Sequence record: CP071152.1
Source: a plasmid
Length of the DNA stretch: 64,000 nucleotides
Reading direction: 5' to 3' (one strand)
A model generated the notes under the pieces. That model ran no database searches, had not been told where the DNA came from, and saw only the letters and a program-made list of their open reading frames with translations. The stretch's first letter is position 1, and the number at the start of each line of letters is the position of its first letter. This document shows positions 1-64,000 of the stretch, piece after piece. Both the position numbers and the translations under genes were made by a program.

Positions 1-1
1 A

Positions 2-1960
2 AATAGCACCGGCTACAGTCAGGTATCGAGCGGGCCTGAGTGGAAGTTGGGGACGGGCGGATCCGAGACCCCCGACATCCTGATCACCGGCCTGTCCGAT
101 AGCAGTGGTATCGCTAGCGGAAAATTCGTGGTCTATCGGGAGAGTGGCGCGGTCTACAAGAGCGTGGCGCTCAGCTACAACGCGAGCTCGAACAGCTTTG
201 CCTATCCGAAAAATTCCACGTTCCCGAGTTCGAACCTGGATGAGTTGTTCAAGCTCCAGTTTGAAGTGACAGACCTCGCGGGCAACGTCTACAAGACCCC
301 GTTGCAAGGGGCCCGCTGGGATAACATCGCCAACCCGCCGGGTGTGTTCGGTGTGTATAACCCGAACACCAGCTCCACGCTGGCCCCAGGCCTGACCGGT
401 TTCGACCCCTATGTGAGCGGCATGACCGTCATGACCAACCCGATCCGGCTAGCCTATCGGCTTGCTCGCACCAACTATGCCGGTTACGTCCAATCGGGGA
501 TCAACTTGACGAACGGGGTGGGGGAAGTCACCAAAGTCGGTGAGGATGCCGACTATGTCTACCTGACCATGACGACGCCCTTTGGTTTTACCGATGGCAA
601 CTACGTGCGTTGGGTCAACTTTGGTTCTTGGGCTGGTGGCAACATCGGCTACAACCTGGTGCTCTCTCCCAGTGCGGCGCAAACCCCGGTGATGAGCAAA
701 GTCGAGTATCTGTACAGTGACATTGGCTGGGCCAGCTGGAACCGCTGGGATGTTCAAAATGACCTGCTGCCCATCACGATCACTCAGGAGCGGGTCACCG
801 TTCAAGCGCGGCCCTACGATCAGAAGTGGTCTCACCACGCGACCTGTACCATTCCGGCGGGCCAAACGTCCTGTACCAACAACTGGACCGCCACCATGGC
901 GCTGGGCACCACCGGTTACCTGCATGACGGGGCCATGTTGACCAACGTGGACGGCAGTCTCAGGGGAAATCCAGGCTGGGCCAACGTCACCTGGAACGAC
1001 AGACATTACCCCGCCATCGCCACTGAGTACGATGCCGCTACCAAGTCCCTCAAGTTGATGATCAACCAGCCTGGACGGGGATCCTACTTCGACCATCTTC
1101 GACTCAAAGATGTGTGGCTGGAGGGCAATGGTGTGAAGGTGACCCCGACTGGCGGCAAGATTGCCGAAAGTGGTCCCGACTACACCTATCAGTACAACCT
1201 CGCCTCGCTGCCAGAAGGTGTCTACAACAACCTCGCTGTGTTTGCGCTGGAGATGCACGGCCCGAAAACCAAGGTCAGTCTCTTTGACTTCACCTCCGAC
1301 CGTACCCCGCCCACATTGACGATGAGCTACAAAGGCGGCGCAGTACCCGCTGGGGTTGAAACCATCAAAGATCTGCGCGTGAAGGTCACCGACACGGTGG
1401 ACACCAAGCCGCAGATCACCCGCATGACGCTCAAGGGCGGCCCGATCAATGACGCGCTGGATCTGGGGTTTACCCTGCAAGGCGGTGAATACGCACCCGA
1501 GGTGCCCCGGATGTTCCCGACACTGGAAGCCGGGCAAACCTACACGCTGAAAGTTGAGGCTCAGGACAACCAGAGCAACAAATCGAGCCTGACCCAAACC
1601 CTCTCGTTGTCCCCCCAGAACATGGTGAGCGCAGACCCCGTCAACATGATGTCGGTCTCGAAGTCCTTGATGGACGCCAACGACAAACCCCTCGCGCTGG
1701 TGAAGTTCAGAGGCAGCCTGACAGACGGGGGTTCGCAGTCACGCGGCCCGCAGTCCGGCTACATCACGCTGCGTCGTGATTCGAACTTCTCCGTGATGTT
1801 CAACGGCACCCTGATCGCCCCCGGCGAAACCAAGGACATCGTGATCCCGTTGGACACCGCAGGCGAGGCGAGTCTGCCGGTGTGGCCAGCCGAGCCCGGC
1901 GTGAATGGTAAAGCGAGCTACATGATTGATATTCCTCAAGTTGTGACAGTCGACGAATAA
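2..1960 (+). CDS. Large secreted surface/adhesin-like protein; 5'-partial, open to the window start
   Basis: The ORF is open from the window edge (TTG at 47 is only the first listed start). It is rich in Gly/Thr/Asn/Val and has beta-rich Ig-like composition, with repeats of the kind 'VKVTDTVDTKPQ' and 'VEAQDNQSNK'. The next gene follows within 12 bp. Confidence 0.5.
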   Translation, partial: NSTGYSQVSSGPEWKLGTGGSETPDILITGLSDSSGIASGKFVVYRESGAVYKSVALSYNASSNSFAYPKNSTFPSSNLDELFKLQFEVTDLAGNVYKTPLQGARWDNIANPPGVFGVYNPNTSSTLAPGLTGFDPYVSGMTVMTNPIRLAYRLARTNYAGYVQSGINLTNGVGEVTKVGEDADYVYLTMTTPFGFTDGNYVRWVNFGSWAGGNIGYNLVLSPSAAQTPVMSKVEYLYSDIGWASWNRWDVQNDLLPITITQERVTVQARPYDQKWSHHATCTIPAGQTSCTNNWTATMALGTTGYLHDGAMLTNVDGSLRGNPGWANVTWNDRHYPAIATEYDAATKSLKLMINQPGRGSYFDHLRLKDVWLEGNGVKVTPTGGKIAESGPDYTYQYNLASLPEGVYNNLAVFALEMHGPKTKVSLFDFTSDRTPPTLTMSYKGGAVPAGVETIKDLRVKVTDTVDTKPQITRMTLKGGPINDALDLGFTLQGGEYAPEVPRMFPTLEAGQTYTLKVEAQDNQSNKSSLTQTLSLSPQNMVSADPVNMMSVSKSLMDANDKPLALVKFRGSLTDGGSQSRGPQSGYITLRRDSNFSVMFNGTLIAPGETKDIVIPLDTAGEASLPVWPAEPGVNGKASYMIDIPQVVTVDE

Positions 1961-1971
1961 GGAAGGACTAG

Positions 1972-4900
1972 ATGAAGATGAATAAAACAAAAATTGCCGT
2001 AGTGGTCAGTGCGGTCCTCGCACAACCAGCCTTCGCTGCTTCGATGACTGTGACAGGCGAGATCAACACCACCACCCCGACCGTGCAGGTGACGCCCAAA
2101 GGGACACTCTACGAGGGGGTCAAGGAGTCTGAGATCAAGCTCTCCTCGAACAACGAGGGCTGCCGCGTGGTCTACAAAGAGTCCGCGCTGGAAACCCTGC
2201 AACCGGGGGTATTGGGCTGCTACCTGGTGATCGACCCCGCTGATTTGCCGGTAGGGATCGAGTTCGACCCAGGCCAAGCCAGGCTGATTGGCACCACTGC
2301 CCAAAGCGGGCAAAAGGCAGTGCCCTATAAGCTCTTCTACAAATCCGGTAGTGCTGGCACCCCGGAGGAAGTTGGCTCTGGCGTGCTGCCGTTCCTGATC
2401 ACCCCGACCCTGCCGCCGGTCATCACCAACATCTTCGGTCGCTTTGACGAGCCGGTGTGGGATCTGGGCAAAGAGCCCTCCGTTCATCGCCGCTCGACCT
2501 CTGGCCAGCTCAAGTTCATGGTGGAGCCGCGCCCGTTTGACCAGCGGATCGTGATCAGCGACTTCTCGAACTGCGTGGTGAAGGAGGGGGAAGACAACTG
2601 CGTGGCGGTGAACAATTCCATGCAGAACATTCTGGGTGAGAGTGAGACGGGCAACAAGCCGATGCTGGTGTCCGCCAACTCCACCAACAACTACTTTGCG
2701 CCAGTGAACGATCAGGTTGCTCTGTCCTGGGACTTTAGGCCGCCGCTGGTGGGCGCGAACGTGCAGGGTAATACCGAATCGCCGCTCCAAACCATCGAGA
2801 CCACCGAAGGGGTGCAAGATGTGCCGTATTCGACCATCGCGGTCATCGTCAACTCGCCCCACAATGACCAGACCAAGAGCTGGTGGCACCCAGCCACCCT
2901 CAAGATGGTGCTGACGCCCGACCCAGAATCGCCGCGCAAGATCTATCTGTCCTACAAGAGTCGGCAACTGCTGAGTGTCGCGGGCACCACCCACGACAAC
3001 ACCACCGTGGCGGCCACGCCAGTAGGCAAATACATCGTTACCGGCCCGCAGCAGTTCCGGTACAACTTCGACATGAACACCATCAAGGATGGTGACTTCC
3101 TGGTGAAGATGGAGGTAACCGACCAGTACGGCAACACCAGCACCTCGGACGCCAGGCCCATCCGTCTGGACCGCTATGGCCCGCAAGTCGGCCTGTATGG
3201 GCCCGACCTGTCTGCTGTGGCCGATGGCGAAGTGGTGTTCTTCCCCGAACGCCTGACGGTCGCCTCCTACAACGGGTATACCGGCGGCGTGGTCGAGACG
3301 AAGGCCACCCTGGGCGGCGTTGAGTTGCCGTTGTCCCCCACGGACACTGAGGGTGTGTTCACCGTTGGCAAAACCGACCTCTCTGCCCTGACCTCGGGTG
3401 AATCCTACCCGCTGATCGTGACTGCCAAGGACAAGGCCGATCGGGTCACCACCAAGACCTACCAGGTCCGCTATGCCGCGACCGCGCTTAGCCTCTCACC
3501 GACTCCGGCCAACCCTGTACAGTTTGTGCAGCGGGTGTCCGTGAAGGTCGACAACACCGGCTACAACTGCCCCATTAACTACACCCAGGAGCAGGCCGCA
3601 GAGATGGCGGCGACCTACAACAAGATTGCCTGCTATGCCGAGTGGGATCTGCCACCGGGCATGGAAGCGACCGTGAGCGTTCTGGGTAACGTTGTGCTCG
3701 AAGGCTTCGTGGACGACACCGTGGGCCGTATCGGCTACACGCTCCACGCGGTAAGCCCCGAAGGGTATGTTATGGAGGTCACCAAGGGCTCCGTGGATCT
3801 GAAACCCACGCCTGCCACCGAACCTGTCATCTCCTTCCAGGGACGGCGCAAGCAGGGCGATGATGGCCTGATGATCGACATTAATGGCGGGGTGGCCGGT
3901 AGTGCAATCGTCAACTCGTCGCCGGGCGATCTGGATCTGACCGTGAACATTCCGGGTGTGGGTGAGACGACCAACTCCATCCGTATGCGCCCGCGTCCGA
4001 CTGGCGGGGACTCCAAGACCTCCGCAATCATCAAGGTGCCGAAGGGCGACATCTGGACCGTCTACCCGGTCGAGATCAAGGCCAAGTATTCTCGTACCAA
4101 TGAGCTGTCCGCTACCAAGGAAGGCAAGGTTTATATCGTGCCGTCCAAGAACTTGAAGATAAACATGAGCGGGATGGATCGGGAGTCGGTGGATAACGAA
4201 ACCTCCACGATCTCCTCGTCCATCGGGGAGTTCGACAGCAAGACCAAGCAGATCAACTACCGCCAGAACGAGCACGGCGAGTGGAACATGCGCTTGATGC
4301 AGGTCGTCACCAGCTACAAGGACGGCAATCAGTCCAAGACCTTTGTCCCGCTCACCGACATTAAGAAGACCGATGCCGAAGGCAAGGTGGATCTGGTGTT
4401 CGACCCGAGCAAGGCAGAAGGCCGGTCCATCACCTACGTGACCGAGGGTGAGGTTATTTCGCCCTTTGCCCAGTTCAAGCTCAAGATTGTCTCTGCCAAA
4501 CGCCACCTGAACCTCATCAAGGGGGTAGGGGTGGATGGTACGCCCAACGTGACCGAAATCGTTGACCAGGTGCCGATGAAGGCGACCATCAAGGTCAAGC
4601 CGGATTCCGAGCAAGATAAGGATGCGCTAGGCGAGGTGGAGTGGCAGATCCGCAGCGGCGATTCCGGTGCATGGGTGCCTGCACCCGAAGCAACGGGCCG
4701 CTTGAGCTACGTGTTCACCACCGAGGAGCCGGGCAAATGGCAGGTGCGGGCCATCCTGCACAACCGCTTGACCAACGTCACCAACCCGACCGACATCACC
4801 ACCCTGGTTGCCTATGCCAAACCTGACATCCAGCTGGTGCAGAAGAAGATCGTCCTCAAGGGTCAACCAATCCCGCTGGAAGTGACCGGCAGCCATGGCG

Positions 4901-6177
4901 CTGAGATCGATGATGCGCTCAACGTGCAATGGTCCACCGATGGCAAGCACTGGGAAGATGGTGATCGGGAAACGGAAATGATGGTCGCACCCGACAGCAA
5001 CTATCTCTATGCCCGTGCTGAGTTCGCCAACAGTCAATCGGAGGCGGAAGCCAGCAGTTGGGTGACCACCAAGATCATGCCGAAGGTGCTGACACCGGCG
5101 CAAGTGCGGGCCAGCGTGACCGGTCCCGATAAGGTCGAGATCAACAAGCCGTTCACCCTGACAGGCTCGTACAAGAACGATTACCAGCTGGTCGAAGGCG
5201 TCAAGTATCAGGAAGAGTGGGTGCTGCCGGATGGTACCGTTCGCAGCGGGCACGATGTTGTCTACACGCCGACCGAAGATGGCAAGACCCTGCCGTTCAC
5301 CTACCGTGTCTGGCTCGACGGCTACAAGGAGACCACCGTCAAGGAAGTCGTGAAGGAGGTCGATACCTGGGCCTACTACTTCCCGACCTTCTACAGCGGC
5401 CAGCGCCAGTATTTCAAACTGGCCCCGACCACTATCGAGGTGCGCAACACCACTAAACTCCCGTCGTTCCCGGGCGTGGTGTACGACATCAAGGTTACGC
5501 ACGGGGAGGGTGTGACCGATGTGAGCTTTGACAAGGAGAAGGGCCGCTATGTCGGTACCATCAACGAGCCAGGCATTCACAGCGTCTTCATTACCCTGAG
5601 CGATAACCGGGGCAACTCAGAGACCCAAGAGCATCTGTTTGCCGTCGATGAGTCCGAACCCATGCAGGCGAAGATCACCCCGAGCTACAGCAACAAGTTC
5701 ATGCGGGCCCCGCTGTCGGTGAACATGAGCAGTAGCATCGAGCTGGATCACCCCTCTGACAACCTCAAGGAGTTCAGCTGGGTGCTCGATGGCGTGCTGG
5801 TCAAGGACACAATGCGCCGTCAGCTGTTCGCCAACCTGCCCGAAGGTGACCACACCATCGAGTTCAAGGCGCTCAGTGACTTCGGCCAGCGTGCGCTGGT
5901 GAGCCACGACTTCACCGTGCTCAAGAACAAGCCAGCCGAGTGTGACTTGCAGCAGAGCGACACGACCACTTCATGGCGCGTGAAGATGTCCTGCGTGGAC
6001 ACCGATGGCCGTATCGTGGCCTATCGCTGGAAGATCGACGGCGAGACCATCGGCAACACCAGCTATGCAATCTCGCTGACCAAGGCGTTGAACCCTGGCT
6101 CGCACGAGATTGAGGCGGTGGCTATCGACGACTCCGGTGACGAAACCAAAGATTCGACCACGCTTACCGGGCAGTGA
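1972..6177 (+). CDS. Very large (1401 aa) secreted Ig-like/PKD-like repeat protein, putative adhesin
   Basis: N-terminal signal peptide MKMNKTKIAVVVSAVLAQPAFAAS. A GGAAGG RBS lies upstream. The composition is long and repetitive, rich in Thr/Val/Gly/Asp, and the C-terminal region is PKD-like ('YRWKIDGETIGNTSY...HEIEAVAIDDSGDE'). Confidence 0.55.
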   Translation: MKMNKTKIAVVVSAVLAQPAFAASMTVTGEINTTTPTVQVTPKGTLYEGVKESEIKLSSNNEGCRVVYKESALETLQPGVLGCYLVIDPADLPVGIEFDPGQARLIGTTAQSGQKAVPYKLFYKSGSAGTPEEVGSGVLPFLITPTLPPVITNIFGRFDEPVWDLGKEPSVHRRSTSGQLKFMVEPRPFDQRIVISDFSNCVVKEGEDNCVAVNNSMQNILGESETGNKPMLVSANSTNNYFAPVNDQVALSWDFRPPLVGANVQGNTESPLQTIETTEGVQDVPYSTIAVIVNSPHNDQTKSWWHPATLKMVLTPDPESPRKIYLSYKSRQLLSVAGTTHDNTTVAATPVGKYIVTGPQQFRYNFDMNTIKDGDFLVKMEVTDQYGNTSTSDARPIRLDRYGPQVGLYGPDLSAVADGEVVFFPERLTVASYNGYTGGVVETKATLGGVELPLSPTDTEGVFTVGKTDLSALTSGESYPLIVTAKDKADRVTTKTYQVRYAATALSLSPTPANPVQFVQRVSVKVDNTGYNCPINYTQEQAAEMAATYNKIACYAEWDLPPGMEATVSVLGNVVLEGFVDDTVGRIGYTLHAVSPEGYVMEVTKGSVDLKPTPATEPVISFQGRRKQGDDGLMIDINGGVAGSAIVNSSPGDLDLTVNIPGVGETTNSIRMRPRPTGGDSKTSAIIKVPKGDIWTVYPVEIKAKYSRTNELSATKEGKVYIVPSKNLKINMSGMDRESVDNETSTISSSIGEFDSKTKQINYRQNEHGEWNMRLMQVVTSYKDGNQSKTFVPLTDIKKTDAEGKVDLVFDPSKAEGRSITYVTEGEVISPFAQFKLKIVSAKRHLNLIKGVGVDGTPNVTEIVDQVPMKATIKVKPDSEQDKDALGEVEWQIRSGDSGAWVPAPEATGRLSYVFTTEEPGKWQVRAILHNRLTNVTNPTDITTLVAYAKPDIQLVQKKIVLKGQPIPLEVTGSHGAEIDDALNVQWSTDGKHWEDGDRETEMMVAPDSNYLYARAEFANSQSEAEASSWVTTKIMPKVLTPAQVRASVTGPDKVEINKPFTLTGSYKNDYQLVEGVKYQEEWVLPDGTVRSGHDVVYTPTEDGKTLPFTYRVWLDGYKETTVKEVVKEVDTWAYYFPTFYSGQRQYFKLAPTTIEVRNTTKLPSFPGVVYDIKVTHGEGVTDVSFDKEKGRYVGTINEPGIHSVFITLSDNRGNSETQEHLFAVDESEPMQAKITPSYSNKFMRAPLSVNMSSSIELDHPSDNLKEFSWVLDGVLVKDTMRRQLFANLPEGDHTIEFKALSDFGQRALVSHDFTVLKNKPAECDLQQSDTTTSWRVKMSCVDTDGRIVAYRWKIDGETIGNTSYAISLTKALNPGSHEIEAVAIDDSGDETKDSTTLTGQ

Positions 6178-6649
6178 TATGAGAGAATTGCGGGCCGGGG
6201 TGACCTGGCCCGTAGGAGGAATAGATGGACGCAGTGCTTGATGATTGCATGGAGGTAGGCCCCGCCTATCTGCACGAACAGCCCCGCCGACATCCTCTGC
6301 TTTGCCAGTTCGATGCGGGGGTGCAAGAGTTTGAGGGAGCGTTTCGCCGCCGCTGTCGTGGGCGAACACCAGTGGGGGAACTGCTCGCTCTGGGGGCGGT
6401 GAGGCAGTGCTACTGGCTACTGTTGGCGGAAGGGGCAACAACTCAAGCAACGGAAATTGCCAACTGGTGGTATAACAACGCTGCCGTACATGGCCTCGGT
6501 CAGCATATCTGATCGAGTACAGCTGGTTATCTTTGACGACTTAACCACCTGCTTTGCCCTCGGTCACCCCGAGGGCTCTTTTCAGGTGCTTTCCTACTCA
6601 CCTTCATTCCCTCGCTCGCAACGCGCAACAAACCGACCACAGGTGACAC

Positions 6650-7099
6650 ATGACCAACTCTGTCGACGCTAAAAAAGAATTTTTGGGGTATTTCCCTGTT
6701 GCCCTCTCAGATAACCTGGTTGACCCGCGTCACCCTCATTGCGAGCCCTACAATCGTTTGTTGCGCCTGGTGCAACCGCTTATTGTCGAATACAACAATT
6801 CGTTAAGCCCGATGCAGGACATAGTGGGCTTCATCCTCAAGCGCAGTCAAAAAGACTTGCCCTGTGGTCGCCTTCGCACCATCTACGGTTTTGACTTTGA
6901 TTTTGCGGGATTGAAGGTTCCTGACAGCCCGATCAGCAAACTGGTGGAAGGGATAGCCGCAGCGATAATGAGCTTCACGGTGACCAAACTGACGGTGCGC
7001 GACATCCAGGACGGTGTCGAGTTCGATCTGAGTGGGTGGCAACTAGACGCCGACTGCACCGACCCCGAAGAGCTTGAAGAGTTTGAAGAGTTTGAATAA
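6650..7099 (+). CDS. Hypothetical acidic protein (C-terminal EELEEFEEFE)
   Basis: A 149-aa ORF with no recognisable domain and a weak RBS. Confidence 0.25.
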   Translation: MTNSVDAKKEFLGYFPVALSDNLVDPRHPHCEPYNRLLRLVQPLIVEYNNSLSPMQDIVGFILKRSQKDLPCGRLRTIYGFDFDFAGLKVPDSPISKLVEGIAAAIMSFTVTKLTVRDIQDGVEFDLSGWQLDADCTDPEELEEFEEFE

Positions 7100-7303
7100 A
7101 TGTCTGGCCACACTGGTCATCGCGGGCAGAGAACGCGCTAGTCGACAGCCCTAATGCCGCTAGCGCCTTGATGGTTTCCTCCAGGGACGCGCGGGTTGCC
7201 GGACCAGAACGCAACCCCCAAAGCCAACCCCCTTGCTGTTGTCCTCAAAGGACGATGAGCCTAGTCGTCGTACTCATCCCAACGAGCGGCTTGTTCATGT
7301 GGG

Positions 7304-7372
7304 ATGAAAATAAAGTGTCATCCCCGAAAATAGAGTTTCATCCTTGAAAATAAAGTCACACCCTAACTTTCC
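7304..7372. repeat. Three direct 18-20 bp repeats (GAAAATAAAGTGTCATCCCC / GAAAATAGAGTTTCATCCTT / GAAAATAAAGTCACACCC), candidate integrase arm-type sites
   Basis: Read directly in the sequence. The repeats lie about 100 bp upstream of the integrase remnant. Confidence 0.5.
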
Positions 7373-7472
7373 GTGAACACCGCTCAGGGCCTGCTGGTAT
7401 GATCACCAGGAGGCCCTTTTCCTTCTTTCTCAGTCCACCGCCGAGAACTGGCACTAAACAGAGAGAGCCCCC

Positions 7473-8151
7473 ATGTACTACCACCCCAAACCCGCCGCCA
7501 GTCATGCCGCTTCCCTTCGCCCTGGGCAACTTCGCCATGTGATCCGGGTCGCCTCGATCACTGGTCGCCAGCCCGTCCGTGATGTGATGTTGCTCTGGCT
7601 CACCCATTCAACCGGTGTGCGCGTCACCGAGCTGGCCAGCATCGAGATCCGCGACCTGCTGCACCCATCCGGCCAGATGCGCGAGGAGGTCTATCTGCGG
7701 GCCTCTATCACGAAGCACAGCAGGCCCCGCACCATCTCCCAAGACCATCGCAGCCATTGAGGCGTGGCTCGCTTACCGCTGCGCCCGTGGTTGGGGCCTC
7801 TCATCCGATCCTGAGTACCGAGGCTTTCGCCCTGATGAGCGCCTGGTGCTGACCCACAAGGGGCGAGCCTTCGAGCTGGCCCGCAAAGTTCGCGAGCTCA
7901 ACACCGGTCCCGTTGAGTACCGGTGCTGTGATGCGCTCCAGCAACTGATGAGCAGGCTATATCGGCAGGCGGGGATAAAGGGGGGATCCAGCCACTCAGG
8001 CCGCCGCACCCTGGCGGCCAAGGTGCTGGCCACGACCGGCAAGGTCGAGCTGGTGCAGCTGCTGCTCGGCCATGCCGAGGCGGATCATGTGTGGCCGTAT
8101 CTGGACGTGAGGAATGAGGAGATAAGGAGGGCGTTTGATCTGGCTCTGTGA
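7473..8151 (+). pseudogene. Tyrosine recombinase/phage integrase, C-terminal catalytic domain only, with an internal frameshift
   Basis: Two overlapping ORFs (7473..7760 and 7615..8151) in different frames together give box I (GVRVTELASIEIRDL), HSGRRT, LLGHAE and the catalytic Tyr (WPYLD). The N-terminal domain is absent and the frame is broken near 7735-7760. Confidence 0.7.
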
Positions 8152-8238
8152 TGCTTAAATGCAGCCTTAAATTTATGACACTAATCACACAAATAACCTT
8201 GTAGGCTATAACCGGCTAGGTTATATTTATTTCAAGAG

Positions 8239-8484
8239 GTGAGGCAAAGGTGCCGAGCCAAAAGTAGAAAGGTGACAAAAATGAGTAACGCAGCCATCGA
8301 GTTCATCAATGTAATCGGTTCAAACATGGAAGAAGTGAACAAGCCGCTTATCTCAATAAAGAATGTCTTGGAGGATGGTGAAGCGCTGGGTTATCTGGGG
8401 GTGACTGATGAAGATCAAGGGATGGTCGAGGAGGCTCACGATATTGTCAGCAACTGGATAAAAGAAGGTAAAGAGTTCCTCTAA
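8239..8484 (+). CDS. Small acidic hypothetical protein, first gene of the small-gene module
   Basis: 81 aa. Its stop overlaps the next start (ATGA at 8481-8484). An AT-rich promoter-like region with ATAACC repeats lies upstream. Confidence 0.5.
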   Translation: MRQRCRAKSRKVTKMSNAAIEFINVIGSNMEEVNKPLISIKNVLEDGEALGYLGVTDEDQGMVEEAHDIVSNWIKEGKEFL

Positions 8485-8702
8485 TGACCCCAGAGCAAGT
8501 CAAACAGGCCCGGTTAACTCTGGGCCTTAGTCAGTCTCAAATGTGCAAGGCTTTGAGGCTCACTAGCGTCATGACCTACGCCAAGTGGGAGCAAGGGACA
8601 GCCAAGCCAACCGCATCGGCAGCCGCATCCATAGAGATGTTGCTTTATATGAGAACTGCTGGAGTGCTGGATGGTTGGATTGCCAAACATGCAAACAGTT
8701 AG
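8484..8702 (+). CDS. XRE-family helix-turn-helix transcriptional regulator
   Basis: The sequence 'ARLTLGLSQSQMCKALRLTSVMTYAKWEQG' is a typical Cro/C1-type HTH. It is translationally coupled to the upstream gene. Confidence 0.7.
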   Translation: MTPEQVKQARLTLGLSQSQMCKALRLTSVMTYAKWEQGTAKPTASAAASIEMLLYMRTAGVLDGWIAKHANS

Positions 8703-8717
8703 AGGAAAAAACAGACC

Positions 8718-8939
8718 ATGGAAATGAACTGGATCAGCGTAAAGGACGAGCTACCGAAATTGGGTGAGCCTGTGCTGTTGTGTGATTGGTCTGGGGTGGT
8801 TCAGAAGCAAACATTCTACAGGGACTACGATGATGTATCGGATTTCTGGCAGGACGTTGGCGATAACCATGACGGCGTGCCGCTAAATATCGGCGATCAC
8901 TGGATGCCGTTACCACCCCCCTCGCATATTGCTGGTTGA
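8718..8939 (+). CDS. DUF551-like phage-associated protein
   Basis: N-terminal 'WISVKDELPK' and C-terminal 'HWMPLPPPS' match DUF551 hallmarks. Preceded by the conserved GAGGAAAAAACAGACCATG junction. Confidence 0.5.
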   Translation: MEMNWISVKDELPKLGEPVLLCDWSGVVQKQTFYRDYDDVSDFWQDVGDNHDGVPLNIGDHWMPLPPPSHIAG

Positions 8940-8956
8940 TAGAGGAAAAACAGACC

Positions 8957-9265
8957 ATGAGCAAGAAGGTATATCCGCTCGATATTCAGAGCGTTGGTGG
9001 CGATGAATACATCGTCATGTCTCGCGGCCATCACGATATGCACGACTTCATGAAGGCGGTGCGGGCCGAGGGCTATGAGTGGCCCCTGGGTGTCCCTGAG
9101 CATCGCTGGGCGAAGGTCACACCGGATTCAACCGGTGAATGCACCTGCCTTTACCACTTCGTTGAGGAAGGTACTCGCGGGGCGTTTCCGGTGACGTACT
9201 CATGGGAAGCATATGGGGATGATGCCTATGAGGCTAAATACCCATCTATGGCCGCAGCAAGTTAA
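8957..9265 (+). CDS. Hypothetical protein
   Basis: The ORF 8936..9265 has an internal ATG at 8957 ('MSKKVYPL') preceded by the conserved GAGGAAAAACAGACC junction. Confidence 0.5.
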   Translation: MSKKVYPLDIQSVGGDEYIVMSRGHHDMHDFMKAVRAEGYEWPLGVPEHRWAKVTPDSTGECTCLYHFVEEGTRGAFPVTYSWEAYGDDAYEAKYPSMAAAS

Positions 9266-9280
9266 GGGAAAAACGGACTC

Positions 9281-9553
9281 ATGAGTAACGAAAATCACCA
9301 GCTATTCACCACCGAGCAGATCCGCCAGCGCCTTGAGGAAGGGGGCGAATCTGCCCGCTGGTTGGCTCAGGCTGTTGTCTCCTACTACCGGCCAGCAGCA
9401 CCGGCCCCTAGCTTGTTTGCCTTCTCTACGGAGCTGGACGAAGAGGCGCAGGGAATGTTTTTCCAACTGCTGTTGATCCGCAGCAAGCCGGATTGGTCTG
9501 ATGACCAGCTCGCCGCCCTGGTGCGCGAGTGCGAACAGCACCTCACCAACTGA
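9281..9553 (+). CDS. Hypothetical protein
   Basis: A 90-aa ORF preceded by AAGGGAAAAACGGACTCATG. Confidence 0.5.
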   Translation: MSNENHQLFTTEQIRQRLEEGGESARWLAQAVVSYYRPAAPAPSLFAFSTELDEEAQGMFFQLLLIRSKPDWSDDQLAALVRECEQHLTN

Positions 9554-9565
9554 TCGAGGAAAAGA

Positions 9566-10567
9566 GTGACAAAATCTATAGCCGCGATGCAGCCGGGTTT
9601 TTTGGATCAGCAATTGCGCACCAACATGAATGTGGAGTCCAAAAAACCAGAAAGGTGCTTGGTAGAATGCGGACGAAAATTCTCAAAGGTTTGGAATAGT
9701 ATCGAGCAAGTACGTGCCAGACGCGGTATATCTTTACCAATGTGGCCGGATTGGTGTTTTTTTCCGATGTCAGGTTGGGCCACTTTGACGCATGAACTCT
9801 TGTCATCTGAGGCTGGCGGCAAGCTTACCTTTAGCGATGCAAAAGTGCTTGCTGTTCAAGGCGGAGCAATGGGCACTTGGCGCTACAGTCAGGGTATTTA
9901 TCGCTTCGATGAATCTGTGTATAGCAGTCTGGTAAGTTCGGCACTGCAAGGTGATATTCCCTCTGAAGTGCTAACGCGGCTTCCAGAATGGGCGGTATAT
10001 ATCGAAACACCAAATTTATTACAAGGGAGGTGCGATGGATTCTGGGCGTTACTGGACTGGGGGACAGATGGTATTTCGGATAAGTTAATTATAGTTCTTA
10101 ACCTACGTGGCAATCTTGTGTCGATGCTGCTGTCCCTTGGGGGTGGGTCTATTCAGGAATCACTTGAGCGAACTTTCAAGGAATGTGGTCACGTTGACAG
10201 CGAGGAAGCTGTTGTACAAGCCAAATTTGGCGCACTAATCGCAGCACCTTGCATTTCTCTGCTGCTCTACCTCTGTCAGTCTGAGCCGGAGATTGAGGAT
10301 GAACGTGTCCCAGGTAGTTTTCCCTCAAGGGCAGCACCTCGAAAGGTTAAAGGGGGGATGCGATTATTCCCCGCCGACCGAGTACGCACATGGGTCGTCG
10401 GCAAAGAGACCGGGGAAAAGATCCGTCAAGCGTGGCAAGGTGGGGAAGGTGGCAAGGTCACACCTCACCTGCGAAGGGCCCATTGGCACGGCTTCTGGAA
10501 GGGGCCTCTCAATGGCGAGCGTACATTTAGCTACAAATGGCTGCCACCTATCCCTGTGGGTGGATAA
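9566..10567 (+). CDS. Hypothetical 333-aa protein (no recognisable domain)
   Basis: An ORF preceded by GATCGAGGAAAAGAGTGAC. The start is GTG at 9566 or ATG at 9587. Confidence 0.45.
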   Translation: MTKSIAAMQPGFLDQQLRTNMNVESKKPERCLVECGRKFSKVWNSIEQVRARRGISLPMWPDWCFFPMSGWATLTHELLSSEAGGKLTFSDAKVLAVQGGAMGTWRYSQGIYRFDESVYSSLVSSALQGDIPSEVLTRLPEWAVYIETPNLLQGRCDGFWALLDWGTDGISDKLIIVLNLRGNLVSMLLSLGGGSIQESLERTFKECGHVDSEEAVVQAKFGALIAAPCISLLLYLCQSEPEIEDERVPGSFPSRAAPRKVKGGMRLFPADRVRTWVVGKETGEKIRQAWQGGEGGKVTPHLRRAHWHGFWKGPLNGERTFSYKWLPPIPVGG

Positions 10568-10676
10568 GACAGGGCTTCGACTAGGAACGGAGTTTTGGCC
10601 TTGCTGTCGTGAATGCCAGAGCGCCATTGAAGATTTAGAGTGCCTTGATGGCGCATAAGTTAAGGGAAAAACGACG

Positions 10677-11228
10677 ATGACTCCACAACAACAAGCCAGC
10701 GCATGGCTTCTCAATTGCGCGATTTTGGATACGGAAACTACTGGGCTATATGACGACGCCGAGATCGTCGAGATCAGCATCATCGACGAAAATGGTGGTG
10801 TCCTGCTGGATACCCTCGTCAAGCCCCTCAAGCCGATTCCGGCAGAGGCAACCGCCATCCACGGCATCACCAATGAAATGGTGGCCACGGCCCCGACATG
10901 GGCCGCCATCCATGAGCAGGTGGCCAAGATTGTCGCCAGCAAACCGCTGGTGATTTATAACGCCGATTACGATCTGCGTTTGATGGCTCAAACCGCCGTG
11001 CAATACGGGCTCACTCCGATAGGGACAGAGGCAGGCTGCGCCATGCTGACCTATGCCGAGCACTATGACGAATGGAACGAGTACAAAGGTACGTACCGCT
11101 GGCAGAAGCTGACCAACGCCGCTGCCCAGCAAGGAGTGGTTATCGACGGCAAGGCGCACCGCGCCCTTGCTGATGTGAAGATGACGCTCGGGGTGATCAA
11201 AGCTATGGCTGGACTTAGTTCTAACTGA
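10677..11228 (+). CDS. DEDDh-family 3'-5' exonuclease (DnaQ/epsilon-like)
   Basis: Exo I 'ILDTETTGL', Exo II 'LVIYNADYDLRLM' and Exo III 'KAHRALADV' motifs are all present. Preceded by AAGGGAAAAACGACGATG. Confidence 0.8.
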   Translation: MTPQQQASAWLLNCAILDTETTGLYDDAEIVEISIIDENGGVLLDTLVKPLKPIPAEATAIHGITNEMVATAPTWAAIHEQVAKIVASKPLVIYNADYDLRLMAQTAVQYGLTPIGTEAGCAMLTYAEHYDEWNEYKGTYRWQKLTNAAAQQGVVIDGKAHRALADVKMTLGVIKAMAGLSSN

Positions 11229-11241
11229 TCGAGGAAAAATA

Positions 11242-11604
11242 ATGCTCACTAAAAACGATATATTCCCAATGTTCGTAAATGTAAGTCTCATCATCGGAGG
11301 CGTGGTTTTGATTTGTCTGGCTGGAACGGATGAATCACTGACACAGCATGTTCAAGCATCTGTGACCTGGACAACCTCGATTTGCACCTTCATAGTCAAC
11401 TCGATCATTGCGCTCGCTACATTCAACGCATCACTGAAACTTTGGAACGGTAGCCGATACCTATGTGTAGGCGTTATTGCGTTAGGGATTGGTTTATTAA
11501 CCGCAACCCAAGTCTTCCTTTTGCCTTTTTTGGAGCAAACTTTTGGAGCCACTGGGGATTATTTTGTCGAGTATGTGAAGCTCATTTCCAATCCAGCCAA
11601 TTGA
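11242..11604 (+). CDS. Small integral membrane protein
   Basis: 120 aa with three or four hydrophobic segments. Preceded by GATCGAGGAAAAATAATG. Confidence 0.5.
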   Translation: MLTKNDIFPMFVNVSLIIGGVVLICLAGTDESLTQHVQASVTWTTSICTFIVNSIIALATFNASLKLWNGSRYLCVGVIALGIGLLTATQVFLLPFLEQTFGATGDYFVEYVKLISNPAN

Positions 11605-11812
11605 GAGTCTGAGCGACATTTTTGTAGATCTCGTAAGTGTATAATTAGGGAAGGTGCGAATAAGTCATATGGCACGAGAGCATTTACTGGTAACCCATTG
11701 ATATTAAATGACTAAAATTTTCATTTTTTGTTCTTGGGATACTTGTTCGCACTGTCCCTATCAGTTGTGGGCTGGTGGGTGAGCCACCAGTGATGGTCTG
11801 CTACATGGTTGT

Positions 11813-12068
11813 CCACCCGCTACATTGGCGAGCCGTATCGACAAGATCTTTGGCGAAGGTGTGTTCATGCTGGCGCATTCGTGCTTGGGTCAGCATATCG
11901 AGGACGTAGGTGAAGTTGGTCTCTGACAATTGCACCTCGCTGTCGACTCGGACCATTATGCGAGATGCACTCCCGTCCTAGCAGCTGATCGCTTTCCAAG
12001 ATCCCGTCTTGATCCGTCATGAAGAGCCGCTTTGAACTCTGGATCGAGAAATACTGCTTCATCATCTG
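11813..12068 (-). pseudogene. Degraded ORF broken over three frames
   Basis: The minus-strand translation gives 'MADDEAVFLDPEFKAALHDGSR', then 'DQDGILESDQLLGRECISH', then 'IMVRVDSEVQLSETNFTYVLDMLTQARM' in successive frames. Confidence 0.3.
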
Positions 12069-12158
12069 CCATCACCTCACCCGTTACCTGGAGACCCAAT
12101 CATATCTGGATGCGCAGCGCGATACAGAGTGATCGCGCTGCTACCAGGTACCTTTTCC

Positions 12159-13217
12159 TCACAGGAACAGCTTGAGGTTATCGTCTAGCTCAACCCCAAG
12201 CTGGGTTGCCAGCATGGCGGCGGTGAGGGCCACCGCGTCCCCACTTTTAGTGATCTTGCTCAACGTAATGCACCGCCCATCCCACAAACCACTGGCCCGG
12301 GCCGTCAGCCCCTCGCGTTCCAAGCTGACAAGGTCGTGCAGCTGGGCGGGGTTGCGCAGCAGGGGGAAGACCCGACAGATGGCGAGAAAGCCGACGTTGT
12401 GGGGCAGTATCGACAACTGGCGCAGCATGGGCAGCCCGCCTGCCTCTTTGCTGAGCTCACGATAGACCTGCCAGAGTTCCCGTGTGTAGGGTGCCCATTT
12501 GTCCCAGCTCGATTCGAGCCGGTCCAGAGACAGGCTGGCCAGCTGTTTCAGGCTGACGCCCAGCAGGCCCGCCATCGCTTCCTTAAAAATTCCGGGGGTC
12601 ACCAGCTTGTCCGAAGTCTTGGAGACCGTTGCCTTCTCGCTCTCCATCACCTCAGCCGGGCAATTCATGGTGATGAAACCGCCGAGTGGGTTGGAGTGGT
12701 CGTAGATGGCGTTCAAGGACGGAGAGACCTTTGCCGCCGTGCCGTTTATGGAGGCAAACAACTGCTGCTTGTGGATCAGCTCCTCGGTACCCACAACATG
12801 TAGTGGTATGGTCTCATTCCATTCGGGATCCTGTTCGGCTCGCAGAATGCAGCTCTTGACGCGCTTTTGACCATCTACGAGGTAGATGTCGGTCAACTCC
12901 ACCTCCACCAGGTTTGGCACCCCGGCCACCGGCGTTTCACTGATCACCTTGGCCGTCGCGATAGGTGAGCCGAAGGCTCGCACGGAGCGGTCCAGGTAGC
13001 CGTTGATCCTGCGAACGTGACCCATATCAATGACCCGTTGCGCCCGCAACATGGGGTCGTTGGCATCGAGCGCGTCAGCGAAATAGGCCGAGAACATCGC
13101 ACCCAACCGCTGAGTCGGGATTGAACCGGTGTAGGTCTCAAACTGGCCGAAGGTTCCCTTAAAGGCAAAGATGCGTTGGGTCATGTGATGTCTCGTCGTG
13201 TGGTTTGATAAATACAC
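12159..13217 (-). CDS. DGQHR-domain (DndB-like) protein
   Basis: N-terminal 'FKGTFGQFETYTGSIP' and 'YLVDGQKRVKS' (DGQ-K/H-R) match the architecture of the DGQHR domain found in DndB/DpdB. The start could instead be the internal ATG at 13184. Confidence 0.6.
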   Translation of the reverse strand: MYLSNHTTRHHMTQRIFAFKGTFGQFETYTGSIPTQRLGAMFSAYFADALDANDPMLRAQRVIDMGHVRRINGYLDRSVRAFGSPIATAKVISETPVAGVPNLVEVELTDIYLVDGQKRVKSCILRAEQDPEWNETIPLHVVGTEELIHKQQLFASINGTAAKVSPSLNAIYDHSNPLGGFITMNCPAEVMESEKATVSKTSDKLVTPGIFKEAMAGLLGVSLKQLASLSLDRLESSWDKWAPYTRELWQVYRELSKEAGGLPMLRQLSILPHNVGFLAICRVFPLLRNPAQLHDLVSLEREGLTARASGLWDGRCITLSKITKSGDAVALTAAMLATQLGVELDDNLKLFL

Positions 13218-13276
13218 TGGACTATTCCAAACGGATAGTCAATAATGATTTACGAAATCACGATGAGGAGCTGGTA

Positions 13277-13510
13277 ATGAGCGAGTCACTGGATGTTGTC
13301 GGGCTGGAGTGCGAAGAGGCAATGTTCTACATCAAGGATGTGTTGCGCAAAGGCCACGGCCTGCCCCTGGCAGTGCGCTCAGCCAGCGCCCCGTTTCACC
13401 AACTGCTGAGTCTGTGGGCAAGCTCGACAGACCATCTGCTACACCCTGCGATCAAGCCGGTGCAGGGGGAGGTCTGGGAATTGACGGTCAGTAAGGTGAT
13501 GCCATGTTGA
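13277..13510 (+). CDS. Small hypothetical protein overlapping the start of the PP-loop gene
   Basis: AGGAG lies 6 nt before the ATG at 13277. The ORF ends at 13510, overlapping the 13504 start. The longer 13205 ORF start is less likely. Confidence 0.35.
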   Translation: MSESLDVVGLECEEAMFYIKDVLRKGHGLPLAVRSASAPFHQLLSLWASSTDHLLHPAIKPVQGEVWELTVSKVMPC

Positions 13511-14622
13511 GCCATGTGGTGGGGTTGGCCGAGGTGGAAGCCTCCCTGCTCGGCGGCGAGCTGGCGGTGGCCAACATCGACCCGCGTCGAGAAGCCATTT
13601 TCGCTGCGGCCCGCGAACTGTACGAGAGCCTGATCGAAGGGCGCATCTTGCCGCTCATTCAGGCCCACAAAATACGCCTCGCCTGCTCGATGGGGAAGGA
13701 TTCATTGACTCTTTTGAATCTGTATGTAGAGGCTCACCGCCGCGCCAAGGAGCGGGACATTCCCGTTGCCGGGCCCCTTATTGTGACTCATGCGGACACA
13801 AAAATTGAGAGTCCAGTGATGAGCATGTTTGCAAAGCGGCAGCTGCGCCTGCTGGCGGCGTATCTGGATCAGCATGGGATTGCCCATCGGATCCTGACCG
13901 CAGAGCCGCAGCCTCGTTACTCATGGCCGGTACTCTACGTCGGTGGACTCAAGTTGATGACGGTCGGGGCGAGTGTCACCAGTGATTGCACGGTCGAGTT
14001 GAAGATTAACCCACTGCGAGCGTTGGAGCGCAAGTTGGAGAGGGAGTTCCCCGGGCTGGTGCTGGCCACCGGGGTGAGGCTGGACGAGAGTATCGCGCGT
14101 TCGCAGTCCATCAAGGAGATCGGGCTAGAGAGAGGCGAAGTGGTCGTTGGCGCGGATGGTTCCCGCAATGTGGCCCCTATCGTCGACTTGTCGACCCCTG
14201 AGGTGTGGCTCCTGTTGCGCTGTATGGGTGTAGGAGCGAAGCGCGAGTACGGCGATCACCTGCCGCACTGGGATTCATCTACAGCCTATCTCCGCCGCCT
14301 CTATAGCGACCAGGATGAGAGCAACTGTCCTATCTCTGGGTCGTCGGTGCTCCCCACGCGGGGTGGCTGTGGTGGGAGCAGCCTTCGCTCAGGCTGTGCG
14401 CTCTGCACAGTCGTCAACTCCGATAAACAGGCCGAGTCGTTGACCGACTTGCCCCAGTATCCCCAGCTGCGCAATCTGTTGGCCGTGAGGAACTGGTTAT
14501 CGAACAACTTCGCCAACATGCAGTACCGGCGCTTTCTGGCCCGCAAACCCTCCGCCGATGGGTACCTCAAACTCCAAGGTGACTGCTCCCCGCCGCAAGC
14601 GGCGAGGCTTCCCACTTCTTAG
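13504..14622 (+). CDS. PP-loop ATP pyrophosphatase of the PAPS-reductase/DndC-like family with a C-terminal Cys cluster
   Basis: The P-loop 'ACSMGKDSLTLL' is an SGGxDS variant. The C-terminal 'GGCGGSSLRSGCALC' is a Cys cluster. AAGGTGA lies 6 nt upstream of the ATG. The gene is divergent from the DGQHR gene. Confidence 0.65.
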   Translation: MLSHVVGLAEVEASLLGGELAVANIDPRREAIFAAARELYESLIEGRILPLIQAHKIRLACSMGKDSLTLLNLYVEAHRRAKERDIPVAGPLIVTHADTKIESPVMSMFAKRQLRLLAAYLDQHGIAHRILTAEPQPRYSWPVLYVGGLKLMTVGASVTSDCTVELKINPLRALERKLEREFPGLVLATGVRLDESIARSQSIKEIGLERGEVVVGADGSRNVAPIVDLSTPEVWLLLRCMGVGAKREYGDHLPHWDSSTAYLRRLYSDQDESNCPISGSSVLPTRGGCGGSSLRSGCALCTVVNSDKQAESLTDLPQYPQLRNLLAVRNWLSNNFANMQYRRFLARKPSADGYLKLQGDCSPPQAARLPTS

Positions 14623-14645
14623 GCCGCTACTGCCGAATTGGCAGA

Positions 14646-15810
14646 TTAACGCTGGCCTCCATGGGTAGAAACGACGTGTCCCGCCGCCTTTAATTCCAAT
14701 ATGCCTTGTTGCTGGATATTCATGGCCGCGTTAATGTCGCGGTCATGCCCTGCCCCACGCTGGACATACCCACTGCCGCTGATGCAACGGCATGTCCGGC
14801 ATCTTGTGGCCGCAATCGCTACACAGTTTCGAGCTGGCAAACCACTGATCAAGTTTGATTAGGTGGCGACCCGCCGCTTGTGCCTTGTACTCCAGCTTCA
14901 TGATGAAACCATGCCAACCAGCATCGCCAATGGCGCGGGCCAGTTTGTGATTTTTCATCATGTTCGCTGATTTCAATGTCTCCACGATGACCGCTTGGTT
15001 TTCGTCAACCATCGTGTGAGAGAGTTTGTGCTGAAAATCGGCGCGGGCATTGGCTACCCGTTCGTGCAGGGCGGCCAGTTGCCGTCTTGCCTTGCCACGG
15101 TTGGCGCTGCCCTTTTTCTTGCGAGACAGTGCCTTTTGCTTGCGTCGTAGATTGCGACTGGCGTTGATAAGGTGGCGTGGATTGGCAATCTTTTTGCCGC
15201 TCGACTCAATGAGGTAGTGGGACAGCCCCATATCACAGCCAGTCACGTCCGTGATGAAGGTGGGCTTGGCGGGAGCCTCGCAGCCATCCTCGCAAAGGAT
15301 GGAAGCATAGTATTTCCCTGTCGGGCCACGGCTGACTGTGATGCTGGATACCACGCCGATAATATCTCGATGAATGACCGCCCTGATGGGCGTCATCTTC
15401 GGCAACTGGATAGCCGCTGTGAGCACCTTTCCGTTGGGGTGATAGCTGGATTGCCTGCCCCGTTTGCTCTTGAAGGTAGGCATTCGTGCCTTGAGCTTGG
15501 GATTGAAGAAGTTGGCGAATGCCTTGTCGAGATTAATCACCGCTTGCTGCAAGGCGAGTGAATCGTACTCCTTTAGCCAGCCGTATTTGCGCGATTTTTC
15601 GCCACTGCGAGCATGGGTTTCAGGTCGCGTTTCGGTTTCAGTGAAATCCCGTGACGCTTGAACATGTGTCGTTGAATATGAAGGGCCTTGTTGTACGCGA
15701 ACCGCACCGCGCCGAACTGGGCATTCAAGAATGCCGCTTGTTCGTCGGTCGGATAAATGCGTACTTTCGTTGCTCTTCTCAAAGTCACCGCTCGCTGCTA
15801 GGATACCCAT
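14646..15810 (-). pseudogene. tnpB: IS200/IS605-family tnpB (OrfB, RuvC-like / zinc finger) with at least two frameshifts
   Basis: About 85% identical at protein level to the intact copy at 17931..19103. It is split over ORFs 15573..15788, 14743..15810 and 14646..14852. The C-terminus carries 'CSDCGH...DRDINAAMNI'. Confidence 0.85.
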
Positions 15811-15815
15811 ACAGT

Positions 15816-16265
15816 ATGACTTTTAACGGAGTATTGCAAGTGAGTGTGCATCATGATGATTTGACTAGGTATCTGCGGAGGCGTCACTCCGTCAGCAAGC
15901 TAGTTGTGCATTTAATCTTCACCACGAAGTACCGCCGCAAACTGCTTGATGGCACCATGATCGAGCAGATGCGCGGCGCATTTTTATCTGCGGCAGAGAA
16001 GTTGGAGATCGACATTCTGGAGATGGATGGCGAAGCCGATCACGTTCATCTGCTCGTAGCCTATCCACCGAAGTTGGCCGTCAGTGTGTTGGTCAATAAT
16101 TTGAAGTCGATCAGTAGCCGCCAGATCCGCATATTGAATACGCACCTACGAAAGCAAAGTAATAGCGGGCTCCTGTGGTCGCGCTCTTACTTTGCTTGCA
16201 GTGCTGGCGGGGCCACTATCGAAACGCTCAAGGCGTATGTGGCCTCGCAGAACACACCAGATTAG
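15816..16265 (+). CDS. tnpA: IS200-family HUH (Y1) transposase TnpA
   Basis: The sequence 'VVHLIFTTKYRRKLL...GEADHVHLLVAYPPK...RSYFACSAGGATIETLKAYV' matches the IS200 TnpA fold. It is divergent from tnpB. Confidence 0.85.
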   Translation: MTFNGVLQVSVHHDDLTRYLRRRHSVSKLVVHLIFTTKYRRKLLDGTMIEQMRGAFLSAAEKLEIDILEMDGEADHVHLLVAYPPKLAVSVLVNNLKSISSRQIRILNTHLRKQSNSGLLWSRSYFACSAGGATIETLKAYVASQNTPD

Positions 16266-16307
16266 CTCCCCTTATATCCCCGCCCTAACGGCGAGGGTTT
16301 ACGGGGC
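16266..16307. mobile_element. IS200/IS605 left-end (LE) with subterminal hairpin CGCC-CTAA-GGCG
   Basis: GCTCCCCTTATATCCCCGCCCTAACGGCGAGGGTTTACGGGG. Its reverse complement recurs at 17822 with a 4-nt loop difference. Confidence 0.7.
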
Positions 16308-16320
16308 AGTTGCTAACACA

Positions 16321-17817
16321 ATGAATGAGGTCTGGATGGTGAAGGTGCTCCGATGGCTGTTGCAATGCGACCGTGACGAGCAGCTGCGGGCCGAACAGTT
16401 CCATCAAGACCTGCTTACCGGGGAGTGGAGGGTTCACCCTGGGGTGCAAGCCATCATCCAGGATCACAAGCTGACGCCCGCACAGCGCATCGAGTGGCTG
16501 CACAGCTATCTCGAAGACATGGCGATCCCGACGTTCGAGCTAGTCACGCCTACCCAACTGTTGCTGATCGACGCCTTCTGGTCCAGAGACGGTTATAGGT
16601 TGGCCGCCTTCCAAGCATTATCCATCTGGCGTGAGGTTCATCACCTGGGCATCACCGTGCCCTACCCCGAGCTGGTGGGCGAGCGGGTGAAAGAGGAGAT
16701 CCCCGCACCGGTCTACTACCCGATCGGCAATGACCCGGCGCTGTTGTCCCTTGGAGACATCGAGCAGAGCGCGGTATTTGACCGCTACCTGGCCGATTTA
16801 GCGTCGTTGAGCTTCGGCAGCTGCGGTGGCGCGACCAAAATTGTGCGCAAGCAGGTGAGCAGCGAGCCGGTTCGCTACGGCGAGGTGGCCGGTGCCACAC
16901 TGTCCGGCTGGTTTGGCGACACGGAATCGGTCCCCCTCGTGGTCGAGGCCGAAGAAGGGGAGTGCGGCTACACGGTGGACGCGGAGGCCGCCGAGTGGAT
17001 ATGCGGCCCGATGATCTCGGACTATTTGGGGCAGATTGGCGAGCTGGACAAGCGGAGCAATGTGGCACTGCGCCGGTTGATCAGCGAAGGGGTGCTGCGG
17101 TTGTCGGTGCAGGCCCAGCGCAACACGGCAAGGTTGATGGCTCGTGCAGACATGTATGAGTCTGCCGGTATGAGCAGGCTCGAAGATGGGGATCCCGTGT
17201 TCTTGGCTGACTGCATCAGTCAGGCCGAATACGAGCGCCAGGTGGCCAGTTCCACGAACTCCACGAAGGACAACGAGCCGGCACCGGGCACCGAGGTCAT
17301 GGTCAGTGTCGAGCAGCAGTGGGCCGATCTGAACCGGGCTGTCGATTCGGTGCTGGCCTTGCACGCTCGCCTCGAACAGAAGCGGTTCGCGGTCACCCTG
17401 ACGCTGAATCAAATGGGCCAGAGCTTCCGCTTTGATGGGGTCAGGTACCAGGAGCTTCAACGGGTCATCAGCAACCAGCTCCAGGCCATCCAACTCCTCT
17501 TCGCCAAGCCCGAGTCCACCCTTGCCCTGTTGCCCTCTACGGCGAGCCTGTGTCGTGCCTTTGGCCGGGAGCGCACCCAACGCCTGCGGTTGCTCCAGCA
17601 ACGCGCCGGTGCTGCGATGCAGGGCCATCGTGAAGCAGCTCTTCGGGCGCTGGATGAGGCAGTCTGTCTCGCGCAGTCTGAAATGGGTCAGGGACCGACA
17701 CCATTCTTCATGGTGGGGGGTGGGATGGGCTTTATCGTGGAGGGGGCCAAGGCACGAGATTATCTGGATCTGATGCACCGCCTGCACAGCTTCAAGCGGC
17801 TGGCGAGAGCCAGTTGA
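16321..17817 (+). CDS. Hypothetical 499-aa protein packed between two inverted IS605-family left ends (cargo/passenger)
   Basis: The ATG at 16321 lies 14 bp after the copy-A LE. The stop at 17817 lies 4 bp before the copy-B LE. No recognisable motif. Confidence 0.55.
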   Translation: MNEVWMVKVLRWLLQCDRDEQLRAEQFHQDLLTGEWRVHPGVQAIIQDHKLTPAQRIEWLHSYLEDMAIPTFELVTPTQLLLIDAFWSRDGYRLAAFQALSIWREVHHLGITVPYPELVGERVKEEIPAPVYYPIGNDPALLSLGDIEQSAVFDRYLADLASLSFGSCGGATKIVRKQVSSEPVRYGEVAGATLSGWFGDTESVPLVVEAEEGECGYTVDAEAAEWICGPMISDYLGQIGELDKRSNVALRRLISEGVLRLSVQAQRNTARLMARADMYESAGMSRLEDGDPVFLADCISQAEYERQVASSTNSTKDNEPAPGTEVMVSVEQQWADLNRAVDSVLALHARLEQKRFAVTLTLNQMGQSFRFDGVRYQELQRVISNQLQAIQLLFAKPESTLALLPSTASLCRAFGRERTQRLRLLQQRAGAAMQGHREAALRALDEAVCLAQSEMGQGPTPFFMVGGGMGFIVEGAKARDYLDLMHRLHSFKRLARAS

Positions 17818-17821
17818 GTTA

Positions 17822-19145
17822 GCAGATGCCCCGTAAACCCTCGCCGGGCGGGGATATAAGGGGAGCGAATCAAGTCTTGTCTTGAAAAGTTAGTTGATAC
17901 TGTATATCTTTACAGTATCGCGTTTGAGTTTTGACTGTGAAAAGAGCCACTAAGGTACGCATCTACCCCACCGACGAACAAGCGGCATTCCTCAATGCCC
18001 AGTTCGGCGCAGTGCGGTTCGCGTACAACAAGGCCCTTCAACTCAAACGCCACATGTATCAACGTCATGGCGTATCGCTTTCGCCAAAGCGTGACCTGAA
18101 ACCCCTGCTTGCAGTAGCGAAAAGGTCGCGCAAATACGGCTGGCTGAAAGAGTACGATTCGCAAGCCTTGCAGCAGGCGGTGATCAATCTGGATAAGGCA
18201 TTCGCCAACTTCTTCAATCCCAAGCTCAAGGCTCAAATGCCCACCTTCAAGAGCAAGCGGGGCAGACAATCAAGCTATCACCCCAACGGGAAAGTGCTGG
18301 CTGAGGCCATCCAATTGCCGAAGATGACGCCTATCAAGGCAGTCATTCATCGTGACATTGTTGGCGTAGTGTCCAGCATTACGGTCAGTCGCGGCCCGAC
18401 AGGCAAATATTATGCTTCCATCCTCTGCGAGGATGGCTGCGAGGCACCGACCAAGCCTACGTTCATCACGAATGTGACCGGCTGCGATATGGGACTATCC
18501 CACTACCTCATCCAGTCCAGCGGCAAGAAGATTGCCAACCCGCGCCACCTGCTCAATGCCAGCCGGAACTTGCGGCGCAAACAAAAGGCGTTGGCTCGCA
18601 AGAAATGGGGTAGTGCCAACCGCAGTAAAGCAAGGCGGCAACTGGCAGCCCTGCACGAGCGGGTAGCCAATGCCCGCGCCGATTTTCAGCACAAACTCTC
18701 TCGCACCTTGATTGGCGATAGCCAAGCGATCATCGTGGAGACCCTAAAATCAGCCAACATGATGAAAAACCATAAGCTGGCCCGCGCCATCGGTGATGCA
18801 GGCTGGCATGGTTTCATCATGAAGCTGGAATACAAAGCCACAGCAGCAGGAGTGCATCTGGTCAAAGTTGACCAGTGGTTCGCCAGCTCTAAAACATGCC
18901 ATTGTTGCGGCCACAAGCTGACTGAGTTGAAACTCAGTGAACGGAGTTGGCAGTGTCCTTCCTGTCTGGTTATCAATGACCGCGACCTCAATGCCGCGCT
19001 CAACATCAGACAGAAAGGCATTCTGGAATTAAAAGCGGCGGGACTCGTCGTTTCAGCCCATGGAGGCCAGCGTAAATCCGTCACAGCGACGGTAGCGGCC
19101 TAAGAAGTGGGAAGCCTCGCCGTTAGGGCGGGGAGCAGTCACCTT
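17822..19145 (+). mobile_element. tnpB-only IS200/IS605-family element (LE, tnpB, RE)
   Basis: LE 17822-17930 is the inverted copy of 16266-16307. The RE hairpin CCTCGCCGTTAGGGCGGGGA lies at about 19117-19137. Confidence 0.75.
17931..19103 (+). CDS. tnpB: IS605-family TnpB (RNA-guided endonuclease ancestor), apparently intact
   Basis: 390 aa with 'CHCCGHKLTELKLSERSWQCPSCLVINDRDLNAALNI'. The RuvC-like motifs are intact. Confidence 0.9.
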   Translation: MTVKRATKVRIYPTDEQAAFLNAQFGAVRFAYNKALQLKRHMYQRHGVSLSPKRDLKPLLAVAKRSRKYGWLKEYDSQALQQAVINLDKAFANFFNPKLKAQMPTFKSKRGRQSSYHPNGKVLAEAIQLPKMTPIKAVIHRDIVGVVSSITVSRGPTGKYYASILCEDGCEAPTKPTFITNVTGCDMGLSHYLIQSSGKKIANPRHLLNASRNLRRKQKALARKKWGSANRSKARRQLAALHERVANARADFQHKLSRTLIGDSQAIIVETLKSANMMKNHKLARAIGDAGWHGFIMKLEYKATAAGVHLVKVDQWFASSKTCHCCGHKLTELKLSERSWQCPSCLVINDRDLNAALNIRQKGILELKAAGLVVSAHGGQRKSVTATVAA

Positions 19146-19205
19146 TTGTGGCTCTATTGAAAATTGAGTATCGTGGCGTTTTGCCTTGAACAAGGAGTGT
19201 TCTTG

Positions 19206-20381
19206 ATGTCGTTGTCTCCCATGGATCTTGCTCAGCATTACCTTGTTGATGATATACCCGCTGCGATCTCGATTGGCGATCCGCTCCATAGTCTGCTTGA
19301 GGCCATTTTCAGGAACGAGCCGCTGTCTGCCAGCAGCTATGGCATTCTCGCCAGCCACGGCCTCAGCGCCTTGAGAGGCTTTACCGAAGGCAATATGACT
19401 CTCACTGAGTTCAGACGCATGTCAGGTGAGGAGCGGGCGCAGCGCAGTTTAGCGACAGGCTTTTATAAGGGGCGGAAGATTGTGCATTCCTACCGACCAA
19501 CAACCTCGATGCCTCCAGCGCCCCAGCGAGAGTCGGAGCAGGTGAAGAGGATGATGCTGTTGCATGAACAACAGCGGAAGCTCCCAGCGCATAACGTCGC
19601 AGCTAAGAAGGGTATTCAGGGGGCGCTGAAAGCCATTGAAGCGCGACTGAACGTTGAGCGGGTCAAGCGTGTGAACGACCCCGAGCAGATCGCTAGGGTG
19701 AAGAACCAGGCGCTCAGGGAGAAATACGCCGTCCTTGCCTTTGTCGAACCTGACCACTTCAAACCACTCATGGCCATCCTGGACAAACTGGATGCTGGCA
19801 CCAGGTTACTTGAGGCCGAGACGATCTGGCTCAAGAGTACGGGGCGCAAGTATGAGACCAAGGCGGTCGTTCACGCCCACAACCGGCTGGAAGCCGACCA
19901 TTGGCTTGCCGAATACCGTAACAGCAAAAACCCTTGGAGTGCGGTCAATGCCAGCGGCCATTTACGCAAATGCGCTGCATCTGGTGAGGCGATCACTCTG
20001 CTCGCTGCCATCCCGGCCAAGCGCCAGGAACAGCCCAAACTCAAGTCCGCCATTCTGACTACCCATGGTGGCGCATTGCGTGACCAAGGCAATAGGACTG
20101 ATGCCATGGCCATGGGAGAGGAAGCACACCGCCTTCAACCCAAGAATTTCAGGCCATGCACACTCCTTGGCGCGGTCTGTATGGAGCTGGGCATGATCGT
20201 TGAAGGCCATGAGTGGTACGGCAAGGCAGAAGTCAGAGGCGCTAGCCGTGACAGCATAGAGGCCGATGTCCGGTCACTGCTGACCCGCATGACTGCCGAG
20301 AGGCGCGATTCGGTCGTTGCGGAGCTGCTGCGGATTGATCCAGCGCAATATCGGTGGCTTCGCAAACTGAGAACGGCTTAA
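19206..20381 (+). CDS. Hypothetical 391-aa protein
   Basis: AAGGAG lies 9 nt upstream of the ATG at 19206. No recognisable domain. Confidence 0.45.
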   Translation: MSLSPMDLAQHYLVDDIPAAISIGDPLHSLLEAIFRNEPLSASSYGILASHGLSALRGFTEGNMTLTEFRRMSGEERAQRSLATGFYKGRKIVHSYRPTTSMPPAPQRESEQVKRMMLLHEQQRKLPAHNVAAKKGIQGALKAIEARLNVERVKRVNDPEQIARVKNQALREKYAVLAFVEPDHFKPLMAILDKLDAGTRLLEAETIWLKSTGRKYETKAVVHAHNRLEADHWLAEYRNSKNPWSAVNASGHLRKCAASGEAITLLAAIPAKRQEQPKLKSAILTTHGGALRDQGNRTDAMAMGEEAHRLQPKNFRPCTLLGAVCMELGMIVEGHEWYGKAEVRGASRDSIEADVRSLLTRMTAERRDSVVAELLRIDPAQYRWLRKLRTA

Positions 20382-20682
20382 CGTTCATCAGGGACAGCGA
20401 GCCCGGTTGTCCTCGAAGGACATCGCAATAATATGCCATCTTGCTTGTGTCACCCTGCGGGGGTCTTCACTGTCACCTCCTGCTGCAACCCCGACCATCT
20501 GAGGGTTTATTTCCCACTGCATCATTCTCTTTCGCTTCTTTTCGCTCTCTTCGTCTCTCTCTCACTGGGCCAGTTCACGCCCCCGAGGCTCAGCTGATGG
20601 GGTAGGGGAGGCGCACCGGTACCGAGGCGCTACCCAAGGACACCGCAACAGGCTATCATATTCGCAAATTGATTCATCAAAT

Positions 20683-20940
20683 GTGAGATATGACATGGAA
20701 GAGCTGAAAGCGAAATGGATCTTTGAGCAGGGTGGGTTCTCAAAGGCGATGATCGTGCCGACGCCGATGGGTCAGGGCTACCACCTGCACCTGGTTCAGT
20801 TCGGCAAACAGAGCGAAACCGTTGTCCTGGAACGACAACGCGGTGGCTGGCGTGTGTTCAAGAGCATCGACGCGGCGGCCAACACCGCAAACAACATTGG
20901 ATTTAGGCGGATAGAGGTCGATTTGTCGTCGATCCGCTGA
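20683..20940 (+). CDS. Small hypothetical protein
   Basis: An 85-aa ORF. Confidence 0.3.
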   Translation: MRYDMEELKAKWIFEQGGFSKAMIVPTPMGQGYHLHLVQFGKQSETVVLERQRGGWRVFKSIDAAANTANNIGFRRIEVDLSSIR

Positions 20941-21223
20941 TGTCCTCCATGGAAAGCGAAGGCCATTGCGGCAGAAAGACTGTAATAGGATAAAAACCTA
21001 TTAGCCGTCTCCTGAATGCTATTGCATTGGTGATCATGTCGAAACTACCGCATAGGTAGATCAGTCATACCCTCGCTACCGTGGGGCTGGCAGTTGGCAT
21101 TGGCCAAAAGTCGGTCGTGCTCACCGTAACGGACGGTCAGGGTGAAGGCCTGCGTGTAATTGGCAACTCGGCACCGAGGTCTACGGGTGAGCGTCGCCAC
21201 GGTGAAGAAGATAAAAAGAATAG

Positions 21224-21450
21224 GTTGAGATCCTATTAGACAAGGGTGGTACTGGGCACATCACCCCTCAGCCCAGCTGGGCCACAATCCGATGAGCTTG
21301 ATCTCCTCCGTGGACATTGGCTATAACTGCTATGATTTCGGTGATAGGTTAAGATCCTATTATTCATTACTCGCGATTCCGTTATTGACCTCCAAATAGC
21401 GGCACTTTCATTGACCACCCTCTAGCGGTACTCGAAATTGACCTCCATCT
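21224..21450. repeat. Direct repeats: T(G/A)AGATCCTATTA twice, and ATTGACC(T/A)CC(A/C) three times
   Basis: Read directly in the sequence, just outside the Tn IR. Iteron- or binding-site-like. Confidence 0.4.
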
Positions 21451-21889
21451 GGCATGACTATTACCAGCAGCACCGAAGCCTCTAGAGGTACCTGGTTGAG
21501 CAGTGCGAGCCCTTGTATGTGGTACCTGGGCACGAGCCCGAGTACGAGACCTACCAGCTTGTGGATGGGACAACCCGCGAGAGACTGCCAAAGTTCATTC
21601 ACTGGATAGGCCGATTCAAAGGGGATCATAGAGAGTATCAGGACCGCATGGCTGATCTGGAGGCGAGCTTCAAGCAGGCGATAGGCATCAAGTTCCGGCG
21701 ATACCCCATCAATTTACCGACACTTCACCACAACATCGAGCAGGTGAATATCAGCAGGCACCAGGCGTATCAGTCGACACAGGTGACCGGCCCACGCTTG
21801 GCCCTGGGCTCCCGTGATATGCCCAAGAACGCCATCAACCAGGAGTCGCTCAGGGAGGGGAGCCCGCAGAATTCGGAAAAAATCGTACG

Positions 21890-24855
21890 CTAAGGTTTTC
21901 CGGGCATCCGTAAGGGCCGAAACTTCCCGTCTTCCAGTCTGCGGCTCTGCCGCCAGACGTAATCGCCGGTTAGGTTGATGTGCTCCCAGCCCAGCGGCGA
22001 CAGGAATTGCAGCAGCTCGCCGTCCACCGGCTTGCCGGCCTCGACCAACCCCTGGGTGGCGCGTTCCAGGTACACCGTGTTCCACAGCACGATAGCCGCC
22101 GTCACCAGGTTGAGGCCGCTGGCCCGGTAGCGCTGCTGCTCGAAGCTCCGATCCTGATTTCCCCAAGGCGGTTGAAGAACACCGCCCTGGCCAGCGAGTT
22201 GCGCGCCTCACCTTTGTTCAGGCCGGCATGCACGCGGCGGCGCAGTTCAACACTTTGCAGCCAGTCCAGGATGAACAGCGTGCGCTCGATCCGGCCCAGC
22301 TCGCGCAGGGCCACGGCCAGTCCGTTCTGGCGCGGGTAGCTGCCGAGCTTGCGCAGCATCAGCGAGGCGGTGACGGTGCCCTGCTTGATCGAGCTGGCCA
22401 GGCGCAGGATGTCGTCCCAGTGGGCACGCACGTGCTTGATGTTCAGGGTGCCGCCGATCAGCGGGCGCAACGTCGGGTAGGCTTGCACGCCCTGCGGCAC
22501 GTACAGCTTGGTTTCGCCGAGGTCGCGGATGCGCGGCGCGAAGCGGAAGCCTAGCAGGTGCATCAGGGCAAAGACGTGATCGGTGAAGCCGGCCGTGTCG
22601 GTGTAGTGCTCCTCGATCCGCAGGTCGGACTCGTGGTACAGCAGGCCGTCGAGCACATAGGTGGAATCGCGGACGCCGACATTCACCACGCGGGTGCTGA
22701 ACGGCGCGTACTGGTCGGAGATATGGGTATAGAACAGCCGTCCCGGCTCGCTACCGTACTTCGGGTTGACGTGCCCGGTGCTCTCGCCCCGGCCACCCGC
22801 GCGGAAGCGCTGGCCATCGGAGGATGAGGTCGTGCCGTCGCCCCAGTGGGCGGCAAAGGCGTGGCGATACTGGTGGTTGACCAGCTCGGCCAAGGCCGCC
22901 GAATAGGTTTCGTCGCGGATGTGCCAGGCTTGCAGCCAGGACAGCTTGGCGTAGGTCAGGCCGGGGCTCGACTCGGCCATCTTGGTCAGCCCGAGGTTGA
23001 TCGCATCACCGAGGATTGCGGACAGCAGCAACGTCCTGTCTTTGGCCTCGGCCCCGTCCTTCAAGTGGGTGAAGTGGCGGCTGAAGCCCGTCCAGTCGTC
23101 CACGTCCATCAGCAGTTCGGTGATCTTGATGCGCGGCAGTAACTGGCTGGTTTGGTCGATCAGCGCCTGCGCCCGATCCGGCACCGCCGCATCCAGCGGG
23201 GTGATTTTCAGCCCTGACTCGGTGAGGATGGCATCGGGCAGCTCGTTGTCCTTGGCCAGGCGGGTGACGGTGGCCAACTGCTCGTCCAGCAGCTGCAAAC
23301 GCTCTTCCAGGTACTGGTCGCTGTTCGGGTTGATCGCCAGGGGCAGGGCCTGCTCGCGCTTGAGTGCGGCGAACTTCTCGGCCGGCAGCAGGTAGTCGTC
23401 GAAGTCGCGGAACTGCCGCGAGCCCTTGACCCAGATGTCGCCGGAGCGCAGGGCGTTCTTCAGCTCGGACAGGGCGCAGATTTCGTAGAAGCGCCGGTCG
23501 AGGCCTTCCGGGGTGATCACCAGTGGCTTCCAGCGCGGCTTGATGAAGGCGGTGGGAGCATCGGCCGGCACCTTGCGCAGGTTGTCGGCGTTCATCTCGC
23601 GCAGCGTCTGCACGGCTGCCAGCACGCCCTGCGCGGCCGGGGCGGCGCGCAGCTCCAATACCTCCAGCAGAGCCGGCGTGTAGCGGCGCAGGGTGGCGAA
23701 GTTCTCGCCGACTAGGTGCAGGTGGTCGAAGCCCTCCGGCCGGGCCAGCAGCTCGGCTTCGCTGACGCTCTCGGTGAACTCGTCCCAGGGAATCACCGCC
23801 TCGATGGCGGCATAGGGGTCGCTGCCGGCTTCCTTGGCCTCCAGCAGCGCCTGGCCGATCTTGGAGTACAGGCGCACCTTGTCGTTGATCGCCTTGCCCT
23901 GCTTCTGGAACTGCTGCTGATGCTTGTGCTTCGCGCCGCTGAACAGCTTGACTAGGATGCGGTCGTGCAGATCCACCAGCTCATCAATCACGGTTGCAGT
24001 GCTCTCCAGCACCACGGCGGCCAGGGTCGCATAGCGCCGCTGCGGCTCGAACTTGCCGAGGTCTTTGGGCGTCATCTGCCCACCCTCGCGGGCCAGCTTG
24101 AGCAGGCGGTTCTGGTGGATGTGCCGGCCCAGGACTTCGGGCAAGTCCACCAGCTGAAATGTCTTCAGCCGCTCGATGTGCTCAAGCATGTGCCGAGAGT
24201 TGGGTTTCAGCGGTGCCTGGCGCAGCCAGGTCAACCAGGTGATGCTGCTGCCGGCCTTGAGCTTCAACAGCTCGTCTAGCTTGGCCCGATGCGAGTCCGT
24301 GAGCGGTTCAACCAAGGCGCGGTAGACCCGCCGATTGGCCCGCGCAATGGCTTCCGAGCAGGCCCGGTCAATCACGCTCAGCGCCGGCAGGATGCGCCGC
24401 TTCTGCCGCAGGCTCTCCAGCGCCTGACCGGCCAGCAACAAGCTCTTGTCGGTCTGCTGGGCCAGTTCGGTCAACTCACGCACCAAGGCGCGGAAGTCGG
24501 ACAGGCCGAACGGGGCCAGTTGCAGGTAGGTGCGCAGCTCCAGGGCGTGCTCGCGACGGGTCACGTCGCGCTCGCCGTACTTTGCCCAGCTCGTCGGATC
24601 GGCCTGGATTTGCTTGGCCACCCACAGGATGACCGGCTCGGGCAGCTCGCTGTCAGTGCCCAGCGCGTAGCCGGGGTAGCGCAGCAGGCAGAGCTGCACG
24701 GCGAAGCCGAGGCGGTTGGCGTCGCCGCGCCGCTGACGGATCAGCGACAGGTCGGAGTCGTTGAAGGTGTAGTAGCGGATCAGGTCATCCTGGCTTTCTG
24801 GCAACGCGAGCAGGGTGCCCCGCTCCGTGGCCGAGAGGATCAAGCGACGCGGCAT
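21890..24855 (-). CDS. tnpA: Tn3-family (Tn21 group) transposase TnpA with a frameshift near its 3' end
   Basis: The N-terminus '[36 protein letters not shown]' matches the Tn21 TnpA start. The C-terminus '[24 protein letters not shown]...' is in a separate frame (ORF 21890..22105). Confidence 0.85.
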
Positions 24856-24858
24856 GTG

Positions 24859-25419
24859 TCAGTCGTCCGTGCGGAGGTACTGGTAGAGGGTTTCCCGGCT
24901 GATGTTGAACTCGCGGGCAAGCTGCGCCTTGGGCTCGCCGGCCGTCGCTCGCTGCCGCAGGGTAGCAGCCTGCTCATCGGACAGGGCTTTCTTGCGGCCC
25001 CGGTACGCGCCACGCTGCTTGGCCAAGGTGATGCCCTCACGCTGCCGCTCGCGGATCAGGGCGCGCTCGAACTCAGCGAAGGCCCCCATCACCGACAGCA
25101 TCAGGTTGGCCATCGGCGAGTCCTCGCCAGTGAACACCAGGCCCTCCTTCAGGAACTCGATGCGCACGCCGCGTTGAGTCAGCTTCTGTACCAAGCGACG
25201 CAGGTCATCGAGGTTGCGGGCCAGCCGGTCCATGCTGTGCACCACCACTGTATCGCCTTCGCGGACGAAGCTCAGCAGCGCTTCGAGCTGGGGGCGCTGG
25301 GTGTCCTTGCCCGATGCCTTGTCGGTGAACACCTTGCTCACCTTTGTCTGTTCCAGCTGGCGTTCCGGGTTCTGGTCGAAGCTGCTGACCCGGACGTAGC
25401 CGATGCGGTGCCCCTGCAC
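24859..25419 (-). CDS. tnpR: Tn21-family serine resolvase TnpR
   Basis: 186 aa. 'MQGHRIGYVRVSSFDQNPERQ' with the Ser10 catalytic motif. Confidence 0.95.
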   Translation of the reverse strand: MQGHRIGYVRVSSFDQNPERQLEQTKVSKVFTDKASGKDTQRPQLEALLSFVREGDTVVVHSMDRLARNLDDLRRLVQKLTQRGVRIEFLKEGLVFTGEDSPMANLMLSVMGAFAEFERALIRERQREGITLAKQRGAYRGRKKALSDEQAATLRQRATAGEPKAQLAREFNISRETLYQYLRTDD

Positions 25420-25594
25420 GATGTCTCCTTGGTTGAAGGCGGCTTAAGTGCTCCTTCTGTTCCGTTGTGCCTCAAACCCCGTTTCTGTCAGGCTGAAATC
25501 TATGACCTTCGCAGGCATGTGTCAAAAAATGCGAAAGATGACTCTATTCTGACGAAGCGGCGCGGCCCTGCCTGACATCCAGTTAGGGTATGCC
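25420..25594. promoter_or_regulatory. res site region of the Tn21-family transposon
   Basis: Positional call: the interval between tnpR and urf2. Confidence 0.5.
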
Positions 25595-26584
25595 TCAGTC
25601 TGACAGTGATGAGTCGCAGGCGTTCGGATCGGCATCGGTTTCGCTCCCGGTCTTGGCGCGCGCCTGGAAGCGCTGATAGCACTCCAGCCCGCAGAAGTGC
25701 TCGACGTATTCCGCGCCTTCCGGGGTGAAGGCGGCATCGAGCGGGATTTCCTTGCAGCACACGCAGCAACTGGTGGCAGTCGGATCATTTGCATTCATGG
25801 TGGCACCCCTCCATTGACTGACGAAGACGGCGAATGCCGCCGCCGGCATCGGCTTGGCGAACAGGAAGCCTTGTCCTGTGTCGCAGTCCGCTTGTCGCAA
25901 CAAATCAAGACTCGCCGATGTTTCCACGCCTTCGGCCACTACTTCCATGCCAAGCCCATGCGCAAGCTGAATCACGGTGCGCACGATGGTCTGGTCGCGG
26001 TGGTCGTTGGCGAGTCCGGCGACAAACGATTGGTCGATCTTGAGCGTGCTGATGGGGCAGCATTTCAGGTGTTGCAGGCAGGAATAGCCGGTGCCGAAGT
26101 CGTCGGCGGCGAAGCGCACACCGATCTGTCGCAAAGCTTCCAGGGCGGGGAAGATCGCCGGATCACCGAACGCAACCGATTCGGTCAGCTCAATTTCAAG
26201 ATACGCGGCGGGCAACCCGGCATCGGCCAGCACGCCCTTTACCCACTTGTCGAAATCTGGCCCCACTTGGCTCGCCGCAACATTGACGGCCAGCCGGAAC
26301 GGTTGCCATGCCAGCACCCGCCAGTCGCGCATTTGACGGCAGGCTGCGCCCAGCACCCATGCGCCGATTTCCGGCATCAGGCCGGACGATTCGATCACGG
26401 GCAGGAACTGGCCCGGCGGCAACAGTCCGAGCGTCGGATGACGCCAGCGCAACAGGGCTTCCGCGCCGACAATCTGCTCACTGCGCAAATCGACAATCGG
26501 CTGGTAGTGCAGCTCAAGCTGCCCGCGCTCGACCGCCTGCGCCAGTTGCGCCACTGTCCATTCAATTGGCTGGGAAGCGCTCAT
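25595..26584 (-). CDS. urf2: EAL-domain protein (urf2 of Tn21/Tn501)
   Basis: The EAL motif (EALLRW) and the '[10 protein letters not shown]'-type motif are present. The start ATG overlaps the merE stop. Confidence 0.85.
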
Positions 26585-26817
26585 GATCGACCTCTGAAGG
26601 CCCGCAGCAGCCGCGTCACAGACAGGACAAACAAGCCGGTCAGCGTGAGGGCTGCAATACCCCAGTGCTCGCCGATGAACGCGCCGGCCGTCGTGCCGGC
26701 CAGCACAATGGCGAGAATCGGCAAATGACAGGGACAGGTGAGCACCGCCAGCGCACCCCACAGGTAGCCGGTGAACGGCTTGTGTGTCTCGGTCGGCAAG
26801 CGCTCGGGGCTGTTCAT
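26581..26817 (-). CDS. merE: MerE mercury transporter
   Basis: A 78-aa membrane protein with a CPC motif ('LTCPCHLP'). Confidence 0.9.
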
Positions 26818-27179
26818 GGCAGACTCTCCGCTTGCTGGGCCGGCGCGGTCGGCATCGCGGCCAACTGCACTTCCAGATCGGCCAACGCTTCGCGTCGGCG
26901 TTCGACGAACTGACTCAGCACGGCAAGCTGTGCGGCTGTTTCATCGCAGTCCGCCGCATCCAGCGCCCGGCACAACCGCGCCAATGCGTCCAGGCCGATG
27001 CCCGCCTCAAAAGCGGCCCGCACAAAGCACAGCCGCTGCAAGGCGGCGTCATCGAACAAGCCGTAGCCGCCCGTGGTGCAGGCGACTGGCCGCAGCAATC
27101 CGCGCAGCAGGTAGTCGCGCACGATATGCACGCTCACCCCGGCCTCAAGGGCCAGTCGGGACACTGTGTAGGCGTTCAT
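26814..27179 (-). CDS. merD: MerD co-regulator
   Basis: 121 aa. MerR-like HTH '[23 protein letters not shown]'. Confidence 0.9.
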
Positions 27180-27196
27180 CGAACACCTCCTTTTCC

Positions 27197-28945
<1,749 letters not shown>

Positions 28946-28953
28946 TCAGTGCC

Positions 28954-29229
28954 TCACTTCTTGACGCTGGACGGATAGCCTGCGTCTTCGGTGGCCTTGG
29001 TCAGCTTCTGCACGCTGGTCTTGGCATCATCGAAGGTGACAACCGCTTCGCGTGTCTCGAAGGTCACGTTAACTTTGCTGACGCCTTCGACCTTGGAAAT
29101 CGCCTTCTTGACGGTGATCGGACAAGCGGAGCAGGTCATGCCCGGTACGGACAGCGTGACGGTCTGGGTGGCGGCCCACACGGGGGCAACAACGGCAGCG
29201 ATGGCGAGAGAGGCAAACAGTTTTTTCAT
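28954..29229 (-). CDS. merP: Periplasmic mercury-binding protein MerP
   Basis: 91 aa. A signal peptide followed by GMTCSACP. Confidence 0.95.
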   Translation of the reverse strand: MKKLFASLAIAAVVAPVWAATQTVTLSVPGMTCSACPITVKKAISKVEGVSKVNVTFETREAVVTFDDAKTSVQKLTKATEDAGYPSSVKK

Positions 29230-29244
29230 GATGAACTCCTGTGA

Positions 29245-29595
29245 TTAATAGAAAAATGGCATGACGTAGGGAAATCCGAGCGCGACCAGAACCAGCGCGG
29301 CCACGACCCAGAAAATGAGCTTGTAAGTAGCGCGCACTTGGGGAATCGCACACACATCCCCTGGTTTGCAGGCTTGCGCCGGTCGGTAGATGCGCCGCCA
29401 GGCGAAAAACAGCGCCACCAACGCCGCGCCGATGAAGATCGGGCGATAAGGTTCCAACACCGTCAAGTTGCCGATCCAAGCGCCGCTGAACCCCAGGGCG
29501 ATCAGAACCAGCGGCCCCAGGCAGCAAGCCGAGGCGAGGATGGCGGCTAGCCCGCCAGTGAAGAGCGCCCCGCGCCCGTTTTGAGGTTCAGACAT
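29245..29595 (-). CDS. merT: Mercuric transport protein MerT
   Basis: 116 aa with a CC pair in the first transmembrane segment. Confidence 0.95.
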
Positions 29596-29619
29596 ACGCT
29601 TGTCCTTTCAAATCTGGAT

Positions 29620-29666
29620 TGGATAGCTTAAGCTTACTTCCGTACCAATGTACGGAGTCAAGCGAT
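29620..29666. promoter_or_regulatory. mer operator/promoter dyad TCCGTAC-N4-GTACGGA
   Basis: 'CTTCCGTACCAATGTACGGAGTC' at 29637-29659, between the divergent merT and merR. Confidence 0.8.
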
Positions 29667-30101
29667 ATGGAAAAAAATTTGGAGAATCTGACTATTGGCG
29701 TTTTCGCCAAGGCGGCCGGGGTCAACGTGGAAACAATCCGGTTCTATCAGCGCAAGGGCTTGTTGCCGGAGCCGGACAAGCCCTATGGCAGCATCCGCCG
29801 CTATGGCGAGGCGGATGTGACGCGGGTGCGCTTCGTGAAATCAGCCCAGCGGCTCGGATTCAGCCTCGACGAGATCGCAGAGCTGCTGAGGCTGGATGAC
29901 GGCACCCACTGCGAGGAAGCCAGCAGCCTGGCCGAGCACAAGCTTCAGGACGTGCGCGAAAAAATGACCGACCTGGCGCGCATGGAAACCGTGCTATCCG
30001 AACTTGTGTTCGCCTGCCATGCGCGGCAAGGGAACGTTTCTTGCCCGCTGATTGCTTCGCTGCAAGGGGAGAAAGAGCCGCGTGGTGCCGACGCGGTGTA
30101 G
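29667..30101 (+). CDS. merR: MerR mercury-responsive regulator
   Basis: 144 aa from '[33 protein letters not shown]'. Confidence 0.95.
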
Positions 30102-30205
30102 CCGAGGGTAGTTACGCCTTAGCGTGCTTTATTTTCCGTTTTCTGAGACGACCCCTATTTGTCCACCCTGTGGATGAATAGCTTTTTTTTTGGGAGGACA
30201 CTGTG

Positions 30206-30229
30206 ATGCTAGCTTTTGTTTTCACCTAA
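30206..30229 (+). other. Candidate 7-codon leader peptide ORF (MLAFVFT) upstream of msr(E)
   Basis: GGGAGGA lies 7 nt upstream of the ATG. The stop is 51 nt before msr(E). Leader-peptide attenuation is usual for ABC-F and erm genes. Confidence 0.4.
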
Positions 30230-30280
30230 ATCCTGTTTGCTGCATAAAAAATTTCAAGAGCTAAACAGGAGTAAATAAAA

Positions 30281-31756
30281 ATGAGTTTAATTATTAAAGC
30301 GAGAAACATACGCTTGGATTATGCTGGGCGTGATGTTTTGGATATTGATGAATTGGAAATTCACTCTTATGACCGTATTGGTCTTGTGGGTGATAACGGA
30401 GCAGGAAAGAGTAGTTTACTCAAAGTACTTAATGGCGAAATTGTTTTAGCCGAAGCGACATTACAGCGTTTTGGTGATTTTGCACATATCAGCCAACTGG
30501 GCGGAATCGAAATAGAAACGGTCGAAGACCGGGCAATGTTATCTCGCCTTGGTGTTTCCAATGTACAAAACGACACAATGAGTGGCGGAGAGGAAACTCG
30601 TGCAAAAATTGCTGCCGCATTTTCCCAACAAGTACATGGCATTCTAGCGGATGAACCAACCAGCCACCTTGATCTCAATGGAATAGATCTACTTATTGGT
30701 CAACTTAAAGCATTTGATGGAGCATTACTTGTTATCAGTCATGACCGATATTTTCTTGATATGGTTGTAGACAAGATATGGGAGTTAAAAGACGGTAAAA
30801 TTACGGAATATTGGGGTGGTTACTCGGATTACTTGCGTCAAAAAGAAGAAGAGCGACAACACCAAGCCGTAGAATATGAGCTGATGATGAAGGAACGGGA
30901 GCGATTAGAATCTGCTGTGCAAGAAAAACGCCAGCAAGCTAATCGATTAGACAATAAGAAAAAAGGAGAAAAATCCAAAAACTCTACCGAAAGTGCTGGA
31001 CGACTTGGGCATGCAAAAATGACTGGCACCAAGCAAAGAAAACTGTATCAGGCAGCTAAGAGTATGGAAAAGCGTTTGGCTGCATTAGAAGATATTCAAG
31101 CACCAGAGCATTTGCGTTCTATTCGTTTTCGTCAAAGTTCAGCCCTAGAACTGCACAATAAGTTCCCGATTACGGCAGATGGTCTGAGCTTAAAATTTGG
31201 TAGCCGTACTATCTTTGATGACGCTAACTTTATAATACCGCTTGGCGCTAAAGTCGCTATAACTGGATCGAATGGAACAGGGAAAACGTCCTTGTTAAAA
31301 ATGATATCAGAACGTGCTGATGGATTAACCATATCTCCAAAAGCTGAAATTGGCTACTTTACACAAACAGGATATAAATTTAACACGCATAAATCTGTGC
31401 TCTCCTTTATGCAGGAAGAGTGCGAGTACACAGTTGCGGAAATTCGTGCAGTATTGGCTTCAATGGGGATCGGAGCGAATGATATTCAAAAAAACTTATC
31501 CGACTTATCGGGAGGTGAAATCATCAAACTGCTTTTATCCAAAATGCTTTTAGGAAAATATAATATTTTGCTTATGGATGAACCAGGAAACTATCTTGAC
31601 CTAAAAAGTATTGCCGCATTAGAAACAATGATGAAGTCCTATGCAGGAACTATTATCTTCGTATCTCATGACAAGCAATTGGTCGATAATATTGCTGACA
31701 TTATCTACGAGATCAAAGACCACAAAATCATCAAGACTTTTGAGAGAGATTGTTAA
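30281..31756 (+). CDS. msr(E): ABC-F ribosomal protection protein Msr(E) (macrolide resistance)
   Basis: 491 aa with two ABC domains (GDNGAGKS and GSNGTGKT) and a linker. The sequence matches Msr(E) as recalled. Confidence 0.9.
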
Positions 31757-31811
31757 TGATAGCCAATCTAATCCGAACATTAATTATTGAACTCTTTAAA
31801 GGAAATTAAAA

Positions 31812-32696
31812 ATGACAATTCAAGATATTCAATCACTTGCTGAAGCACACGGCTTGTTGCTTACGGACAAAATGAATTTCAATGAAATGGGCATTGATTT
31901 TAAGGTCGTTTTTGCTCTTGATACAAAGGGGCAACAATGGTTGCTGCGTATTCCTCGTCGTGATGGCATGAGGGAACAAATCAAGAAAGAAAAACGCATT
32001 TTAGAATTGGTAAAAAAACATCTTTCTGTAGAGGTTCCTGATTGGAGAATTTCATCTACAGAATTAGTGGCTTATCCCATACTTAAAGATAATCCTGTTT
32101 TAAATTTGGATGCTGAAACCTATGAAATAATTTGGAATATGGACAAAGATAGCCCGAAATACATAACATCTTTGGCAAAAACCTTATTTGAAATCCATAG
32201 TATTCCTGAAAAAGAAGTTCGGGAAAATGATTTGAAAATTATGAAACCTTCAGATTTAAGACCTGAAATAGCAAACAATTTGCAGTTAGTAAAATCTGAA
32301 ATTGGTATAAGTGAGCAATTGGAAACCCGCTACAGAAAATGGTTGGATAATGATGTTCTATGGGCAGATTTCACCCAATTTATACATGGCGATTTATATG
32401 CTGGGCATGTACTAGCTTCAAAGGATGGAGCTGTTTCAGGCGTTATTGATTGGTCAACAGCCCATATAGATGACCCAGCGATTGATTTTGCTGGGCATGT
32501 AACTTTGTTTGGAGAAGAAAGCCTCAAAACTCTAATCATCGAGTATGAAAAACTAGGGGGTAAAGTTTGGAATAAACTATATGAACAGACTTTAGAAAGA
32601 GCAGCGGCCTCTCCTTTGATGTATGGTTTATTTGCCTTAGAAACTCAAAATGAAAGCCTTATCGTTGGAGCAAAAGCTCAGTTGGGAGTTATATAA
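31812..32696 (+). CDS. mph(E): Macrolide 2'-phosphotransferase Mph(E)
   Basis: 294 aa from 'MTIQDIQSLAEAHGLLLTDKMNFNEMGIDFKVVFALDTKGQQWLLRIP'. It has the APH-fold motifs 'HGDLYAGHV' and 'DWSTAHIDDP'. Confidence 0.9.
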   Translation: MTIQDIQSLAEAHGLLLTDKMNFNEMGIDFKVVFALDTKGQQWLLRIPRRDGMREQIKKEKRILELVKKHLSVEVPDWRISSTELVAYPILKDNPVLNLDAETYEIIWNMDKDSPKYITSLAKTLFEIHSIPEKEVRENDLKIMKPSDLRPEIANNLQLVKSEIGISEQLETRYRKWLDNDVLWADFTQFIHGDLYAGHVLASKDGAVSGVIDWSTAHIDDPAIDFAGHVTLFGEESLKTLIIEYEKLGGKVWNKLYEQTLERAAASPLMYGLFALETQNESLIVGAKAQLGVI

Positions 32697-32941
32697 TTTA
32701 AAAATATGATTGCTGAGAACTGCCTTGTTTTGAAACTTGGTTGGCTTTAATTAGTTTTTAGTATTCTTTATAGAAAATGCCTCGATCAAGGGGCATTTCT
32801 AACAATCATTTAACATAAAATTTCTTATGTGAAGTAACCTGAATGCAGCGGTGCCCCATTGGGGGCCCCCGGTGTCAGAATAGTTGTCGCCTAATCTGAA
32901 TAATCTAAATGTGAAGACCGGGGGCGGATAAAGAGTGTCGA

Positions 32942-33442
32942 ATGGCTCGTTATTCAAGTGAGCGCAAGGCTGCTTTGCTCAAGAAGCTGCTGCCGCCCAT
33001 CAATATGTCGGTGGCCGAGTTGGCTCGGCAGGAAAACATCAGCGAGGTCACTCTGTATAATTGGCGCAAACACGCCAAAGACGGAGGGTCTCCTGTGCCC
33101 GGGGACAACAAACTGACCGATGAATGGCCCGCCGAGGCCAAGTTCGCCGTCGTGCTGGAAACCGCTGCGCTTTCCGAGATTGAACTCAGTGAGTACTGCC
33201 GCCGTAAGGGTCTCTATCCCGAGCAAGTCCAGCAATGGCGCCAAGCCTGTATTCTGGGCCAGCAATCCGCTCGTACCTTACAACAGGCGGAGAAGGCACA
33301 GGCCAAAGCGGACAAGAAGCGTATCCGGCAACTGGAGCAAGAGCTGCGGCGCAAAGACAAGGCCCTGGCCGAGGCGGCAGCTCTGCTGATATTGCAAAAA
33401 AAGCTCGATGCCTACTGGAGCAACGTCGACGAGGACAACTGA
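32942..33442 (+). CDS. IS3-family OrfA (HTH), outer copy
   Basis: 'MARYSSERKAALLKKLLPPINMSVAELARQENISEVTLYNWRK'. The slippery site GCAAAAAAAGC is near 33395. Confidence 0.85.
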   Translation: MARYSSERKAALLKKLLPPINMSVAELARQENISEVTLYNWRKHAKDGGSPVPGDNKLTDEWPAEAKFAVVLETAALSEIELSEYCRRKGLYPEQVQQWRQACILGQQSARTLQQAEKAQAKADKKRIRQLEQELRRKDKALAEAAALLILQKKLDAYWSNVDEDN

Positions 33443-34473
33443 CCTCGTTGCCAGAGCGGCAGCAATACGTTGCATGGTGGCGCGAAGCGCTTGAAGCTGG
33501 CGCCCGCAAGCATCCTGCGGCCGAGGTATTGGGGCTGAGTCTGCGCACGCTCCAGCGCTGGTTGGCCGGGCCTGAGCTGAGTGCCGATAGGCGACCGGAT
33601 GCGGTTCGTTCCATACCTGCTCATGCATTGAGCCCAGAGGAGCGGCAGGCCGTGCTGGACGTCTGCAATAGCCAGGAGTTCGCCTCGTTGCCGCCGAGTC
33701 AAATTGTGCCACGGCTGGCCGACCAGGGGCGCTACTTGGCCAGTGAGTCGAGCTTCTATCGCATCTTGCGGGCGGCTGACCAGCAGCACAGGCGTGGCCG
33801 GAGCCAGCCACCGCGTCATGTGCCGGTACCAACCAGCCATACCGCGACTGGGCCCAATCAAGTGTGGTCCTGGGATATCACCTACTTGCCGTCACTCGTG
33901 CGCGGCCAGTATTACTACCTCTATCTGATAGAGGACATCTACAGCCGCAAAGGGGTGGGCTGGGAAGTGCATGAGCAAGAGTGCGGTGAACGGGCGGCGG
34001 CGTTGCTGCAACGGAGCATCATCCGCGAGCAGTGCTGGAAGCAGCCGCTGGTCTTGCACTCGGACAACGGCGCGCCAATGAAGTCAGTCACGCTGCTGAC
34101 CAAGATGCATGACCTGGGTGTCACGCCCTCGCGGGGACGGCCTCGGGTCAGCAACGATAATCCGTACTCGGAGTCATTGTTCAGGACGCTGAAGTACTGT
34201 CCGCAGTGGCCATCAGACGGCTTTGCCAGTCTGGAAGCGGCCAGGGAGTGGGTGCGCGACTTTATGGCCTGGTATAACGAAGAGCACCGGCATAGCCGTA
34301 TCCGCTTCGTCACACCCAACGAGCGGCATCGGGGTGACGATAAAGCCCTGCTGGCGAAACGGGATGCTGTGTACCAGGCCGCCCGAGCACAACACCCAGC
34401 GAGGTGGAGTGGCAAGACGCGAGACTGGACACCTATCGGCCCCCGGTGTCAGAATAGTTGTCGCCTGACCTGA
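33235..34473 (+). CDS. IS3-family OrfB (DDE transposase), outer copy; the last codons run into the inserted copy
   Basis: 'WSWDITYLP...HSDNGAPM...YNEEHRHSRI'. It is in the -1 frame relative to orfA. Confidence 0.85.
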   Translation: MAPSLYSGPAIRSYLTTGGEGTGQSGQEAYPATGARAAAQRQGPGRGGSSADIAKKARCLLEQRRRGQLTSLPERQQYVAWWREALEAGARKHPAAEVLGLSLRTLQRWLAGPELSADRRPDAVRSIPAHALSPEERQAVLDVCNSQEFASLPPSQIVPRLADQGRYLASESSFYRILRAADQQHRRGRSQPPRHVPVPTSHTATGPNQVWSWDITYLPSLVRGQYYYLYLIEDIYSRKGVGWEVHEQECGERAAALLQRSIIREQCWKQPLVLHSDNGAPMKSVTLLTKMHDLGVTPSRGRPRVSNDNPYSESLFRTLKYCPQWPSDGFASLEAAREWVRDFMAWYNEEHRHSRIRFVTPNERHRGDDKALLAKRDAVYQAARAQHPARWSGKTRDWTPIGPRCQNSCRLT

Positions 34474-34515
34474 ACCATTTAAAAGTGAAGACCGGGGGCG
34501 GATAAAGAGTGTCGA

Positions 34516-35016
34516 ATGGCTCGTTATTCAAGTGAGCGTAAGGCCGCTTTGCTCAAGAAGCTGCTGCCTCCCATCAATATGTCGGTTGCTGAGTTGGCTC
34601 GTCAGGAAAACATTAGCGAGGTCACTCTGTATAATTGGCGCAAACAAGCCAAAGACGGAGGGGCTCCTGTGCCCGGGGACAACAAACTGACCGATGAATG
34701 GCCGGCCGAGGCCAAGTTCGCCGTCGTGCTGGAAACCGCTGCGCTTTCCGAGATTGAACTCAGTGAGTATTGCCGCCGCAAGGGGCTCTACCCCGAGCAG
34801 GTCCAGCAATGGCGCCAAGCCTGTATTCTGGGCCAGCAATCCGCTCGTGCTCTACAGCAGGCCGAGAAGGCACAGTCCAAGGCGGACAAGAAGCGCATCC
34901 GGCAACTAGAGCAAGAGTTGCGTCGTAAAGACAAGGCCCTGGCCGAGGCGGCAGCTCTGCTGATATTGCAAAAAAAGCTCGATGCCTACTGGAGCAACGT
35001 CGACGAGGCCGATTGA
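34516..35016 (+). CDS. IS3-family OrfA, nested copy
   Basis: About 97% identical to 32942..33442. Confidence 0.85.
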   Translation: MARYSSERKAALLKKLLPPINMSVAELARQENISEVTLYNWRKQAKDGGAPVPGDNKLTDEWPAEAKFAVVLETAALSEIELSEYCRRKGLYPEQVQQWRQACILGQQSARALQQAEKAQSKADKKRIRQLEQELRRKDKALAEAAALLILQKKLDAYWSNVDEAD

Positions 35017-35043
35017 CCTCGTTGCCAGAGCGGCAGCAATACG

Positions 35044-36066
35044 TTGCATGGTGGCGCGAAGCGCGAAGCTGGCGCCCGCAAGCATCCTGCGGCCGAGGTG
35101 TTGGGGCTGAGTCTGCGCACGCTCCAGCGCTGGTTGGCCGAGCCTGAGCTGAGTGCCGATGGGCGGCCGGATGCGGTTCGCCCTACGCCAGCCCATGCCT
35201 TGAGTCCAGAGGAGCGGCAGGCCGTGCTGGACGTCTGCAATAGCCAGGAGTTCGCCTCGTTGCCGCCGAGTCAAATCGTACCACGGCTGGCCGACCAAGG
35301 GCGTTACTTGGCCAGCGAGTCGAGCTTCTATCGCATCTTGCGGGCGGCTGACCAGCAGCACAGGCGTGGCCGGAGCCAGCCACCGCGTCATGTGCCGGCA
35401 CCAACCAGTCATGCCGCGACCGGGCCCAATCAAGTGTGGTCCTGGGATATCACCTACTTGCCGTCACTCGTGCGCGGCCAGTATTACTACCTCTATCTGA
35501 TAGAGGACATCTACAGCCGCAAAGGGGTGGGCTGGGAAGTGCATGAGCAAGAGTGCGGTGAACAAGCGGCGGCGTTGCTGCAACGGAGCGTCATCCGCGA
35601 GCAGTGCTGGAAGCAGCCGCTGGTCTTGCACTCGGACAACGGCGCGCCGATGAAGTCGGTCACGCTGCTGACCAAGATGTATGATCTGGGTGTCACGCCC
35701 TCGCGGGGACGGCCTCGGGTCAGCAACGATAATCCGTACTCGGAGTCATTGTTCCGGACGCTGAAGTACTGTCCGCAGTGGCCATCAGACGGCTTTGCCA
35801 GTCTGGATGCGGCCAGGGAGTGGGTACGTGACTTTATGACTTGGTATAACGAAGAGCACCGGCATAGCCGTATCCGCTTCGTCACCCCCAACGAGCGGCA
35901 TCGGGGCGAAGATAAAGCGCTGCTGGCGAAACGGGATGCGGTGTATCAGGCGGCCCGAGCGCGACATCCAACCAGGTGGAGTGGCAAGACGCGAGATTGG
36001 ACACCGATCGGTGCCGTGATGCTGAATCCTGATAGGTCCGAACCAGAGCAAAAACAGGCAGTTTAA
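35044..36066 (+). CDS. IS3-family OrfB, nested copy (expressed by -1 frameshift from orfA)
   Basis: The DDE motifs are conserved. The ORF track shows only the part after an internal Met. Confidence 0.85.
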   Translation: MHGGAKREAGARKHPAAEVLGLSLRTLQRWLAEPELSADGRPDAVRPTPAHALSPEERQAVLDVCNSQEFASLPPSQIVPRLADQGRYLASESSFYRILRAADQQHRRGRSQPPRHVPAPTSHAATGPNQVWSWDITYLPSLVRGQYYYLYLIEDIYSRKGVGWEVHEQECGEQAAALLQRSVIREQCWKQPLVLHSDNGAPMKSVTLLTKMYDLGVTPSRGRPRVSNDNPYSESLFRTLKYCPQWPSDGFASLDAAREWVRDFMTWYNEEHRHSRIRFVTPNERHRGEDKALLAKRDAVYQAARARHPTRWSGKTRDWTPIGAVMLNPDRSEPEQKQAV

Positions 36067-36230
36067 AACAGGTTTACGCGACAACTATCTTGAAAAACGC
36101 CGTCGGTGCCGTGATGCTAAATCCGGAGCGGCCCGAGAAACCCGAGCCGGAGCAGAAAGAGGCTGCTTAAAACAGCTTTGCGCGACAACTATCTTGAAAA
36201 ACGCCGGGGGCGCGTTGAGATAAGCCTCTT

Positions 36231-36842
36231 TTAGATAACTTTAGCAACTCGATAGACAGTTGCAACTCCACAATTCACTGCTTTGGCAATTTCTTCCTTA
36301 GTCATATTGCCAACTACTAGCAATTCTTTTATTCGTTTATGTTTAGCCTCATTTGCCTTCTTGCCTGTTGGTTTGTAACCCGAACGTGCCAGGCCCTGCT
36401 TAATACGTTCTATACGTTTCTCATTGTCTAGGCGGGCCATTGTTGCCAGAAGATCAATCAACATATTGTTGATGAGTTCCAAGATTGAATGAGTAATGCT
36501 GTCACTGGTTTGAATCATTTGGTAGGTAGTAGGAAGATCTGCTACGACTAAACGAAGTCCCTTCTCCTGGATCCTGCGCTTCAGCTCTTGAAAATCTCGT
36601 TGGGTTAGGCGTGATAAGCGGTCAATACTTTCAACTAACAATGTGTCACCTTGATTTGCTTCTGACAGTAGCTTATTCAATTCAGGTCGGTCTACCTTCG
36701 TACCACTATAGTTTTCCACGTACACAATGGTTTCACCCAAATTCAAGTTTTGGTTTAGATCCTGAAGAATCTGCAAAGCCCTTTCTGCATCTTGATCTTT
36801 AGTTGAAGCTCGTAGATAAATACGTGTATTCATTTCTATCAT
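36231..36842 (-). CDS. Small serine recombinase (resolvase/invertase family)
   Basis: 'MNTRIYLRASTKDQDAERALQILQD' with a catalytic Ser. It has a C-terminal HTH 'EIAKAVNCGVATVYR'. GC content is low. Confidence 0.8.
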   Translation of the reverse strand: MIEMNTRIYLRASTKDQDAERALQILQDLNQNLNLGETIVYVENYSGTKVDRPELNKLLSEANQGDTLLVESIDRLSRLTQRDFQELKRRIQEKGLRLVVADLPTTYQMIQTSDSITHSILELINNMLIDLLATMARLDNEKRIERIKQGLARSGYKPTGKKANEAKHKRIKELLVVGNMTKEEIAKAVNCGVATVYRVAKVI

Positions 36843-36849
36843 TTAATCT

Positions 36850-36960
36850 TAATTCTATTAGATTAATGATAATACTATCATTTAATTATTGCATTAAGTC
36901 TAATGATAGATATTGTATGCGATTTGGCTCGCTATCATTCAGGTATAGTCTTTTGATAAA
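36850..36960. promoter_or_regulatory. Putative res/recombination site: the AT-rich palindrome TAATGATAATACTATCATTTAA and repeated TAATGATA motifs
   Basis: Read directly in the sequence, immediately upstream of the recombinase gene. Confidence 0.4.
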
Positions 36961-37050
36961 AAAAGCATGACTAAAAGCCATGCCTTGGGAATTCGTATAA
37001 CGCCCATTATGTTAATTTTAGTTTTCCTTAATACGACAAAAATATCTACT

Positions 37051-37674
37051 TCATTTCACGAGAATTTCTTTTGCTAAAAGTTCTTCTTTCGTTACACCGA
37101 AATATCTTATTTCTAATTTAGGCCTGCCTAACATCTTTAAAAGATTGTTTTCATCATTTATATTTTTTATAGCTTTGCTTACACAATCAATTACGTCATT
37201 AGTTTTAGAAATAGCTTCTTTTTCAGATACTTGATCGCTTACTTTTCGAGATATTAAGTCATCAAAATATATCCTATATTCTTCACAAACTAGATAAAAA
37301 TAAGGGTCTAATCTATCTAAATCATATTCAGATTCAAAGGGTTTACGATCTAATAAATCTTTTTCAGGATAAATAATCAATTGTCCTGCATCGAACCAAA
37401 ACTCCACAGAAAAATTATCAAACTCAATTCCATTTAAATCATTACTAAAATTTTGAAAATACTGTAATAAAAGATTTTCTATATCCTCTAAAAACTCTTT
37501 ATTCTTAATATCAAATATTAAAGATTCATTAGAAATAGCTTTGATACAATCTTCTTGAATATCTAACCCCTTTAAAGTCATTTTTACTCCATTTAAATTT
37601 TTAGGTTTTGGTGCATTAAGAATTTTGATTAACTTAACATAATGGGTATTAAGTGTAGTGTGTTTGTCTATCAA
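37051..37674 (-). CDS. Hypothetical protein from low-GC DNA
   Basis: A 207-aa ORF with about 28% GC, which contrasts with its surroundings. Confidence 0.5.
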   Translation of the reverse strand: MIDKHTTLNTHYVKLIKILNAPKPKNLNGVKMTLKGLDIQEDCIKAISNESLIFDIKNKEFLEDIENLLLQYFQNFSNDLNGIEFDNFSVEFWFDAGQLIIYPEKDLLDRKPFESEYDLDRLDPYFYLVCEEYRIYFDDLISRKVSDQVSEKEAISKTNDVIDCVSKAIKNINDENNLLKMLGRPKLEIRYFGVTKEELLAKEILVK

Positions 37675-37701
37675 TAAGAGATTTATCTAATTTAATTCAA
37701 G

Positions 37702-37745
37702 CCCCCGGCGCAGGTGGTAACCACCCCCGGCGCAGGTGGTAACCT
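37702..37745. repeat. Tandem 22-bp duplication CCCCCGGCGCAGGTGGTAACC(A/T) at the AT-rich/GC-rich junction
   Basis: Read directly in the sequence. Confidence 0.6.
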
Positions 37746-37946
37746 GACAAGCCACAAAAACGCCCGCAAACCCTTGTCAGGGGATGTAAGCCGGAACCCC
37801 AGAAATTTCCGTCACCCTAGTTGGGTGGGCTCAACACTCGTGTCACCAGCTACCTTCTGGAGAATCGAGCTCGGCCATCCCTCCCTGGACGGGCATCGCT
37901 CGACGATGTTCAACGGCTCCCTCACGGGGCCGTCGTTTTGTGGGGG

Positions 37947-39194
37947 CTATTCCATCCACAAGTCGTCGAGGTTCTTGAAGTTCCAGAGCGTCGGGTCTTC
38001 GGGGCCAGTGATACTGTCCTTGCAACTCGTGGCCGCCAGGTCGATGGTCTGCATCGGGATCGGCTCTCTCGAGCGTAGCGAGAAGAACACGCGAACCTTG
38101 GGAGTCAGCAGTGATTCCATTCCCGGCTCAACGACAACGGCCAGACGCTGAGAGGACAGGCGAACCAAGGAGCCGACGGGGTAGATGCCCACGGCCTTGA
38201 CGAAGGCGTGGAAGATGCGTTTGTCGAAATGGCCCTCCCACTTGGCCATCTGCCGCATCGCCGCGGACGGGTCCCACGGCTTTTTGTAGGCTCGCTCCGA
38301 CGTCACGGCATCATAGACGTCGCAGATTGCGCCCATGCGGGCCAGGAGTGAAATGGCGTCACCGGCCAAGCGATCCGGGTAGCCGGTTCCGTCGATCTTC
38401 TCGTGATGGTGCAGGGCAATGTCCACCACCCCGGGCTCGGCCCCGCCTGCGCGCAGCATCTTTGCGCCCTCCACAGGGTGGCGCTTCATGATGGCGAACT
38501 CGGCATCGGTGAGCTTGCCTGGTTTGTTAAGCACTTCCAGCGGCATCGCGGCCTTGCCTAGGTCGTGCATCAGTCCGCCGATGCCAGCCAGGCGCGTTTG
38601 CTCCTCGTCTAGATCGAGATGCCGGGCCAGCGATAGCATCAGGGCGCAGACGGCAACCGAGTGCAGGTAGGTGTAATCGTCGTGCGTTTTGATGCGTGCG
38701 ACGCTGATGAGGGCATGAGGTTGGCGCAGCACCGAGGCAGCGATTTCTCCGACCAGCGGCAACGTCGTGCTTGGGTCGACGGCCTTGCCAAGCCGGGCTT
38801 CCTGGAACATGTCCATGACTTGGGACTTGGCCGCAAGACAGAGTTTCCGTGCATAACACATTTCGCTCTCCATTGAGGTTGCGCCGTCACTTTTCTTGCT
38901 TAGTGGACTAGACGGCAGAGATTGCTCCTCCGACAATTCTCTGGGCTCTGGGCTCTGGGCTCTCTGGGCTCTGGGCTCTGGGCTCTCTGGGCTCTCTGGG
39001 CTCTCTGGGTCGACTTGGCTTTTGGCCAAGTCGACCCAGACCTCCCCGACGCCACATTCTCGAATGGCAGAGAGATCCTGAGGCTCGGTCAGCAGGAAGC
39101 TGCCGCGCCAGAATGGGTGTCGAAACCAAGAGCCGGCGAGCTTGTGGATGTACATGCCGAGACGAAGCTCGGATACGGGAATGCGTTTTACCAA
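37947..39194 (-). CDS. HD-GYP domain c-di-GMP phosphodiesterase with an N-terminal PESPE repeat tract
   Basis: 'HDLGK...HHEKIDGTGYP' gives the HD and GYP motifs. The N-terminal region contains 'PESPESPESPEPRAQRAQSPEPRE'. Confidence 0.75.
   Translation of the reverse strand: MVKRIPVSELRLGMYIHKLAGSWFRHPFWRGSFLLTEPQDLSAIRECGVGEVWVDLAKSQVDPESPESPESPEPRAQRAQSPEPRELSEEQSLPSSPLSKKSDGATSMESEMCYARKLCLAAKSQVMDMFQEARLGKAVDPSTTLPLVGEIAASVLRQPHALISVARIKTHDDYTYLHSVAVCALMLSLARHLDLDEEQTRLAGIGGLMHDLGKAAMPLEVLNKPGKLTDAEFAIMKRHPVEGAKMLRAGGAEPGVVDIALHHHEKIDGTGYPDRLAGDAISLLARMGAICDVYDAVTSERAYKKPWDPSAAMRQMAKWEGHFDKRIFHAFVKAVGIYPVGSLVRLSSQRLAVVVEPGMESLLTPKVRVFFSLRSREPIPMQTIDLAATSCKDSITGPEDPTLWNFKNLDDLWME
38935..39005. 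repeat. In-frame tandem repeat (CTGGGCTCT-like 9-bp units) inside the HD-GYP gene
   Basis: 'ctgggctctgggctctctgggctctgggctctgggctctctgggctctctgggctctctggg'. Confidence 0.8.
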
Positions 39195-39311
39195 CTTATT
39201 TTCCTTTCTGAGTTGGGTGGTTAGGCGTGCGCCGAGGCTGGCACCCAGCGGTAGAGCGGAGGTAAGGTCACGCCAAGATTCTTGGATCAGCCGGAACCGC
39301 CGAAATTTCCG

Positions 39312-39704
39312 TCAGCCGATCAACATGGCTTTGTCTCGCGCTCGGTCGATGCGTTCCTGCATCGCCTGCATGACTTCTTCGTGGGTGTACGACTTGGCGT
39401 TGGGGTCGTCGGCCTCTCGGAGAGCTTCCTCGACCTCGCGGGTCATCCGCGCATATTCTTCCGGCCACAGCGCTTGCTCCATGCGCAGCGACGCCTGCCC
39501 AAGCAGGTGCAGCAGGCCGAACAGCCGCATGTCATTGGTGGCGACGACGTGCTCTCGAATCCGCTCCTGGATCACCTCGCAGGCCCGATGCGCCTCTGGC
39601 GTCGCCGTGCCCTCGTAGCCGGCTGGGAGTTCTGCTTCTTCAGCGATTCGCGCCCAAGCGATAGCCAGCGCCTCGATGGTGGACAGGTTCATTTGCTCAT
39701 CCAC
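39312..39704 (-). CDS. Hypothetical protein
   Basis: A 130-aa ORF in the same orientation as the flanking minus-strand genes. Confidence 0.35.
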   Translation of the reverse strand: MDEQMNLSTIEALAIAWARIAEEAELPAGYEGTATPEAHRACEVIQERIREHVVATNDMRLFGLLHLLGQASLRMEQALWPEEYARMTREVEEALREADDPNAKSYTHEEVMQAMQERIDRARDKAMLIG

Positions 39705-40015
39705 TTGCGCAGCAGACGCTTTTTCAGGGAGGCGCGCTCTTGCGGATTGCGTCCCTTGTGGTTGGCAATGCGATCCGCCGTGGCGGCCTGGCGCTTGATG
39801 GGCCAGTAGGAGCGGCCATCCTTACCCATCGACCAGACGTTGCTGACCTGGTTTTCCAGTAGAGGCAGATGGGCGCATAGAGCTTCCGGCGACGCGCTGG
39901 CCAGCGCGGTGCGCTCGTGGGTTCGCCAGCGCTGATGCCAGAGTTTCTTGTCCTCGCGCTCGCTACGGCAGGTCGTGTGCCCAACGATGGGCGTTTTGCG
40001 GCGGCTGCGGCTCAT
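39689..40015 (-). CDS. Hypothetical basic protein (MSRSRRKTPIVGHTTCRSEREDK...)
   Basis: A 108-aa ORF with a basic N-terminus typical of small phage/ICE accessory proteins. Confidence 0.35.
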   Translation of the reverse strand: MSRSRRKTPIVGHTTCRSEREDKKLWHQRWRTHERTALASASPEALCAHLPLLENQVSNVWSMGKDGRSYWPIKRQAATADRIANHKGRNPQERASLKKRLLRKWMSK

Positions 40016-40038
40016 GATGTGGTTGTCTCCAAGAACAT

Positions 40039-40476
40039 TCAGGACAGGCTTTCTGGGTAGAGCGCCGTCAACCGGGACAGGGTTTCTTGCACTTGTTCCA
40101 GCGAGGTCATCAGATGATCAACCTGATCCTGAAGATCCACGGCGAGATCAAATAGCTCAGCCACTCGGCTGCGTGATCCCTCGTTGAACGCGGCCATTGC
40201 CAGTTGATGCAGCTTCAACAGGTCGGTGCGCAGTTGCGGAGGTGCGCCGTCTGCGCTGTCATTCAAATCGCCGCGCAGCACGTCCACGGCATCGACTGCA
40301 CGCAGCAGTGCCGTGGTATCGAAATTCTCGGGAGTCAGTTCGTCCCATTCGTCGTCGGTGATGCGGGCTGCCATCAGGAGAGCTCCGATTAAGCGGTTGC
40401 GAGCGTTAGATGCCCGATCGGCTCGGCTGCTGGCCGTACCTTGATTTCGATGTCGTAGCCGAGGCGATTCAGACAA
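40039..40476 (-). CDS. Hypothetical protein
   Basis: A 145-aa ORF. Confidence 0.3.
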   Translation of the reverse strand: MSESPRLRHRNQGTASSRADRASNARNRLIGALLMAARITDDEWDELTPENFDTTALLRAVDAVDVLRGDLNDSADGAPPQLRTDLLKLHQLAMAAFNEGSRSRVAELFDLAVDLQDQVDHLMTSLEQVQETLSRLTALYPESLS

Positions 40477-40724
40477 TCCATCAGCTTGCGTTCGGATAGA
40501 TTGGTGAAGTCGCCGCGCATCATGCCCGACACCTTCGGTTGCGGGATGCCCATGCGTTTGGCCGCCGCTTGTTGAGTCAGCCCAAGGGCGCGCATGGCCC
40601 TCCTGATCTCGACCACCAGGCCGGTCTTGATCTTGAGCTTTTCAGCGTCAGGCAGTCCAAGGTCGGCAAAGACGTTGCCCGAGCTGCGCTGAACCTCGAC
40701 GCCTTCAATGATTCGTTTTTGCAT
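40389..40724 (-). CDS. HTH (XRE/HigA-like) antitoxin
   Basis: 'LGLTQQAAAKRMGIPQPKVSGMMRGDF' is an HTH. It lies directly downstream of the toxin gene. Confidence 0.7.
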   Translation of the reverse strand: MQKRIIEGVEVQRSSGNVFADLGLPDAEKLKIKTGLVVEIRRAMRALGLTQQAAAKRMGIPQPKVSGMMRGDFTNLSERKLMDCLNRLGYDIEIKVRPAAEPIGHLTLATA

Positions 40725-40725
40725 T

Positions 40726-41082
40726 TCATAGCTCCTGTGCCAATACCTCGGCCACCTTCAGCCGAGCGCGGATGATGTCCATGTCGGCCTTTGGCGTGGC
40801 GATTCCGCTCTTGCTCTTCTTCTGGAAGCAGTGCAGGACGAACACCGCTTCCGCAAACTTGACCGTGTATACCGCTCGATAGGTGCCGCCGGCATCGTCT
40901 TCGACGACCTTCAGCACGCCGGCACCACCGAACCCCTTGAGCTCCTTTGCTGCGTCATCCTGATCGCCTATCTGCGCCAACGAGAGCGCGTAACCGAAAC
41001 GGCGACGCACGTCGGACGGCAACGCCATCAAATCCTTGTGGCTGCTCGCGATCCATTCGAGCGGTTTTTCTTTGTTTGTCAT
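40726..41082 (-). CDS. RelE/ParE-superfamily (HigB-like, phage-related) toxin
   Basis: 'YRAVYTVKFAEAVFVLHCFQKKSKSGIATPKADMDIIRARLK' is the killer-protein fold signature. The gene order is toxin then antitoxin. Confidence 0.7.
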   Translation of the reverse strand: MTNKEKPLEWIASSHKDLMALPSDVRRRFGYALSLAQIGDQDDAAKELKGFGGAGVLKVVEDDAGGTYRAVYTVKFAEAVFVLHCFQKKSKSGIATPKADMDIIRARLKVAEVLAQEL

Positions 41083-41185
41083 GACGGAATTTTATACCTG
41101 TTCAGGTAATGATGTAAACGCGGCAACCTCAAGGAGGTGTCGTAAAACATTTGTTTTGCGACAGGCTGTCAGCCGCCGCTGTGCT

Positions 41186-41485
41186 ATGTCATTTTCAGAA
41201 GACGACTGCACCAGACAACGCGGTTTGAAGGCTGTTGTGCAGTCGTCTATTGAACGAACAGTATCAGGAGTCCGCTGCACGAATGATGACCTCAAGCCGG
41301 TTCTGGTCGCGCTGGCGACCGATCAGCCCCTGGATGTGCGATACCGCGACCACGATCTTTCCGGCGATTGGGCGGGCTACCGCGAATGCTACATCAAGCC
41401 CGACCTGCTGCTGATCTACCGCAAGTCCGACGCCGACACCCTGCGACTGGCGCGGCTTGGCTCCCATAGCGAGCTGTTCGGCTGA
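41186..41485 (+). CDS. RelE/YafQ-family toxin-like protein whose first codons lie in the IRt
   Basis: The C-terminus 'LSGDWAGYRECYIKPDLLLIYRKSDADTLRLARLGSHSELFG' is a RelE/YafQ signature. The ATG straddles the IRt boundary. No cognate antitoxin ORF is present. Confidence 0.55.
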   Translation: MSFSEDDCTRQRGLKAVVQSSIERTVSGVRCTNDDLKPVLVALATDQPLDVRYRDHDLSGDWAGYRECYIKPDLLLIYRKSDADTLRLARLGSHSELFG

Positions 41486-42211
41486 TGCCAGTCGCCTTGT
41501 CCGCCAAACGATCATTAGTCGGCCATGCCGGACACTGTCCAGCAAAGTTATTGCACAACGGGTTGTCGGACATTAAGATAGGCGGACGGAATGACGGACA
41601 AGAGAGGCGGCAAATGGCACTGATCGGCTATGCGCGGGTATCGACGGCGGAACAGGACACCGCCTTGCAGACGGATGCGCTACGCAAGGCAGGCTGCGAG
41701 CGCGTTTTCGAGGACACGGCTTCCGGGGCCAAGGCCGACCGCCCCGGCTTGGCTGATGCGCTGGCCTACCTGCGCGACGGCGACGTGCTGGCCGTCTGGC
41801 GGCTGGATCGGCTCGGGCGCTCTATGCCGCACCTAATCGAAACGATAGGCGCGCTGGAAGCGCGAGGCGTCGGCTTCCGTTCTCTGACGGAAGCCATCGA
41901 CACCACCACGCCAGGCGGGCGGCTCATCTTCCACGTGTTCGGCGCGCTGGGCCAGTTCGAGCGCGACTTGATCCGCGAGCGCACCAAGGCCGGGTTGACT
42001 GCCGCCGCCGCTCGTGGGAGGAAGGGCGGGCGAAAGCCGGTTGTCACCGCCGACAAGTTGCAGCGAGCGCGGGAGCACATCGCCAACGGGCTTAATGTCC
42101 GAGAGGCCGCTACACGGCTCAAGGTGAGCAAGACGGCCCTGTACACCGCGCTGCAATCCACCAGTGCAGCCGACTCCTGATATTCCGTGCAGTCGTCTTC
42201 TGAAAATGACA
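41187..42211. mobile_element. 1,025-bp element bounded by two inverted copies of the Tn402 25-bp IRt, carrying a RelE/YafQ-like ORF and a serine recombinase
   Basis: TGTCATTTTCAGAAGACGACTGCAC lies at 41187-41211. Its reverse complement lies at 42187-42211. Both termini face outward. Confidence 0.75.
41614..42180 (+). CDS. Serine recombinase (resolvase/invertase family)
   Basis: 'MALIGYARVSTAEQDTALQ...' with a catalytic Ser and a C-terminal HTH 'VREAATRLKVSKTALY'. The stop is 6 bp before the IRt. Confidence 0.8.
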   Translation: MALIGYARVSTAEQDTALQTDALRKAGCERVFEDTASGAKADRPGLADALAYLRDGDVLAVWRLDRLGRSMPHLIETIGALEARGVGFRSLTEAIDTTTPGGRLIFHVFGALGQFERDLIRERTKAGLTAAAARGRKGGRKPVVTADKLQRAREHIANGLNVREAATRLKVSKTALYTALQSTSAADS

Positions 42212-42325
42212 CTCACGCGCAGGTAGATGCGTGCGACTTTCATGCGGGCCTCCTGGTCATTTTGGGTATAGGGAAAATGACCATTGTTTCACGCCTAGCC
42301 AAAAAGGGAAGGTTCCCGGTTCAAA

Positions 42326-42350
42326 TGTCGTTTTCAGAAGACGGCTGCAC
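42326..42350. mobile_element. IRi of class 1 integron / Tn402 (TGTCGTTTTCAGAAGACGGCTGCAC)
   Basis: An exact match to the known 25-bp IRi. Confidence 0.9.
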
Positions 42351-42527
42351 TGAACGTCAGAAGCCGACTGCACTATAGCAGCGGAGGGGTTGGATCCATC
42401 AGGCAACGACGGGCTGCTGCCGGCCATCAGCGGACGCAGGGAGGACTTTCCGCAACCGGCCGTTCGATGCGGCACCGATGGCCTTCGCGCAGGGGTAGTG
42501 AATCCGCCAGGATTGACTTGCGCTGCC

Positions 42528-43538
42528 CTACCTCTCACTAGTGAGGGGCGGCAGCGCATCAAGCGGTGAGCGCACTCCGGCACCGCCAACTTTCAGCACA
42601 TGCGTGTAAATCATCGTCGTAGAGACGTCGGAATGGCCGAGCAGATCCTGCACGGTTCGAATGTCGTAACCGCTGCGGAGCAAGGCCGTCGCGAACGAGT
42701 GGCGGAGGGTGTGCGGTGTGGCGGGCTTCGTGATGCCTGCTTGTTCTACGGCACGTTTGAAGGCGCGCTGAAAGGTCTGGTCATACATGTGATGGCGACG
42801 CACGACACCGCTCCGTGGATCGGTCGAATGCGTGTGCTGCGCAAAAACCCAGAACCACGGCCAGGAATGCCCGGCGCGCGGATACTTCCGCTCAAGGGCG
42901 TCGGGAAGCGCAACGCCGCTGCGGCCCTCGGCCTGGTCCCAGCCACCATGCCCGTGCACGCGACAGCTGCTCGCGCAGGCTGGGTGCCAAGCTCTCGGTA
43001 ACATCAAGGCCCGATCCTTGGAGCCCTTGCCCTCCCGCACGATGATCGTGCCGTGATCGAAATCCAGATCCTTGACCCGCAGTTGCAAACCCTCACTGAT
43101 CCGCATGCCCGTTCCATACAGAAGCTGGGCGAACAAACGATGCTCGCCTTCCAGAAAACCGAGGATGCGAACCACTTCATCCGGGGTCAGCACCACCGGC
43201 AAGCGCCGCGACGGCCGAGGTCTTCCGATCTCCTGAAGCCAGGGCAGATCCGTGCACAGCACCTTGCCGTAGAAGAACAGCAAGGCCGCCAATGCCTGAC
43301 GATGCGTGGAGACCGAAACCTTGCGCTCGTTCGCCAGCCAGGACAGAAATGCCTCGACTTCGCTGCTGCCCAAGGTTGCCGGGTGACGCACACCGTGGAA
43401 ACGGATGAAGGCACGAACCCAGTGGACATAAGCCTGTTCGGTTCGTAAGCTGTAATGCAAGTAGCGTATGCGCTCACGCAACTGGTCCAGAACCTTGACC
43501 GAACGCAGCGGTGGTAACGGCGCAGTGGCGGTTTTCAT
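42528..43538 (-). CDS. intI1: Class 1 integron integrase IntI1 (336 aa; a roughly 25-aa internal stretch is frame-shifted relative to the canonical sequence)
   Basis: The sequence matches IntI1 throughout, except that '[22 protein letters not shown]' replaces '[23 protein letters not shown]'. This indicates compensating indels. Confidence 0.9.
43423..43451 (+). promoter_or_regulatory. Integron cassette promoter Pc, weak variant (TGGACA-17-TAAGCT)
   Basis: The -35 is at 43423-43428 and the -10 at 43446-43451, inside intI1. Confidence 0.8.
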
Positions 43539-43781
43539 GGCTTGTTATGACTGTTTTTGTACAGTCTATGCCTCGGCATCCAAGCAGCAAGCGCGTTACG
43601 CCGTGGGTCGATGTTTGATGTTATGGAGCAGCAACGATGTTACGCAGCAGGGCAGTCGCCCTAAAACAAAGTTAGATGCACTAAGCACATAATTGCTCAC
43701 AGCCAAACTATCAGGTCAAGTCTGCTTTTATTATTTTTAAGCGTGCATAATAAGCCCTACACAAATTGGGAGTTAGACATC

Positions 43782-44381
43782 ATGAGCAACGCAAAAACAA
43801 AGTTAGGCATCACAAAGTACAGCATCGTGACCAACAGCAACGATTCCGTCACACTGCGCCTCATGACTGAGCATGACCTTGCGATGCTCTATGAGTGGCT
43901 AAATCGATCTCATATCGTCGAGTGGTGGGGCGGAGAAGAAGCACGCCCGACACTTGCTGACGTACAGGAACAGTACTTGCCAAGCGTTTTAGCGCAAGAG
44001 TCCGTCACTCCATACATTGCAATGCTGAATGGAGAGCCGATTGGGTATGCCCAGTCGTACGTTGCTCTTGGAAGCGGGGACGGATGGTGGGAAGAAGAAA
44101 CCGATCCAGGAGTACGCGGAATAGACCAGTTACTGGCGAATGCATCACAACTGGGCAAAGGCTTGGGAACCAAGCTGGTTCGAGCTCTGGTTGAGTTGCT
44201 GTTCAATGATCCCGAGGTCACCAAGATCCAAACGGACCCGTCGCCGAGCAACTTGCGAGCGATCCGATGCTACGAGAAAGCGGGGTTTGAGAGGCAAGGT
44301 ACCGTAACCACCCCAGATGGTCCAGCCGTGTACATGGTTCAAACACGCCAGGCATTCGAGCGAACACGCAGTGATGCCTAA
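43782..44381 (+). CDS. aac(6')-Ib: Aminoglycoside 6'-N-acetyltransferase AAC(6')-Ib (aacA4; Leu variant 'IDQLLANAS'; not the -cr allele)
   Basis: It has 'GDGWWEE' (Trp, not the -cr Arg) and '[11 protein letters not shown]' (Asp, not the -cr Tyr). The attC follows at 44385-44460. Confidence 0.9.
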
Positions 44382-44511
44382 CCCTTCCATCGAGGGGGAC
44401 GTCCAAGGGCTGGCGCCCTTGGCCGCCCCTCATGTCAAACGTTGGGCGAACCCGGAGCCTCATTAATTGTTAGCCGTTAAAATTAAGCCCTTTACCAAAC
44501 CAATACTTATT

Positions 44512-45342
44512 ATGAAAAACACAATACATATCAACTTCGCTATTTTTTTAATAATTGCAAATATTATCTACAGCAGCGCCAGTGCATCAACAGATATCTC
44601 TACTGTTGCATCTCCATTATTTGAAGGAACTGAAGGTTGTTTTTTACTTTACGATGCATCCACAAACGCTGAAATTGCTCAATTCAATAAAGCAAAGTGT
44701 GCAACGCAAATGGCACCAGATTCAACTTTCAAGATCGCATTATCACTTATGGCATTTGATGCGGAAATAATAGATCAGAAAACCATATTCAAATGGGATA
44801 AAACCCCCAAAGGAATGGAGATCTGGAACAGCAATCATACACCAAAGACGTGGATGCAATTTTCTGTTGTTTGGGTTTCGCAAGAAATAACCCAAAAAAT
44901 TGGATTAAATAAAATCAAGAATTATCTCAAAGATTTTGATTATGGAAATCAAGACTTCTCTGGAGATAAAGAAAGAAACAACGGATTAACAGAAGCATGG
45001 CTCGAAAGTAGCTTAAAAATTTCACCAGAAGAACAAATTCAATTCCTGCGTAAAATTATTAATCACAATCTCCCAGTTAAAAACTCAGCCATAGAAAACA
45101 CCATAGAGAACATGTATCTACAAGATCTGGATAATAGTACAAAACTGTATGGGAAAACTGGTGCAGGATTCACAGCAAATAGAACCTTACAAAACGGATG
45201 GTTTGAAGGGTTTATTATAAGCAAATCAGGACATAAATATGTTTTTGTGTCCGCACTTACAGGAAACTTGGGGTCGAATTTAACATCAAGCATAAAAGCC
45301 AAGAAAAATGCGATCACCATTCTAAACACACTAAATTTATAA
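44512..45342 (+). CDS. blaOXA-1: Class D beta-lactamase OXA-1
   Basis: 276 aa. 'MKNTIHINFAIFLIIANIIYSSASAS...STFKIALSLMAFDAE...KTG' matches OXA-1 as recalled. Confidence 0.95.
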   Translation: MKNTIHINFAIFLIIANIIYSSASASTDISTVASPLFEGTEGCFLLYDASTNAEIAQFNKAKCATQMAPDSTFKIALSLMAFDAEIIDQKTIFKWDKTPKGMEIWNSNHTPKTWMQFSVVWVSQEITQKIGLNKIKNYLKDFDYGNQDFSGDKERNNGLTEAWLESSLKISPEEQIQFLRKIINHNLPVKNSAIENTIENMYLQDLDNSTKLYGKTGAGFTANRTLQNGWFEGFIISKSGHKYVFVSALTGNLGSNLTSSIKAKKNAITILNTLNL

Positions 45343-45480
45343 AAAAATCTAATGGCAAAATCGCCCAACCCTTCAATCAAGTCGGGACGGCCAAAAGCAA
45401 GCTTTTGGCTCCCCTCGCTGGCGCTCGGCGCCCCTTATTTCAAACGTTAGACGGCAAAGTCACAGACCGCGGGATCTCTT

Positions 45481-46114
45481 ATGACCAACTACTTTGATAG
45501 CCCCTTCAAAGGCAAGCTGCTTTCTGAGCAAGTGAAGAACCCCAATATCAAAGTTGGGCGGTACAGCTATTACTCTGGCTACTATCATGGGCACTCATTC
45601 GATGACTGCGCACGGTATCTGTTTCCGGACCGTGATGACGTTGATAAGTTGATCATCGGTAGTTTCTGCTCTATCGGGAGTGGGGCTTCCTTTATCATGG
45701 CTGGCAATCAGGGGCATCGGTACGACTGGGCATCATCTTTCCCGTTCTTTTATATGCAGGAAGAACCTGCATTCTCAAGCGCACTCGATGCCTTCCAAAA
45801 AAGCAGGTAATACTGTCATTGGCAATGACGTTTGGATCGGCTCTGAGGCAATGGTCATGCCCGGAATCAAGATCGGGCACGGTGCGGTGATAGGCAGCCG
45901 CTCGTTGGTGACAAAAGATGTGGAGCCTTACGCTATCGTTGGCGGCAATCCCGCTAAGAAGATTAAGAAACGCTTCACCGATGAGGAAATTTCATTGCTT
46001 CTGGAGATGGAGTGGTGGAATTGGTCACTGGAGAAGATCAAAGCGGCAATGCCCATGCTGTGCTCGTCTAATATTGTTGGCCTGCACAAGTATTGGCTCG
46101 AGTTTGCCGTCTAA
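45481..46114 (+). pseudogene. catB3: catB3 chloramphenicol acetyltransferase cassette, frameshifted at a poly-A run near 45795-45810
   Basis: ORFs 45481..45810 and 45680..46114 together give the CatB3 sequence. An extra A in 'CCAAAAAAGCAGG' breaks the frame. Confidence 0.85.
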
Positions 46115-46184
46115 CAATTCAATCAAGCCGATGCCGCTTCGCGGCACGGCTTATTTCAGGCGTTATGTTCGCTGAGGAGAGTCA

Positions 46185-46583
46185 GTGTTACGAGGATTGA
46201 ATCATATTACTATTGCAGTAAGTGACCTTGAACGTTCCGTGGAGTTCTATACGCGTCTATTAGGAATGAAGGCACATGTCCGCTGGGATAGTGGGGCATA
46301 TCTGAGCTTGGAGGCTACTTGGATTTGCTTGTCTTGTGACGAAGTGCATCCGAGCCAAGATTACTGTCACATCGCGTTTGATGTTTCCGAAGAGAATTTC
46401 GAACCAGTTACTAAAAAGCTTCGCGAAGCACATGTCGTTGAATGGAAACAAAATAGAAGCGAAGGACTTTCTTTATACTTGCTCGATCCTGACGGCCATA
46501 AATTGGAAATCCATAGCGGTAGCCTACAAAGTCGTTTGGAATCGTTGAAGTCTAAACCCTATCAAGGGTTAGTATGGCTATAA
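46185..46583 (+). CDS. FosA-family Mn/K-dependent glutathione transferase (fosfomycin resistance cassette; FosC2/FosA-like)
   Basis: 132 aa from GTG: 'MLRGLNHITIAVSDLERSVEFY...WKQNRSEGLSLYLLDPDGHKLEIHSGSL'. GAGGAG precedes the GTG. It is the last cassette before IS26. Confidence 0.7.
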   Translation: MLRGLNHITIAVSDLERSVEFYTRLLGMKAHVRWDSGAYLSLEATWICLSCDEVHPSQDYCHIAFDVSEENFEPVTKKLREAHVVEWKQNRSEGLSLYLLDPDGHKLEIHSGSLQSRLESLKSKPYQGLVWL

Positions 46584-46597
46584 GCAAACATAACAAG

Positions 46598-47417
46598 GGC
46601 ACTGTTGCAAATAGTCGGTGGTGATAAACTTATCATCCCCTTTTGCTGATGGAGCTGCACATGAACCCATTCAAAGGCCGGCATTTTCAGCGTGACATCA
46701 TTCTGTGGGCCGTACGCTGGTACTGCAAATACGGCATCAGTTACCGTGAGCTGCAGGAGATGCTGGCTGAACGCGGAGTGAATGTCGATCACTCCACGAT
46801 TTACCGCTGGGTTCAGCGTTATGCGCCTGAAATGGAAAAACGGCTGCGCTGGTACTGGCGTAACCCTTCCGATCTTTGCCCGTGGCACATGGATGAAACC
46901 TACGTGAAGGTCAATGGCCGCTGGGCGTATCTGTACCGGGCCGTCGACAGCCGGGGCCGCACTGTCGATTTTTATCTCTCCTCCCGTCGTAACAGCAAAG
47001 CTGCATACCGGTTTCTGGGTAAAATCCTCAACAACGTGAAGAAGTGGCAGATCCCGCGATTCATCAACACGGATAAAGCGCCCGCCTATGGTCGCGCGCT
47101 TGCTCTGCTCAAACGCGAAGGCCGGTGCCCGTCTGACGTTGAACACCGACAGATTAAGTACCGGAACAACGTGATTGAATGCGATCATGGCAAACTGAAA
47201 CGGATAATCGGCGCCACGCTGGGATTTAAATCCATGAAGACGGCTTACGCCACCATCAAAGGTATTGAGGTGATGCGTGCACTACGCAAAGGCCAGGCCT
47301 CAGCATTTTATTATGGTGATCCCCTGGGCGAAATGCGCCTGGTAAGCAGAGTTTTTGAAATGTAAGGCCTTTGAATAAGACAAAAGGCTGCCTCATCGCT
47401 AACTTTGCAACAGTGCC
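46598..47417 (+). mobile_element. IS26 (820 bp), intact
   Basis: A GGCACTGTTGCAAA 14-bp IR at each end. The tnp26 gene is at 46661..47365 (234 aa, 'MNPFKGRHFQRDIILWAVRWY'). Confidence 0.95.
46661..47365 (+). CDS. tnpA: IS26 transposase Tnp26
   Basis: An exact-looking match to Tnp26. Confidence 0.95.
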   Translation: MNPFKGRHFQRDIILWAVRWYCKYGISYRELQEMLAERGVNVDHSTIYRWVQRYAPEMEKRLRWYWRNPSDLCPWHMDETYVKVNGRWAYLYRAVDSRGRTVDFYLSSRRNSKAAYRFLGKILNNVKKWQIPRFINTDKAPAYGRALALLKREGRCPSDVEHRQIKYRNNVIECDHGKLKRIIGATLGFKSMKTAYATIKGIEVMRALRKGQASAFYYGDPLGEMRLVSRVFEM

Positions 47418-47554
47418 AATTTATGAGTAAAGGATTATGTCCACGATAAGCACCTGGGTCGATTCCTGGGAGGCGGCCATGAGGGTAGGGAAGCGCCGTC
47501 CCGTCAAGTCAGCGTAATGCTCTGCCAGTGTTACAACCAATTAACCAATTCTGA

Positions 47555-48370
47555 TTAGAAAAACTCATCGAGCATCAAATGAAACTGCAATTTATTCATA
47601 TCAGGATTATCAATACCATATTTTTGAAAAAGCCGTTTCTGTAATGAAGGAGAAAACTCACCGAGGCAGTTCCATAGGATGGCAAGATCCTGGTATCGGT
47701 CTGCGATTCCGACTCGTCCAACATCAATACAACCTATTAATTTCCCCTCGTCAAAAATAAGGTTATCAAGTGAGAAATCACCATGAGTGACGACTGAATC
47801 CGGTGAGAATGGCAAAAGCTTATGCATTTCTTTCCAGACTTGTTCAACAGGCCAGCCATTACGCTCGTCATCAAAATCACTCGCATCAACCAAACCGTTA
47901 TTCATTCGTGATTGCGCCTGAGCGAGACGAAATACGCGATCGCTGTTAAAAGGACAATTACAAACAGGAATCGAATGCAACCGGCGCAGGAACACTGCCA
48001 GCGCATCAACAATATTTTCACCTGAATCAGGATATTCTTCTAATACCTGGAATGCTGTTTTCCCGGGGATCGCAGTGGTGAGTAACCATGCATCATCAGG
48101 AGTACGGATAAAATGCTTGATGGTCGGAAGAGGCATAAATTCCGTCAGCCAGTTTAGTCTGACCATCTCATCTGTAACATCATTGGCAACGCTACCTTTG
48201 CCATGTTTCAGAAACAACTCTGGCGCATCGGGCTTCCCATACAATCGATAGATTGTCGCACCTGATTGCCCGACATTATCGCGAGCCCATTTATACCCAT
48301 ATAAATCAGCATCCATGTTGGAATTTAATCGCGGCCTCGAGCAAGACGTTTCCCGTTGAATATGGCTCAT
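47555..48370 (-). CDS. aph(3')-Ia: Aminoglycoside 3'-phosphotransferase APH(3')-Ia
   Basis: 271 aa. 'MSHIQRETSCSRPRLNSNMDADLYGYKWARDNVGQSGATIYRLYGKPDAPELFLKHGKG' matches AphA1. Confidence 0.95.
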   Translation of the reverse strand: MSHIQRETSCSRPRLNSNMDADLYGYKWARDNVGQSGATIYRLYGKPDAPELFLKHGKGSVANDVTDEMVRLNWLTEFMPLPTIKHFIRTPDDAWLLTTAIPGKTAFQVLEEYPDSGENIVDALAVFLRRLHSIPVCNCPFNSDRVFRLAQAQSRMNNGLVDASDFDDERNGWPVEQVWKEMHKLLPFSPDSVVTHGDFSLDNLIFDEGKLIGCIDVGRVGIADRYQDLAILWNCLGEFSPSLQKRLFQKYGIDNPDMNKLQFHLMLDEFF

Positions 48371-48457
48371 AACACCCCTTGTATTACTGTTTATGTAAGC
48401 AGACAGTTTTATTGTTCATGATGATATATTTTTATCTTGTGCAATGTAACATCAGAG

Positions 48458-49275
48458 GGCACTGTTGCAAATAGTCGGTGGTGATAAACTTATCATCCCC
48501 TTTTGCTGATGGAGCTGCACATGAACCCATTCAAAGGCCGGCATTTTCAGCGTGACATCATTCTGTGGGCCGTACGCTGGTACTGCAAATACGGCATCAG
48601 TTACCGTGAGCTGCAGGAGATGCTGGCTGAACGCGGAGTGAATGTCGATCACTCCACGATTTACCGCTGGGTTCAGCGTTATGCGCCTGAAATGGAAAAA
48701 CGGCTGCGCTGGTACTGGCGTAACCCTTCCGATCTTTGCCCGTGGCACATGGATGAAACCTACGTGAAGGTCAATGGCCGCTGGGCGTATCTGTACCGGG
48801 CCGTCGACAGCCGGGGCCGCACTGTCGATTTTATCTCTCCTCCCGTCGTAACAGCAAAGCTGCATACCGGTTTCTGGGTAAAATCCTCAACAACGTGAAG
48901 AAGTGGCAGATCCGCGATTCATCAACACGGATAAAGCGCCCGCCTATGGTCGCGCGCTTGCTCTGCTCAAACGCGAAGGCCGGTGCCCGTCTGACGTTGA
49001 ACACCGACAGATTAAGTACCGGAACAACGTGATTGAATGCGATCATGGCAAACTGAAACGGATAATCGGCGCCACGCTGGGATTTAAATCCATGAAGACG
49101 GCTTACGCCACCATCAAAGGTATTGAGGTGATGCGTGCACTACGCAAAGGCCAGGCCTCAGCATTTTATTATGGTGATCCCCTGGGCGAAATGCGCCTGG
49201 TAAGCAGAGTTTTTGAAATGTAAGGCCTTTGAATAAGACAAAAGGCTGCCTCATCGCTAACTTTGCAACAGTGCC
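48458..49275 (+). mobile_element. Second IS26 copy (818 bp) in direct orientation; tnp26 is broken by two 1-bp deletions (Tn4352-like IS26-aphA1-IS26 unit)
   Basis: The IRs are intact. 'gattttatctc' replaces 'gatttttatctc' (one T lost) and 'cagatccgcgatt' replaces 'cagatcccgcgatt' (one C lost). Confidence 0.9.
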
Positions 49276-49711
49276 CGCCGATGCGCTCAAGCCGTGGATT
49301 GCGCGGCGTGAACGCTGGCCGTCCTTTCTGATCCGGCGCGATCCGCGCGACATCAGCCGTATCTGGGTCCTGGAACCGGAGGGACAGCATTACCTGGAAA
49401 TTCCCTACCGTACCTTGTCGCATCCGGCTGTCACCCTCTGGGAACAACGGCAGGCGCTGGCGAAACTGCGGCAGCAAGGGCGCGAACAGGTGGATGAGTC
49501 GGCGCTGTTCCGCATGATCGGCCAGATGCGTGAGATTGTGACCAGCGCGCAGAAGGCCACACGCAAGGCGCGGCGTGACGCGGATCGCCGCCAGCACCTC
49601 AAGACATCAGCTCGGCCGGACAAGCCCGTTCCGCCGGATACGGATATTGCCGACCCGCAGGCAGACAACTTGCCACCCGCCAAACCGTTCGACCAGATTG
49701 AGGAGTGGTAG
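49276..49711 (+). pseudogene. tniA: tniA (Tn402 transposase), 3' fragment truncated by IS26
   Basis: The C-terminal '...FDQIEEW*' is the end of TniA. The reading frame begins at the IS26 boundary. Confidence 0.8.
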
Positions 49712-50706
49712 CCGTGGACGAATATCCCATCATCGACCTGTCCCACCTGCTGCCGGCGGCCCAGGGCTTGGCCCGTCTTCCGGCGGACGAGCGCATCCAG
49801 CGCCTTCGCGCCGACCGCTGGATCGGCTATCCGCGCGCAGTCGAGGCGCTGAACCGGCTGGAAGCCCTTTATGCGTGGCCAAACAAGCAACGCATGCCCA
49901 ACCTGCTGCTGGTTGGCCCGACCAACAATGGCAAGTCGATGATCGTCGAGAAGTTCCGCCGCACCCACCCGGCCAGCTCCGACGCCGACCAGGAGCACAT
50001 CCCGGTGTTGGTCGTGCAGATGCCGTCCGAGCCGTCCGTGATCCGCTTCTACGTCGCGCTGCTCGCCGCGATGGGCGCGCCGCTGCGCCCACGCCCACGG
50101 TTGCCGGAAATGGAGCAACTGGCTCTGGCACTGCTGCGCAAGGTCGGCGTGCGCATGCTGGTGATCGACGAGCTGCACAACGTGCTGGCCGGCAACAGCG
50201 TCAACCGCCGGGAATTCCTCAACCTGCTGCGCTTCCTCGGCAACGAACTGCGCATCCCGTTGGTTGGGGTAGGCACGCGCGACGCCTACCTAGCCATCCG
50301 CTCCGATGACCAGTTGGAAAATCGCTTCGAGCCGATGATGCTGCCGGTATGGGAGGCCAACGACGATTGCTGCTCACTGCTGGCCAGCTTCGCCGCTTCG
50401 CTCCCGCTGCGCCGGCCTTCCCCAATTGCCACGCTGGACATGGCTCGCTACCTGCTCACACGCAGCGAGGGCACCATAGGGGAACTGGCGCACTTGCTGA
50501 TGGCGGCGGCCATCGTCGCCGTGGAGAGCGGCGAGGAAGCGATCAACCATCGCACACTCAGCATGGCCTGTCGACAACCTCTCGCGCAACCAAGACATCG
50601 CGGTCGGACTGCAAGTGATCTTGAAGCCACGGGCCCGTCCCACCCCGACATGGACCTCGATGCCCGAACGGACGTTAGATTTCGAGTTCTAGGCGTTCTG
50701 CGATGA
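49705..50706 (+). pseudogene. tniB: tniB (NTP-binding transposition protein), 3'-truncated (tniBΔ) and fused to 3'-CS sequence
   Basis: A Walker A motif 'GPTNNGKS'. It matches TniB up to about codon 290, then reads into unrelated sequence antisense to orf5. Confidence 0.8.
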
Positions 50707-51175
50707 AGGTTGGATCCCAGCCGGGATTGAAAGTGTCGACGTGGGTGAATCCGAGCCGCTCGTATAGGCCACGCAGGTTCGGGTGGCAGTCGAGCCGCAG
50801 CTTGGCGCACCCCTGCGTTCGCGCGGCATGGCGGCAAGCCTCGATCAGCGCGGAGCTGACACCCCGGCCCGCATGTGTCCGTCGCACCGCGAGCTTGTGC
50901 AGATATGCGGCCTCCCCCTTGAGGGCGTCGGGCCAGAACTCGGGATCCTCGGCCGACAAGGTGCAACAGCCGACGATGCCGTCGCTGCAACTCGCGACTA
51001 GGAGCTCGGATCTCAGGACGAAGGTCTCCGCGAATGTCCGGTCGATCCGCGCGACGTCCCAGGCGGGCGTTCCCTTGGCGGACATCCACGCCGCAGCGTC
51101 GTGCATCAGCCGCACAACCTCGTCGATATCACCCGAGCAGGCGACCCGAACGTTCGGAGGCTCCTCGCTGTCCAT
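50675..51175 (-). CDS. orf5: orf5 GNAT-family acetyltransferase of the class 1 integron 3'-CS
   Basis: 166 aa. 'MDSEEPPNVRVACSGDIDEVVRLMHDAAAWMSAKG'. Confidence 0.85.
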   Translation of the reverse strand: MDSEEPPNVRVACSGDIDEVVRLMHDAAAWMSAKGTPAWDVARIDRTFAETFVLRSELLVASCSDGIVGCCTLSAEDPEFWPDALKGEAAYLHKLAVRRTHAGRGVSSALIEACRHAARTQGCAKLRLDCHPNLRGLYERLGFTHVDTFNPGWDPTFIAERLELEI

Positions 51176-51302
51176 TCGCTCCCCTGGCGCGGTATGAACC
51201 GCCGCCTCATAGTGCAGTTTGATCCTGACGAGCCCAGCATGTCTGCGCCCACCTTCGCGGAACCTGACCAGGGTCCGCTAGCGGGCGGCCGGAAGGTGAA
51301 TG

Positions 51303-52153
51303 CTAGGCATGATCTAACCCTCGGTCTCTGGCGTCGCGACTGCGAAATTTCGCGAGGGTTTCCGAGAAGGTGATTGCGCTTCGCAGATCTCCAGGCGCGT
51401 GGGTGCGGACGTAGTCAGCGCCATTGCCGATCGCGTGAAGTTCCGCCGCAAGGCTCGCTGGACCCAGATCCTTTACAGGAAGGCCAACGGTGGCGCCCAA
51501 GAAGGATTTCCGCGACACCGAGACCAATAGCGGAAGCCCCAACGCCGACTTCAGCTTTTGAAGGTTCGACAGCACGTGCAGCGATGTTTCCGGTGCGGGG
51601 CTCAAGAAAAATCCCATCCCCGGATCGAGGATGAGCCGGTCGGCAGCGACCCCGCTCCGTCGCAAGGCGGAAACCCGCGCCTCGAAGAACCGCACAATCT
51701 CGTCGAGCGCGTCTTCGGGTCGAAGGTGACCGGTGCGGGTGGCGATGCCATCCCGCTGCGCTGAGTGCATAACCACCAGCCTGCAGTCCGCCTCAGCAAT
51801 ATCGGGATAGAGCGCAGGGTCAGGAAATCCTGGATATCGTTCAGGTAGCCCACGCCGCGCTTGAGCGCATAGCGCTGGGTTTCCGGTTGGAAGCTGTCGA
51901 TTGAAACACGGTGCATCTGATCGGACAGGGCGTCTAAGAGCGGCGCAATACGTCTGATCTCATCGGCCGGCGATACAGGCCTCGCGTCCGGATGGCTGGC
52001 GGCCGGTCCGACATCCACGACGTCTGATCCGACTCGCAGCATTTCGATCGCCGCGGTGACAGCGCCGGCGGGGTCTAGCCGCCGGCTCTCATCGAAGAAG
52101 GAGTCCTCGGTGAGATTCAGAATGCCGAACACCGTCACCCTGCTGCGTAACAT
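51303..52153 (-). pseudogene. sul1: sul1 dihydropteroate synthase with a 1-bp deletion (frameshift near 51800); its 5' end is fused into attI1
   Basis: It matches Sul1 over two frames (ORFs 51303..51776 and 51602..52153). The start reads 'MLRSRVTVFGILNL', where MLRSR comes from attI1 sequence. Confidence 0.85.
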
Positions 52154-52254
52154 CGTTGCTGCTCCATAACATCAAACATCGACCCACGGCGTAACGCGCT
52201 TGCTGCTTGGATGCCCGAGGCATAGACTGTACAAAAAAACAGTCATAACAAGCC
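52141..52254. other. attI1/5'-CS remnant (inverted) joined directly to sul1
   Basis: The reverse complement matches 43540-43647 up to '...GTTACGCAGCAGG', then continues as sul1 'GTGACGGTG'. Confidence 0.8.
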
Positions 52255-53100
52255 ATGAAAACCGCCACTGCGCCGTTACCACCGCTGCGTTCGGTCAAGG
52301 TTCTGGACCAGTTGCGTGAGCGCATACGCTACTTGCATTACAGTTTACGAACCGAACAGGCTTATGTCCACTGGGTTCGTGCCTTCATCCGTTTCCACGG
52401 TGTGCGTCACCCGGCAACCTTGGGCAGCAGCGAAGTCGAGGCATTTCTGTCCTGGCTGGCGAACGAGCGCAAGGTTTCGGTCTCCACGCATCGTCAGGCA
52501 TTGGCGGCCTTGCTGTTCTTCTACGGCAAGGTGCTGTGCACGGATCTGCCCTGGCTTCAGGAGATCGGAAGACCTCGGCCGTCGCGGCGCTTGCCGGTGG
52601 TGCTGACCCCGGATGAAGTGGTTCGCATCCTCGGTTTTCTGGAAGGCGAGCATCGTTTGTTCGCCCAGCTTCTGTATGGAACGGGCATGCGGATCAGTGA
52701 GGGTTTGCAACTGCTGGCGGCACTGGTCCCGCCACCTCGCGCGCATCTCACCCGCTTCCACGGCGTATTCGCCCCGAATGCAAACCTGCGTGCGCAGCTG
52801 ACGCCATCGGGGCGCGGCAAGCGGCCTGCGAGCGATGCAGTGCCGGTGGACGTCAGCGCCCACGACGAGCCGCGCAGCCCCGAGCAGAAGCGCCGTGCGA
52901 TGAGCTGGGCGCAACGGCTCAAGCGGGTCTTTTCCATCGACATCACCACCTGCGCCCACTGCGGCGGCGCGGTGCGGATCGTCGCCAGCATCGAGGAACC
53001 CACCGCCATCCGCGCCATCCTCGCCCACTTCGAGAAGCACGGCGCGCTGGAGCAAGCGCACTACCGGCCCGCAGCGCGCGCGCCGCCGCCGGCCGCGTGA
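52255..53100 (+). pseudogene. Chimeric ORF: intI1 5' 143 codons fused to the 3' 138 codons of an ISCR (IS91-family) transposase
   Basis: '[10 protein letters not shown]...[10 protein letters not shown]' is IntI1. '|[23 protein letters not shown]...[13 protein letters not shown]' is the ISCR transposase C-terminus. The junction is near 52710. Confidence 0.85.
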
Positions 53101-53346
53101 CGAGGTGCCGGCCACACAGCCGGCAGCCAAGCCAGAGTCGGATCCGATGCGGCCACGACCCCGCAGGGCTGCGCTCGGCCCTGTGCCGGGATTCGGTGAG
53201 AAATGGCTACGCACTGAGCCGCTGCGCGGCCCCGCGATGTCGAAAACCCACGCATGAACCCCCGATCTGTGCCCGATCTGTGCCCAAAGCGGCGCTTGCG
53301 CGGCCGCTTCCTACCCGCCAGACTCGCAAAAAAGGGCGGTTGAACT
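53101..53346 (+). mobile_element. ISCR oriIS-type terminal region (ends ...GGTTGAACTTCCTATACCC), copy 1 of 3
   Basis: It recurs nearly identically at 58099-58355 and 62771-63025, in each case just after the 3' end of the transposase gene. Confidence 0.75.
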
Positions 53347-53536
53347 TCCTATACCCAATGGTGCACGCGTCGAGGATCGATCCAAGTTCGAGATCAACGA
53401 GATTGCCGTCCTTGACGCGGTATTCGCGGTCATAGCCCTTGGCGATGAACGACTGGACTGCTTCTAGAACGTCGGTCACTTCGGATGTCATGCGCGCACT
53501 TTCATATCGAGTTGGATTGGACGCGCTTCCGCACAA
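53343..53536 (-). pseudogene. Small ORF (MTSEVTDVLEAVQSFIAKGYDREYRVKDGNLVDLELGSILDAC...) truncated by the ISCR end
   Basis: The native reading frame runs into the oriIS sequence at 53346. Confidence 0.3.
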
Positions 53537-53585
53537 GTCGTGCTTTGGTCCATCAGATGACGGAGAAGAGCGCGGAGTGCGGAGT

Positions 53586-54554
53586 TCATAGCCACTTGGA
53601 CTTCTTGAAGCGCACGAACAGGATGAGGCTGGACACCGCGATCAGCCCGAGCACGACGAAGTAGCCATAGGTCGTGTTCAGCTCCGGCATGTGCTTAAAG
53701 TTCATGCCGTATATTCCAGCGATCGCCGTCGGGACTGCCAGTATTGCCGCCCAGGCCGCGAGCTGGCGGGTGACCACACCGATCCTTTGCGCTTCCAGAA
53801 GGCTGCTGGCCTCAAAGACCGTGGACAGGACAAGCAGGAGGCCGTCGACCATGGACTGCACGCGGTGGACATGGTCCGCGACGTCGTGGAAATATGGTGT
53901 CATTTCGGCGCTGATGCAGGGAAAGTGGCCGCGAACGAGCTTTCGCACCAGCTCGGCCATAGCCCTGAGCGTGCGCTGGAACCGCGTGAGTTCGGACCTT
54001 AGTTCGAAGATTCGCGCCACCTCTTCTGGCCCGAGGAAGTCGTGCAGCGACCGTCGTTCCATGGCCAGGACGTCGTCCTCGATCATTTCGAAGATGGGCA
54101 GATACTGGTCGACCACGCGGTGCAGGATCGCATGCAGCACATAGTCGACACCCTTGCCGAACTGCGTCGGCGATGCCTCGAGTTGCGCCCGAAGTTTGCC
54201 CAGCGCTCCGGCATTGCCGTGCCGCACGGTGATAAGGTGATTGTGACCGGTGAAGATCGCCATCTTGCCGTAGCTGATCCGGTCGCCGACCAGCTCGGCG
54301 GTCTGCGCGACGACGTACAACTCATCGTTGTAGACCTCGAGCTTGGGCGGGCACAGCGGGTGCATCGCGTTGTCGATCGCCAACGGATGAAGATTATATG
54401 TCCTTTGGATCGCGAGTAGTTCCTCGGGGGTGGGTTCGCTAAGCGCGATCCAGCAGAAGCCCGAGCGACTCTCGCCCAACTTGACGTGCTCATCGAGCGC
54501 GATTTCGCGAACTCGCTTGCCTTCGTTGTAATAATAGGCGGCGATGATGCTCAT
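53586..54554 (-). CDS. corA: CorA magnesium/cobalt transporter
   Basis: The 'GMNF' motif and two C-terminal transmembrane helices. 'MSIIAAYYYNEGKRV'. The start overlaps the gst stop. Confidence 0.85.
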   Translation of the reverse strand: MSIIAAYYYNEGKRVREIALDEHVKLGESRSGFCWIALSEPTPEELLAIQRTYNLHPLAIDNAMHPLCPPKLEVYNDELYVVAQTAELVGDRISYGKMAIFTGHNHLITVRHGNAGALGKLRAQLEASPTQFGKGVDYVLHAILHRVVDQYLPIFEMIEDDVLAMERRSLHDFLGPEEVARIFELRSELTRFQRTLRAMAELVRKLVRGHFPCISAEMTPYFHDVADHVHRVQSMVDGLLLVLSTVFEASSLLEAQRIGVVTRQLAAWAAILAVPTAIAGIYGMNFKHMPELNTTYGYFVVLGLIAVSSLILFVRFKKSKWL

Positions 54555-55255
54555 GCTGGCCTCGCGGGAATGTGGAGGCCACGCTGGACGGCCGGTCGAG
54601 CCAGCCCGCGTCCAAGCCATGCGCGGACGTTCGAAAAGCTGCTGAGGCCAAGGATGTCACCCGCAGCGTAGAATTCCACCAGCGCATTCACCCAGCCGAG
54701 CGTCGCGATGTCCGCGATCGAATAGTCGTCGACGATCCAGTCGCGGCCTTCCAGCCGGCGATCCAGAATCCCCAGCAGACGCGTGGATTCGTCGATAAAG
54801 CGCTGTTGCGGCCGCTTGTCCTCATAGTCCTTGCCGCCAAATCGCAGGAAGAAGCCGAGCTGACCGAACATCGGCCCGATGGCCGACATCTGAAAGAACA
54901 CCCAGGCCAGAGTCTCGTATCGTTGGGTGGGTGTGGTTGAGATGAACTGGCCAGTCTTTTCGGCCAGATAGACGAGGATCGCACCGGATTCCCATAAGGC
55001 GATGGGTCTACCGTCAGGGCCAGCCGGATCGATGATCGCCGGTATGCGTCCGTTCGGGTTCAGCGACACGAACGCCGGATCCTTCGACTCGTTGTTCGAG
55101 ATGTCGATCAGGTGGGGCTCGTACGCCAGGCCAGTCTCCTCAAGCATGATCGAGACCTTGACGCCATTGGGCGTAGGGGCTGCGTAGAGTTGCAGGCGAT
55201 CGGGATGAGATGCCGGCCAGCGCTGCGTGATCGGAAAGGACGAGAGGTCTGGCAT
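54551..55255 (-). CDS. Glutathione S-transferase (YfcG/YghU-like)
   Basis: A thioredoxin-like N-terminal domain 'LQLYAAPTPNGVKVSIMLEE' and a GST C-terminal domain. The start is uncertain; the ORF extends to 55351. Confidence 0.75.
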   Translation of the reverse strand: MPDLSSFPITQRWPASHPDRLQLYAAPTPNGVKVSIMLEETGLAYEPHLIDISNNESKDPAFVSLNPNGRIPAIIDPAGPDGRPIALWESGAILVYLAEKTGQFISTTPTQRYETLAWVFFQMSAIGPMFGQLGFFLRFGGKDYEDKRPQQRFIDESTRLLGILDRRLEGRDWIVDDYSIADIATLGWVNALVEFYAAGDILGLSSFSNVRAWLGRGLARPAVQRGLHIPARPA

Positions 55256-55395
55256 AAATCTGCGATCCTGGTGTTGCGATGGCGACTGACTGGAACGAGC
55301 CGTCACTCTGAAGTAGGGTTCGATGACCGCGTCGCTGAACGACGCGGTCACGAAGATTGCGGACCGGACCGGCGCAGTGGCAACGGCAGTGAAGC

Positions 55396-55935
55396 CTATT
55401 CCGCCGCGGTCTCGGCCGCTGGCTGTACGTCGTCAACCTTTTGGCGCTTCGGAAGCACCCAGCCGGGACGGACGAAGTGGCAGGTGTAGCCGCCCGGGCG
55501 CTTCTCCAGATAATCCTGGTGATCGGGCTCGGCCTCCCAGAACTCGCCGACCGGCTGGACCTCGGTCACCACTTTGCCATCCCACAGCCCCGAGGCATCC
55601 ACATCGGCGATCGTATCCTCGGCGACGCGCTTCTGCTCCTCGTCGACATAATAGATGCCCGACCGGTAGGAGAGCCCACGATCATTGCCCTGGCGGTTCA
55701 GCGTCGTCGGATCGTGGATCTGGAAGAAGAATTCCAGGATGTTCCGGTAGCTCGTCACTGTCGGGTCGAAGACAATCTCGATCCCCTCGGCATGCGTGCC
55801 GTGATTACGATACGTGGCGTTCGGAATATCGCCGCCCGTGTAACCCACACGGGTCGAGATGATGCCGGGCCGCTTGCGGATCAGATCCTGCATGCCCCAG
55901 AAACATCCTCCTGCGAGAACAGCGCGCTGATGCAT
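55396..55935 (-). CDS. msrA: Peptide methionine sulfoxide reductase MsrA
   Basis: The active-site motif 'GCFWG' in '[12 protein letters not shown]'. Confidence 0.9.
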
Positions 55936-55936
55936 G

Positions 55937-56392
55937 TTAAGCCTCCTCTACTTGATCGAGATATTCACCGTATCCCTCGGACTCCATCTCGTCGCGCGGG
56001 ATGAAGCGAAGGGACGCTGAGTTGATGCAGTACCGCAGACCGCCGCGGTCGGAAGGACCATCGGGGAACACATGGCCGAGATGACTGTCTGCGTGTACTG
56101 ACCTGACCTCCGTCCGGACCATGCCGTGTGCGCTGTCCCGCACCTCGTTCACGTTTGCCGAAACGATCGGCTTGGTGAAGCTGGGCCAGCCAGTACCCGA
56201 ATCGAACTTGTCCGTCGAAGCGAACAGTGGCTCTCCCGACACTATGTCGACGTAGATGCCAGGCTCCTTGTTGTCGTTGTACTCGCCCGTGAAGGGCCTT
56301 TCGGTCCCCGACTCCTGGGTAATCCGGCGTTGCTCGGGGGTCAGGCGGTCAACTGCTGTCTGTGACTTTTCAAACTTCATGATAGTCTCCAA
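55937..56392 (-). CDS. msrB: Peptide methionine sulfoxide reductase MsrB
   Basis: The SelR domain, with '[11 protein letters not shown]' and 'CGWPSF'-like motifs. Confidence 0.9.
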
Positions 56393-56627
56393 TAATTAAT
56401 CTAGAGCCGACATTCCCCAAGTGGCCTGCCGCTTGACTTCAAGATCGCCTGATTTTGCTCGCTGGGCAAGCGTTTTTCGCCCCGAGCGGTGTCTGTCGTC
56501 GCGCAAACGGCCGAAGTCGGGTGGATCAAGCCTCGAACCCGCAGCATTCTGGCCCGGCAGAGCCGCTTTTCCGCGCGGCAGACGGACCTGTCCTGCCGCT
56601 TTCGTTCAGCTTGGGCATGGATCGTGG

Positions 56628-56845
56628 TCATGCGCATGACGGAGGCGTTCGAAGACGGCGGATGGCGGCAAGGACGGCCCGCACCATCGGGCCGGTGACG
56701 GCGACCTCGGCCAACTGGAAGGTAATGGCGCGGGCGTGGCGGACGACGCGGGCGCCGATCTTGATCAGCTTGAGTTGCAGGCTGGTCAACGACCAGTCCG
56801 CCATGGCCTCGGGCAGTTCGATGCAGCGCAGGAAGGAGAGGCTGG
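56628..56845 (-). pseudogene. C-terminal fragment of a DDE transposase (IS4/IS5-like 'LQLKLIKIGARVVRHARAITFQLAEVAV'), cut by the ISCR junction
   Basis: The ORF 56628..56900 diverges from ISCR sequence upstream of about 56845. Confidence 0.5.
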
Positions 56846-58355
56846 TGGCGTATTCCTGCAAGAAGCGCGGGCTGTGCCCGAGCTGCGGCGCACGGCGCAT
56901 GGCCGAGTCGGCGCGGCATCTGGTGGACGAGGTGTTCGGCCCGCGGCCGGTGCGGCAATGGGTGCTGAGTTTCCCCTACCCGTTGCGCTTCCTGTTCGCC
57001 AGCAAGCCGGAGGCCATCAGCCCGGTGCTGGGCATCGTGCATCGTGTGATCGCCGGTTGGCTTGCCGATCAGGCCGGCGTGCCGCGGGATACGGCGCAAT
57101 GCGGCGTGGTGACCCTGATCCAGCGCTTCGGCAGCGCGCTGAATCTCAACATCCACTTCCACATGCTGTGGCTCGACGGCGTGTACGACGCGAACGTCGA
57201 GCCGCCGCGGCGCAAGCCGCGCCTGCGCCGCGCCCGTGCCCCCACCTCTGCGCAACTGACGCAGCTCGCCAACACCATCGCGCATCGCGTCTGCCGGCAC
57301 CTGACGCGCAAAGGCTGGCTGGAAGGCGAAGACGAATCCGTGTTCCTGTCCGACAGCGCGGGTAGCGACGACGGCATGGATGGGCTGCGGATGAGTTCGA
57401 TGACCTACCGCATCGCCACCGGTCGCGACGCTGGCCGCAAGGTCGTCACGCTGCAAACGCTACCCGGCGATGCGGGTTCTCTGGACGCCGACGCCGGCAA
57501 GGTCGGCGGCTTCTCGCTGCATGCCGGCGTGGCCGCGGAAGCACACGAAAGCCACAAGCTCGAAAAGCTGTGCCGCTACATCACGCGCCCGGCGATCAGC
57601 GAGCAGCGGCTGTCGATCTCACCGCAGGGTAGGGTGCGGTATCAGCTCAAGACGCCGTGGCGAAATGGGACCACGCATGTCGAATGGGATGCGGTGGACT
57701 TCATCGCCAAGCTGGCGGCGCTGGTCCCGCCACCGCGCGCCCACCTGACCCGCTTCCACGGGGTGTTTGCCCCGAACGCCGCCCTGCGCGCACAGTTGAC
57801 GCCATCGGGGCGCGGCAGGCGGCCTGCGGGCGATGCGGCGCCGGTTGACGCAAGCGCCCACGACGAGCCGCGCAGCCCCGAGCAGAAGCGCCGTGCGATG
57901 AGCTGGGCGCAACGGCTCAAGCGGGTCTTTTCCATCGACGTCACCACCTGCGCCCACTGCGGCGGCGCGGTGCGGATCGTCGCCAGCATCGAAGACCCCA
58001 AGGCCATTCGCGCCATCCTCGCCCACTTCGAGAAACACCGCGCGCTGGAGCAAGCGCACTACCGGCCCGCAGCGCGCGCGCCGCCGCCGGCCGCGTGACG
58101 AGGTGCCGGCCACACAGCCGGCAGCCAAGCCAGAGTCCGATCCGATGCGGCCACGACCCCGCAGGGCTGCGCTCGGCCCTGTGCCGGGATTCGGTGAGAA
58201 ATGGCTACGCACTGAGCCGCTGCGTGGCCCCGCGATGTCGAAAACCCACGCATGAACCCCCGATCTGTGCCCGATCTGTGCCCAAAGCGGCGCTTGCGCG
58301 GCCGCTTCCTACCCGCCAGACTCGCCAAAAAGGGCGGTTGAACTTCCTATACCCC
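56845..58355 (+). mobile_element. ISCR3/ISCR27-like element, 5'-truncated (transposase from about codon 125 onward, plus the oriIS end)
   Basis: The transposase ORF 56455..58098 matches the full copy from 'RLVAYSCKKRGLCPSCGARRM' onward. The HUH/Y2 motifs are 'NIHFHMLWLDGVY'. Confidence 0.85.
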
Positions 58356-58907
58356 GACCAGCGGCGCACCGGTTTGCTGGATCGCCTCGGCAACATTTGC
58401 GAGATTGAGCCCGCCAGCCAGCCCCCACGGCAAAGCACTGCGATAGCCGGCCAGTAGCGACCAGTCGAAAGCCAGCCCCATCCCGCCGGGCAGCGCGCCT
58501 TTGGGCGTCTTGGCGTCGAACAGGATCAGATCCGCCGCCCCGGCATAGGCGGCGGCGCGCGCTAAATCGCTGGCGCTGGCGATGGGCAGCGCCTTCCACA
58601 CCGGTTTGCCGAACCGGGCGCGAAACTGGGCAACACGTTCGGGCGTTTCGGAGCCATGGAGTTGCAACACATCGAGCCGTGCCGCCGCCAGGGCCTCGGC
58701 AATTGTCGCATCGTCTGCATCGACAAACAGGCCAACCATTGCGATCCGCCCCGATGCACGCGCCGTCAGAGCACCGGCGACATTCGGCGTCACCGCACGA
58801 GGCGACGCTGGATAGAACACCAGCCCGGCGTAGTCCACCCGCGCCGCAATGGTCGCGTCGAGCGCCTCGGGCGTGCTGATCCCGCAAATCTTGATCCTGG
58901 CGGGCAT
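58347..58907 (-). CDS. trpF: Phosphoribosylanthranilate isomerase TrpF; its last two codons and stop are supplied by the ISCR terminus (trpFΔ)
   Basis: The PRAI fold 'MPARIKICGISTPEALD...'. The stop TAG lies within 'TTCCTATACCCC'. Confidence 0.8.
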   Translation of the reverse strand: MPARIKICGISTPEALDATIAARVDYAGLVFYPASPRAVTPNVAGALTARASGRIAMVGLFVDADDATIAEALAAARLDVLQLHGSETPERVAQFRARFGKPVWKALPIASASDLARAAAYAGAADLILFDAKTPKGALPGGMGLAFDWSLLAGYRSALPWGLAGGLNLANVAEAIQQTGAPLVGV

Positions 58908-58911
58908 CAGC

Positions 58912-59277
58912 TCAGTCGGGGTTCTGGATCAGCCGCACCAGCGTGCAGTCGGGATCAATCAGGTAGCCGATCCTCAGGCCGCTCGCCTCCAGTTGCGGCG
59001 CTTTGAAGCGCGGCCAACCGGTGCTTTTCTCCTCTACCCCAGCCGCATGGACCAGCGCGACAATGGCATCCAGATCGTCAAGCCGCAGACAGCAGCCGAA
59101 CGAACTCGTCGCCGGATCAAGGTCAGGATAGGGGAAGAACTCAAGCTGCAAGCCGCCGCGTTGCAGGATCATCCAGCCGCGATCCTTCCAGCTCGTCGCA
59201 AACCCCAACTTGGCGTAAAACGCCTCGGTCACATCGAAATCGCGCGAGGGCAGATTGGGTGTGACGTGGTCAGCCAT
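58912..59277 (-). CDS. ble: Bleomycin-binding (glyoxalase-fold) protein homologous to, but divergent from, BleMBL
   Basis: 121 aa. The N-terminal 'MADHVTPNLPSRDFD' matches BleMBL; the remainder is only moderately similar. Confidence 0.8.
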   Translation of the reverse strand: MADHVTPNLPSRDFDVTEAFYAKLGFATSWKDRGWMILQRGGLQLEFFPYPDLDPATSSFGCCLRLDDLDAIVALVHAAGVEEKSTGWPRFKAPQLEASGLRIGYLIDPDCTLVRLIQNPD

Positions 59278-59280
59278 GGC

Positions 59281-60084
59281 TCAGCGCAGCTTGTCGGCCA
59301 TCCGCGCGGTGTGGGTGATCGCGGCGCGGCTGTCAGGCGCGGAATGGCTCATCGCAATCGTGTTCGCCTTCGGAAAAGCCGCACCAAATGCGCGCGCCGA
59401 GGCGGCATAGCGTTCGGTGTCGGCATCGCCGAGATTGCCGAGCGACTTGGCCTTGCTGTCTTTGATCAGGCAGCCGCCAAAGGCGATGTCGGTGCCATCG
59501 ATCCCGACGGTGATATTGTCACTGGTGTGGCCGGGGCCGGGATAGAACACCCTGAGCGGCCCGAAATTGGGCGCGGTCGCCGGGTCGACCCAGCCGTTGG
59601 CGGCGAAGGTCAGGCTGTGCTGCGCCGCCGTCATCCCCTCTTGCGGGGCAAGCTGGTTCGACAAGGCATTGGCGTAAGTGGGGATTGCCTCCGCGTGCAG
59701 CGCGCCCATCCCGCCCATCTTGTCCTGATGCGCGTGGGTGACCACCGCCAGCGCCACCGGCAGATTGATCTCTTGCTTAATCCAGTTGAGGATCTGGCTG
59801 GTCTGATCATCGGTCCAGGCGGTATCGACCAACAGCACCCGTTCGCCATCCTTGACGATCAGCCCGTTGGAAGAAACCGCGCCAAAGCCCGGCACATCCA
59901 TGAACGAGGTATGTTGCCACACATTGGGCGCCAGCTGGCGGAACACCAGATCGCCGAAGCGCTGGTCACCCTTATCCACCTGCTCACCAATCGACGGGCG
60001 GATCTCGCCGGGGATGCAGCCGGGCAGCGCCATGGCCAAAGCCAGCGGCAAGCCAATCCGCGCGATGTTCGATTTCGTAATCAT
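59281..60084 (-). CDS. Subclass B1 metallo-beta-lactamase, NDM-like (about 90% identical to NDM-1 in the mature region, with a different non-chimeric N-terminus)
   Basis: It is collinear with NDM-1 from 'PGEIRP' to 'ARMADKLR'. The zinc ligands are conserved (HAHQD, GGC, SHS). About 25 substitutions, and the first 22 residues are unrelated ([23 protein letters not shown]). Confidence 0.9.
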
Positions 60085-60099
60085 AATGTCGCCTCAATC

Positions 60100-60261
60100 T
60101 CAGAGCTGAATCATGGATGGAGTCGTATTCAGAATGCCGGGCATTGCTGGAACGACAGGAAGGTAGATATCCATCGCCAGGGAAGCGAGGATGTCAAAGG
60201 GTGCCATTAGCAGCAGAGCTGCCGGCAGGGTATAAGCCCACGCGGGGCGTGTGGTGGTCAT
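60100..60261 (-). pseudogene. 53-codon N-terminal fragment of a Bcr/CflA-type MFS efflux transporter ending 15 bp upstream of the MBL start
   Basis: 'MTTTRPAWAYTLPAALLLMAPFDILASLAMDIYLPVVPAMPGILNTTPSMIQL*' includes the MFS 'D(M/I)YLPxxP' signature. Confidence 0.5.
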
Positions 60262-60639
60262 GACGAATCAACCGCTCGATTAAGGAATCCGGGCGGCGTC
60301 TGCTCGTCAGCAATCAAAAAGGATTGGTCTTACAGAACGCCGCAACAACAATGTTTGTCGTTGCGGCTTACTTGTCTGCGGTAATACTGGCTCCCATGCC
60401 CTGACCTCATATTTGGAAATTTGTGATTATGATCTTATCCGATCATCCTTCGTATCGCAATGCGTAGGCCTGCCAACCGGGAGGTAGGAGACCTAGAGGC
60501 CTATTCCTCTCTGCCGCCCCAACCGCCACGACATCGATCCGCCCTGCACAACGCCCATGACCTCGCGGCCGAGATGGCGGTCGATGACCGGCCGCCACGG
60601 AACGAGGGTGAACTCATGGGATTTTTCGACCACGGCGAA

Positions 60640-60985
60640 CTTGCCGCTCGATAGCTGCACGGTGCCGGTGAACTTGCGCGCGATGGAGGCGCCGCTGCGC
60701 GAAATCGTGGCCAACGCCGGCGAGGAGCCGTCGGTGGTGCTGAACAAGGTGAAGGACGGCCAGGGCAACTACGGCTACAACGCGGCCACCGGCGAATACG
60801 TGGACATGGTGGACGCCGGCATCCTGGACCCGACCAAGGTCACCCGCACCGCGCTGCAGAACGCGGCGTCCATCGCCGGCCTCATGATCACCACCGAAGC
60901 GATGGTGGCCGAGGCTCCGAAGAAGGAAGAGCCGGCACCTGCGCACGGCGGCGGCATGGGCGGCATGGGCGGTATGGACTTCTAA
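60640..60985 (+). pseudogene. groEL: groEL 3' fragment (C-terminal ~115 aa ending [11 protein letters not shown]), 5'-truncated
   Basis: '[80 protein letters not shown]'. Confidence 0.85.
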
Positions 60986-63025
60986 GTCCGCCCATCGCGC
61001 CAGTGGTGGCGCGAAGGCGTCCGCGCAGCGGGCGAACCGCGCCCTCCAGCAAGCAAGCGTGACCACGAAGCCCGGCCTTTTGCCGGGCTTCGTGCTTTCT
61101 GGCGTCCGACGTGGGAAACGCCCTGTCTTAAGCGCGGCGATGTCCGATACGAAAACCGGAAAAGGCCGATATGAACCGGCCGGGGCGGGCGCAAGCCTGA
61201 GCAGCCATTCCCTGCACCGGAGTGTTTCGTGCCGCGCCTCGCCGCGACCGTGTCGCAGCTGCAGGATGCCGTGGCGCACGCAACGTCGCCGGCAGCGCAT
61301 CTGCCCACGGCTCGCTATGCGCCTCACCGTCCCGAGCGCACGCTGCTGTATTCGCTGGTGCAGGCGCATTGGCCGGACTTTCTCGCGCGCCGTGAGGTAG
61401 AAGACCGCCCGCTGCCCGAGTATGTGCGCGAGGAGTTCGAGACCTACCTGCGCTGCGGCGTGCTCGAGCACGGTTTCCTGCGCGTGGTGTGCGAGCACTG
61501 CCGTGCAGAGAGGCTGGTGGCGTATTCCTGCAAGAAGCGCGGGCTGTGCCCGAGCTGCGGCGCACGGCGCATGGCCGAGTCGGCGCGGCATCTGGTGGAG
61601 GAGGTGTTCGGCCCGCGGCCGGTGCGGCAATGGGTGCTGAGTTTCCCGTACCCGTTGCGCTTCCTGTTCGCCAGCAAGCCAGAAGCCATTGGCCCGGTGC
61701 TGGGCATCGTGCAGCGCGTGATCGCCGGCTGGTTGGCCGATCAAGTCGGCGTCGACCACGCCAGCGCGCAATGCGGCGTGGTGACCCTGATCCAGCGCTT
61801 CGGCAGCGCGCTGAATCTCAACATCCACTTCCACATGCTGTGGCTCGACGGCGTGTACGAGGACACCACCGAGCGTCCGCAGCGCAAGCCGCGCCTGCAC
61901 CGCACCCGTGCGCCCACATCGGCGCAACTGACGGAACTGGCCAACACCATCGCGCATCGCGTGTGCCGGCACCTGTCGCGCCGCGGCTGGCTCGAAGGCG
62001 AAGACGAATCCGTGTTCCTGTCCGACAGCGCGGGTAGCGACGACGGCATGGATGGGCTGCGGATGAGTTCGATGACCTACCGCATCGCCACCGGTCGCGA
62101 CGCTGGCCGCAAGGTCGTCACGCTGCAAACATTGCCCGGTGACGCAGGCTCGCTGGAGGGCGATGCCGGCAAGGTCGGCGGCTTCTCGCTGCATGCCGGC
62201 GTGGCCGCGGAAGCACACGAGAGCCACAAGCTCGAAAAGCTGTGCCGCTACATCACGCGCCCGGCGATCAGCGAGCAGCGGCTATCGATCTCACCGCAGG
62301 GAAGGGTGCGGTATCAGCTCAAGACGCCATGGCGCAATGGCACCACCCATGTCGAATGGGATGCGGTCGACTTCATCGCCAAGCTGGCGGCACTGGTCCC
62401 GCCACCTCGCGCGCATCTCACCCGCTTCCACGGCGTATTCGCCCCGAATGCAAACCTGCGCGCGCAGGTGACGCCATCGGGGCGCGGCAAGCGGCCTGCG
62501 GGCGATGCGGTGCCGGTGGACGTCAGCGCCCACGACGAGCCGCGCAGCCCCGAGCAGAAGCGCCGTGCGATGAGCTGGGCGCAACGGCTCAAGCGGGTCT
62601 TTTCCATCGACGTCACCACCTGCGCCCACTGCGGCGGCGCGGTACGGATCGTCGCCAGCATCGAGGAACCCAAAACCATCCGCGCCATCCTCGCCCACTT
62701 CGAGAAGCACGGCGCGCTGGAGCAAGCGCACTACCGGCCCGCAGCGCGCGCGCCGCCGCCGGCCGCGTGACGAGGTGCCGGCCACACAGCCGGCAGCCAA
62801 GCCAGAGTCCGATCCGATGCGGCCACGACCCCGCAGGGCTGCGCTCGGCCCTGTGCCGGGATTCGGTGAGAAATGGCTACGCACTGAGCCGTTGCGCGGC
62901 CCCGCGATGTCGAAAACCCACGCATGAACCCCCGATCTGTGCCCGATCTGTGCCCAAAGCGGCGCTTGCGCGGCCGCTTCCTACCCGCCAGACTCGCCAA
63001 AAAGGGCGGTTGAACTTCCTATACC
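60986..63025 (+). mobile_element. ISCR3/ISCR27-like rolling-circle element, full copy (terIS side, transposase, oriIS)
   Basis: A 513-aa transposase at 61229..62770. The oriIS-type end lies at 62771-63025. The groELΔ abuts the 5' (terIS) side. Confidence 0.85.
61229..62770 (+). CDS. ISCR (IS91-family HUH/Y2) transposase, 513 aa
   Basis: 'CEHCRAERLVAYSCKKRGLCPSCGARRM' is the zinc-binding N-terminus. 'NIHFHMLWLDGVY' is the HUH motif. Confidence 0.9.
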   Translation: MPRLAATVSQLQDAVAHATSPAAHLPTARYAPHRPERTLLYSLVQAHWPDFLARREVEDRPLPEYVREEFETYLRCGVLEHGFLRVVCEHCRAERLVAYSCKKRGLCPSCGARRMAESARHLVEEVFGPRPVRQWVLSFPYPLRFLFASKPEAIGPVLGIVQRVIAGWLADQVGVDHASAQCGVVTLIQRFGSALNLNIHFHMLWLDGVYEDTTERPQRKPRLHRTRAPTSAQLTELANTIAHRVCRHLSRRGWLEGEDESVFLSDSAGSDDGMDGLRMSSMTYRIATGRDAGRKVVTLQTLPGDAGSLEGDAGKVGGFSLHAGVAAEAHESHKLEKLCRYITRPAISEQRLSISPQGRVRYQLKTPWRNGTTHVEWDAVDFIAKLAALVPPPRAHLTRFHGVFAPNANLRAQVTPSGRGKRPAGDAVPVDVSAHDEPRSPEQKRRAMSWAQRLKRVFSIDVTTCAHCGGAVRIVASIEEPKTIRAILAHFEKHGALEQAHYRPAARAPPPAA

Positions 63026-63114
63026 CACGCCGCAGCGTCGTGCATCAGCCGCACAACCTCGTCGATATCACCCGAGCAGGCGACCCGAACGTTCGGAGGC
63101 TCCTCGCTGTCCAT
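63026..63114 (-). pseudogene. orf5: orf5Δ: first 29 codons of the 3'-CS orf5, truncated at the ISCR end
   Basis: Identical to 51089-51175. Confidence 0.8.
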
Positions 63115-63239
63115 TCGCTCCCCTGGCGCGGTATGAACCGCCGCCTCATAGTGCAGTTTGATCCTGACGAGCCCAGCATGTCTGCGCCCACCTTCGCGGA
63201 ACCTGACCAGGGTCGCTGCGGGCGGCCGGAAGGTGAATG

Positions 63240-64000
63240 CTAGGCATGATCTAACCCTCGGTCTCTGGCGTCGCGACTGCGAAATTTCGCGAGGGTTTCC
63301 GAGAAGGTGATTGCGCTTCGCAGATCTCCAGGCGCGTGGGTGCGGACGTAGTCAGCGCCATTGCCGATCGCGTGAAGTTCCGCCGCAAGGCTCGCTGGAC
63401 CCAGATCCTTTACAGGAAGGCCAACGGTGGCGCCCAAGAAGGATTTCCGCGACACCGAGACCAATAGCGGAAGCCCCAACGCCGACTTCAGCTTTTGAAG
63501 GTTCGACAGCACGTGCAGCGATGTTTCCGGTGCGGGGCTCAAGAAAATCCCATCCCGGATCGAGGATGAGCCGGTCGGCAGCGACCCGCTCCGTCGCAAG
63601 GCGGAAACCCGCGCCTCGAAGAACCGCACAATCTCGTCGAGCGCGTCTTCGGGTCGAAGGTGACCGGTGCGGGTGGCGATGCCATCCCGCTGCGCTGAGT
63701 GCATAACCACCAGCCTGCAGTCCGCCTCAGCAATATCGGGATAGAGCGCAGGGTCAGGAAATCCTTGGATATCGTTCAGGTAGCCCACGCCGCGCTTGAG
63801 CGCATAGCGCTGGGTTTCCGGTTGGAAGCTGTCGATTGAAACACGGTGCATCTGATCGGACAGGGCGTCTAAGAGCGGCGCAATACGTCTGATCTCATCG
63901 GCCGGCGATACAGGCCTCGCGTCCGGATGGCTGGCGGCCGGTCCGACATCCACGACGTCTGATCCGACTCGCAGCATTTCGATCGCCGCGGTGACAGCGC
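63240..64000 (-). CDS. sul1: sul1, second copy (continues beyond the window); it carries three compensating 1-bp homopolymer deletions
   Basis: It matches Sul1 except that 'GSLPTGSSSIRDGIF' replaces 'VAADRLILDPGMGFF'. One A and two C are missing at 63545-63600 relative to copy 1. Confidence 0.85.
   Translation of the reverse strand, partial: AVTAAIEMLRVGSDVVDVGPAASHPDARPVSPADEIRRIAPLLDALSDQMHRVSIDSFQPETQRYALKRGVGYLNDIQGFPDPALYPDIAEADCRLVVMHSAQRDGIATRTGHLRPEDALDEIVRFFEARVSALRRSGSLPTGSSSIRDGIFLSPAPETSLHVLSNLQKLKSALGLPLLVSVSRKSFLGATVGLPVKDLGPASLAAELHAIGNGADYVRTHAPGDLRSAITFSETLAKFRSRDARDRGLDHA

Follow-up and report, generated by a model that had tools for sequence, protein, structure and literature searches.

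A divergent DndB-like, TusA-like and DndC-like gene trio of Aeromonadaceae plasmids: a candidate orphan sulfur-modification cassette

Introduction

What does a DndC-like enzyme do when its gene stands opposite that of a DGQHR-domain protein on a plasmid, with no other part of a known DNA modification system beside it? The question is raised by a 64,000-nucleotide stretch of plasmid DNA (sequence record CP071152.1; hereafter the window), in which a preliminary description made from the letters alone had recognised such a pair and proposed a DNA-modification or defence module.

DndB is the repressor of dnd clusters, and DpdB is the NTPase/DNA-loading partner of DpdA. To our knowledge, DNA phosphorothioation (PT) is the work of four gene families (dnd, ssp, tdp and type 4 brx), all of which have been studied as chromosomal defence; we know of no established PT system other than Tdp that manages without a separate NTPase, and of none that uses DndB for this purpose.

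There are precedents for economy in such systems, as TdpC, BrxP (BREX type 4) and SspD are DndC-type enzymes that install phosphorothioate with very few partners. By itself tdpC is reported to be enough for PT (PMC12914056), brxP together with brxC is enough in BREX type 4 (PMC12914056), and BrxP is an enzyme fused to a DNA-binding module (PMC12914056, PMC12839542). Within the Dnd system, DndA can be replaced by host IscS, and TusA, a sulfur carrier for tRNA thiolation and Moco, is dispensable for canonical phosphorothioation (PMC3519819).

Results

The enzyme gene is interrupted by an insertion sequence

The features of the locus are listed in Table 1. The PAPS-reductase/DndC-family PP-loop enzyme that had been proposed to start at position 13504 was borne out by profile searches, since the open reading frame 13504..14622(+) matched PF01507 (24 bits), TIGR03183 (4.8e-19), PRK06850 (1.6e-24) and the PADLOC DndC model (3e-23). 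However, this reading frame, which had been taken for a whole protein, comprises only the first 358 codons of a much larger gene. In a tblastn search 13504..14583 was matched by amino acids 1-359 of an 853-aa Aeromonas homologue, and in a blastn search the sequence up to 14578 showed 99.2% identity with the unbroken counterpart in A. caviae Aero21 p1 (locus L005). The final 13 codons of the 372-aa reading frame are insertion sequence, and the remaining 501 codons of the gene are found at 16312..17817. Alignment to the 853-859-aa homologues, along with the uninterrupted Aero21 p1 gene, rules out the 372-aa frame as a complete short enzyme. We conclude that the large gene has about 859 codons and is split by the precise insertion of a 1733-bp IS200/IS605 element.

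Table 1. Features of the cassette and its immediate surroundings in the window.
Feature	Position	Strand	Remarks
Remnant of variable fourth gene	11804..12065	-	Codons 1-38 (12065..11952) fused to codons 394-444 (11956..11804)
DndB-like DGQHR-domain (ParB/Srx superfamily) gene	12159..13184	-	341 aa, apparently intact; motif DGQKR
Divergent intergenic region, 92 bp	13185..13276		GAGGAG ribosome-binding site before ATG 13277
Small conserved gene, candidate TusA-like persulfide carrier	13277..13510	+	77 aa; 'ECEEAM' Cys; stop overlaps large-gene start
Large DndC-like PP-loop/[4Fe-4S] sulfurtransferase gene, 5' part	13504..14578	+	Codons 1-358; PP-loop SMGKDS, Cys162, Cys275, C289-X8-C298-X2-C301
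IS200/IS605-family element (ISAeme8-like), 1733 bp	14579..16311		Interrupts large gene
TnpB, split over two frames	14646..15810	-	OrfB_IS605/TnpB models, 260-302 bits
TnpA Y1 transposase	within 15651..16265	+	Pfam Y1_Tnp, 4e-35, 121 bits
Large gene, 3' part	16312..17817	+	Codons 359-859 and stop; family-specific C-terminal extension, mostly helical, without recognisable domain

The element shows the hallmarks of its family, namely a Y1 TnpA with a TnpB and precise insertion without target duplication, the aligned junctions reading ...CTCCAAG / IS / CTAACAC... It is 99.5-99.6% identical to annotated ISAeme8 copies and is missing at exactly this point in loci L005 and L004. The pair had been placed beside the decayed 3' terminus of an IS605-family element, but it is the element, with both its transposase-type genes, that lies within the large gene. 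The cassette in the window, a recently inactivated copy, is dead and cannot work because its enzyme gene is split. Near-identical copies of the cassette have been inactivated repeatedly, from which it may be that the cassette is dispensable or costly.

The large enzyme has a DndC-type core and a long extension

In the large protein, a DndC-type PP-loop ATP pyrophosphatase whose cysteines are of the [4Fe-4S] type occupies the first ~450 residues, and a helical extension the last ~400. Matches of the large protein to TIGR03183 and PRK06850 ranged from 1e-17 to 1e-24. The SMGKDS form of the P-loop, already remarked on in the preliminary description, is the window's version of an S-[F/M]-G-K-D-S motif that characterises the whole large-protein family. 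A cysteine cluster had also been recorded, at the C-terminus; the cluster is real and corresponds to the Fe-S motif of DndC, but it lies mid-protein, because the 372-aa reading frame is only the front part of the gene. It can be seen that S62, G64, K65, D66, S67, C162, K167, C275, C289, R295, G297, C298, C301 and D307 are invariant across the large-protein family, related proteins of IncC and IncHI2 plasmids and bona fide DndC. All DndC core residues are invariant in the large-protein family, as are five cysteines that include CX8CX2C. Together the SxGxDS motif, the conserved cluster-type cysteines and the PP-loop Rossmann-like fold place the protein among the PP-loop/[4Fe-4S] sulfurtransferases, Fe-S binding being a prediction.

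An AF2 model of the large protein (pLDDT 75.5) had as its closest solved folds the [4Fe-4S] PP-loop thiolases TtuA and NcsA (Foldseek, E 1e-4 to 6e-4), a ranking that cannot discriminate because a sequence search of the PDB returned no structure of DndC, SspD or TdpC. The protein is not a QueC, TilS, ThiI or CysH housekeeping enzyme, as DndC models were its top matches and all genome and plasmid records of it are plasmid-borne. Models of TtcA, TtuA, ThiI and MnmA gave no match to the window protein at E <= 0.01. Within the C-terminal extension no DNA-binding fold could be recognised, and DUF4007 was absent from the Pfam matches of the large protein.

The DndB-like and TusA-like genes

A DGQHR-domain protein had been assigned to 12159..13217 on the minus strand, and this was upheld by the Pfam model PF14072 (1.4e-28, 100.4 bits against a cutoff of 29.1, covering 3-337 of 338), by the DGQHR domain model TIGR03187 (83.1 bits, cutoff 58.85) and by the PADLOC DndB model (2.8e-21). 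The DndB equivalog TIGR03233, however, was not reached (87.1 bits against 328). Homologues, which have 341 aa and are 63-98% identical, favour the ATG at 13184 over the start of the longer reading frame. The literal DGQHR motif is absent; DGQKR stands in its place and, together with some 80 further columns, does not vary among 13 sequences whose identity falls as low as 39%. The motif amounts to a substitution inside an otherwise matching DGQHR domain.

The small reading frame that overlaps the start of the PP-loop gene had been noted previously, and it proved to be real and conserved, since it precedes the large gene wherever the flank is visible (hmmsearch 1e-17 to 1e-37). TusA is of similar size (~77-82 aa) and was the top match in both Pfam and the PDB, albeit a weak one. 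The Pfam model (PF01206) gave E values of 0.003-0.006 and 16.8-17.9 bits, under the gathering cutoff of 28.6; E. coli TusA/YhhP headed the PDB sequence matches at E 0.06, with the cysteine aligned to TusA Cys19, and hhalign against TusA gave E 3.4e-4 with a probability of 38%. The N-terminal pattern 'LD..G..C-E/P-x-x-hM..hR' aligns with the persulfide region around Cys19, although TusA has CPxP where the small protein has CEEA. All five family members with this segment in the called reading frame have the cysteine, and the other two calls begin downstream of the segment. On these alignments we regard the small protein as a candidate TusA-like protein.

The region between the divergent genes may serve the DndB-like protein as an operator. 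The sigma-70-like site that it contains (13218..13246, +) is weak, and scans for promoters and terminators found sites no more numerous than in shuffled controls. Only one inverted repeat was found, a weak one (78% complementary) that reaches from the 5' coding end of the DndB-like gene into the intergenic region.

The trio is conserved on unrelated flanks

A survey of gene neighbourhoods showed that the DGQHR and PP-loop genes do co-occur as a unit, with the small gene as a third member. The DndB-like gene diverges from a two-gene operon made up of the small and large genes. Of 13 distinct loci whose upstream flank is visible, 12 carry the trio in this layout (L001, L004, L005, L006, L010, L012, L013, L015, L020, L022, L027 and the window), the sole exception (L019) being truncated at a transposon end. 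Large-protein identity across the trio loci is 37-100%, with the most distant at 37-47%, and gene order and orientation persist at identities as low as ~40%, in loci whose flanks are otherwise unrelated. With the window/P0033 lineage as reference, identities at L001, L010, L012, L013 and L015 are 63, 47, 43, 45 and 43% for the large protein, 67, 44, 41, 40 and 39% for the DndB-like protein and 48, 36, 27, 34 and 31% for the small protein. Judged from these sequence comparisons, the three genes diverge in parallel, and purifying selection on all three is indicated because each retains many invariant residues.

The family is rare: it turned up in 2 genomes among 185,579 species genomes, on Aeromonadaceae plasmids in both cases, and on about 6 plasmids among 72,556. 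Every genome or plasmid record with the large enzyme is a plasmid, and the metagenomic loci have plasmid-type neighbours. The DndB-linked clade is so far confined to plasmids of Aeromonadaceae and related metagenomic contigs. A scan of viral contigs found no relatives, and PHROGs gave generic phage PAPS-reductase matches only.

The lack of dnd, ssp or dpd partners and of a cysteine desulfurase, as claimed earlier, held up: Pfam, NCBIfam and PADLOC detected no DndD/E, Ssp, Dpd or desulfurase gene near the window cassette. On the window PADLOC matched only DndB and DndC models, apart from a weaker match between the PP-loop fragment and one labelled type II methyltransferase. The trio loci with a visible flank are free of DndD/E, Ssp, Dpd and BREX partners, and DndD and DndE are absent from the gene lists of L001, L005, L006, L010, L012, L013, L015 and L017.

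The gene that abuts the DndB-like gene is variable. In A. caviae Aero21 p1 it encodes a 444-aa protein, whereas the window copy has an internal 1066-bp deletion, lacking L005 positions 12201-13266 (blastn), and is matched by the 444-aa protein at 100% identity over two end pieces only (tblastn). Across loci it is of at least five unrelated kinds, including the 444-aa protein, an HTH-containing protein of 359-368 aa, a PLD-family nuclease and a DUF6575 protein. A four-gene cassette was rejected for this reason, and the fourth gene is outside the cassette core. The surroundings had been read as an integrase-bounded island of the kind typical of defence hotspots; we found no support for this, as 7615..8151 is a 178-aa reading frame with a sub-threshold Pfam integrase match and the locus lies downstream of traN in an accessory/backbone region of a conjugative megaplasmid.

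Comparison with known systems

DndC (DndABCDE, TIGR03183) shares with the large enzyme the PP-loop ATP pyrophosphatase core and the five cysteines with their flanking motifs; it is also the top profile match, and a DGQHR/DndB-type gene adjoins in both cases. However, DndC has ~450-550 aa and the P-loop SGGKDS, whereas the large enzyme has ~860 aa, S-[F/M]-GKDS and a unique C-terminal extension of ~400 aa. The Dnd system has DndD and DndE, both of which the cassette lacks; conversely, the cassette has a dedicated TusA-like gene that Dnd does not require, and its DndB-like gene is divergent rather than first in the operon. The DndC equivalog cutoff of 290.4 bits was reached neither by the window fragment (68.6) nor by the intact 859-aa protein (62.1). 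Since the TIGR03183 and TIGR03233 scores are far under the equivalog cutoffs, the large enzyme and the DndB-like protein are not orthologues of DndC and DndB.

The partners used by Tdp, BREX and Ssp enzymes are replaced here by the DGQHR and TusA-like proteins. No BrxC, PglZ, BrxL, SspB or SspC gene accompanies the cassette, none of its neighbours appears to be TdpA or TdpB, and neither the large protein nor its neighbours contain SspB/DUF4007, SspC/BrxC ATPase (DUF6079), PglZ or BrxL. DndB and DpdB have the DGQHR domain in common with the cassette protein and are likewise genetically coupled to a nucleic acid modification enzyme; in the cassette, where the motif is DGQKR, that enzyme is unlike both the DndCDE complex and the DpdA transglycosylase. 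The window neighbourhood and related loci contain no TGT-like or QueC-like protein of a Dpd system.

Discussion

On balance we favour the view that the cassette is a compact orphan module of conjugative plasmids for sulfur modification of nucleic acid, probably of the DNA backbone. The host cysteine desulfurase IscS would load a persulfide onto the conserved cysteine of the TusA-like protein, which would pass the sulfur to the large enzyme; this in turn would adenylate its nucleic acid substrate with ATP and exchange oxygen for sulfur. We infer the substrate, whether DNA backbone, DNA base, RNA or tRNA, from homology only, and the likeliest is a backbone phosphate that would become a phosphorothioate, as with DndC, SspD, BrxP and TdpC. 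The C-terminal extension may take over the substrate binding done elsewhere by DndD/DndE or SspB/SspC, and the DndB-like protein may be either a repressor of the divergent operon, like DndB, or an NTPase/DNA-loading partner, like DpdB for DpdA. The likeliest role would be orphan protection of the plasmid (anti-restriction or self-marking) rather than restriction-type defence, because no nuclease partner is conserved and, on IncC, IncHI2 and other plasmids, the wider enzyme superfamily has ssb, bet/exo and genes for orphan DNA methyltransferases as its neighbours. Of the original proposal, then, the conserved module stands and modification is favoured, whereas defence is less likely, no restriction or effector partner being conserved. 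A bolder form of this view, which we put forward as speculative, is that the trio constitutes by itself a fifth type of system for DNA sulfur modification, with the DGQHR protein as an obligatory NTPase/DNA loader, the TusA-like protein as sulfur feed and target selection by the C-terminal extension. Conjugative plasmids would use it to have their DNA pre-marked or shielded against recipient nucleases; the ~2400 IncC, IncHI2 and other plasmids with a related long 'PAPS reductase' would then also sulfur-modify DNA.

It is unlikely that the cassette is instead the modification half of a PT restriction system, with the variable adjacent gene or a DUF262/GmrSD_N protein as the effector that excludes phages or rival plasmids. 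Such a system would account for the variable gene always abutting the DndB-like gene and for PADLOC seeing only Dnd-type components in the DndB-like and DndC-like proteins. DUF262/GmrSD_N genes also lie a few kb away in L001, L010 and L017, and DUF262, the type of N-terminal domain found in PT-sensing SspE, has been flagged near PT genes (PMC12914056). However, the candidate effectors are not conserved across the family and the neighbours are mutually unrelated, the PLD protein of L012 begins with a signal-peptide-like sequence, and the DUF262 proteins, short at 192-200 aa, have no nuclease domain in precomputed Pfam lists. The IncC/IncHI2 relatives, moreover, are found among establishment-type genes and orphan methylases and not beside nucleases.

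Somewhat less probable again is thiolation of a nucleobase in tRNA, other RNA or DNA, with a TusA-like relay as in MnmA/TusA or TtuA/TtuB and the DndB-like protein as a regulator only. TusA is a tRNA-thiolation and Moco carrier that Dnd does not need, the DndC equivalog scores are not attained, and the best solved structural neighbours, TtuA and NcsA, are tRNA thiolases. This last point carries the caveat on the Foldseek ranking given above, and the profile matches are to DndC and not to the thiolase models searched; the five-cysteine pattern with its flanking RxGCxxCT and CTxxLK-like motifs is that of DndC, and the enzyme is genetically partnered with a DGQHR protein, which is DNA-associated. 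We think it improbable that the genes are adjacent without any joint function, the DndB-like protein being a ParB/Srx-type plasmid factor that acts alone (as on pND6-2 or pJM1), the long PAPS reductase a backbone gene that likewise acts alone (as on IncC/IncHI2), and both decaying here. Both protein types do occur alone on many plasmids (DndB-like matches were found on 216 and long PAPS-reductase matches on 2387), and several near-identical copies are broken; yet the shared order and orientation, the parallel divergence and the selection on each gene described above speak against chance adjacency.

The preliminary description had considered the module undescribed. We likewise found no account of the cassette in the literature searched, which covered comparative genomics of Dnd, BREX and polyvalent proteins as well as leading-region anti-defence; the enzyme superfamily itself is already annotated. 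The window copy is dead and the DndB-linked clade rare, which limits the weight of the finding. If the favoured reading of a sulfur-modification module is true, the cassette would offer a minimal and tractable means of studying how targets are chosen and sulfur is delivered without DndD/E, and would show whether DGQHR proteins act as catalytic partners and not as regulators alone, and whether conjugative plasmids use sulfur modification for anti-restriction or establishment.

The cassette also directs attention to a larger and clinically relevant group, the apparently unstudied long 'PAPS reductases' of IncC and IncHI2 resistance plasmids, for which the literature searched contained no functional study. 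The large enzyme is a branch of this big uncharacterised superfamily, which accounts for the 2387 plasmids mentioned above. The IncC/IncHI2 proteins (such as WP_001187969 of pSN254b and WP_000469466) are only 22-25% identical to the large enzyme, do not share its distal ~185 residues and are encoded without a DndB-like or TusA-like neighbour. They are nevertheless homologous to it over residues ~9-675 (hhalign E 2e-30 and 6e-36), have identical catalytic residues and are likewise encoded on MOBH/MPF_F conjugative plasmids, in a comparable gene-block context.

A conserved three-gene cassette

Loci related to the cassette were gathered by exact-protein look-ups and from PLSDB, GTDB species genomes and metagenomes, and all of them were then scanned with HMMs of the three proteins. 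Of the 13 distinct loci whose upstream flank can be seen, 12 (L001, L004, L005, L006, L010/L011/L017/L024, L012, L013/L014, L015, L020, L022, L027 and the window) share one layout, with the DndB-like gene on one strand and the small and large genes on the other; the sole locus without it, L019, is 5'-truncated. The three proteins have diverged in parallel. With the lineage of the window and P0033 (the intact 859-aa large protein) as reference, identities in L001, L010, L012, L013 and L015 are 63, 47, 43, 45 and 43% for the large protein, 67, 44, 41, 40 and 39% for the DndB-like protein and 48, 36, 27, 34 and 31% for the small protein, and numerous positions are invariant in each of the three. 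On the downstream side of the DndB-like gene, the adjoining gene differs between loci: it may encode the 444-aa protein, a protein of 359-368 aa that is unrelated to it and has a weak MqsA-type HTH match, a protein of 169 aa, a PLD protein with a signal peptide, or a DUF6575 protein. As this gene is not conserved, we conclude that the conserved unit consists of three genes.

No DndD, DndE, DndA, Ssp, BREX, Dpd or DndFGH components were present in any of the trio loci. A preliminary description of this DNA had proposed a minimal DGQHR plus PP-loop module of two or three genes lacking dnd, ssp or dpd partners; the neighbourhood survey settles on the three-gene form and extends the absence of partners to all trio loci examined. 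We regard the anatomy and conservation of the cassette as close to certain.

Profile matches (see table) bear out the DGQHR-domain identity of the first gene, whose start is placed at the ATG at 13184 on the basis of 341-aa homologues at 63-98% identity; 92 bp of intergenic DNA separate it from the divergent small ORF. In PLSDB, six Aeromonas plasmids encode a DndB-like protein with 44% identity or more. Longer DndB/DGQHR proteins (514-539 aa) also stand alone on pND6-2 and pJM1, with no PP-loop enzyme beside them.

The small ORF overlapping the start of the large gene is likewise a real conserved gene, since each of the related loci holds a homologue in the matching place (hmmsearch 1e-17 to 1e-37). 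An 'ECEEAM' segment is present in all five members whose called ORF extends to it. The only Pfam match is to TusA (E 0.003-0.006, below cutoff), the best sequence matches of the family profile in the PDB are to E. coli TusA/YhhP (E 0.06), in an alignment that pairs the conserved Cys with TusA Cys19, and hhalign against TusA gave E 3.4e-4 with a probability of just 38%. It is plausible from these alignments that the small protein is a TusA-like persulfide carrier.

The large gene is split by an insertion sequence

The SMGKDS and C-X8-C-X2-C motifs noted previously in the PP-loop ORF are present, and a profile check upheld its DndC/PAPS-reductase assignment, with DndC models matching better than PAPS_reduct. 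The 372-aa ORF is, however, not the whole enzyme that it had been taken for. Homologues are 853-876 aa long, and in a tblastn comparison residues 1-359 of an 853-aa Aeromonas homologue matched 13504..14583 of the window and residues 358-853 matched 16312..17805. A 541-aa ORF visibly supplies the missing C-terminal portion. The window is collinear with plasmid p1 of A. caviae Aero21 (NZ_CP068231, L005), where the gene is uninterrupted, as far as 14578 and once more from 16312 onward; the intervening 1733 bp are absent from both Aero21 p1 and the metagenomic relative L004. Insertion was exact (...CTCCAAG / insert / CTAACAC...), with no target duplication. From the homologue lengths, the split match and the precise junction, it follows that the 372-aa ORF is a truncated product ending in IS-derived codons, and the cysteine cluster described as C-terminal in fact has a mid-protein position. 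The TnpB of the insert lies in two frames, with the last RuvC motif (DRDINAAMNI) in the second; this is either a frameshifted gene or a sequencing error.

We conclude from the split that the cassette in the window is non-functional. Both halves of the gene have kept an open frame and 99-100% identity with intact copies, and the insertion is therefore recent. A second lesion has removed 1066 bp from the gene downstream of the DndB-like gene, which encodes 444 aa in Aero21 p1. The Aero21 p1 cassette (about 154061-157985 of NZ_CP068231, or to 159413 with the downstream gene) is intact, and the exact 859-aa large protein represents a cluster of 141 member sequences. Near-identical (99%) copies elsewhere have been damaged independently (see table); the truncation point in L019 resembles a Tn3-family terminal repeat, and the many frame breaks in L004 are possibly sequencing errors. 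That it has been lost repeatedly points to a cassette that, in some hosts, is costly or can be dispensed with.

Features of the window and of related loci (window coordinates unless a locus is named)
Feature	Position	Strand	Remarks
Two very large Ig-like-domain proteins	47-6177		637 and 1401 aa
DEDDh 3'-5' exonuclease	10677-11228		Also matches PADLOC CRISPR-associated DEDDh model
Repeated ~115-bp stretch	11643-11763
Fused remnant of 444-aa gene	11865..12065		66 codons, left by the deletion
DndB/DGQHR-domain ORF	12159..13217	-	PF14072 1.4e-28 over whole model; TIGR03187 83 bits (cutoff 58.85); PADLOC DndB 2.8e-21
Small TusA-like gene	13277..13510	+	77 aa
PP-loop ORF	13504..14622	+	PAPS_reduct match; better: TIGR03183 4.8e-19, PRK06850 1.6e-24, PADLOC DndC 3e-23
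ISAeme8-like insert	between 14578 and 16312		99.5-99.6% identity to annotated ISAeme8; Y1 TnpA (Pfam 4e-35) and TnpB
TnpB of insert	14646-15810		Frames 14743..15810 and 14646..14852
541-aa ORF holding C-terminal portion of large protein	16192..17817
TnpB-only IS200/IS605-type element	~17824-19138		TnpB 17931..19103, full length (NCBIfam)
Tn3-family (TnAs1-like) transposase	22102-24855		Start of mercury/macrolide-resistance region common to many plasmids
Frame breaks	L004 8350-12254		Many
5' truncation	L019 ~5968-6000		First 51 codons and all upstream gone
In-frame stop	L021 470-472
DndB-like gene only, truncated	L028 6473-7234		pK520-KPC
Long 'PAPS reductase' gene, DndC-like	L007 5818-8271		pSN254b, IncC
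Long 'PAPS reductase' gene, DndC-like	L008 5767-8151		IncHI2
Long 'PAPS reductase' gene, DndC-like	L009 5959-7758
Long 'PAPS reductase' gene, DndC-like	L029
Solo DndB/DGQHR protein	L016 5497-7116		pND6-2; adjoins dcm, rdgC, HU, SprT genes
Solo DndB/DGQHR protein	L018 5977-7521		pJM1; adjoins parA/parB

The large protein and its plasmid relatives

An alignment brought together members of the large-protein family, the proteins of IncC and IncHI2 plasmids and four sequences that carry a DndC annotation. Among the positions invariant throughout are the PP-loop S62-x-G64-K65-D66-S67, T99, E102, K167, D307 and the motif G190-x-R192-x-x-E195-S196-x-x-R199. Five cysteines are also invariant (C162, C275, C289, C298 and C301), the last three of which lie in the R-x-G-C-x-x-C-T motif. 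An AF2 model of P0033 had a mean pLDDT of 75.5, and its closest Foldseek matches were TtuA and NcsA (E 1e-4 to 6e-4), which are [4Fe-4S]-dependent PP-loop tRNA thiolases; DndC, SspD and TdpC structures were not detectable in the PDB by sequence search. When the C-terminal 501 residues served as a phmmer query on a set of 1.84 billion representatives, 35 proteins were retrieved, just three of them full-length family representatives; other proteins, of 800-1200 aa, match over no more than the first ~140 residues of the query.

The cassette is rare: 185,579 GTDB species genomes held two loci, both on Aeromonadaceae plasmids, the metagenome collection seven and the viral collection none, and five PLSDB records match the large protein over 80% or more of its length. 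When the large protein was compared with 72,556 plasmids by tblastn, 2387 (1848 of them conjugative) matched at 23-31% identity over residues ~31-496. The proteins behind these matches belong to the 'PAPS reductase family', measure 600-820 aa and come from IncC (pSN254b), IncHI2 and other plasmids; they keep every DndC core residue, and profile comparison carries the homology as far as residue ~675 (E 2e-30 and 6e-36). In the HMM scan of the collected loci, these relatives had neither a DndB-like nor a TusA-like neighbour. Their genes form part of long co-directional blocks that also contain genes for ssb, bet, exo, DUF3150, VWA and orphan DNA methyltransferases (cytosine or other), or adjoin a PRTRC/ParB module. 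Our literature search found no functional study of them. Within this large plasmid enzyme family, uncharacterised as far as we could find, the DndB-linked trio forms a small and specialised branch.

Relationship to known systems and possible function

DndC, SspD, BrxP and TdpC all introduce phosphorothioate (PT) and are enzymes of the PAPS-reductase type. The cassette is predicted from homology to be a sulfur-modification module of this Dnd/Ssp/Tdp/Brx kind, yet to be a member of none. Its DndC- and DndB-like proteins miss the equivalog cutoffs by a wide margin; it lacks the DndD/E of Dnd, the SspBC of Ssp and the BrxCZL of BREX; its motif is DGQKR rather than DGQHR; its enzyme is nearly twice as long as DndC; and, unlike Dnd, it has an added TusA-like gene. 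A full-text literature search, whose coverage leaves out many subscription papers so that a prior description is possible, found no account of it, in keeping with the earlier view that such a module was undescribed. The cassette is a real and conserved module, apparently undescribed. Its mechanism can be tested, and it connects with plasmids of clinical importance; its own importance is limited by the pseudogenised state of the window copy, the rarity of the clade and a function inferred only from homology.

DndB reportedly represses the dnd operon, and DpdB is said to be the ATPase partner of DpdA. In cited work DndB figures as a dispensable regulator and proposed ATP binder (papers including PMC12914056). 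DndA can be replaced by IscS and Dnd does not require TusA (PMC3519819), brxP with brxC suffices for PT in type 4 BREX (PMC12914056) and tdpC suffices for it on its own (PMC12914056). Given what is known of Dnd, Ssp, Brx and Tdp, the most economical model is a relay in which sulfur would pass from host IscS through the TusA-like protein to the large enzyme. The enzyme would adenylate and thiolate a nucleic-acid substrate, most likely a DNA backbone phosphate, bound by its private C-terminal extension; the DndB-like protein would serve either as regulator of the divergent operon or as an NTPase partner.

Our confidence declines along these steps: we consider sulfur transfer to nucleic acid somewhat probable, DNA phosphorothioation specifically a tentative assignment and an anti-restriction role a more tentative one. 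The cassette had been put forward as a candidate for DNA modification or defence. Homology supports the modification reading; the defence reading lost ground, because a nuclease partner is not conserved. For that reason, and because the relatives lie among orphan methylases and establishment-type genes, we think an orphan modification that protects the plasmid likelier than a restriction-type defence.

Origin of the window DNA and flanking elements

The window DNA derives from an Aeromonas conjugative megaplasmid: 11757-20467 is 99.0-99.8% identical to Aero21 p1, and the flanks have counterparts on other ~240-kb Aeromonas plasmids. The TnpB-only element immediately 3' of the large-gene stop is an insertion relative to L019 and L021, both of which lack the matching 1315 bp of Aero21 p1. 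At the left breakpoint of the Aero21 p1 homology lies the ~115-bp stretch, which shares 96-99% identity with many unrelated plasmids and with one chromosome (Aeromonas, E. coli, Klebsiella, Enterobacter and Salmonella); elsewhere it is unannotated or falls within 'PAS/methyl-accepting chemotaxis' annotations, and it could be the end of a transposon or a small mobile repeat.

Follow-up and report, generated by a model that had tools for sequence, protein, structure and literature searches.

A 1,025-bp unit beside a class 1 integron is probably a non-autonomous res-site hunter and a short hybrid form of ISPa17

Next to a class 1 integron in plasmid record CP071152.1 there is a small segment that is bounded by Tn402-like repeats and encodes a serine recombinase and a fragment that resembles the toxin YafQ. 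Is this segment a mobile element, and if it is, what moves it? The window we analyzed is a 64,000-nt stretch of that plasmid, and the unit in question fills 41187-42211 of it. The features are collected in Table 1. We argue that the unit is a non-autonomous res-site hunter of the Tn5053/Tn402 type and a short hybrid form of ISPa17, and we give this reading a probability of about 0.8.

Table 1. Features of the unit and its surroundings, and canonical ISPa17 copies in other sequences
Sequence	Feature	Position	Strand	Remarks
Window	higBA-like pair	toxin 40726-41082; antitoxin 40389-40724	both -	Pfam Gp49 and HTH_37
Window	Left target: part of the res region of a Tn3-family transposon	41083-41186		adjoins the higBA-like pair
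Window	Left (t-type) end, by repeat layout	41187-41280	+	25-nt repeat 41187-41211, inverted 18-nt repeat 41237-41254, direct 19-nt repeat 41262-41280
Window	yafQ remnant, 5'-truncated, without dinJ	41281-41485	+	stop codon 41483-41485
Window	Putative res site I	41498-41525		28-bp dyad, center 41511-41512; junction of the two arms
Window	Rest of putative res and resolvase promoter	41526-41613		repeated CGGACA/TGTCC half-site-like motifs
Window	Serine recombinase (resolvase), TniR-like	41614-42180	+	188 aa; Pfam Resolvase 4-136, E=2.4e-47
Window	Right (i-type) end, by repeat layout	42163-42211	-	terminal 25-nt repeat 42187-42211, inner repeat 42164-42182
Window	IncP-1 epsilon parA remnant	42212-42325	-	114 bp; first 10 2/3 codons (MKVARIYLRV) and upstream res region
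Window	Class 1 integron IRi end	42326-42374	+	intI1 at 42528-43538, minus strand, with indels at 42939 and 42996
pHH3414	Canonical ISPa17	608-2752 of locus		5-bp duplication TCACG
B. cenocepacia plasmid	Canonical ISPa17	2056-4200 of locus		5-bp duplication GCCCT
Rms149	Canonical ISPa17	38367-40511 of locus		5-bp duplication CGCGG
pTE_C_2	Canonical ISPa17	4301-6445 of locus		5-bp duplication CTCAC

Ends, arms and a putative res site

The 25-mer TGTCATTTTCAGAAGACGACTGCAC is present on the plus strand at the left end of the unit and on the minus strand at the right end, and the two copies are 100% complementary. The sole further copy in the window with 3 or fewer mismatches is the class 1 IRi (42326-42350). 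Shuffled sequence gave no match at the same threshold. The name IRt is justified for this 25-mer because the identical 25-mer borders IS6100 at the IRt end of the pFBAOT6 integron. The outer termini (TGTCA...) at 41187 and 42211 face outward from the unit, so the two 25-mers are proper terminal inverted repeats. A preliminary description of this locus had reported exact outward-facing IRt 25-mers at both ends, a 188-aa resolvase that stops 6 bp short of the right one, and an IRi 114 bp from the unit. We find all three: the resolvase stop codon is 42178-42180, and IRi begins 114 bp past 42211.

The same description called the unit an IRt-IRt element, and this label is misleading. It holds for the terminal 25-mers but not for the organization of the ends. 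The arrayed sub-terminal repeats of Tn5053/Tn402-type ends bind TniA. The left end has three repeats, arranged as the 25-mer, a 25-nt spacer, an inverted 18-mer, 7 nt and a direct 19-mer. Over 99 nt it matches the Tn402 IRt ends of pFBAOT6 at 74.7% identity and has the same layout as they do, which is also the layout of the IRL of canonical ISPa17. The right end consists of the 25-mer, 6 nt and a second direct repeat that overlaps the resolvase stop codon. Its repeat spacing is that of the integron IRi end, to which it is 84% identical over 49 nt. The IRi-like spacing implies that this is an i-type end opposite a t-type end. The unit therefore has one end of each type, even though both terminal 25-mers have IRt sequence. 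The 5 bp on either side of the window copy are unlike (TGCTA on the left, CTCAC on the right), so this copy has no target duplication.

The two arms of the unit do not match the same things. The right arm (41498-42211) matches positions 1432-2145 of ISPa17 from pHH3414 at 713 of 714 nt (99.86%). The left arm (41187-41497, 311 bp) is unrelated to canonical ISPa17 beyond the terminal repeat, where 25-28 nt align with 2 mismatches. Canonical ISPa17 is 2,145 bp long and runs from IRL, orf178, vapC and vapB, which are on one strand, to res, the resolvase and IRR. Its left arm begins with the IRL TGTCGTTTTCAGAAGGCGACTGCAC, and neither this IRL nor any of the three genes that follow it is present in the unit.

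Several comparisons break at nearly the same place between these arms. Identity to canonical ISPa17 starts at 41498. There is a type B unit (1,032 bp, for example in pFF2-1h-mcr-9) that is 100% identical to ours over 41187-41518 and about 88% identical after that, and a third right arm, the type C arm in Thauera, departs at the same point as type B. Homology to the Xanthomonas yafQ locus stops at 41512. Every one of these breakpoints lies within the 28-bp dyad TGTCCGCCAAACG-AT-CATTAGTCGGCCA, so we read the dyad as a putative res site I with a crossover at about 41511-41512. We predicted the res subsites from the symmetry of the dyad and from the breakpoints. The stretch between the dyad and the resolvase gene is conserved among ISPa17 relatives, and subsites assigned within it are likewise putative. 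Since one left arm is found on several diverged right arms, the short element is a recombinant. The position of the breakpoints suggests that the arms were exchanged by a resolvase.

The resolvase ORF of the unit is intact and 100% identical to the ISPa17 resolvase. By tblastn it is 51% identical to TniR of the Tn402/Tn5053 family over the full length and 56% identical over the N-terminal 129 residues. A multiple alignment puts it at 49-50% identity to TniR, with R8, S10, R66 and R69 invariant. It is 37-41% identical to the other well-matched resolvase of the window (24859-25419).

The sole other ORF of the unit is the YafQ-like one, which the preliminary description considered a toxin-like passenger without an antitoxin. 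It is instead a gene remnant. Protein-level homology to YafQ begins only near 41273-41281. The ORF matches positions 20-88 of the 88 in Pfam YafQ_toxin, it corresponds by tblastn to residues 23-93 of a 93-aa Xanthomonas YafQ (88.7%), and it matches the YafQ chains in the PDB only from about residue 29-33 on. Its score against NCBIfam TIGR00053 is 64.9, versus a cut-off of 87.25. Directly upstream is the t-end, with no DinJ/RelB antitoxin gene; intact dinJ-yafQ pairs occur in Xanthomonas and in Comamonadaceae plasmids. The window copy also has a T at 41390 that puts a Tyr where the RECH motif has a conserved His. This His is catalytic in E. coli YafQ, and it is kept in full-length relatives, in Rms149, in pRSB105 and in environmental copies. 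The start codon is no better. An in-frame ATG does straddle the left IRt (41186-41188), as had been described, but it is created by this particular flank (...GCTA/TGTC...). Other copies read ...CCAC/TGTC... and do not have it. A partial toxin domain, no dinJ, a Tyr in place of the His and a start codon made by the flank all point to a gene remnant.

How was this gene cut down? The inner side of the t-end meets yafQ at about 41281, and the best explanation of this junction is an internal deletion that took the antitoxin and the N-terminus of the toxin together. A search with the Xanthomonas dinJ-yafQ region found no undeleted ancestor of the left arm (t-end, then dinJ-yafQ and res). It did find intact dinJ-yafQ pairs and a dinJ-only fragment in Aeromonas, and none of these has a Tn402-type repeat beside it. 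We propose the following origin for the unit. The right arm would come from canonical ISPa17. The left arm would come from another member of the family, one that had a dinJ-yafQ module adjoining its res and that later lost, by a deletion, everything between the t-end repeats and about codon 25 of yafQ. The two arms would have been joined by resolvase-type recombination at res site I.

Copies, flanks and insertion sites

The 1,025-bp unit, a short res-site hybrid of ISPa17, is already known both as a sequence and as a kind. Copies with 100% identity are present in pFBAOT6, in pEC-IMP and in many further plasmids; 347 records in PLSDB cover at least 80% of it. ISPa17 was first described from Rms149 (Haines et al. 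2005, as cited in PMC6614342). Rms149 carries both forms. Its short form, one base different from the window copy, adjoins the integron across the same 114-bp spacer. The literature we searched has no separate name for the short form, and its only related cases of non-autonomous Tn5053 elements are Tn6606 and Tn6607.

We assembled 65 copies from one exact-pattern scan of species-representative genomes and one of metagenome contigs, together with plasmid loci and the window. Complete copies with both flanks number 39, and they have 27 left flanks, 26 right flanks and 33 flank pairs. All distinct flanks break exactly at the repeat termini. Two contigs, of 1,025 and 1,032 bp, consist of the unit and nothing else, and a third, of 1,027 bp, is the unit plus 2 bp. 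It is thus a discrete unit bounded by inverted repeats that recurs with many different flanks. The check suggested in the preliminary description also asked about 5-bp target duplications. Among the complete short copies 38 of 39, the window copy included, have none. The exception is a solo type B copy from a metagenome that is flanked by AACTG on both sides, where about 0.04 such 5-bp matches would be expected by chance among 39 copies. The flanks are also reassorted. One left flank is combined with five right flanks and accompanies both arm types, and the parA' right flank is combined with four left flanks.

The right flank of the window copy has a history that can be read from another plasmid. 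Positions 41498-42350 match the IncP-1 epsilon plasmid pTE_C_2 at 850 of 853 nt, with 3 differences. In pTE_C_2 a canonical ISPa17 interrupts parA at codon 11. It is flanked by a CTCAC duplication, and the IRi of a Tn402-type integron lies 114 bp away from it. Removing this ISPa17 and one copy of CTCAC restores a 211-aa ParA resolvase. Two insertions in parA have been described (PMC3260659), and that agrees with the layout in pTE_C_2. Since the right junction of the window is shared with pTE_C_2, it was inherited from that ISPa17 insertion, and the left arm was exchanged later. A synthetic junction query in which parA continues on the left of the unit found no solo insertion of the short unit in parA. 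It must be noted that this query is also what surfaced pTE_C_2, whose ISPa17 has the right junction of the window.

The left flank is a different target. It is identical to pW2, where it is uninterrupted and a resolvase gene starts 52 bp past the junction. In Rms149 the same higBA-like pair precedes tnpR and tnpA. This continuity implies that the left repeat sits in the res of a Tn3-family transposon with the t-end distal to tnpR. The two junctions of the window copy are thus 52 bp upstream of a tnpR and in codon 11 of parA, and the B. cenocepacia copy is 92 bp upstream of a resolvase gene. The insertions are at res sites or at the 5' ends of resolvase genes, and the i-end is the end nearest the resolvase gene, which is the orientation reported for the Tn5053/Tn402 family (PMC7765201). 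pNY7610-IMP has another Tn5053-family element 2 bp from the position that corresponds to the left junction of the window. This implies that the site is a target for res hunters and that the junction in the window is an independent event. No other plasmid record has this left junction when 80% coverage or more is required. The window does not contain the second half of the left target (TGCTA and then a Tn3-family tnpR), nor does it contain a partner IRt within 3 mismatches. The missing partner is probably accounted for by the integron array, which is cut after aac(6')-Ib and blaOXA-1.

These surroundings bear on another suggestion, that the locus records successive insertions of res hunters. 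For the neighborhood this stands. The parA/res locus of IncP-1 epsilon on the right was struck by both a class 1 integron and ISPa17, and the res of a Tn3-family transposon was struck on the left. For the interior of the unit it fails, since the bodies of both ends point inward, and we rejected the successive-insertion model there on this geometry.

What could move the unit

There is no tniA, tniB, tniQ or other transposase ORF within 41187-42211, so the unit is at most a defective, non-autonomous member of its family. Elsewhere the window has, at 49238-50568, only part of tniA and an almost complete tniB (residues 1-285 of 302). The family has precedent for movement of this kind. For members that are defective in tni, and for class 1 integrons, movement with tni functions supplied in trans has been shown or proposed (PMC7765201). 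In pFBAOT6 the 5-bp sequence GCCAC flanks both the left end of the short element and the integron IRt about 6.7 kb away. This shared duplication implies that the short element and the integron block moved as one unit, which is in line with the ISPa17-based transposition units that have been proposed (PMC6409357, PMC9952335, PMC10311859). Target duplications in relatives and positions at res sites point to mobilization in trans by TniABQ. The preliminary description had raised this possibility, and we retain it as the best reading, one that we infer from the architecture of the ends, the duplications (one solo and one composite copy), the choice of target and the published precedent.

In this mechanism TniABQ of a co-resident Tn402/Tn5053-type transposon would act on the ends of the element and form a cointegrate at or near a res site. 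The cointegrate would be resolved either by the element's own resolvase and res or by the resolvase of the target, and a 5-bp duplication would be left behind. A neighboring class 1 integron may also supply its IRt as the partner of the left end, in which case the whole block would move. The reassortment of the flanks fits a combination of block transposition from the left end and exchange at res, and such a combination would make solo duplications rare. Homologous recombination within the 332-bp shared left arm could be another way to swap flanks. For the window itself the history probably had four steps. ISPa17 and a class 1 integron would have entered a parA/res locus of the IncP-1 epsilon type, and the left arm would then have been swapped at res. 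The block made of the short element, parA' and the integron would have transposed into the res site of a Tn3-family transposon, and the far end of the block would later have been lost.

One can imagine a larger role for the res site. The short element could act less as a transposon than as a portable cassette of res and resolvase that swaps arms, flanks and adjacent class 1 integrons between replicons at res site I by site-specific recombination. This would explain the five right flanks of one left flank, the four left flanks of one right flank and the near-absence of target duplications. We put it forward tentatively, as a possible but rather doubtful reading.

A more skeptical position is that the unit is an immobile scar, two ends and a resolvase that past rearrangements left behind. 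Its only means of spread would now be to travel as a passenger with class 1 integrons, plasmids and IS26-type events. The window copy does lack a duplication and has no intact tni genes near it, the 38 copies without a duplication are compatible with a passenger, and the commonest context is a fixed block with parA' and IRi, since the right junction is common to 173 plasmid records. However, a scar does not account for 27 left and 26 right flanks that break exactly at the repeat termini, or for contigs of unit length. It also leaves the solo copy with AACTG as a chance match in the face of the low expectation given above, and it does not explain the duplication around the pFBAOT6 composite or the precise res-site insertion at the left junction of the window. 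We consider a scar unlikely.

Could the unit instead be an autonomous insertion sequence, with its own serine recombinase as the transposase, either with the small ORF or without it? Published papers credit movement to ISPa17 transposases and describe movement en bloc (PMC6409357, PMC9952335, PMC3260659), and the unit is widely spread without linked tni genes. However, serine recombinases make no target duplications, yet relatives have 5-bp ones, and we rejected the serine-transposase model on this point. The enzyme itself is of the resolvase type, with 188 aa, a res-like site upstream and about 50% identity to TniR over its full length, and it scores 21.6 against the IS607 serine-transposase model, where the cut-off is 110. 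The small ORF is a truncated toxin. The orf178 of ISPa17, which the literature calls a transposase, matches nothing in Pfam or NCBIfam, and the short form does not contain it. An autonomous element is therefore more improbable still than a scar.

Finally, the two repeats might belong to two separately truncated Tn402-like elements that flank a resolvase locus by chance, as arms of different origin and a neighborhood stacked with res-hunter insertions might suggest, but this is very improbable because the outer termini face outward with the multi-repeat inner parts inside the unit, the unit is intact in at least 33 flank combinations, and the arms meet at the res dyad and not at transposon termini. 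The preliminary description had named bodies lying outside the segment as the case that would count against it. We find the bodies inside, although the arms still come from two elements of the ISPa17 family joined at res.

Relation to known elements and meaning

The closest known element is ISPa17. The unit shares with it the putative res, the resolvase, the i-type end with the IRt-identical 25-mer and the t-type layout of the left end. It also shares res-site targets, duplications among relatives and the pairing with class 1 integrons (PMC6409357, PMC10311859). Canonical ISPa17 itself is found in Rms149, in IncP-1 epsilon plasmids and in Pseudomonas VIM/IMP plasmids. Unlike it, the short form has a t-end of its own, with a 25-mer that differs by 2 nt, and, where ISPa17 has orf178-vapC-vapB, a yafQ fragment. 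At 1,025 bp it is shorter than the 2,145-bp canonical form, it has no intact toxin-antitoxin pair, and the window copy has no duplication.

Close parallels are the tni-defective Tn5053-family transposons Tn6606 and Tn6607 and the tni-defective class 1 integrons In0 and In2. These have the 25-bp repeats of the family, no tniABQ, and positions in or near res sites with 5-bp duplications. Movement with tni functions in trans was shown for In0 and In2 and is presumed for Tn6606 and Tn6607, and Tn6607 also retains res-tniR (PMC7765201), to which the putative res and the TniR-like resolvase of the short element would correspond. Unlike these four, the short element carries no mer or integron cargo, is far smaller, and has a resolvase only about 50% identical to TniR. 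With Tn402 and Tn5053 themselves it shares the terminal 25-mer, the multi-repeat t- and i-ends, a putative res with a resolvase on the side of the i-end, the 5-bp duplication and the preference for res targets in a fixed orientation (PMC7765201). It differs from them in the absence of tniA, tniB and tniQ and so cannot be autonomous.

There is a further likeness to the toxin-antitoxin modules of Tn3-family transposons. Toxin-antitoxin pairs in those transposons reportedly seem integral to the transposition module, according to the title of PMC7157771. Relatives have dinJ-yafQ or vapBC right beside res and the resolvase gene. In the unit, unlike those modules, the antitoxin and the N-terminus of the toxin are deleted and the conserved His is replaced. 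The unit does not fit the IS607-like serine-recombinase transposons, given the model score below its cut-off and the 5-bp duplications of the relatives.

The published idea of a transposase encoded by ISPa17 finds no sequence support here. The left end of the short element can be the outer end of a larger, integron-carrying block that enters res sites. These results leave the current understanding of Tn402/Tn5053-family biology unchanged, and their value is in annotation. The YafQ family toxin and recombinase that are annotated beside intI1 in hundreds of resistance plasmids are not a toxin-antitoxin system. They are the two parts of one ISPa17-derived unit.

Variants and relatives of the short element

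Copies of the 1,025-bp short hybrid form of ISPa17 that are otherwise identical vary at position 41390, in the yafQ remnant. It is T (Tyr) in the window, pFBAOT6 and pEC-IMP, and C (His) in Rms149, pRSB105 and environmental genomes. In Thauera sp. 2A1 (L024 and L029), a short element has a right arm of a third type, and its resolvase gene is disrupted. The t-end of this element is interrupted by an inserted Tn21-type 38-bp terminal repeat together with the terminal part of a Tn3-family transposase gene.

The ISPa17 variant of pKS208 encodes a 92%-identical resolvase, whose gene is separated from the i-end by an additional ORF of 127 aa; a truncated intI1 directly adjoins the variant's left repeat. 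In pXfc37 of Xanthomonas citri, an intact dinJ-yafQ pair precedes the left half of the putative res site I (the dyad where the two arms of the short element meet). After it come what is left of the inner repeat of the i-end, a BglII-like restriction-modification pair and an IRt-like 25-mer. One possible reading is that an ISPa17-family element carrying restriction-modification cargo has decayed here. Several papers label orf178 of ISPa17 a transposase; the orf178 of the canonical element has zero matches in Pfam or NCBIfam.

Coordinates of the features compared
Feature	Location	Strand	Remark
ISPa17 variant	pKS208 (L004) 7055-9592		2,538 bp
dinJ-yafQ region	pXfc37 (L003) 8674-11422		
orf178 of canonical ISPa17	L010 782-1318		178 aa
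Tn5053-family element	pNY7610-IMP (L006) 7299-11391		
intI1	window 42528-43538		compared with pEC-IMP intI1
tniA, C-terminal fragment	window 49238-49708	+	
tniB, most of gene	window 49714-50568	+	
IntI1-ISCR1 fusion ORF	window 52255-53100	+	IntI1 residues 1-154 joined to C-terminal part of ISCR1 transposase
ISCR1, additional copy	window 56455-58098		
ISCR1, additional copy	window 61229-62770		

Integrase and tni genes of the window

Relative to the reference intI1 of pEC-IMP, the window's copy is missing 2 bp at 42939 and 1 bp at 42996, which gives a compensated frameshift and a product of 336 aa. Upstream of the gene there are also deletions of 2 bp at 43553 and 1 bp at 43574. These deletions could reflect an assembly error or a genuinely defective integrase. 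The tniA and tniB remnants are oriented opposite to what is expected for the integron at 42326, and neither tniQ nor an intact tniA is present within the window.

Insertion into res and parA

The Tn3-family res that holds the window's left junction (41186/41187) carries, in pNY7610-IMP, a different Tn5053-family element, inserted 2 bp from that junction. This element has the repeat TGTCATTTTCAGAAGTCGATTGCAC, and its cargo consists of an HD-GYP protein and a protein of chemotaxis type; nested within its own res is a second tniABQ element.

ISPa17-type right ends occupy three neighbouring positions in one parA codon region. The flank is TCACG for the canonical element (L010), CTCAC for the window and L077, and GCTCA for L001, with spacers to IRi of 113, 114 and 115 bp, respectively. 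Three junctions this close together suggest a single hotspot that was hit repeatedly, or at which 1-bp slippage took place.

Follow-up and report, generated by a model that had tools for sequence, protein, structure and literature searches.

Genes of the blaAFM-1 module

The window analysed here is a stretch of 64,000 nucleotides of the plasmid record CP071152.1. The list of its ORFs contains three co-oriented ORFs on the minus strand between 58347 and 60084, exactly where an earlier reading of the letters without database searches (the sequence-only reading) had placed them. The first ORF (59281–60084) encodes a subclass B1 metallo-β-lactamase (MBL) of 267 amino acids. It scores 638.1 bits with the NCBIfam blaAFM model (NF033736, cut-off 590) over positions 1–267 of 267, while its score with the blaNDM model (NF000259) is 541.2 bits, below the cut-off of 580. 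The protein has no amino-acid difference from AFM-1 (WP_069953510.1), and the protein cluster named AFM-1 (P0001) matches it with 100% identity and 100% coverage. Thus, the expectation that no exact allele would be found was wrong. At the DNA level, the 2,501-bp stretch 58000–60500 has exact (100%) counterparts in at least eight plasmids with a blaAFM-1 annotation; 23 records match 80% or more of its length at 99.8–100% identity. The DNA is also 100% identical to records that carry the CDS WP_069953510.1 or an AMRFinderPlus blaAFM-1 assignment at 100%. It was concluded, with a probability of about 0.97, that 58347–60084 holds blaAFM-1–bleMBL–truncated trpF, a mobile carbapenemase module already known, and, equally firmly, that the module lies among tandemly arrayed rolling-circle elements of the ISCR27 family, adjoining class 1 integron remnants in an Aeromonas-type multiresistance plasmid. 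The locus is already catalogued as blaAFM-1 in a published mobile-element setting and is not a new relative of NDM.

The B1 zinc ligands H117, H119, H186, D121, C205, and H247 are invariant in an alignment with NDM-1 and 10 natural homologues, and the Zn1 His-His-His and Zn2 Asp-Cys-His sets of the subclass are both present. AFM-1 is probably membrane-anchored like NDM-1, because its sequence starts with a lipoprotein leader of 22 residues followed by Cys23 of the lipobox LPGC. The identical protein has been described as a di-zinc subclass B1 enzyme that hydrolyses penicillins, cephalosporins, and carbapenems, with cloning, MIC, and Carba NP data (PMC8075316, PMC10189940). Since the carbapenem MICs of Aeromonas hydrophila SS332 are just 1 μg/mL (PMC8075316), the expression or activity of AFM-1 is host-dependent. 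The blaAFM-1 gene was deposited in 2018 and has been characterised since 2021, with the same flanks (PMC8075316, PMC10189940, PMC9602987). The sequence-only reading had announced a notable finding, which is not supported, given the NCBI model and these three papers. AFM-1 is a catalogued, clinically reported carbapenemase with a published ISCR context, and the locus changes nothing as a finding; it is relevant for surveillance only, as another AFM-1-bearing region of an Aeromonas-type multiresistance plasmid.

The second ORF (58912–59277) is bleMBL, encoding a bleomycin-binding protein of 121 amino acids, which reaches 277.9 bits with the NCBIfam Ble-MBL model (NF012202, cut-off 250). It shares 118 of 121 amino acids (97.5%) with the NDM-linked Ble-MBL, at 89.5% nucleotide identity and an omega of 0.026, and so the statement that this ble is much more divergent than BleMBL was mistaken. 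The third ORF (58347–58907) is a 3′-truncated trpF gene (phosphoribosylanthranilate isomerase) of 186 codons, which covers profile positions 2–187 of 219. Aligned over 184 amino acids, its product and the NDM-linked TrpF are 87.6% identical. The homology ends after codon 184, beyond which the gene enters an exact ISCR27-type oriIS, GCGGTTGAACTTCCTATACC, at 58334–58353; the final two codons and the stop codon are supplied by the ISCR end. The clipping of trpF by an ISCR element had been correctly recognised from the letters. The identical 186-residue product occurs in all nine distinct AFM-1 contexts.

ISCR elements and flanking genes

Three exact copies of the ISCR27 oriIS lie on the plus strand of the window, while none is expected by chance. 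The intact ISCR27-family transposase gene (61229–62770, plus strand) matches the NCBIfam ISCR_clade_Ia model over its full length with 1134.8 bits, and its oriIS (63006–63025) begins 236 bp past the stop at 62770. This gene has been published as ISCR29, ISCR19-1, or ISCR27n, and its length of 1542 bp agrees with the published one (PMC8075316). The middle element has a 5′-truncated ISCR (IS91-like) transposase gene (56455–58098, plus strand; 950.6 bits), which covers profile positions 87–509 of 509 and has been published as ISCR19-2 or ISCR27-like (PMC8075316). Both transposases pass the clade Ia cut-off of 925 bits (Y2-type IS91-like transposases). The oriIS of the middle element is the one that clips trpF; it matches the ISCR27 oriIS in PMC8894482 exactly and begins, at 58334, 236 bp past the transposase stop at 58098. 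The minus strand at 53586–56392 carries the passenger block of the middle element, corA–yfcG (glutathione S-transferase)–msrA–msrB; the same genes are annotated in pAN70-1 and pPA30_1, which have this region in identical form. The third oriIS (53336–53355) belongs to a truncated ISCR element. An 846-bp ORF at 52255–53100 (plus strand) joins the first 154 codons of intI1 to 129 codons from the end of an ISCR transposase gene; in its product, the NCBIfam integron integrase occupies residues 1–154, and ISCR_clade_Ia profile positions 381–509 fall on residues 153–281. This fusion remnant has been published as ΔISCR19-3.

On the upstream side of blaAFM-1, a floR-like fragment (60103–60379, minus strand) matches the floR genes of over 2,000 plasmids with 87% nucleotide identity. 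It comprises about 118 bp of the floR upstream region and the first 53 codons (ORF 60100–60261), to which the NCBIfam FloR model aligns at positions 1–53 of 404. The stub ends at a TGA made by the junction, whose base-level position was set by alignment to the floR gene of pCCK1900. A fragment of a DUF3363/virD2-like gene, the normal neighbour of floR, follows at 60506–60681 (plus strand) with about 90% nucleotide identity to the DUF3363 genes of floR plasmids. Next to it lies a groL 3′ remnant (60675–60985, plus strand) with a GroEL-type GGM tail in its translation, published as ΔgroL. From this remnant through the intact ISCR element (60675–63027), the window shows about 91% identity with the end of the NDM contexts that carries groL and ISCR27.

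The published order is ISCR–groL remnant–floR remnant–blaAFM–ble–trpF remnant–ISCR–msrB-msrA-yfcG-corA, ending in a truncated ISCR element, and the window has the same order. It matches the published module of AFM-1 (Alcaligenes faecalis metallo-β-lactamase 1) gene for gene with no module difference; neither the protein nor 2.5 kb of DNA departs from the ISCR29-blaAFM unit or floR-blaAFM-bleMBL-trpF module. The AFM-1 records differ solely in the surrounding plasmid. Here, the plasmid backbone is of the Aeromonas type, and IS26-flanked aph(3′)-Ia and blaOXA-1 lie to the left of the module, as described for pSS332-218k. No native context of AFM-1 was found among the distinct neighbourhoods on record, since all nine share the same core of ISCR, floR, and truncated trpF.

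The bla, ble, and trpF genes are separated by 3–4 bp and are probably co-transcribed. The floR stub stops 15 nt ahead of the blaAFM start. Transcription would most likely enter via the retained floR-like upstream region and run through the 53-codon stub. A promoter scan found no consensus sigma-70 promoter in 58250–60750, and thus the transcription route of blaAFM remains a proposal. The intact ISCR element is oriented to mobilise the DNA on its left, blaAFM included. As has also been published, its replication would start at the oriIS at 63006–63025 and run leftwards past a missing or weak terminus, taking along the groL remnant, floR stub, blaAFM, ble, and trpF remnant. The orientation and the presence of the identical module in many replicons point to rolling-circle transposition of the DNA adjoining the ISCR element.

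Comparison with the NDM module

The bla-ble-trpF block aligns collinearly with blaNDM-ble-trpF, with about 86% of the nucleotides identical. It resembles the blaNDM-bleMBL-trpF module of Tn125 in gene order, tight spacing, and encoded proteins (MBL 85%, or 90% past the lipobox Cys; Ble 97.5%; TrpF 87.6%). Both modules have the zinc ligands, the lipobox Cys, and a linked ISCR27-family element with a groL remnant. Over the full protein, the MBL and NDM-14 differ at 40 positions (85.0% identity), 24 of them past the lipobox Cys; against NDM-1 the latter number is 25, the additional one being D130 of NDM-1 (G127 of AFM). Solved structures of NDM-1 are about 86% identical to the AFM protein. Collinearity with NDM, conserved zinc ligands, and about 25 substitutions in the mature protein were all correctly anticipated. 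The leader before Cys23 is strongly diverged, with 50% nucleotide identity across 16 alignable codons. It had been called an unrelated leader of 22 residues; the length and the divergence are right, but "unrelated" is overstated, as the leaders align weakly from AFM residue 7 and NDM residue 10 and have the lipobox in common.

The boundaries of the two modules differ. The NDM module has an aphA6/ISAba125 fusion and a full trpF gene, whereas the AFM module adjoins floR-like DNA 18 bp ahead of the ATG at one end and is cut by an oriIS within trpF at the other. In pNDM-JN01, blaNDM-14 and aphA6 are identical upstream and over the first 20 nt of the CDS; blaAFM has none of this, and the chimeric 5′ end of NDM is absent here, as had been stated. 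Thus, the AFM module lacks ISAba125 and the aphA6-derived first six codons, and has instead the floR-like stub and an 18-bp pyrF remnant upstream of bla. While NDM has the full trpF followed by dsbD-cutA-groES-groEL, the AFM trpF is cut at codon 184. Neither the bracketing by ISAba125 nor the dsbD-cutA-groES-groEL-ISCR27 series past trpF that characterises Tn125 is found at the AFM locus. A check of the flanks against Tn125, proposed with the sequence-only reading, bore out the difference: similarity to NDM plasmids is restricted to 58355–60028, and the groL-ISCR27-like piece (91%) lies on the other side of bla, upstream of blaAFM and in the opposite orientation compared with the NDM module.

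Between AFM and NDM, dS is 0.56–0.70 and omega is 0.03–0.11 for bla, ble, and trpF, which indicates an old divergence under strong purifying selection and not drift on plasmids. These values, the differing junctions, the lack of the aphA6 chimera, and the pyrF remnant support the view that AFM was captured separately from NDM, probably from a relative of the NDM source. The sequence-only reading had offered an independent capture or a pre-chimera ancestral form. A separate capture and a native 5′ end agree with the present results, but AFM is a sister lineage of NDM and not literally its pre-chimera ancestor.

The pyrF remnant and the source of the module

The 18 bp upstream of blaAFM (60085–60102, minus strand) were identified by translation as the 3′ end of the pyrF gene of the progenitor, namely its last six codons (E-I-E-A-T-L-stop), with the TGA overlapping the blaAFM ATG. 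Of the 19 Sphingomonadales PyrF C-termini compared, 18 end in IEATL* and two in EIEATL*. The string IEATL* is unique in the six frames of the window and was absent from 300 shuffles; the chance of its occurrence in this fixed slot is about 1e-5 × 0.18. All 17 natural loci whose MBL has 49% identity or more (Sphingomonadales) show the order purB-pyrF-MBL-trpF-trpB, sometimes including ble; none of 27 more distant loci has it.

Chromosomal B1 MBLs of Sphingomonadales/Erythrobacteraceae, such as ElBla2 of Erythrobacter litoralis HTCC2594, resemble AFM-1 in the short lipoprotein leader and the C-x-P-GEIRPS motif. Their loci also have a pyrF stop codon overlapping the MBL start codon, trpF downstream, and sometimes ble in between. 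On the other hand, these MBLs are only 49–58% identical, chromosomal, and not associated with ISCR elements, and the placing of ble with respect to the MBL gene is not constant; the order MBL-ble-(orf)-trpF was found in Pontixanthobacter sp. CEM42 alone among the natural loci. The best natural Ble matches (75–77%) come from Parerythrobacter aurantius, where ble lies in the same pyrF-trpF interval but upstream of the MBL gene, and from short contigs without an MBL. No natural MBL closer to AFM than 52–58% was found, which means that the actual donor species is unsampled. A search of 5.8 billion proteins for a third lineage between AFM/NDM and the natural enzymes of about 58% returned matches of 67–92% that were all frameshifted NDM. 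Two 1.2-kb contigs of Halioglobus and Zhongshania (82–83%; L036 and L037) proved to be NDM with ambiguous bases beside vector-like sequence.

Might the locus be something other than a known module captured separately? An undescribed NDM-family lineage or allele would agree with a protein that is below the NDM family cut-off and 85–86% identical to NDM, but the exact match to AFM-1 in DNA and protein in many records refutes it, as do a dedicated NCBI family model and several papers from 2021 onwards, and it is highly improbable. That a real blaNDM locus was altered by sequencing or consensus errors is even less probable. Public data do contain NDM sequences full of errors, as the frameshifted intermediate matches and the ambiguous bases of L036 and L037 illustrate. 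The AFM locus, however, is free of frameshifts, and its exact sequence recurs in independent, complete replicons (plasmids and chromosomes) of six genera. Counted over the mature coding region, 80 of its differences from NDM are synonymous and 28 non-synonymous, a synonymous share of about 75% that errors would not produce. The advice to confirm that the differences are not read errors is answered by these same facts.

It is very unlikely, if less so than the two preceding explanations, that the mobile AFM module derives from that of blaNDM, or that of blaNDM from AFM, through divergence or recombination on plasmids. Both modules are tied to ISCR27-family elements, with groL remnants about 91% identical, and the final 96 nt of ble are 98% identical to the NDM-linked ble, which could hint at a recombination patch. 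Nevertheless, dS is about 0.6 for all three genes, far above what decades on plasmids would allow. AFM keeps the pyrF remnant and the native start and NDM keeps the full trpF, each without the other's, and therefore neither module is derivable from the other.

Since 2009–2012, the source organism of blaNDM has been described as "undefined". The 18-bp pyrF fossil and a synteny confined to the closest natural homologues suggest, tentatively and at somewhat less than even odds, that the whole NDM/AFM lineage came from the pyrF-trpF interval of an unsampled Sphingomonadales species and not from a Xanthomonas-like one, with AFM-1 keeping its native start and leader, unlike NDM. The bla-ble-trpF core of AFM itself is probably a slice of this chromosomal interval, captured in an event distinct from the one that yielded blaNDM. 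It counts against this origin that, where the best natural TrpF matches occur (70–76%; Novosphingobium- or Croceicoccus-like), the locus is pyrF-SIMPL-trpF and has no MBL gene. The pyrF-remnant argument was not found in the literature searched, which did not extend to Zheng et al. 2011, and it may already exist. Its possible importance as a side observation is modest. AFM samples the ancestral locus that it has in common with NDM a second time, independently and with one native boundary intact. If the Sphingomonadales origin is true, the hunt for the donor is narrowed to Sphingomonadales with bla-ble between pyrF and trpF, an arrangement that provides a bait for PCR and metagenomic searches.

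A known blaAFM-1 module

Three minus-strand ORFs are tightly packed across 58347-60084, exactly the coordinates that an earlier sequence-only reading had given: a metallo-beta-lactamase (MBL) gene (59281-60084; 267 aa), a glyoxalase-fold ble gene (58912-59277; 121 aa), and a trpF gene (58347-58907; 186 aa). The 2,501-bp query 58000-60500 was found, at 100% identity, in at least eight plasmids of Alcaligenes, Comamonas, and Pseudomonas species, all of which are annotated with 'subclass B1 metallo-beta-lactamase AFM-1', bleMBL, and trpF. The AFM-2, -3, and -4 records are 99.9% identical to the query, while the match to NDM plasmids is restricted to 58355-60028 (86%). The MBL scores 638.1 bits with the NCBI AFM model (cut-off 590) and 541.2 bits with the NDM model (cut-off 580), and is identical to the AFM-1 cluster of a 5.8-billion-protein collection. 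The annotated matching records carry WP_069953510.1, reported by AMRFinderPlus as blaAFM-1 at 100%. Thus, the MBL is the already known AFM-1, for which the first deposit dates from 2018 and descriptions are given in PMC8075316 (2021), PMC10189940, and PMC9602987. The sequence-only reading was largely accurate as an observation, but the novelty that it claimed for the locus was not borne out.

The ISCR27 oriIS (GCGGTTGAACTTCCTATACC, as quoted in PMC8894482) occurs in three exact copies, at 53336, 58334, and 63006, where none is expected by chance. The second and third are each located 236 bp past the stop codon of a plus-strand ISCR transposase gene, 5′-truncated (56455-58098) and intact (61229-62770), respectively. 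Along the plus strand, an 846-bp intI1::ISCR fusion ORF (52255-53100, plus strand) and the first oriIS come before corA-yfcG-msrA-msrB and the truncated ISCR element, whose oriIS, the second one, truncates trpF at codon 184. To the right of this cut, ble and blaAFM-1 are followed by a unique 18-bp segment (60085-60102) and by a 53-codon floR-like stub with about 118 bp of upstream DNA (60103-60379, minus strand; 87% identity to floR). Next come a fragment resembling DUF3363/virD2, the 3′ remnant of groL together with the intact ISCR element (60675-63027), the third oriIS, and sul1. The module is the same as the published 'ISCR29-blaAFM unit' with an ISCR-msrB-msrA-yfcG-corA insertion (PMC8075316, PMC10189940, and PMC9602987). 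An identical core and the 186-codon trpF recur in all nine distinct AFM-1 contexts on record; therefore, a single assembly event was ancestral to every known copy.

The fusion ORF, which is in print as a truncated ISCR transposase (delta-ISCR19-3), joins the first 154 intI1 codons in frame to the last 129 ISCR transposase codons. Nucleotide identity between the floR piece and the common floR, present on more than 2,000 plasmids, is only about 87%; the piece therefore originated in a divergent floR relative rather than in the widespread allele.

Evidence for independent capture of AFM and NDM

The three genes were aligned with the blaNDM-14 locus of pNDM-JN01. The MBLs are 85.0% identical in amino acids (40 differences) and 85.3% in nucleotides of the mature part. 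There are 24 differences past the lipobox Cys, or 25 against NDM-1, in agreement with the 'about 25 substitutions' counted from the sequence, and the zinc ligands are invariant, as had been noted. The 22-residue leader was also correctly delimited, although calling it unrelated was an overstatement; it aligns weakly from AFM residue 7 and shares the lipobox, while the strong divergence stays. TrpF is 87.6% identical over 184 residues (84.4% in nucleotides) with no match beyond, and the clipping of trpF by an ISCR end was rightly recognized. On the other hand, Ble had been thought to be much more divergent than BleMBL, which is wrong: the two are 97.5% identical with only three differences (89.5% in nucleotides). 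The two ble genes are unevenly similar in nucleotides: identity is 90.6% over the first half, drops to 78.9% over the middle 90 nt, and rises to 97.9% over the final 96 nt (58912-59007). Strong constraint or an old recombination patch could account for this unevenness.

Read errors are excluded as the cause of the differences from NDM, since the identical sequence occurs in many independent assemblies and 80 of the approximately 108 differences in the mature MBL region are synonymous. All three genes have a dS of 0.56-0.70 and an omega of 0.03-0.11, a pattern that fits orthologous loci of two related species rather than plasmid-borne drift. The junctions also differ. The 5′ end of the NDM gene is identical to that of aphA6, upstream and through CDS nucleotide 20, while that of the AFM gene is not. 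The NDM module keeps the whole trpF, while the AFM module has retained native DNA ahead of its start codon. Thus, neither module can be derived from the other. In Tn125-type NDM contexts, the groL remnant and the ISCR element lie on the other side of bla in the opposite orientation. Since the groL-ISCR segments are nevertheless about 91% identical, sister elements of the ISCR27 family, both with a groL stub already in place, took part in the assembly of the two modules. The earlier interpretation as an independent capture from a relative of the NDM progenitor therefore stands on dS, omega, and the junctions.

No third lineage beside AFM and NDM was found in the data searched, and apparent intermediates were rejected as frameshifted or ambiguous NDM sequences. 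Two 1.2-kb contigs from marine-isolate assemblies, of Halioglobus japonicus BC5_1 (L036) and Zhongshania aliphaticivorans BC9_2A (L037), have a blaNDM with ambiguous bases, 95% identical to NDM-1, and continue into vector-like sequence. Both contigs almost certainly stem from laboratory contamination of public genomes.

A putative pyrF remnant and its donor

Between the floR junction and the ATG of blaAFM, the 18 bp at 60085-60102 (minus strand) encode exactly 'EIEATL*', in the frame whose TGA stop codon overlaps with that ATG. This string is unique in the six frames of the window and was absent from 300 shuffles; its probability in the fixed slot is about 1e-5 x 0.18. Because the 18 bp read as the conserved PyrF end of Sphingomonadales, blaAFM-1 appears to have kept both its native start codon and the end of the donor pyrF.

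Is this arrangement found in natural loci? The closest natural MBLs (49-58% identity) are all from Sphingomonadales, namely Pontixanthobacter, Erythrobacter, Parerythrobacter, Alteripontixanthobacter, Pseudopontixanthobacter, Blastomonas, and related MAGs; the donor genome itself is absent among the sampled loci. In species-representative genomes, purB-pyrF-MBL-trpF-trpB lie on one strand at 17 of the 17 closest loci and at none of the 27 loci whose MBLs are more distant (47% or less). The stop codon of pyrF overlaps with the MBL start codon (ATGA or GTGA) at most natural loci, and 18 of 19 PyrF proteins end with 'IEATL*', two of them with 'EIEATL*'. Three loci have a ble homologue (63-75% identity) inside the pyrF-trpF interval, and the order in Pontixanthobacter sp. 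CEM42 is MBL-ble-(orf)-trpF. The nearest natural TrpF relatives (70-76%) belong to Novosphingobium- or Croceicoccus-like loci without an MBL. The closest cultured genome overall is that of Parerythrobacter aurantius (Ble 75%, TrpF 66%, and MBL 52-54%).

These results point to a Sphingomonadales-type pyrF-trpF interval as the source of the NDM/AFM lineage, which would make the bla-ble-trpF block, in AFM and NDM alike, a slice of it. In the literature examined, the NDM progenitor was left undefined or a Xanthomonas-like source was favoured from groEL. The pyrF remnant and the pyrF-MBL-trpF synteny were not found in the literature searched. Both the pyrF fossil and the restricted range of the synteny deserve a short follow-up, since they make the long-standing question of NDM origin more directly testable.

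Expression, mobility, and plasmid surroundings

The identical AFM-1 protein hydrolyses beta-lactams including carbapenems, with host-dependent MICs (PMC8075316 and PMC10189940), and is predicted to be processed as a lipoprotein at LPGC. The bla-ble-trpF′ genes are probably co-transcribed, with spacers of 3-4 bp that are conserved between AFM and NDM. No consensus promoter was detected in 58250-60750. Transcription may enter from the floR-like upstream region through the floR stub, whose stop codon lies 15 nt ahead of the blaAFM ATG. Judging from its orientation, the intact ISCR element would replicate leftwards from its own oriIS and carry the module along.

To the left, positions 1-48000 are those of a conjugative multiresistance plasmid of Aeromonas type. 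Besides traN and pilus genes, this stretch carries TnAs1, a mer operon, msr(E), the integrase gene of a class 1 integron (42528-43538), blaOXA-1 (44467-45342), and an IS26-flanked aph(3')-Ia (46643-48370). Compared by description, it fits the published blaAFM-1 plasmid pSS332-218k of A. hydrophila.
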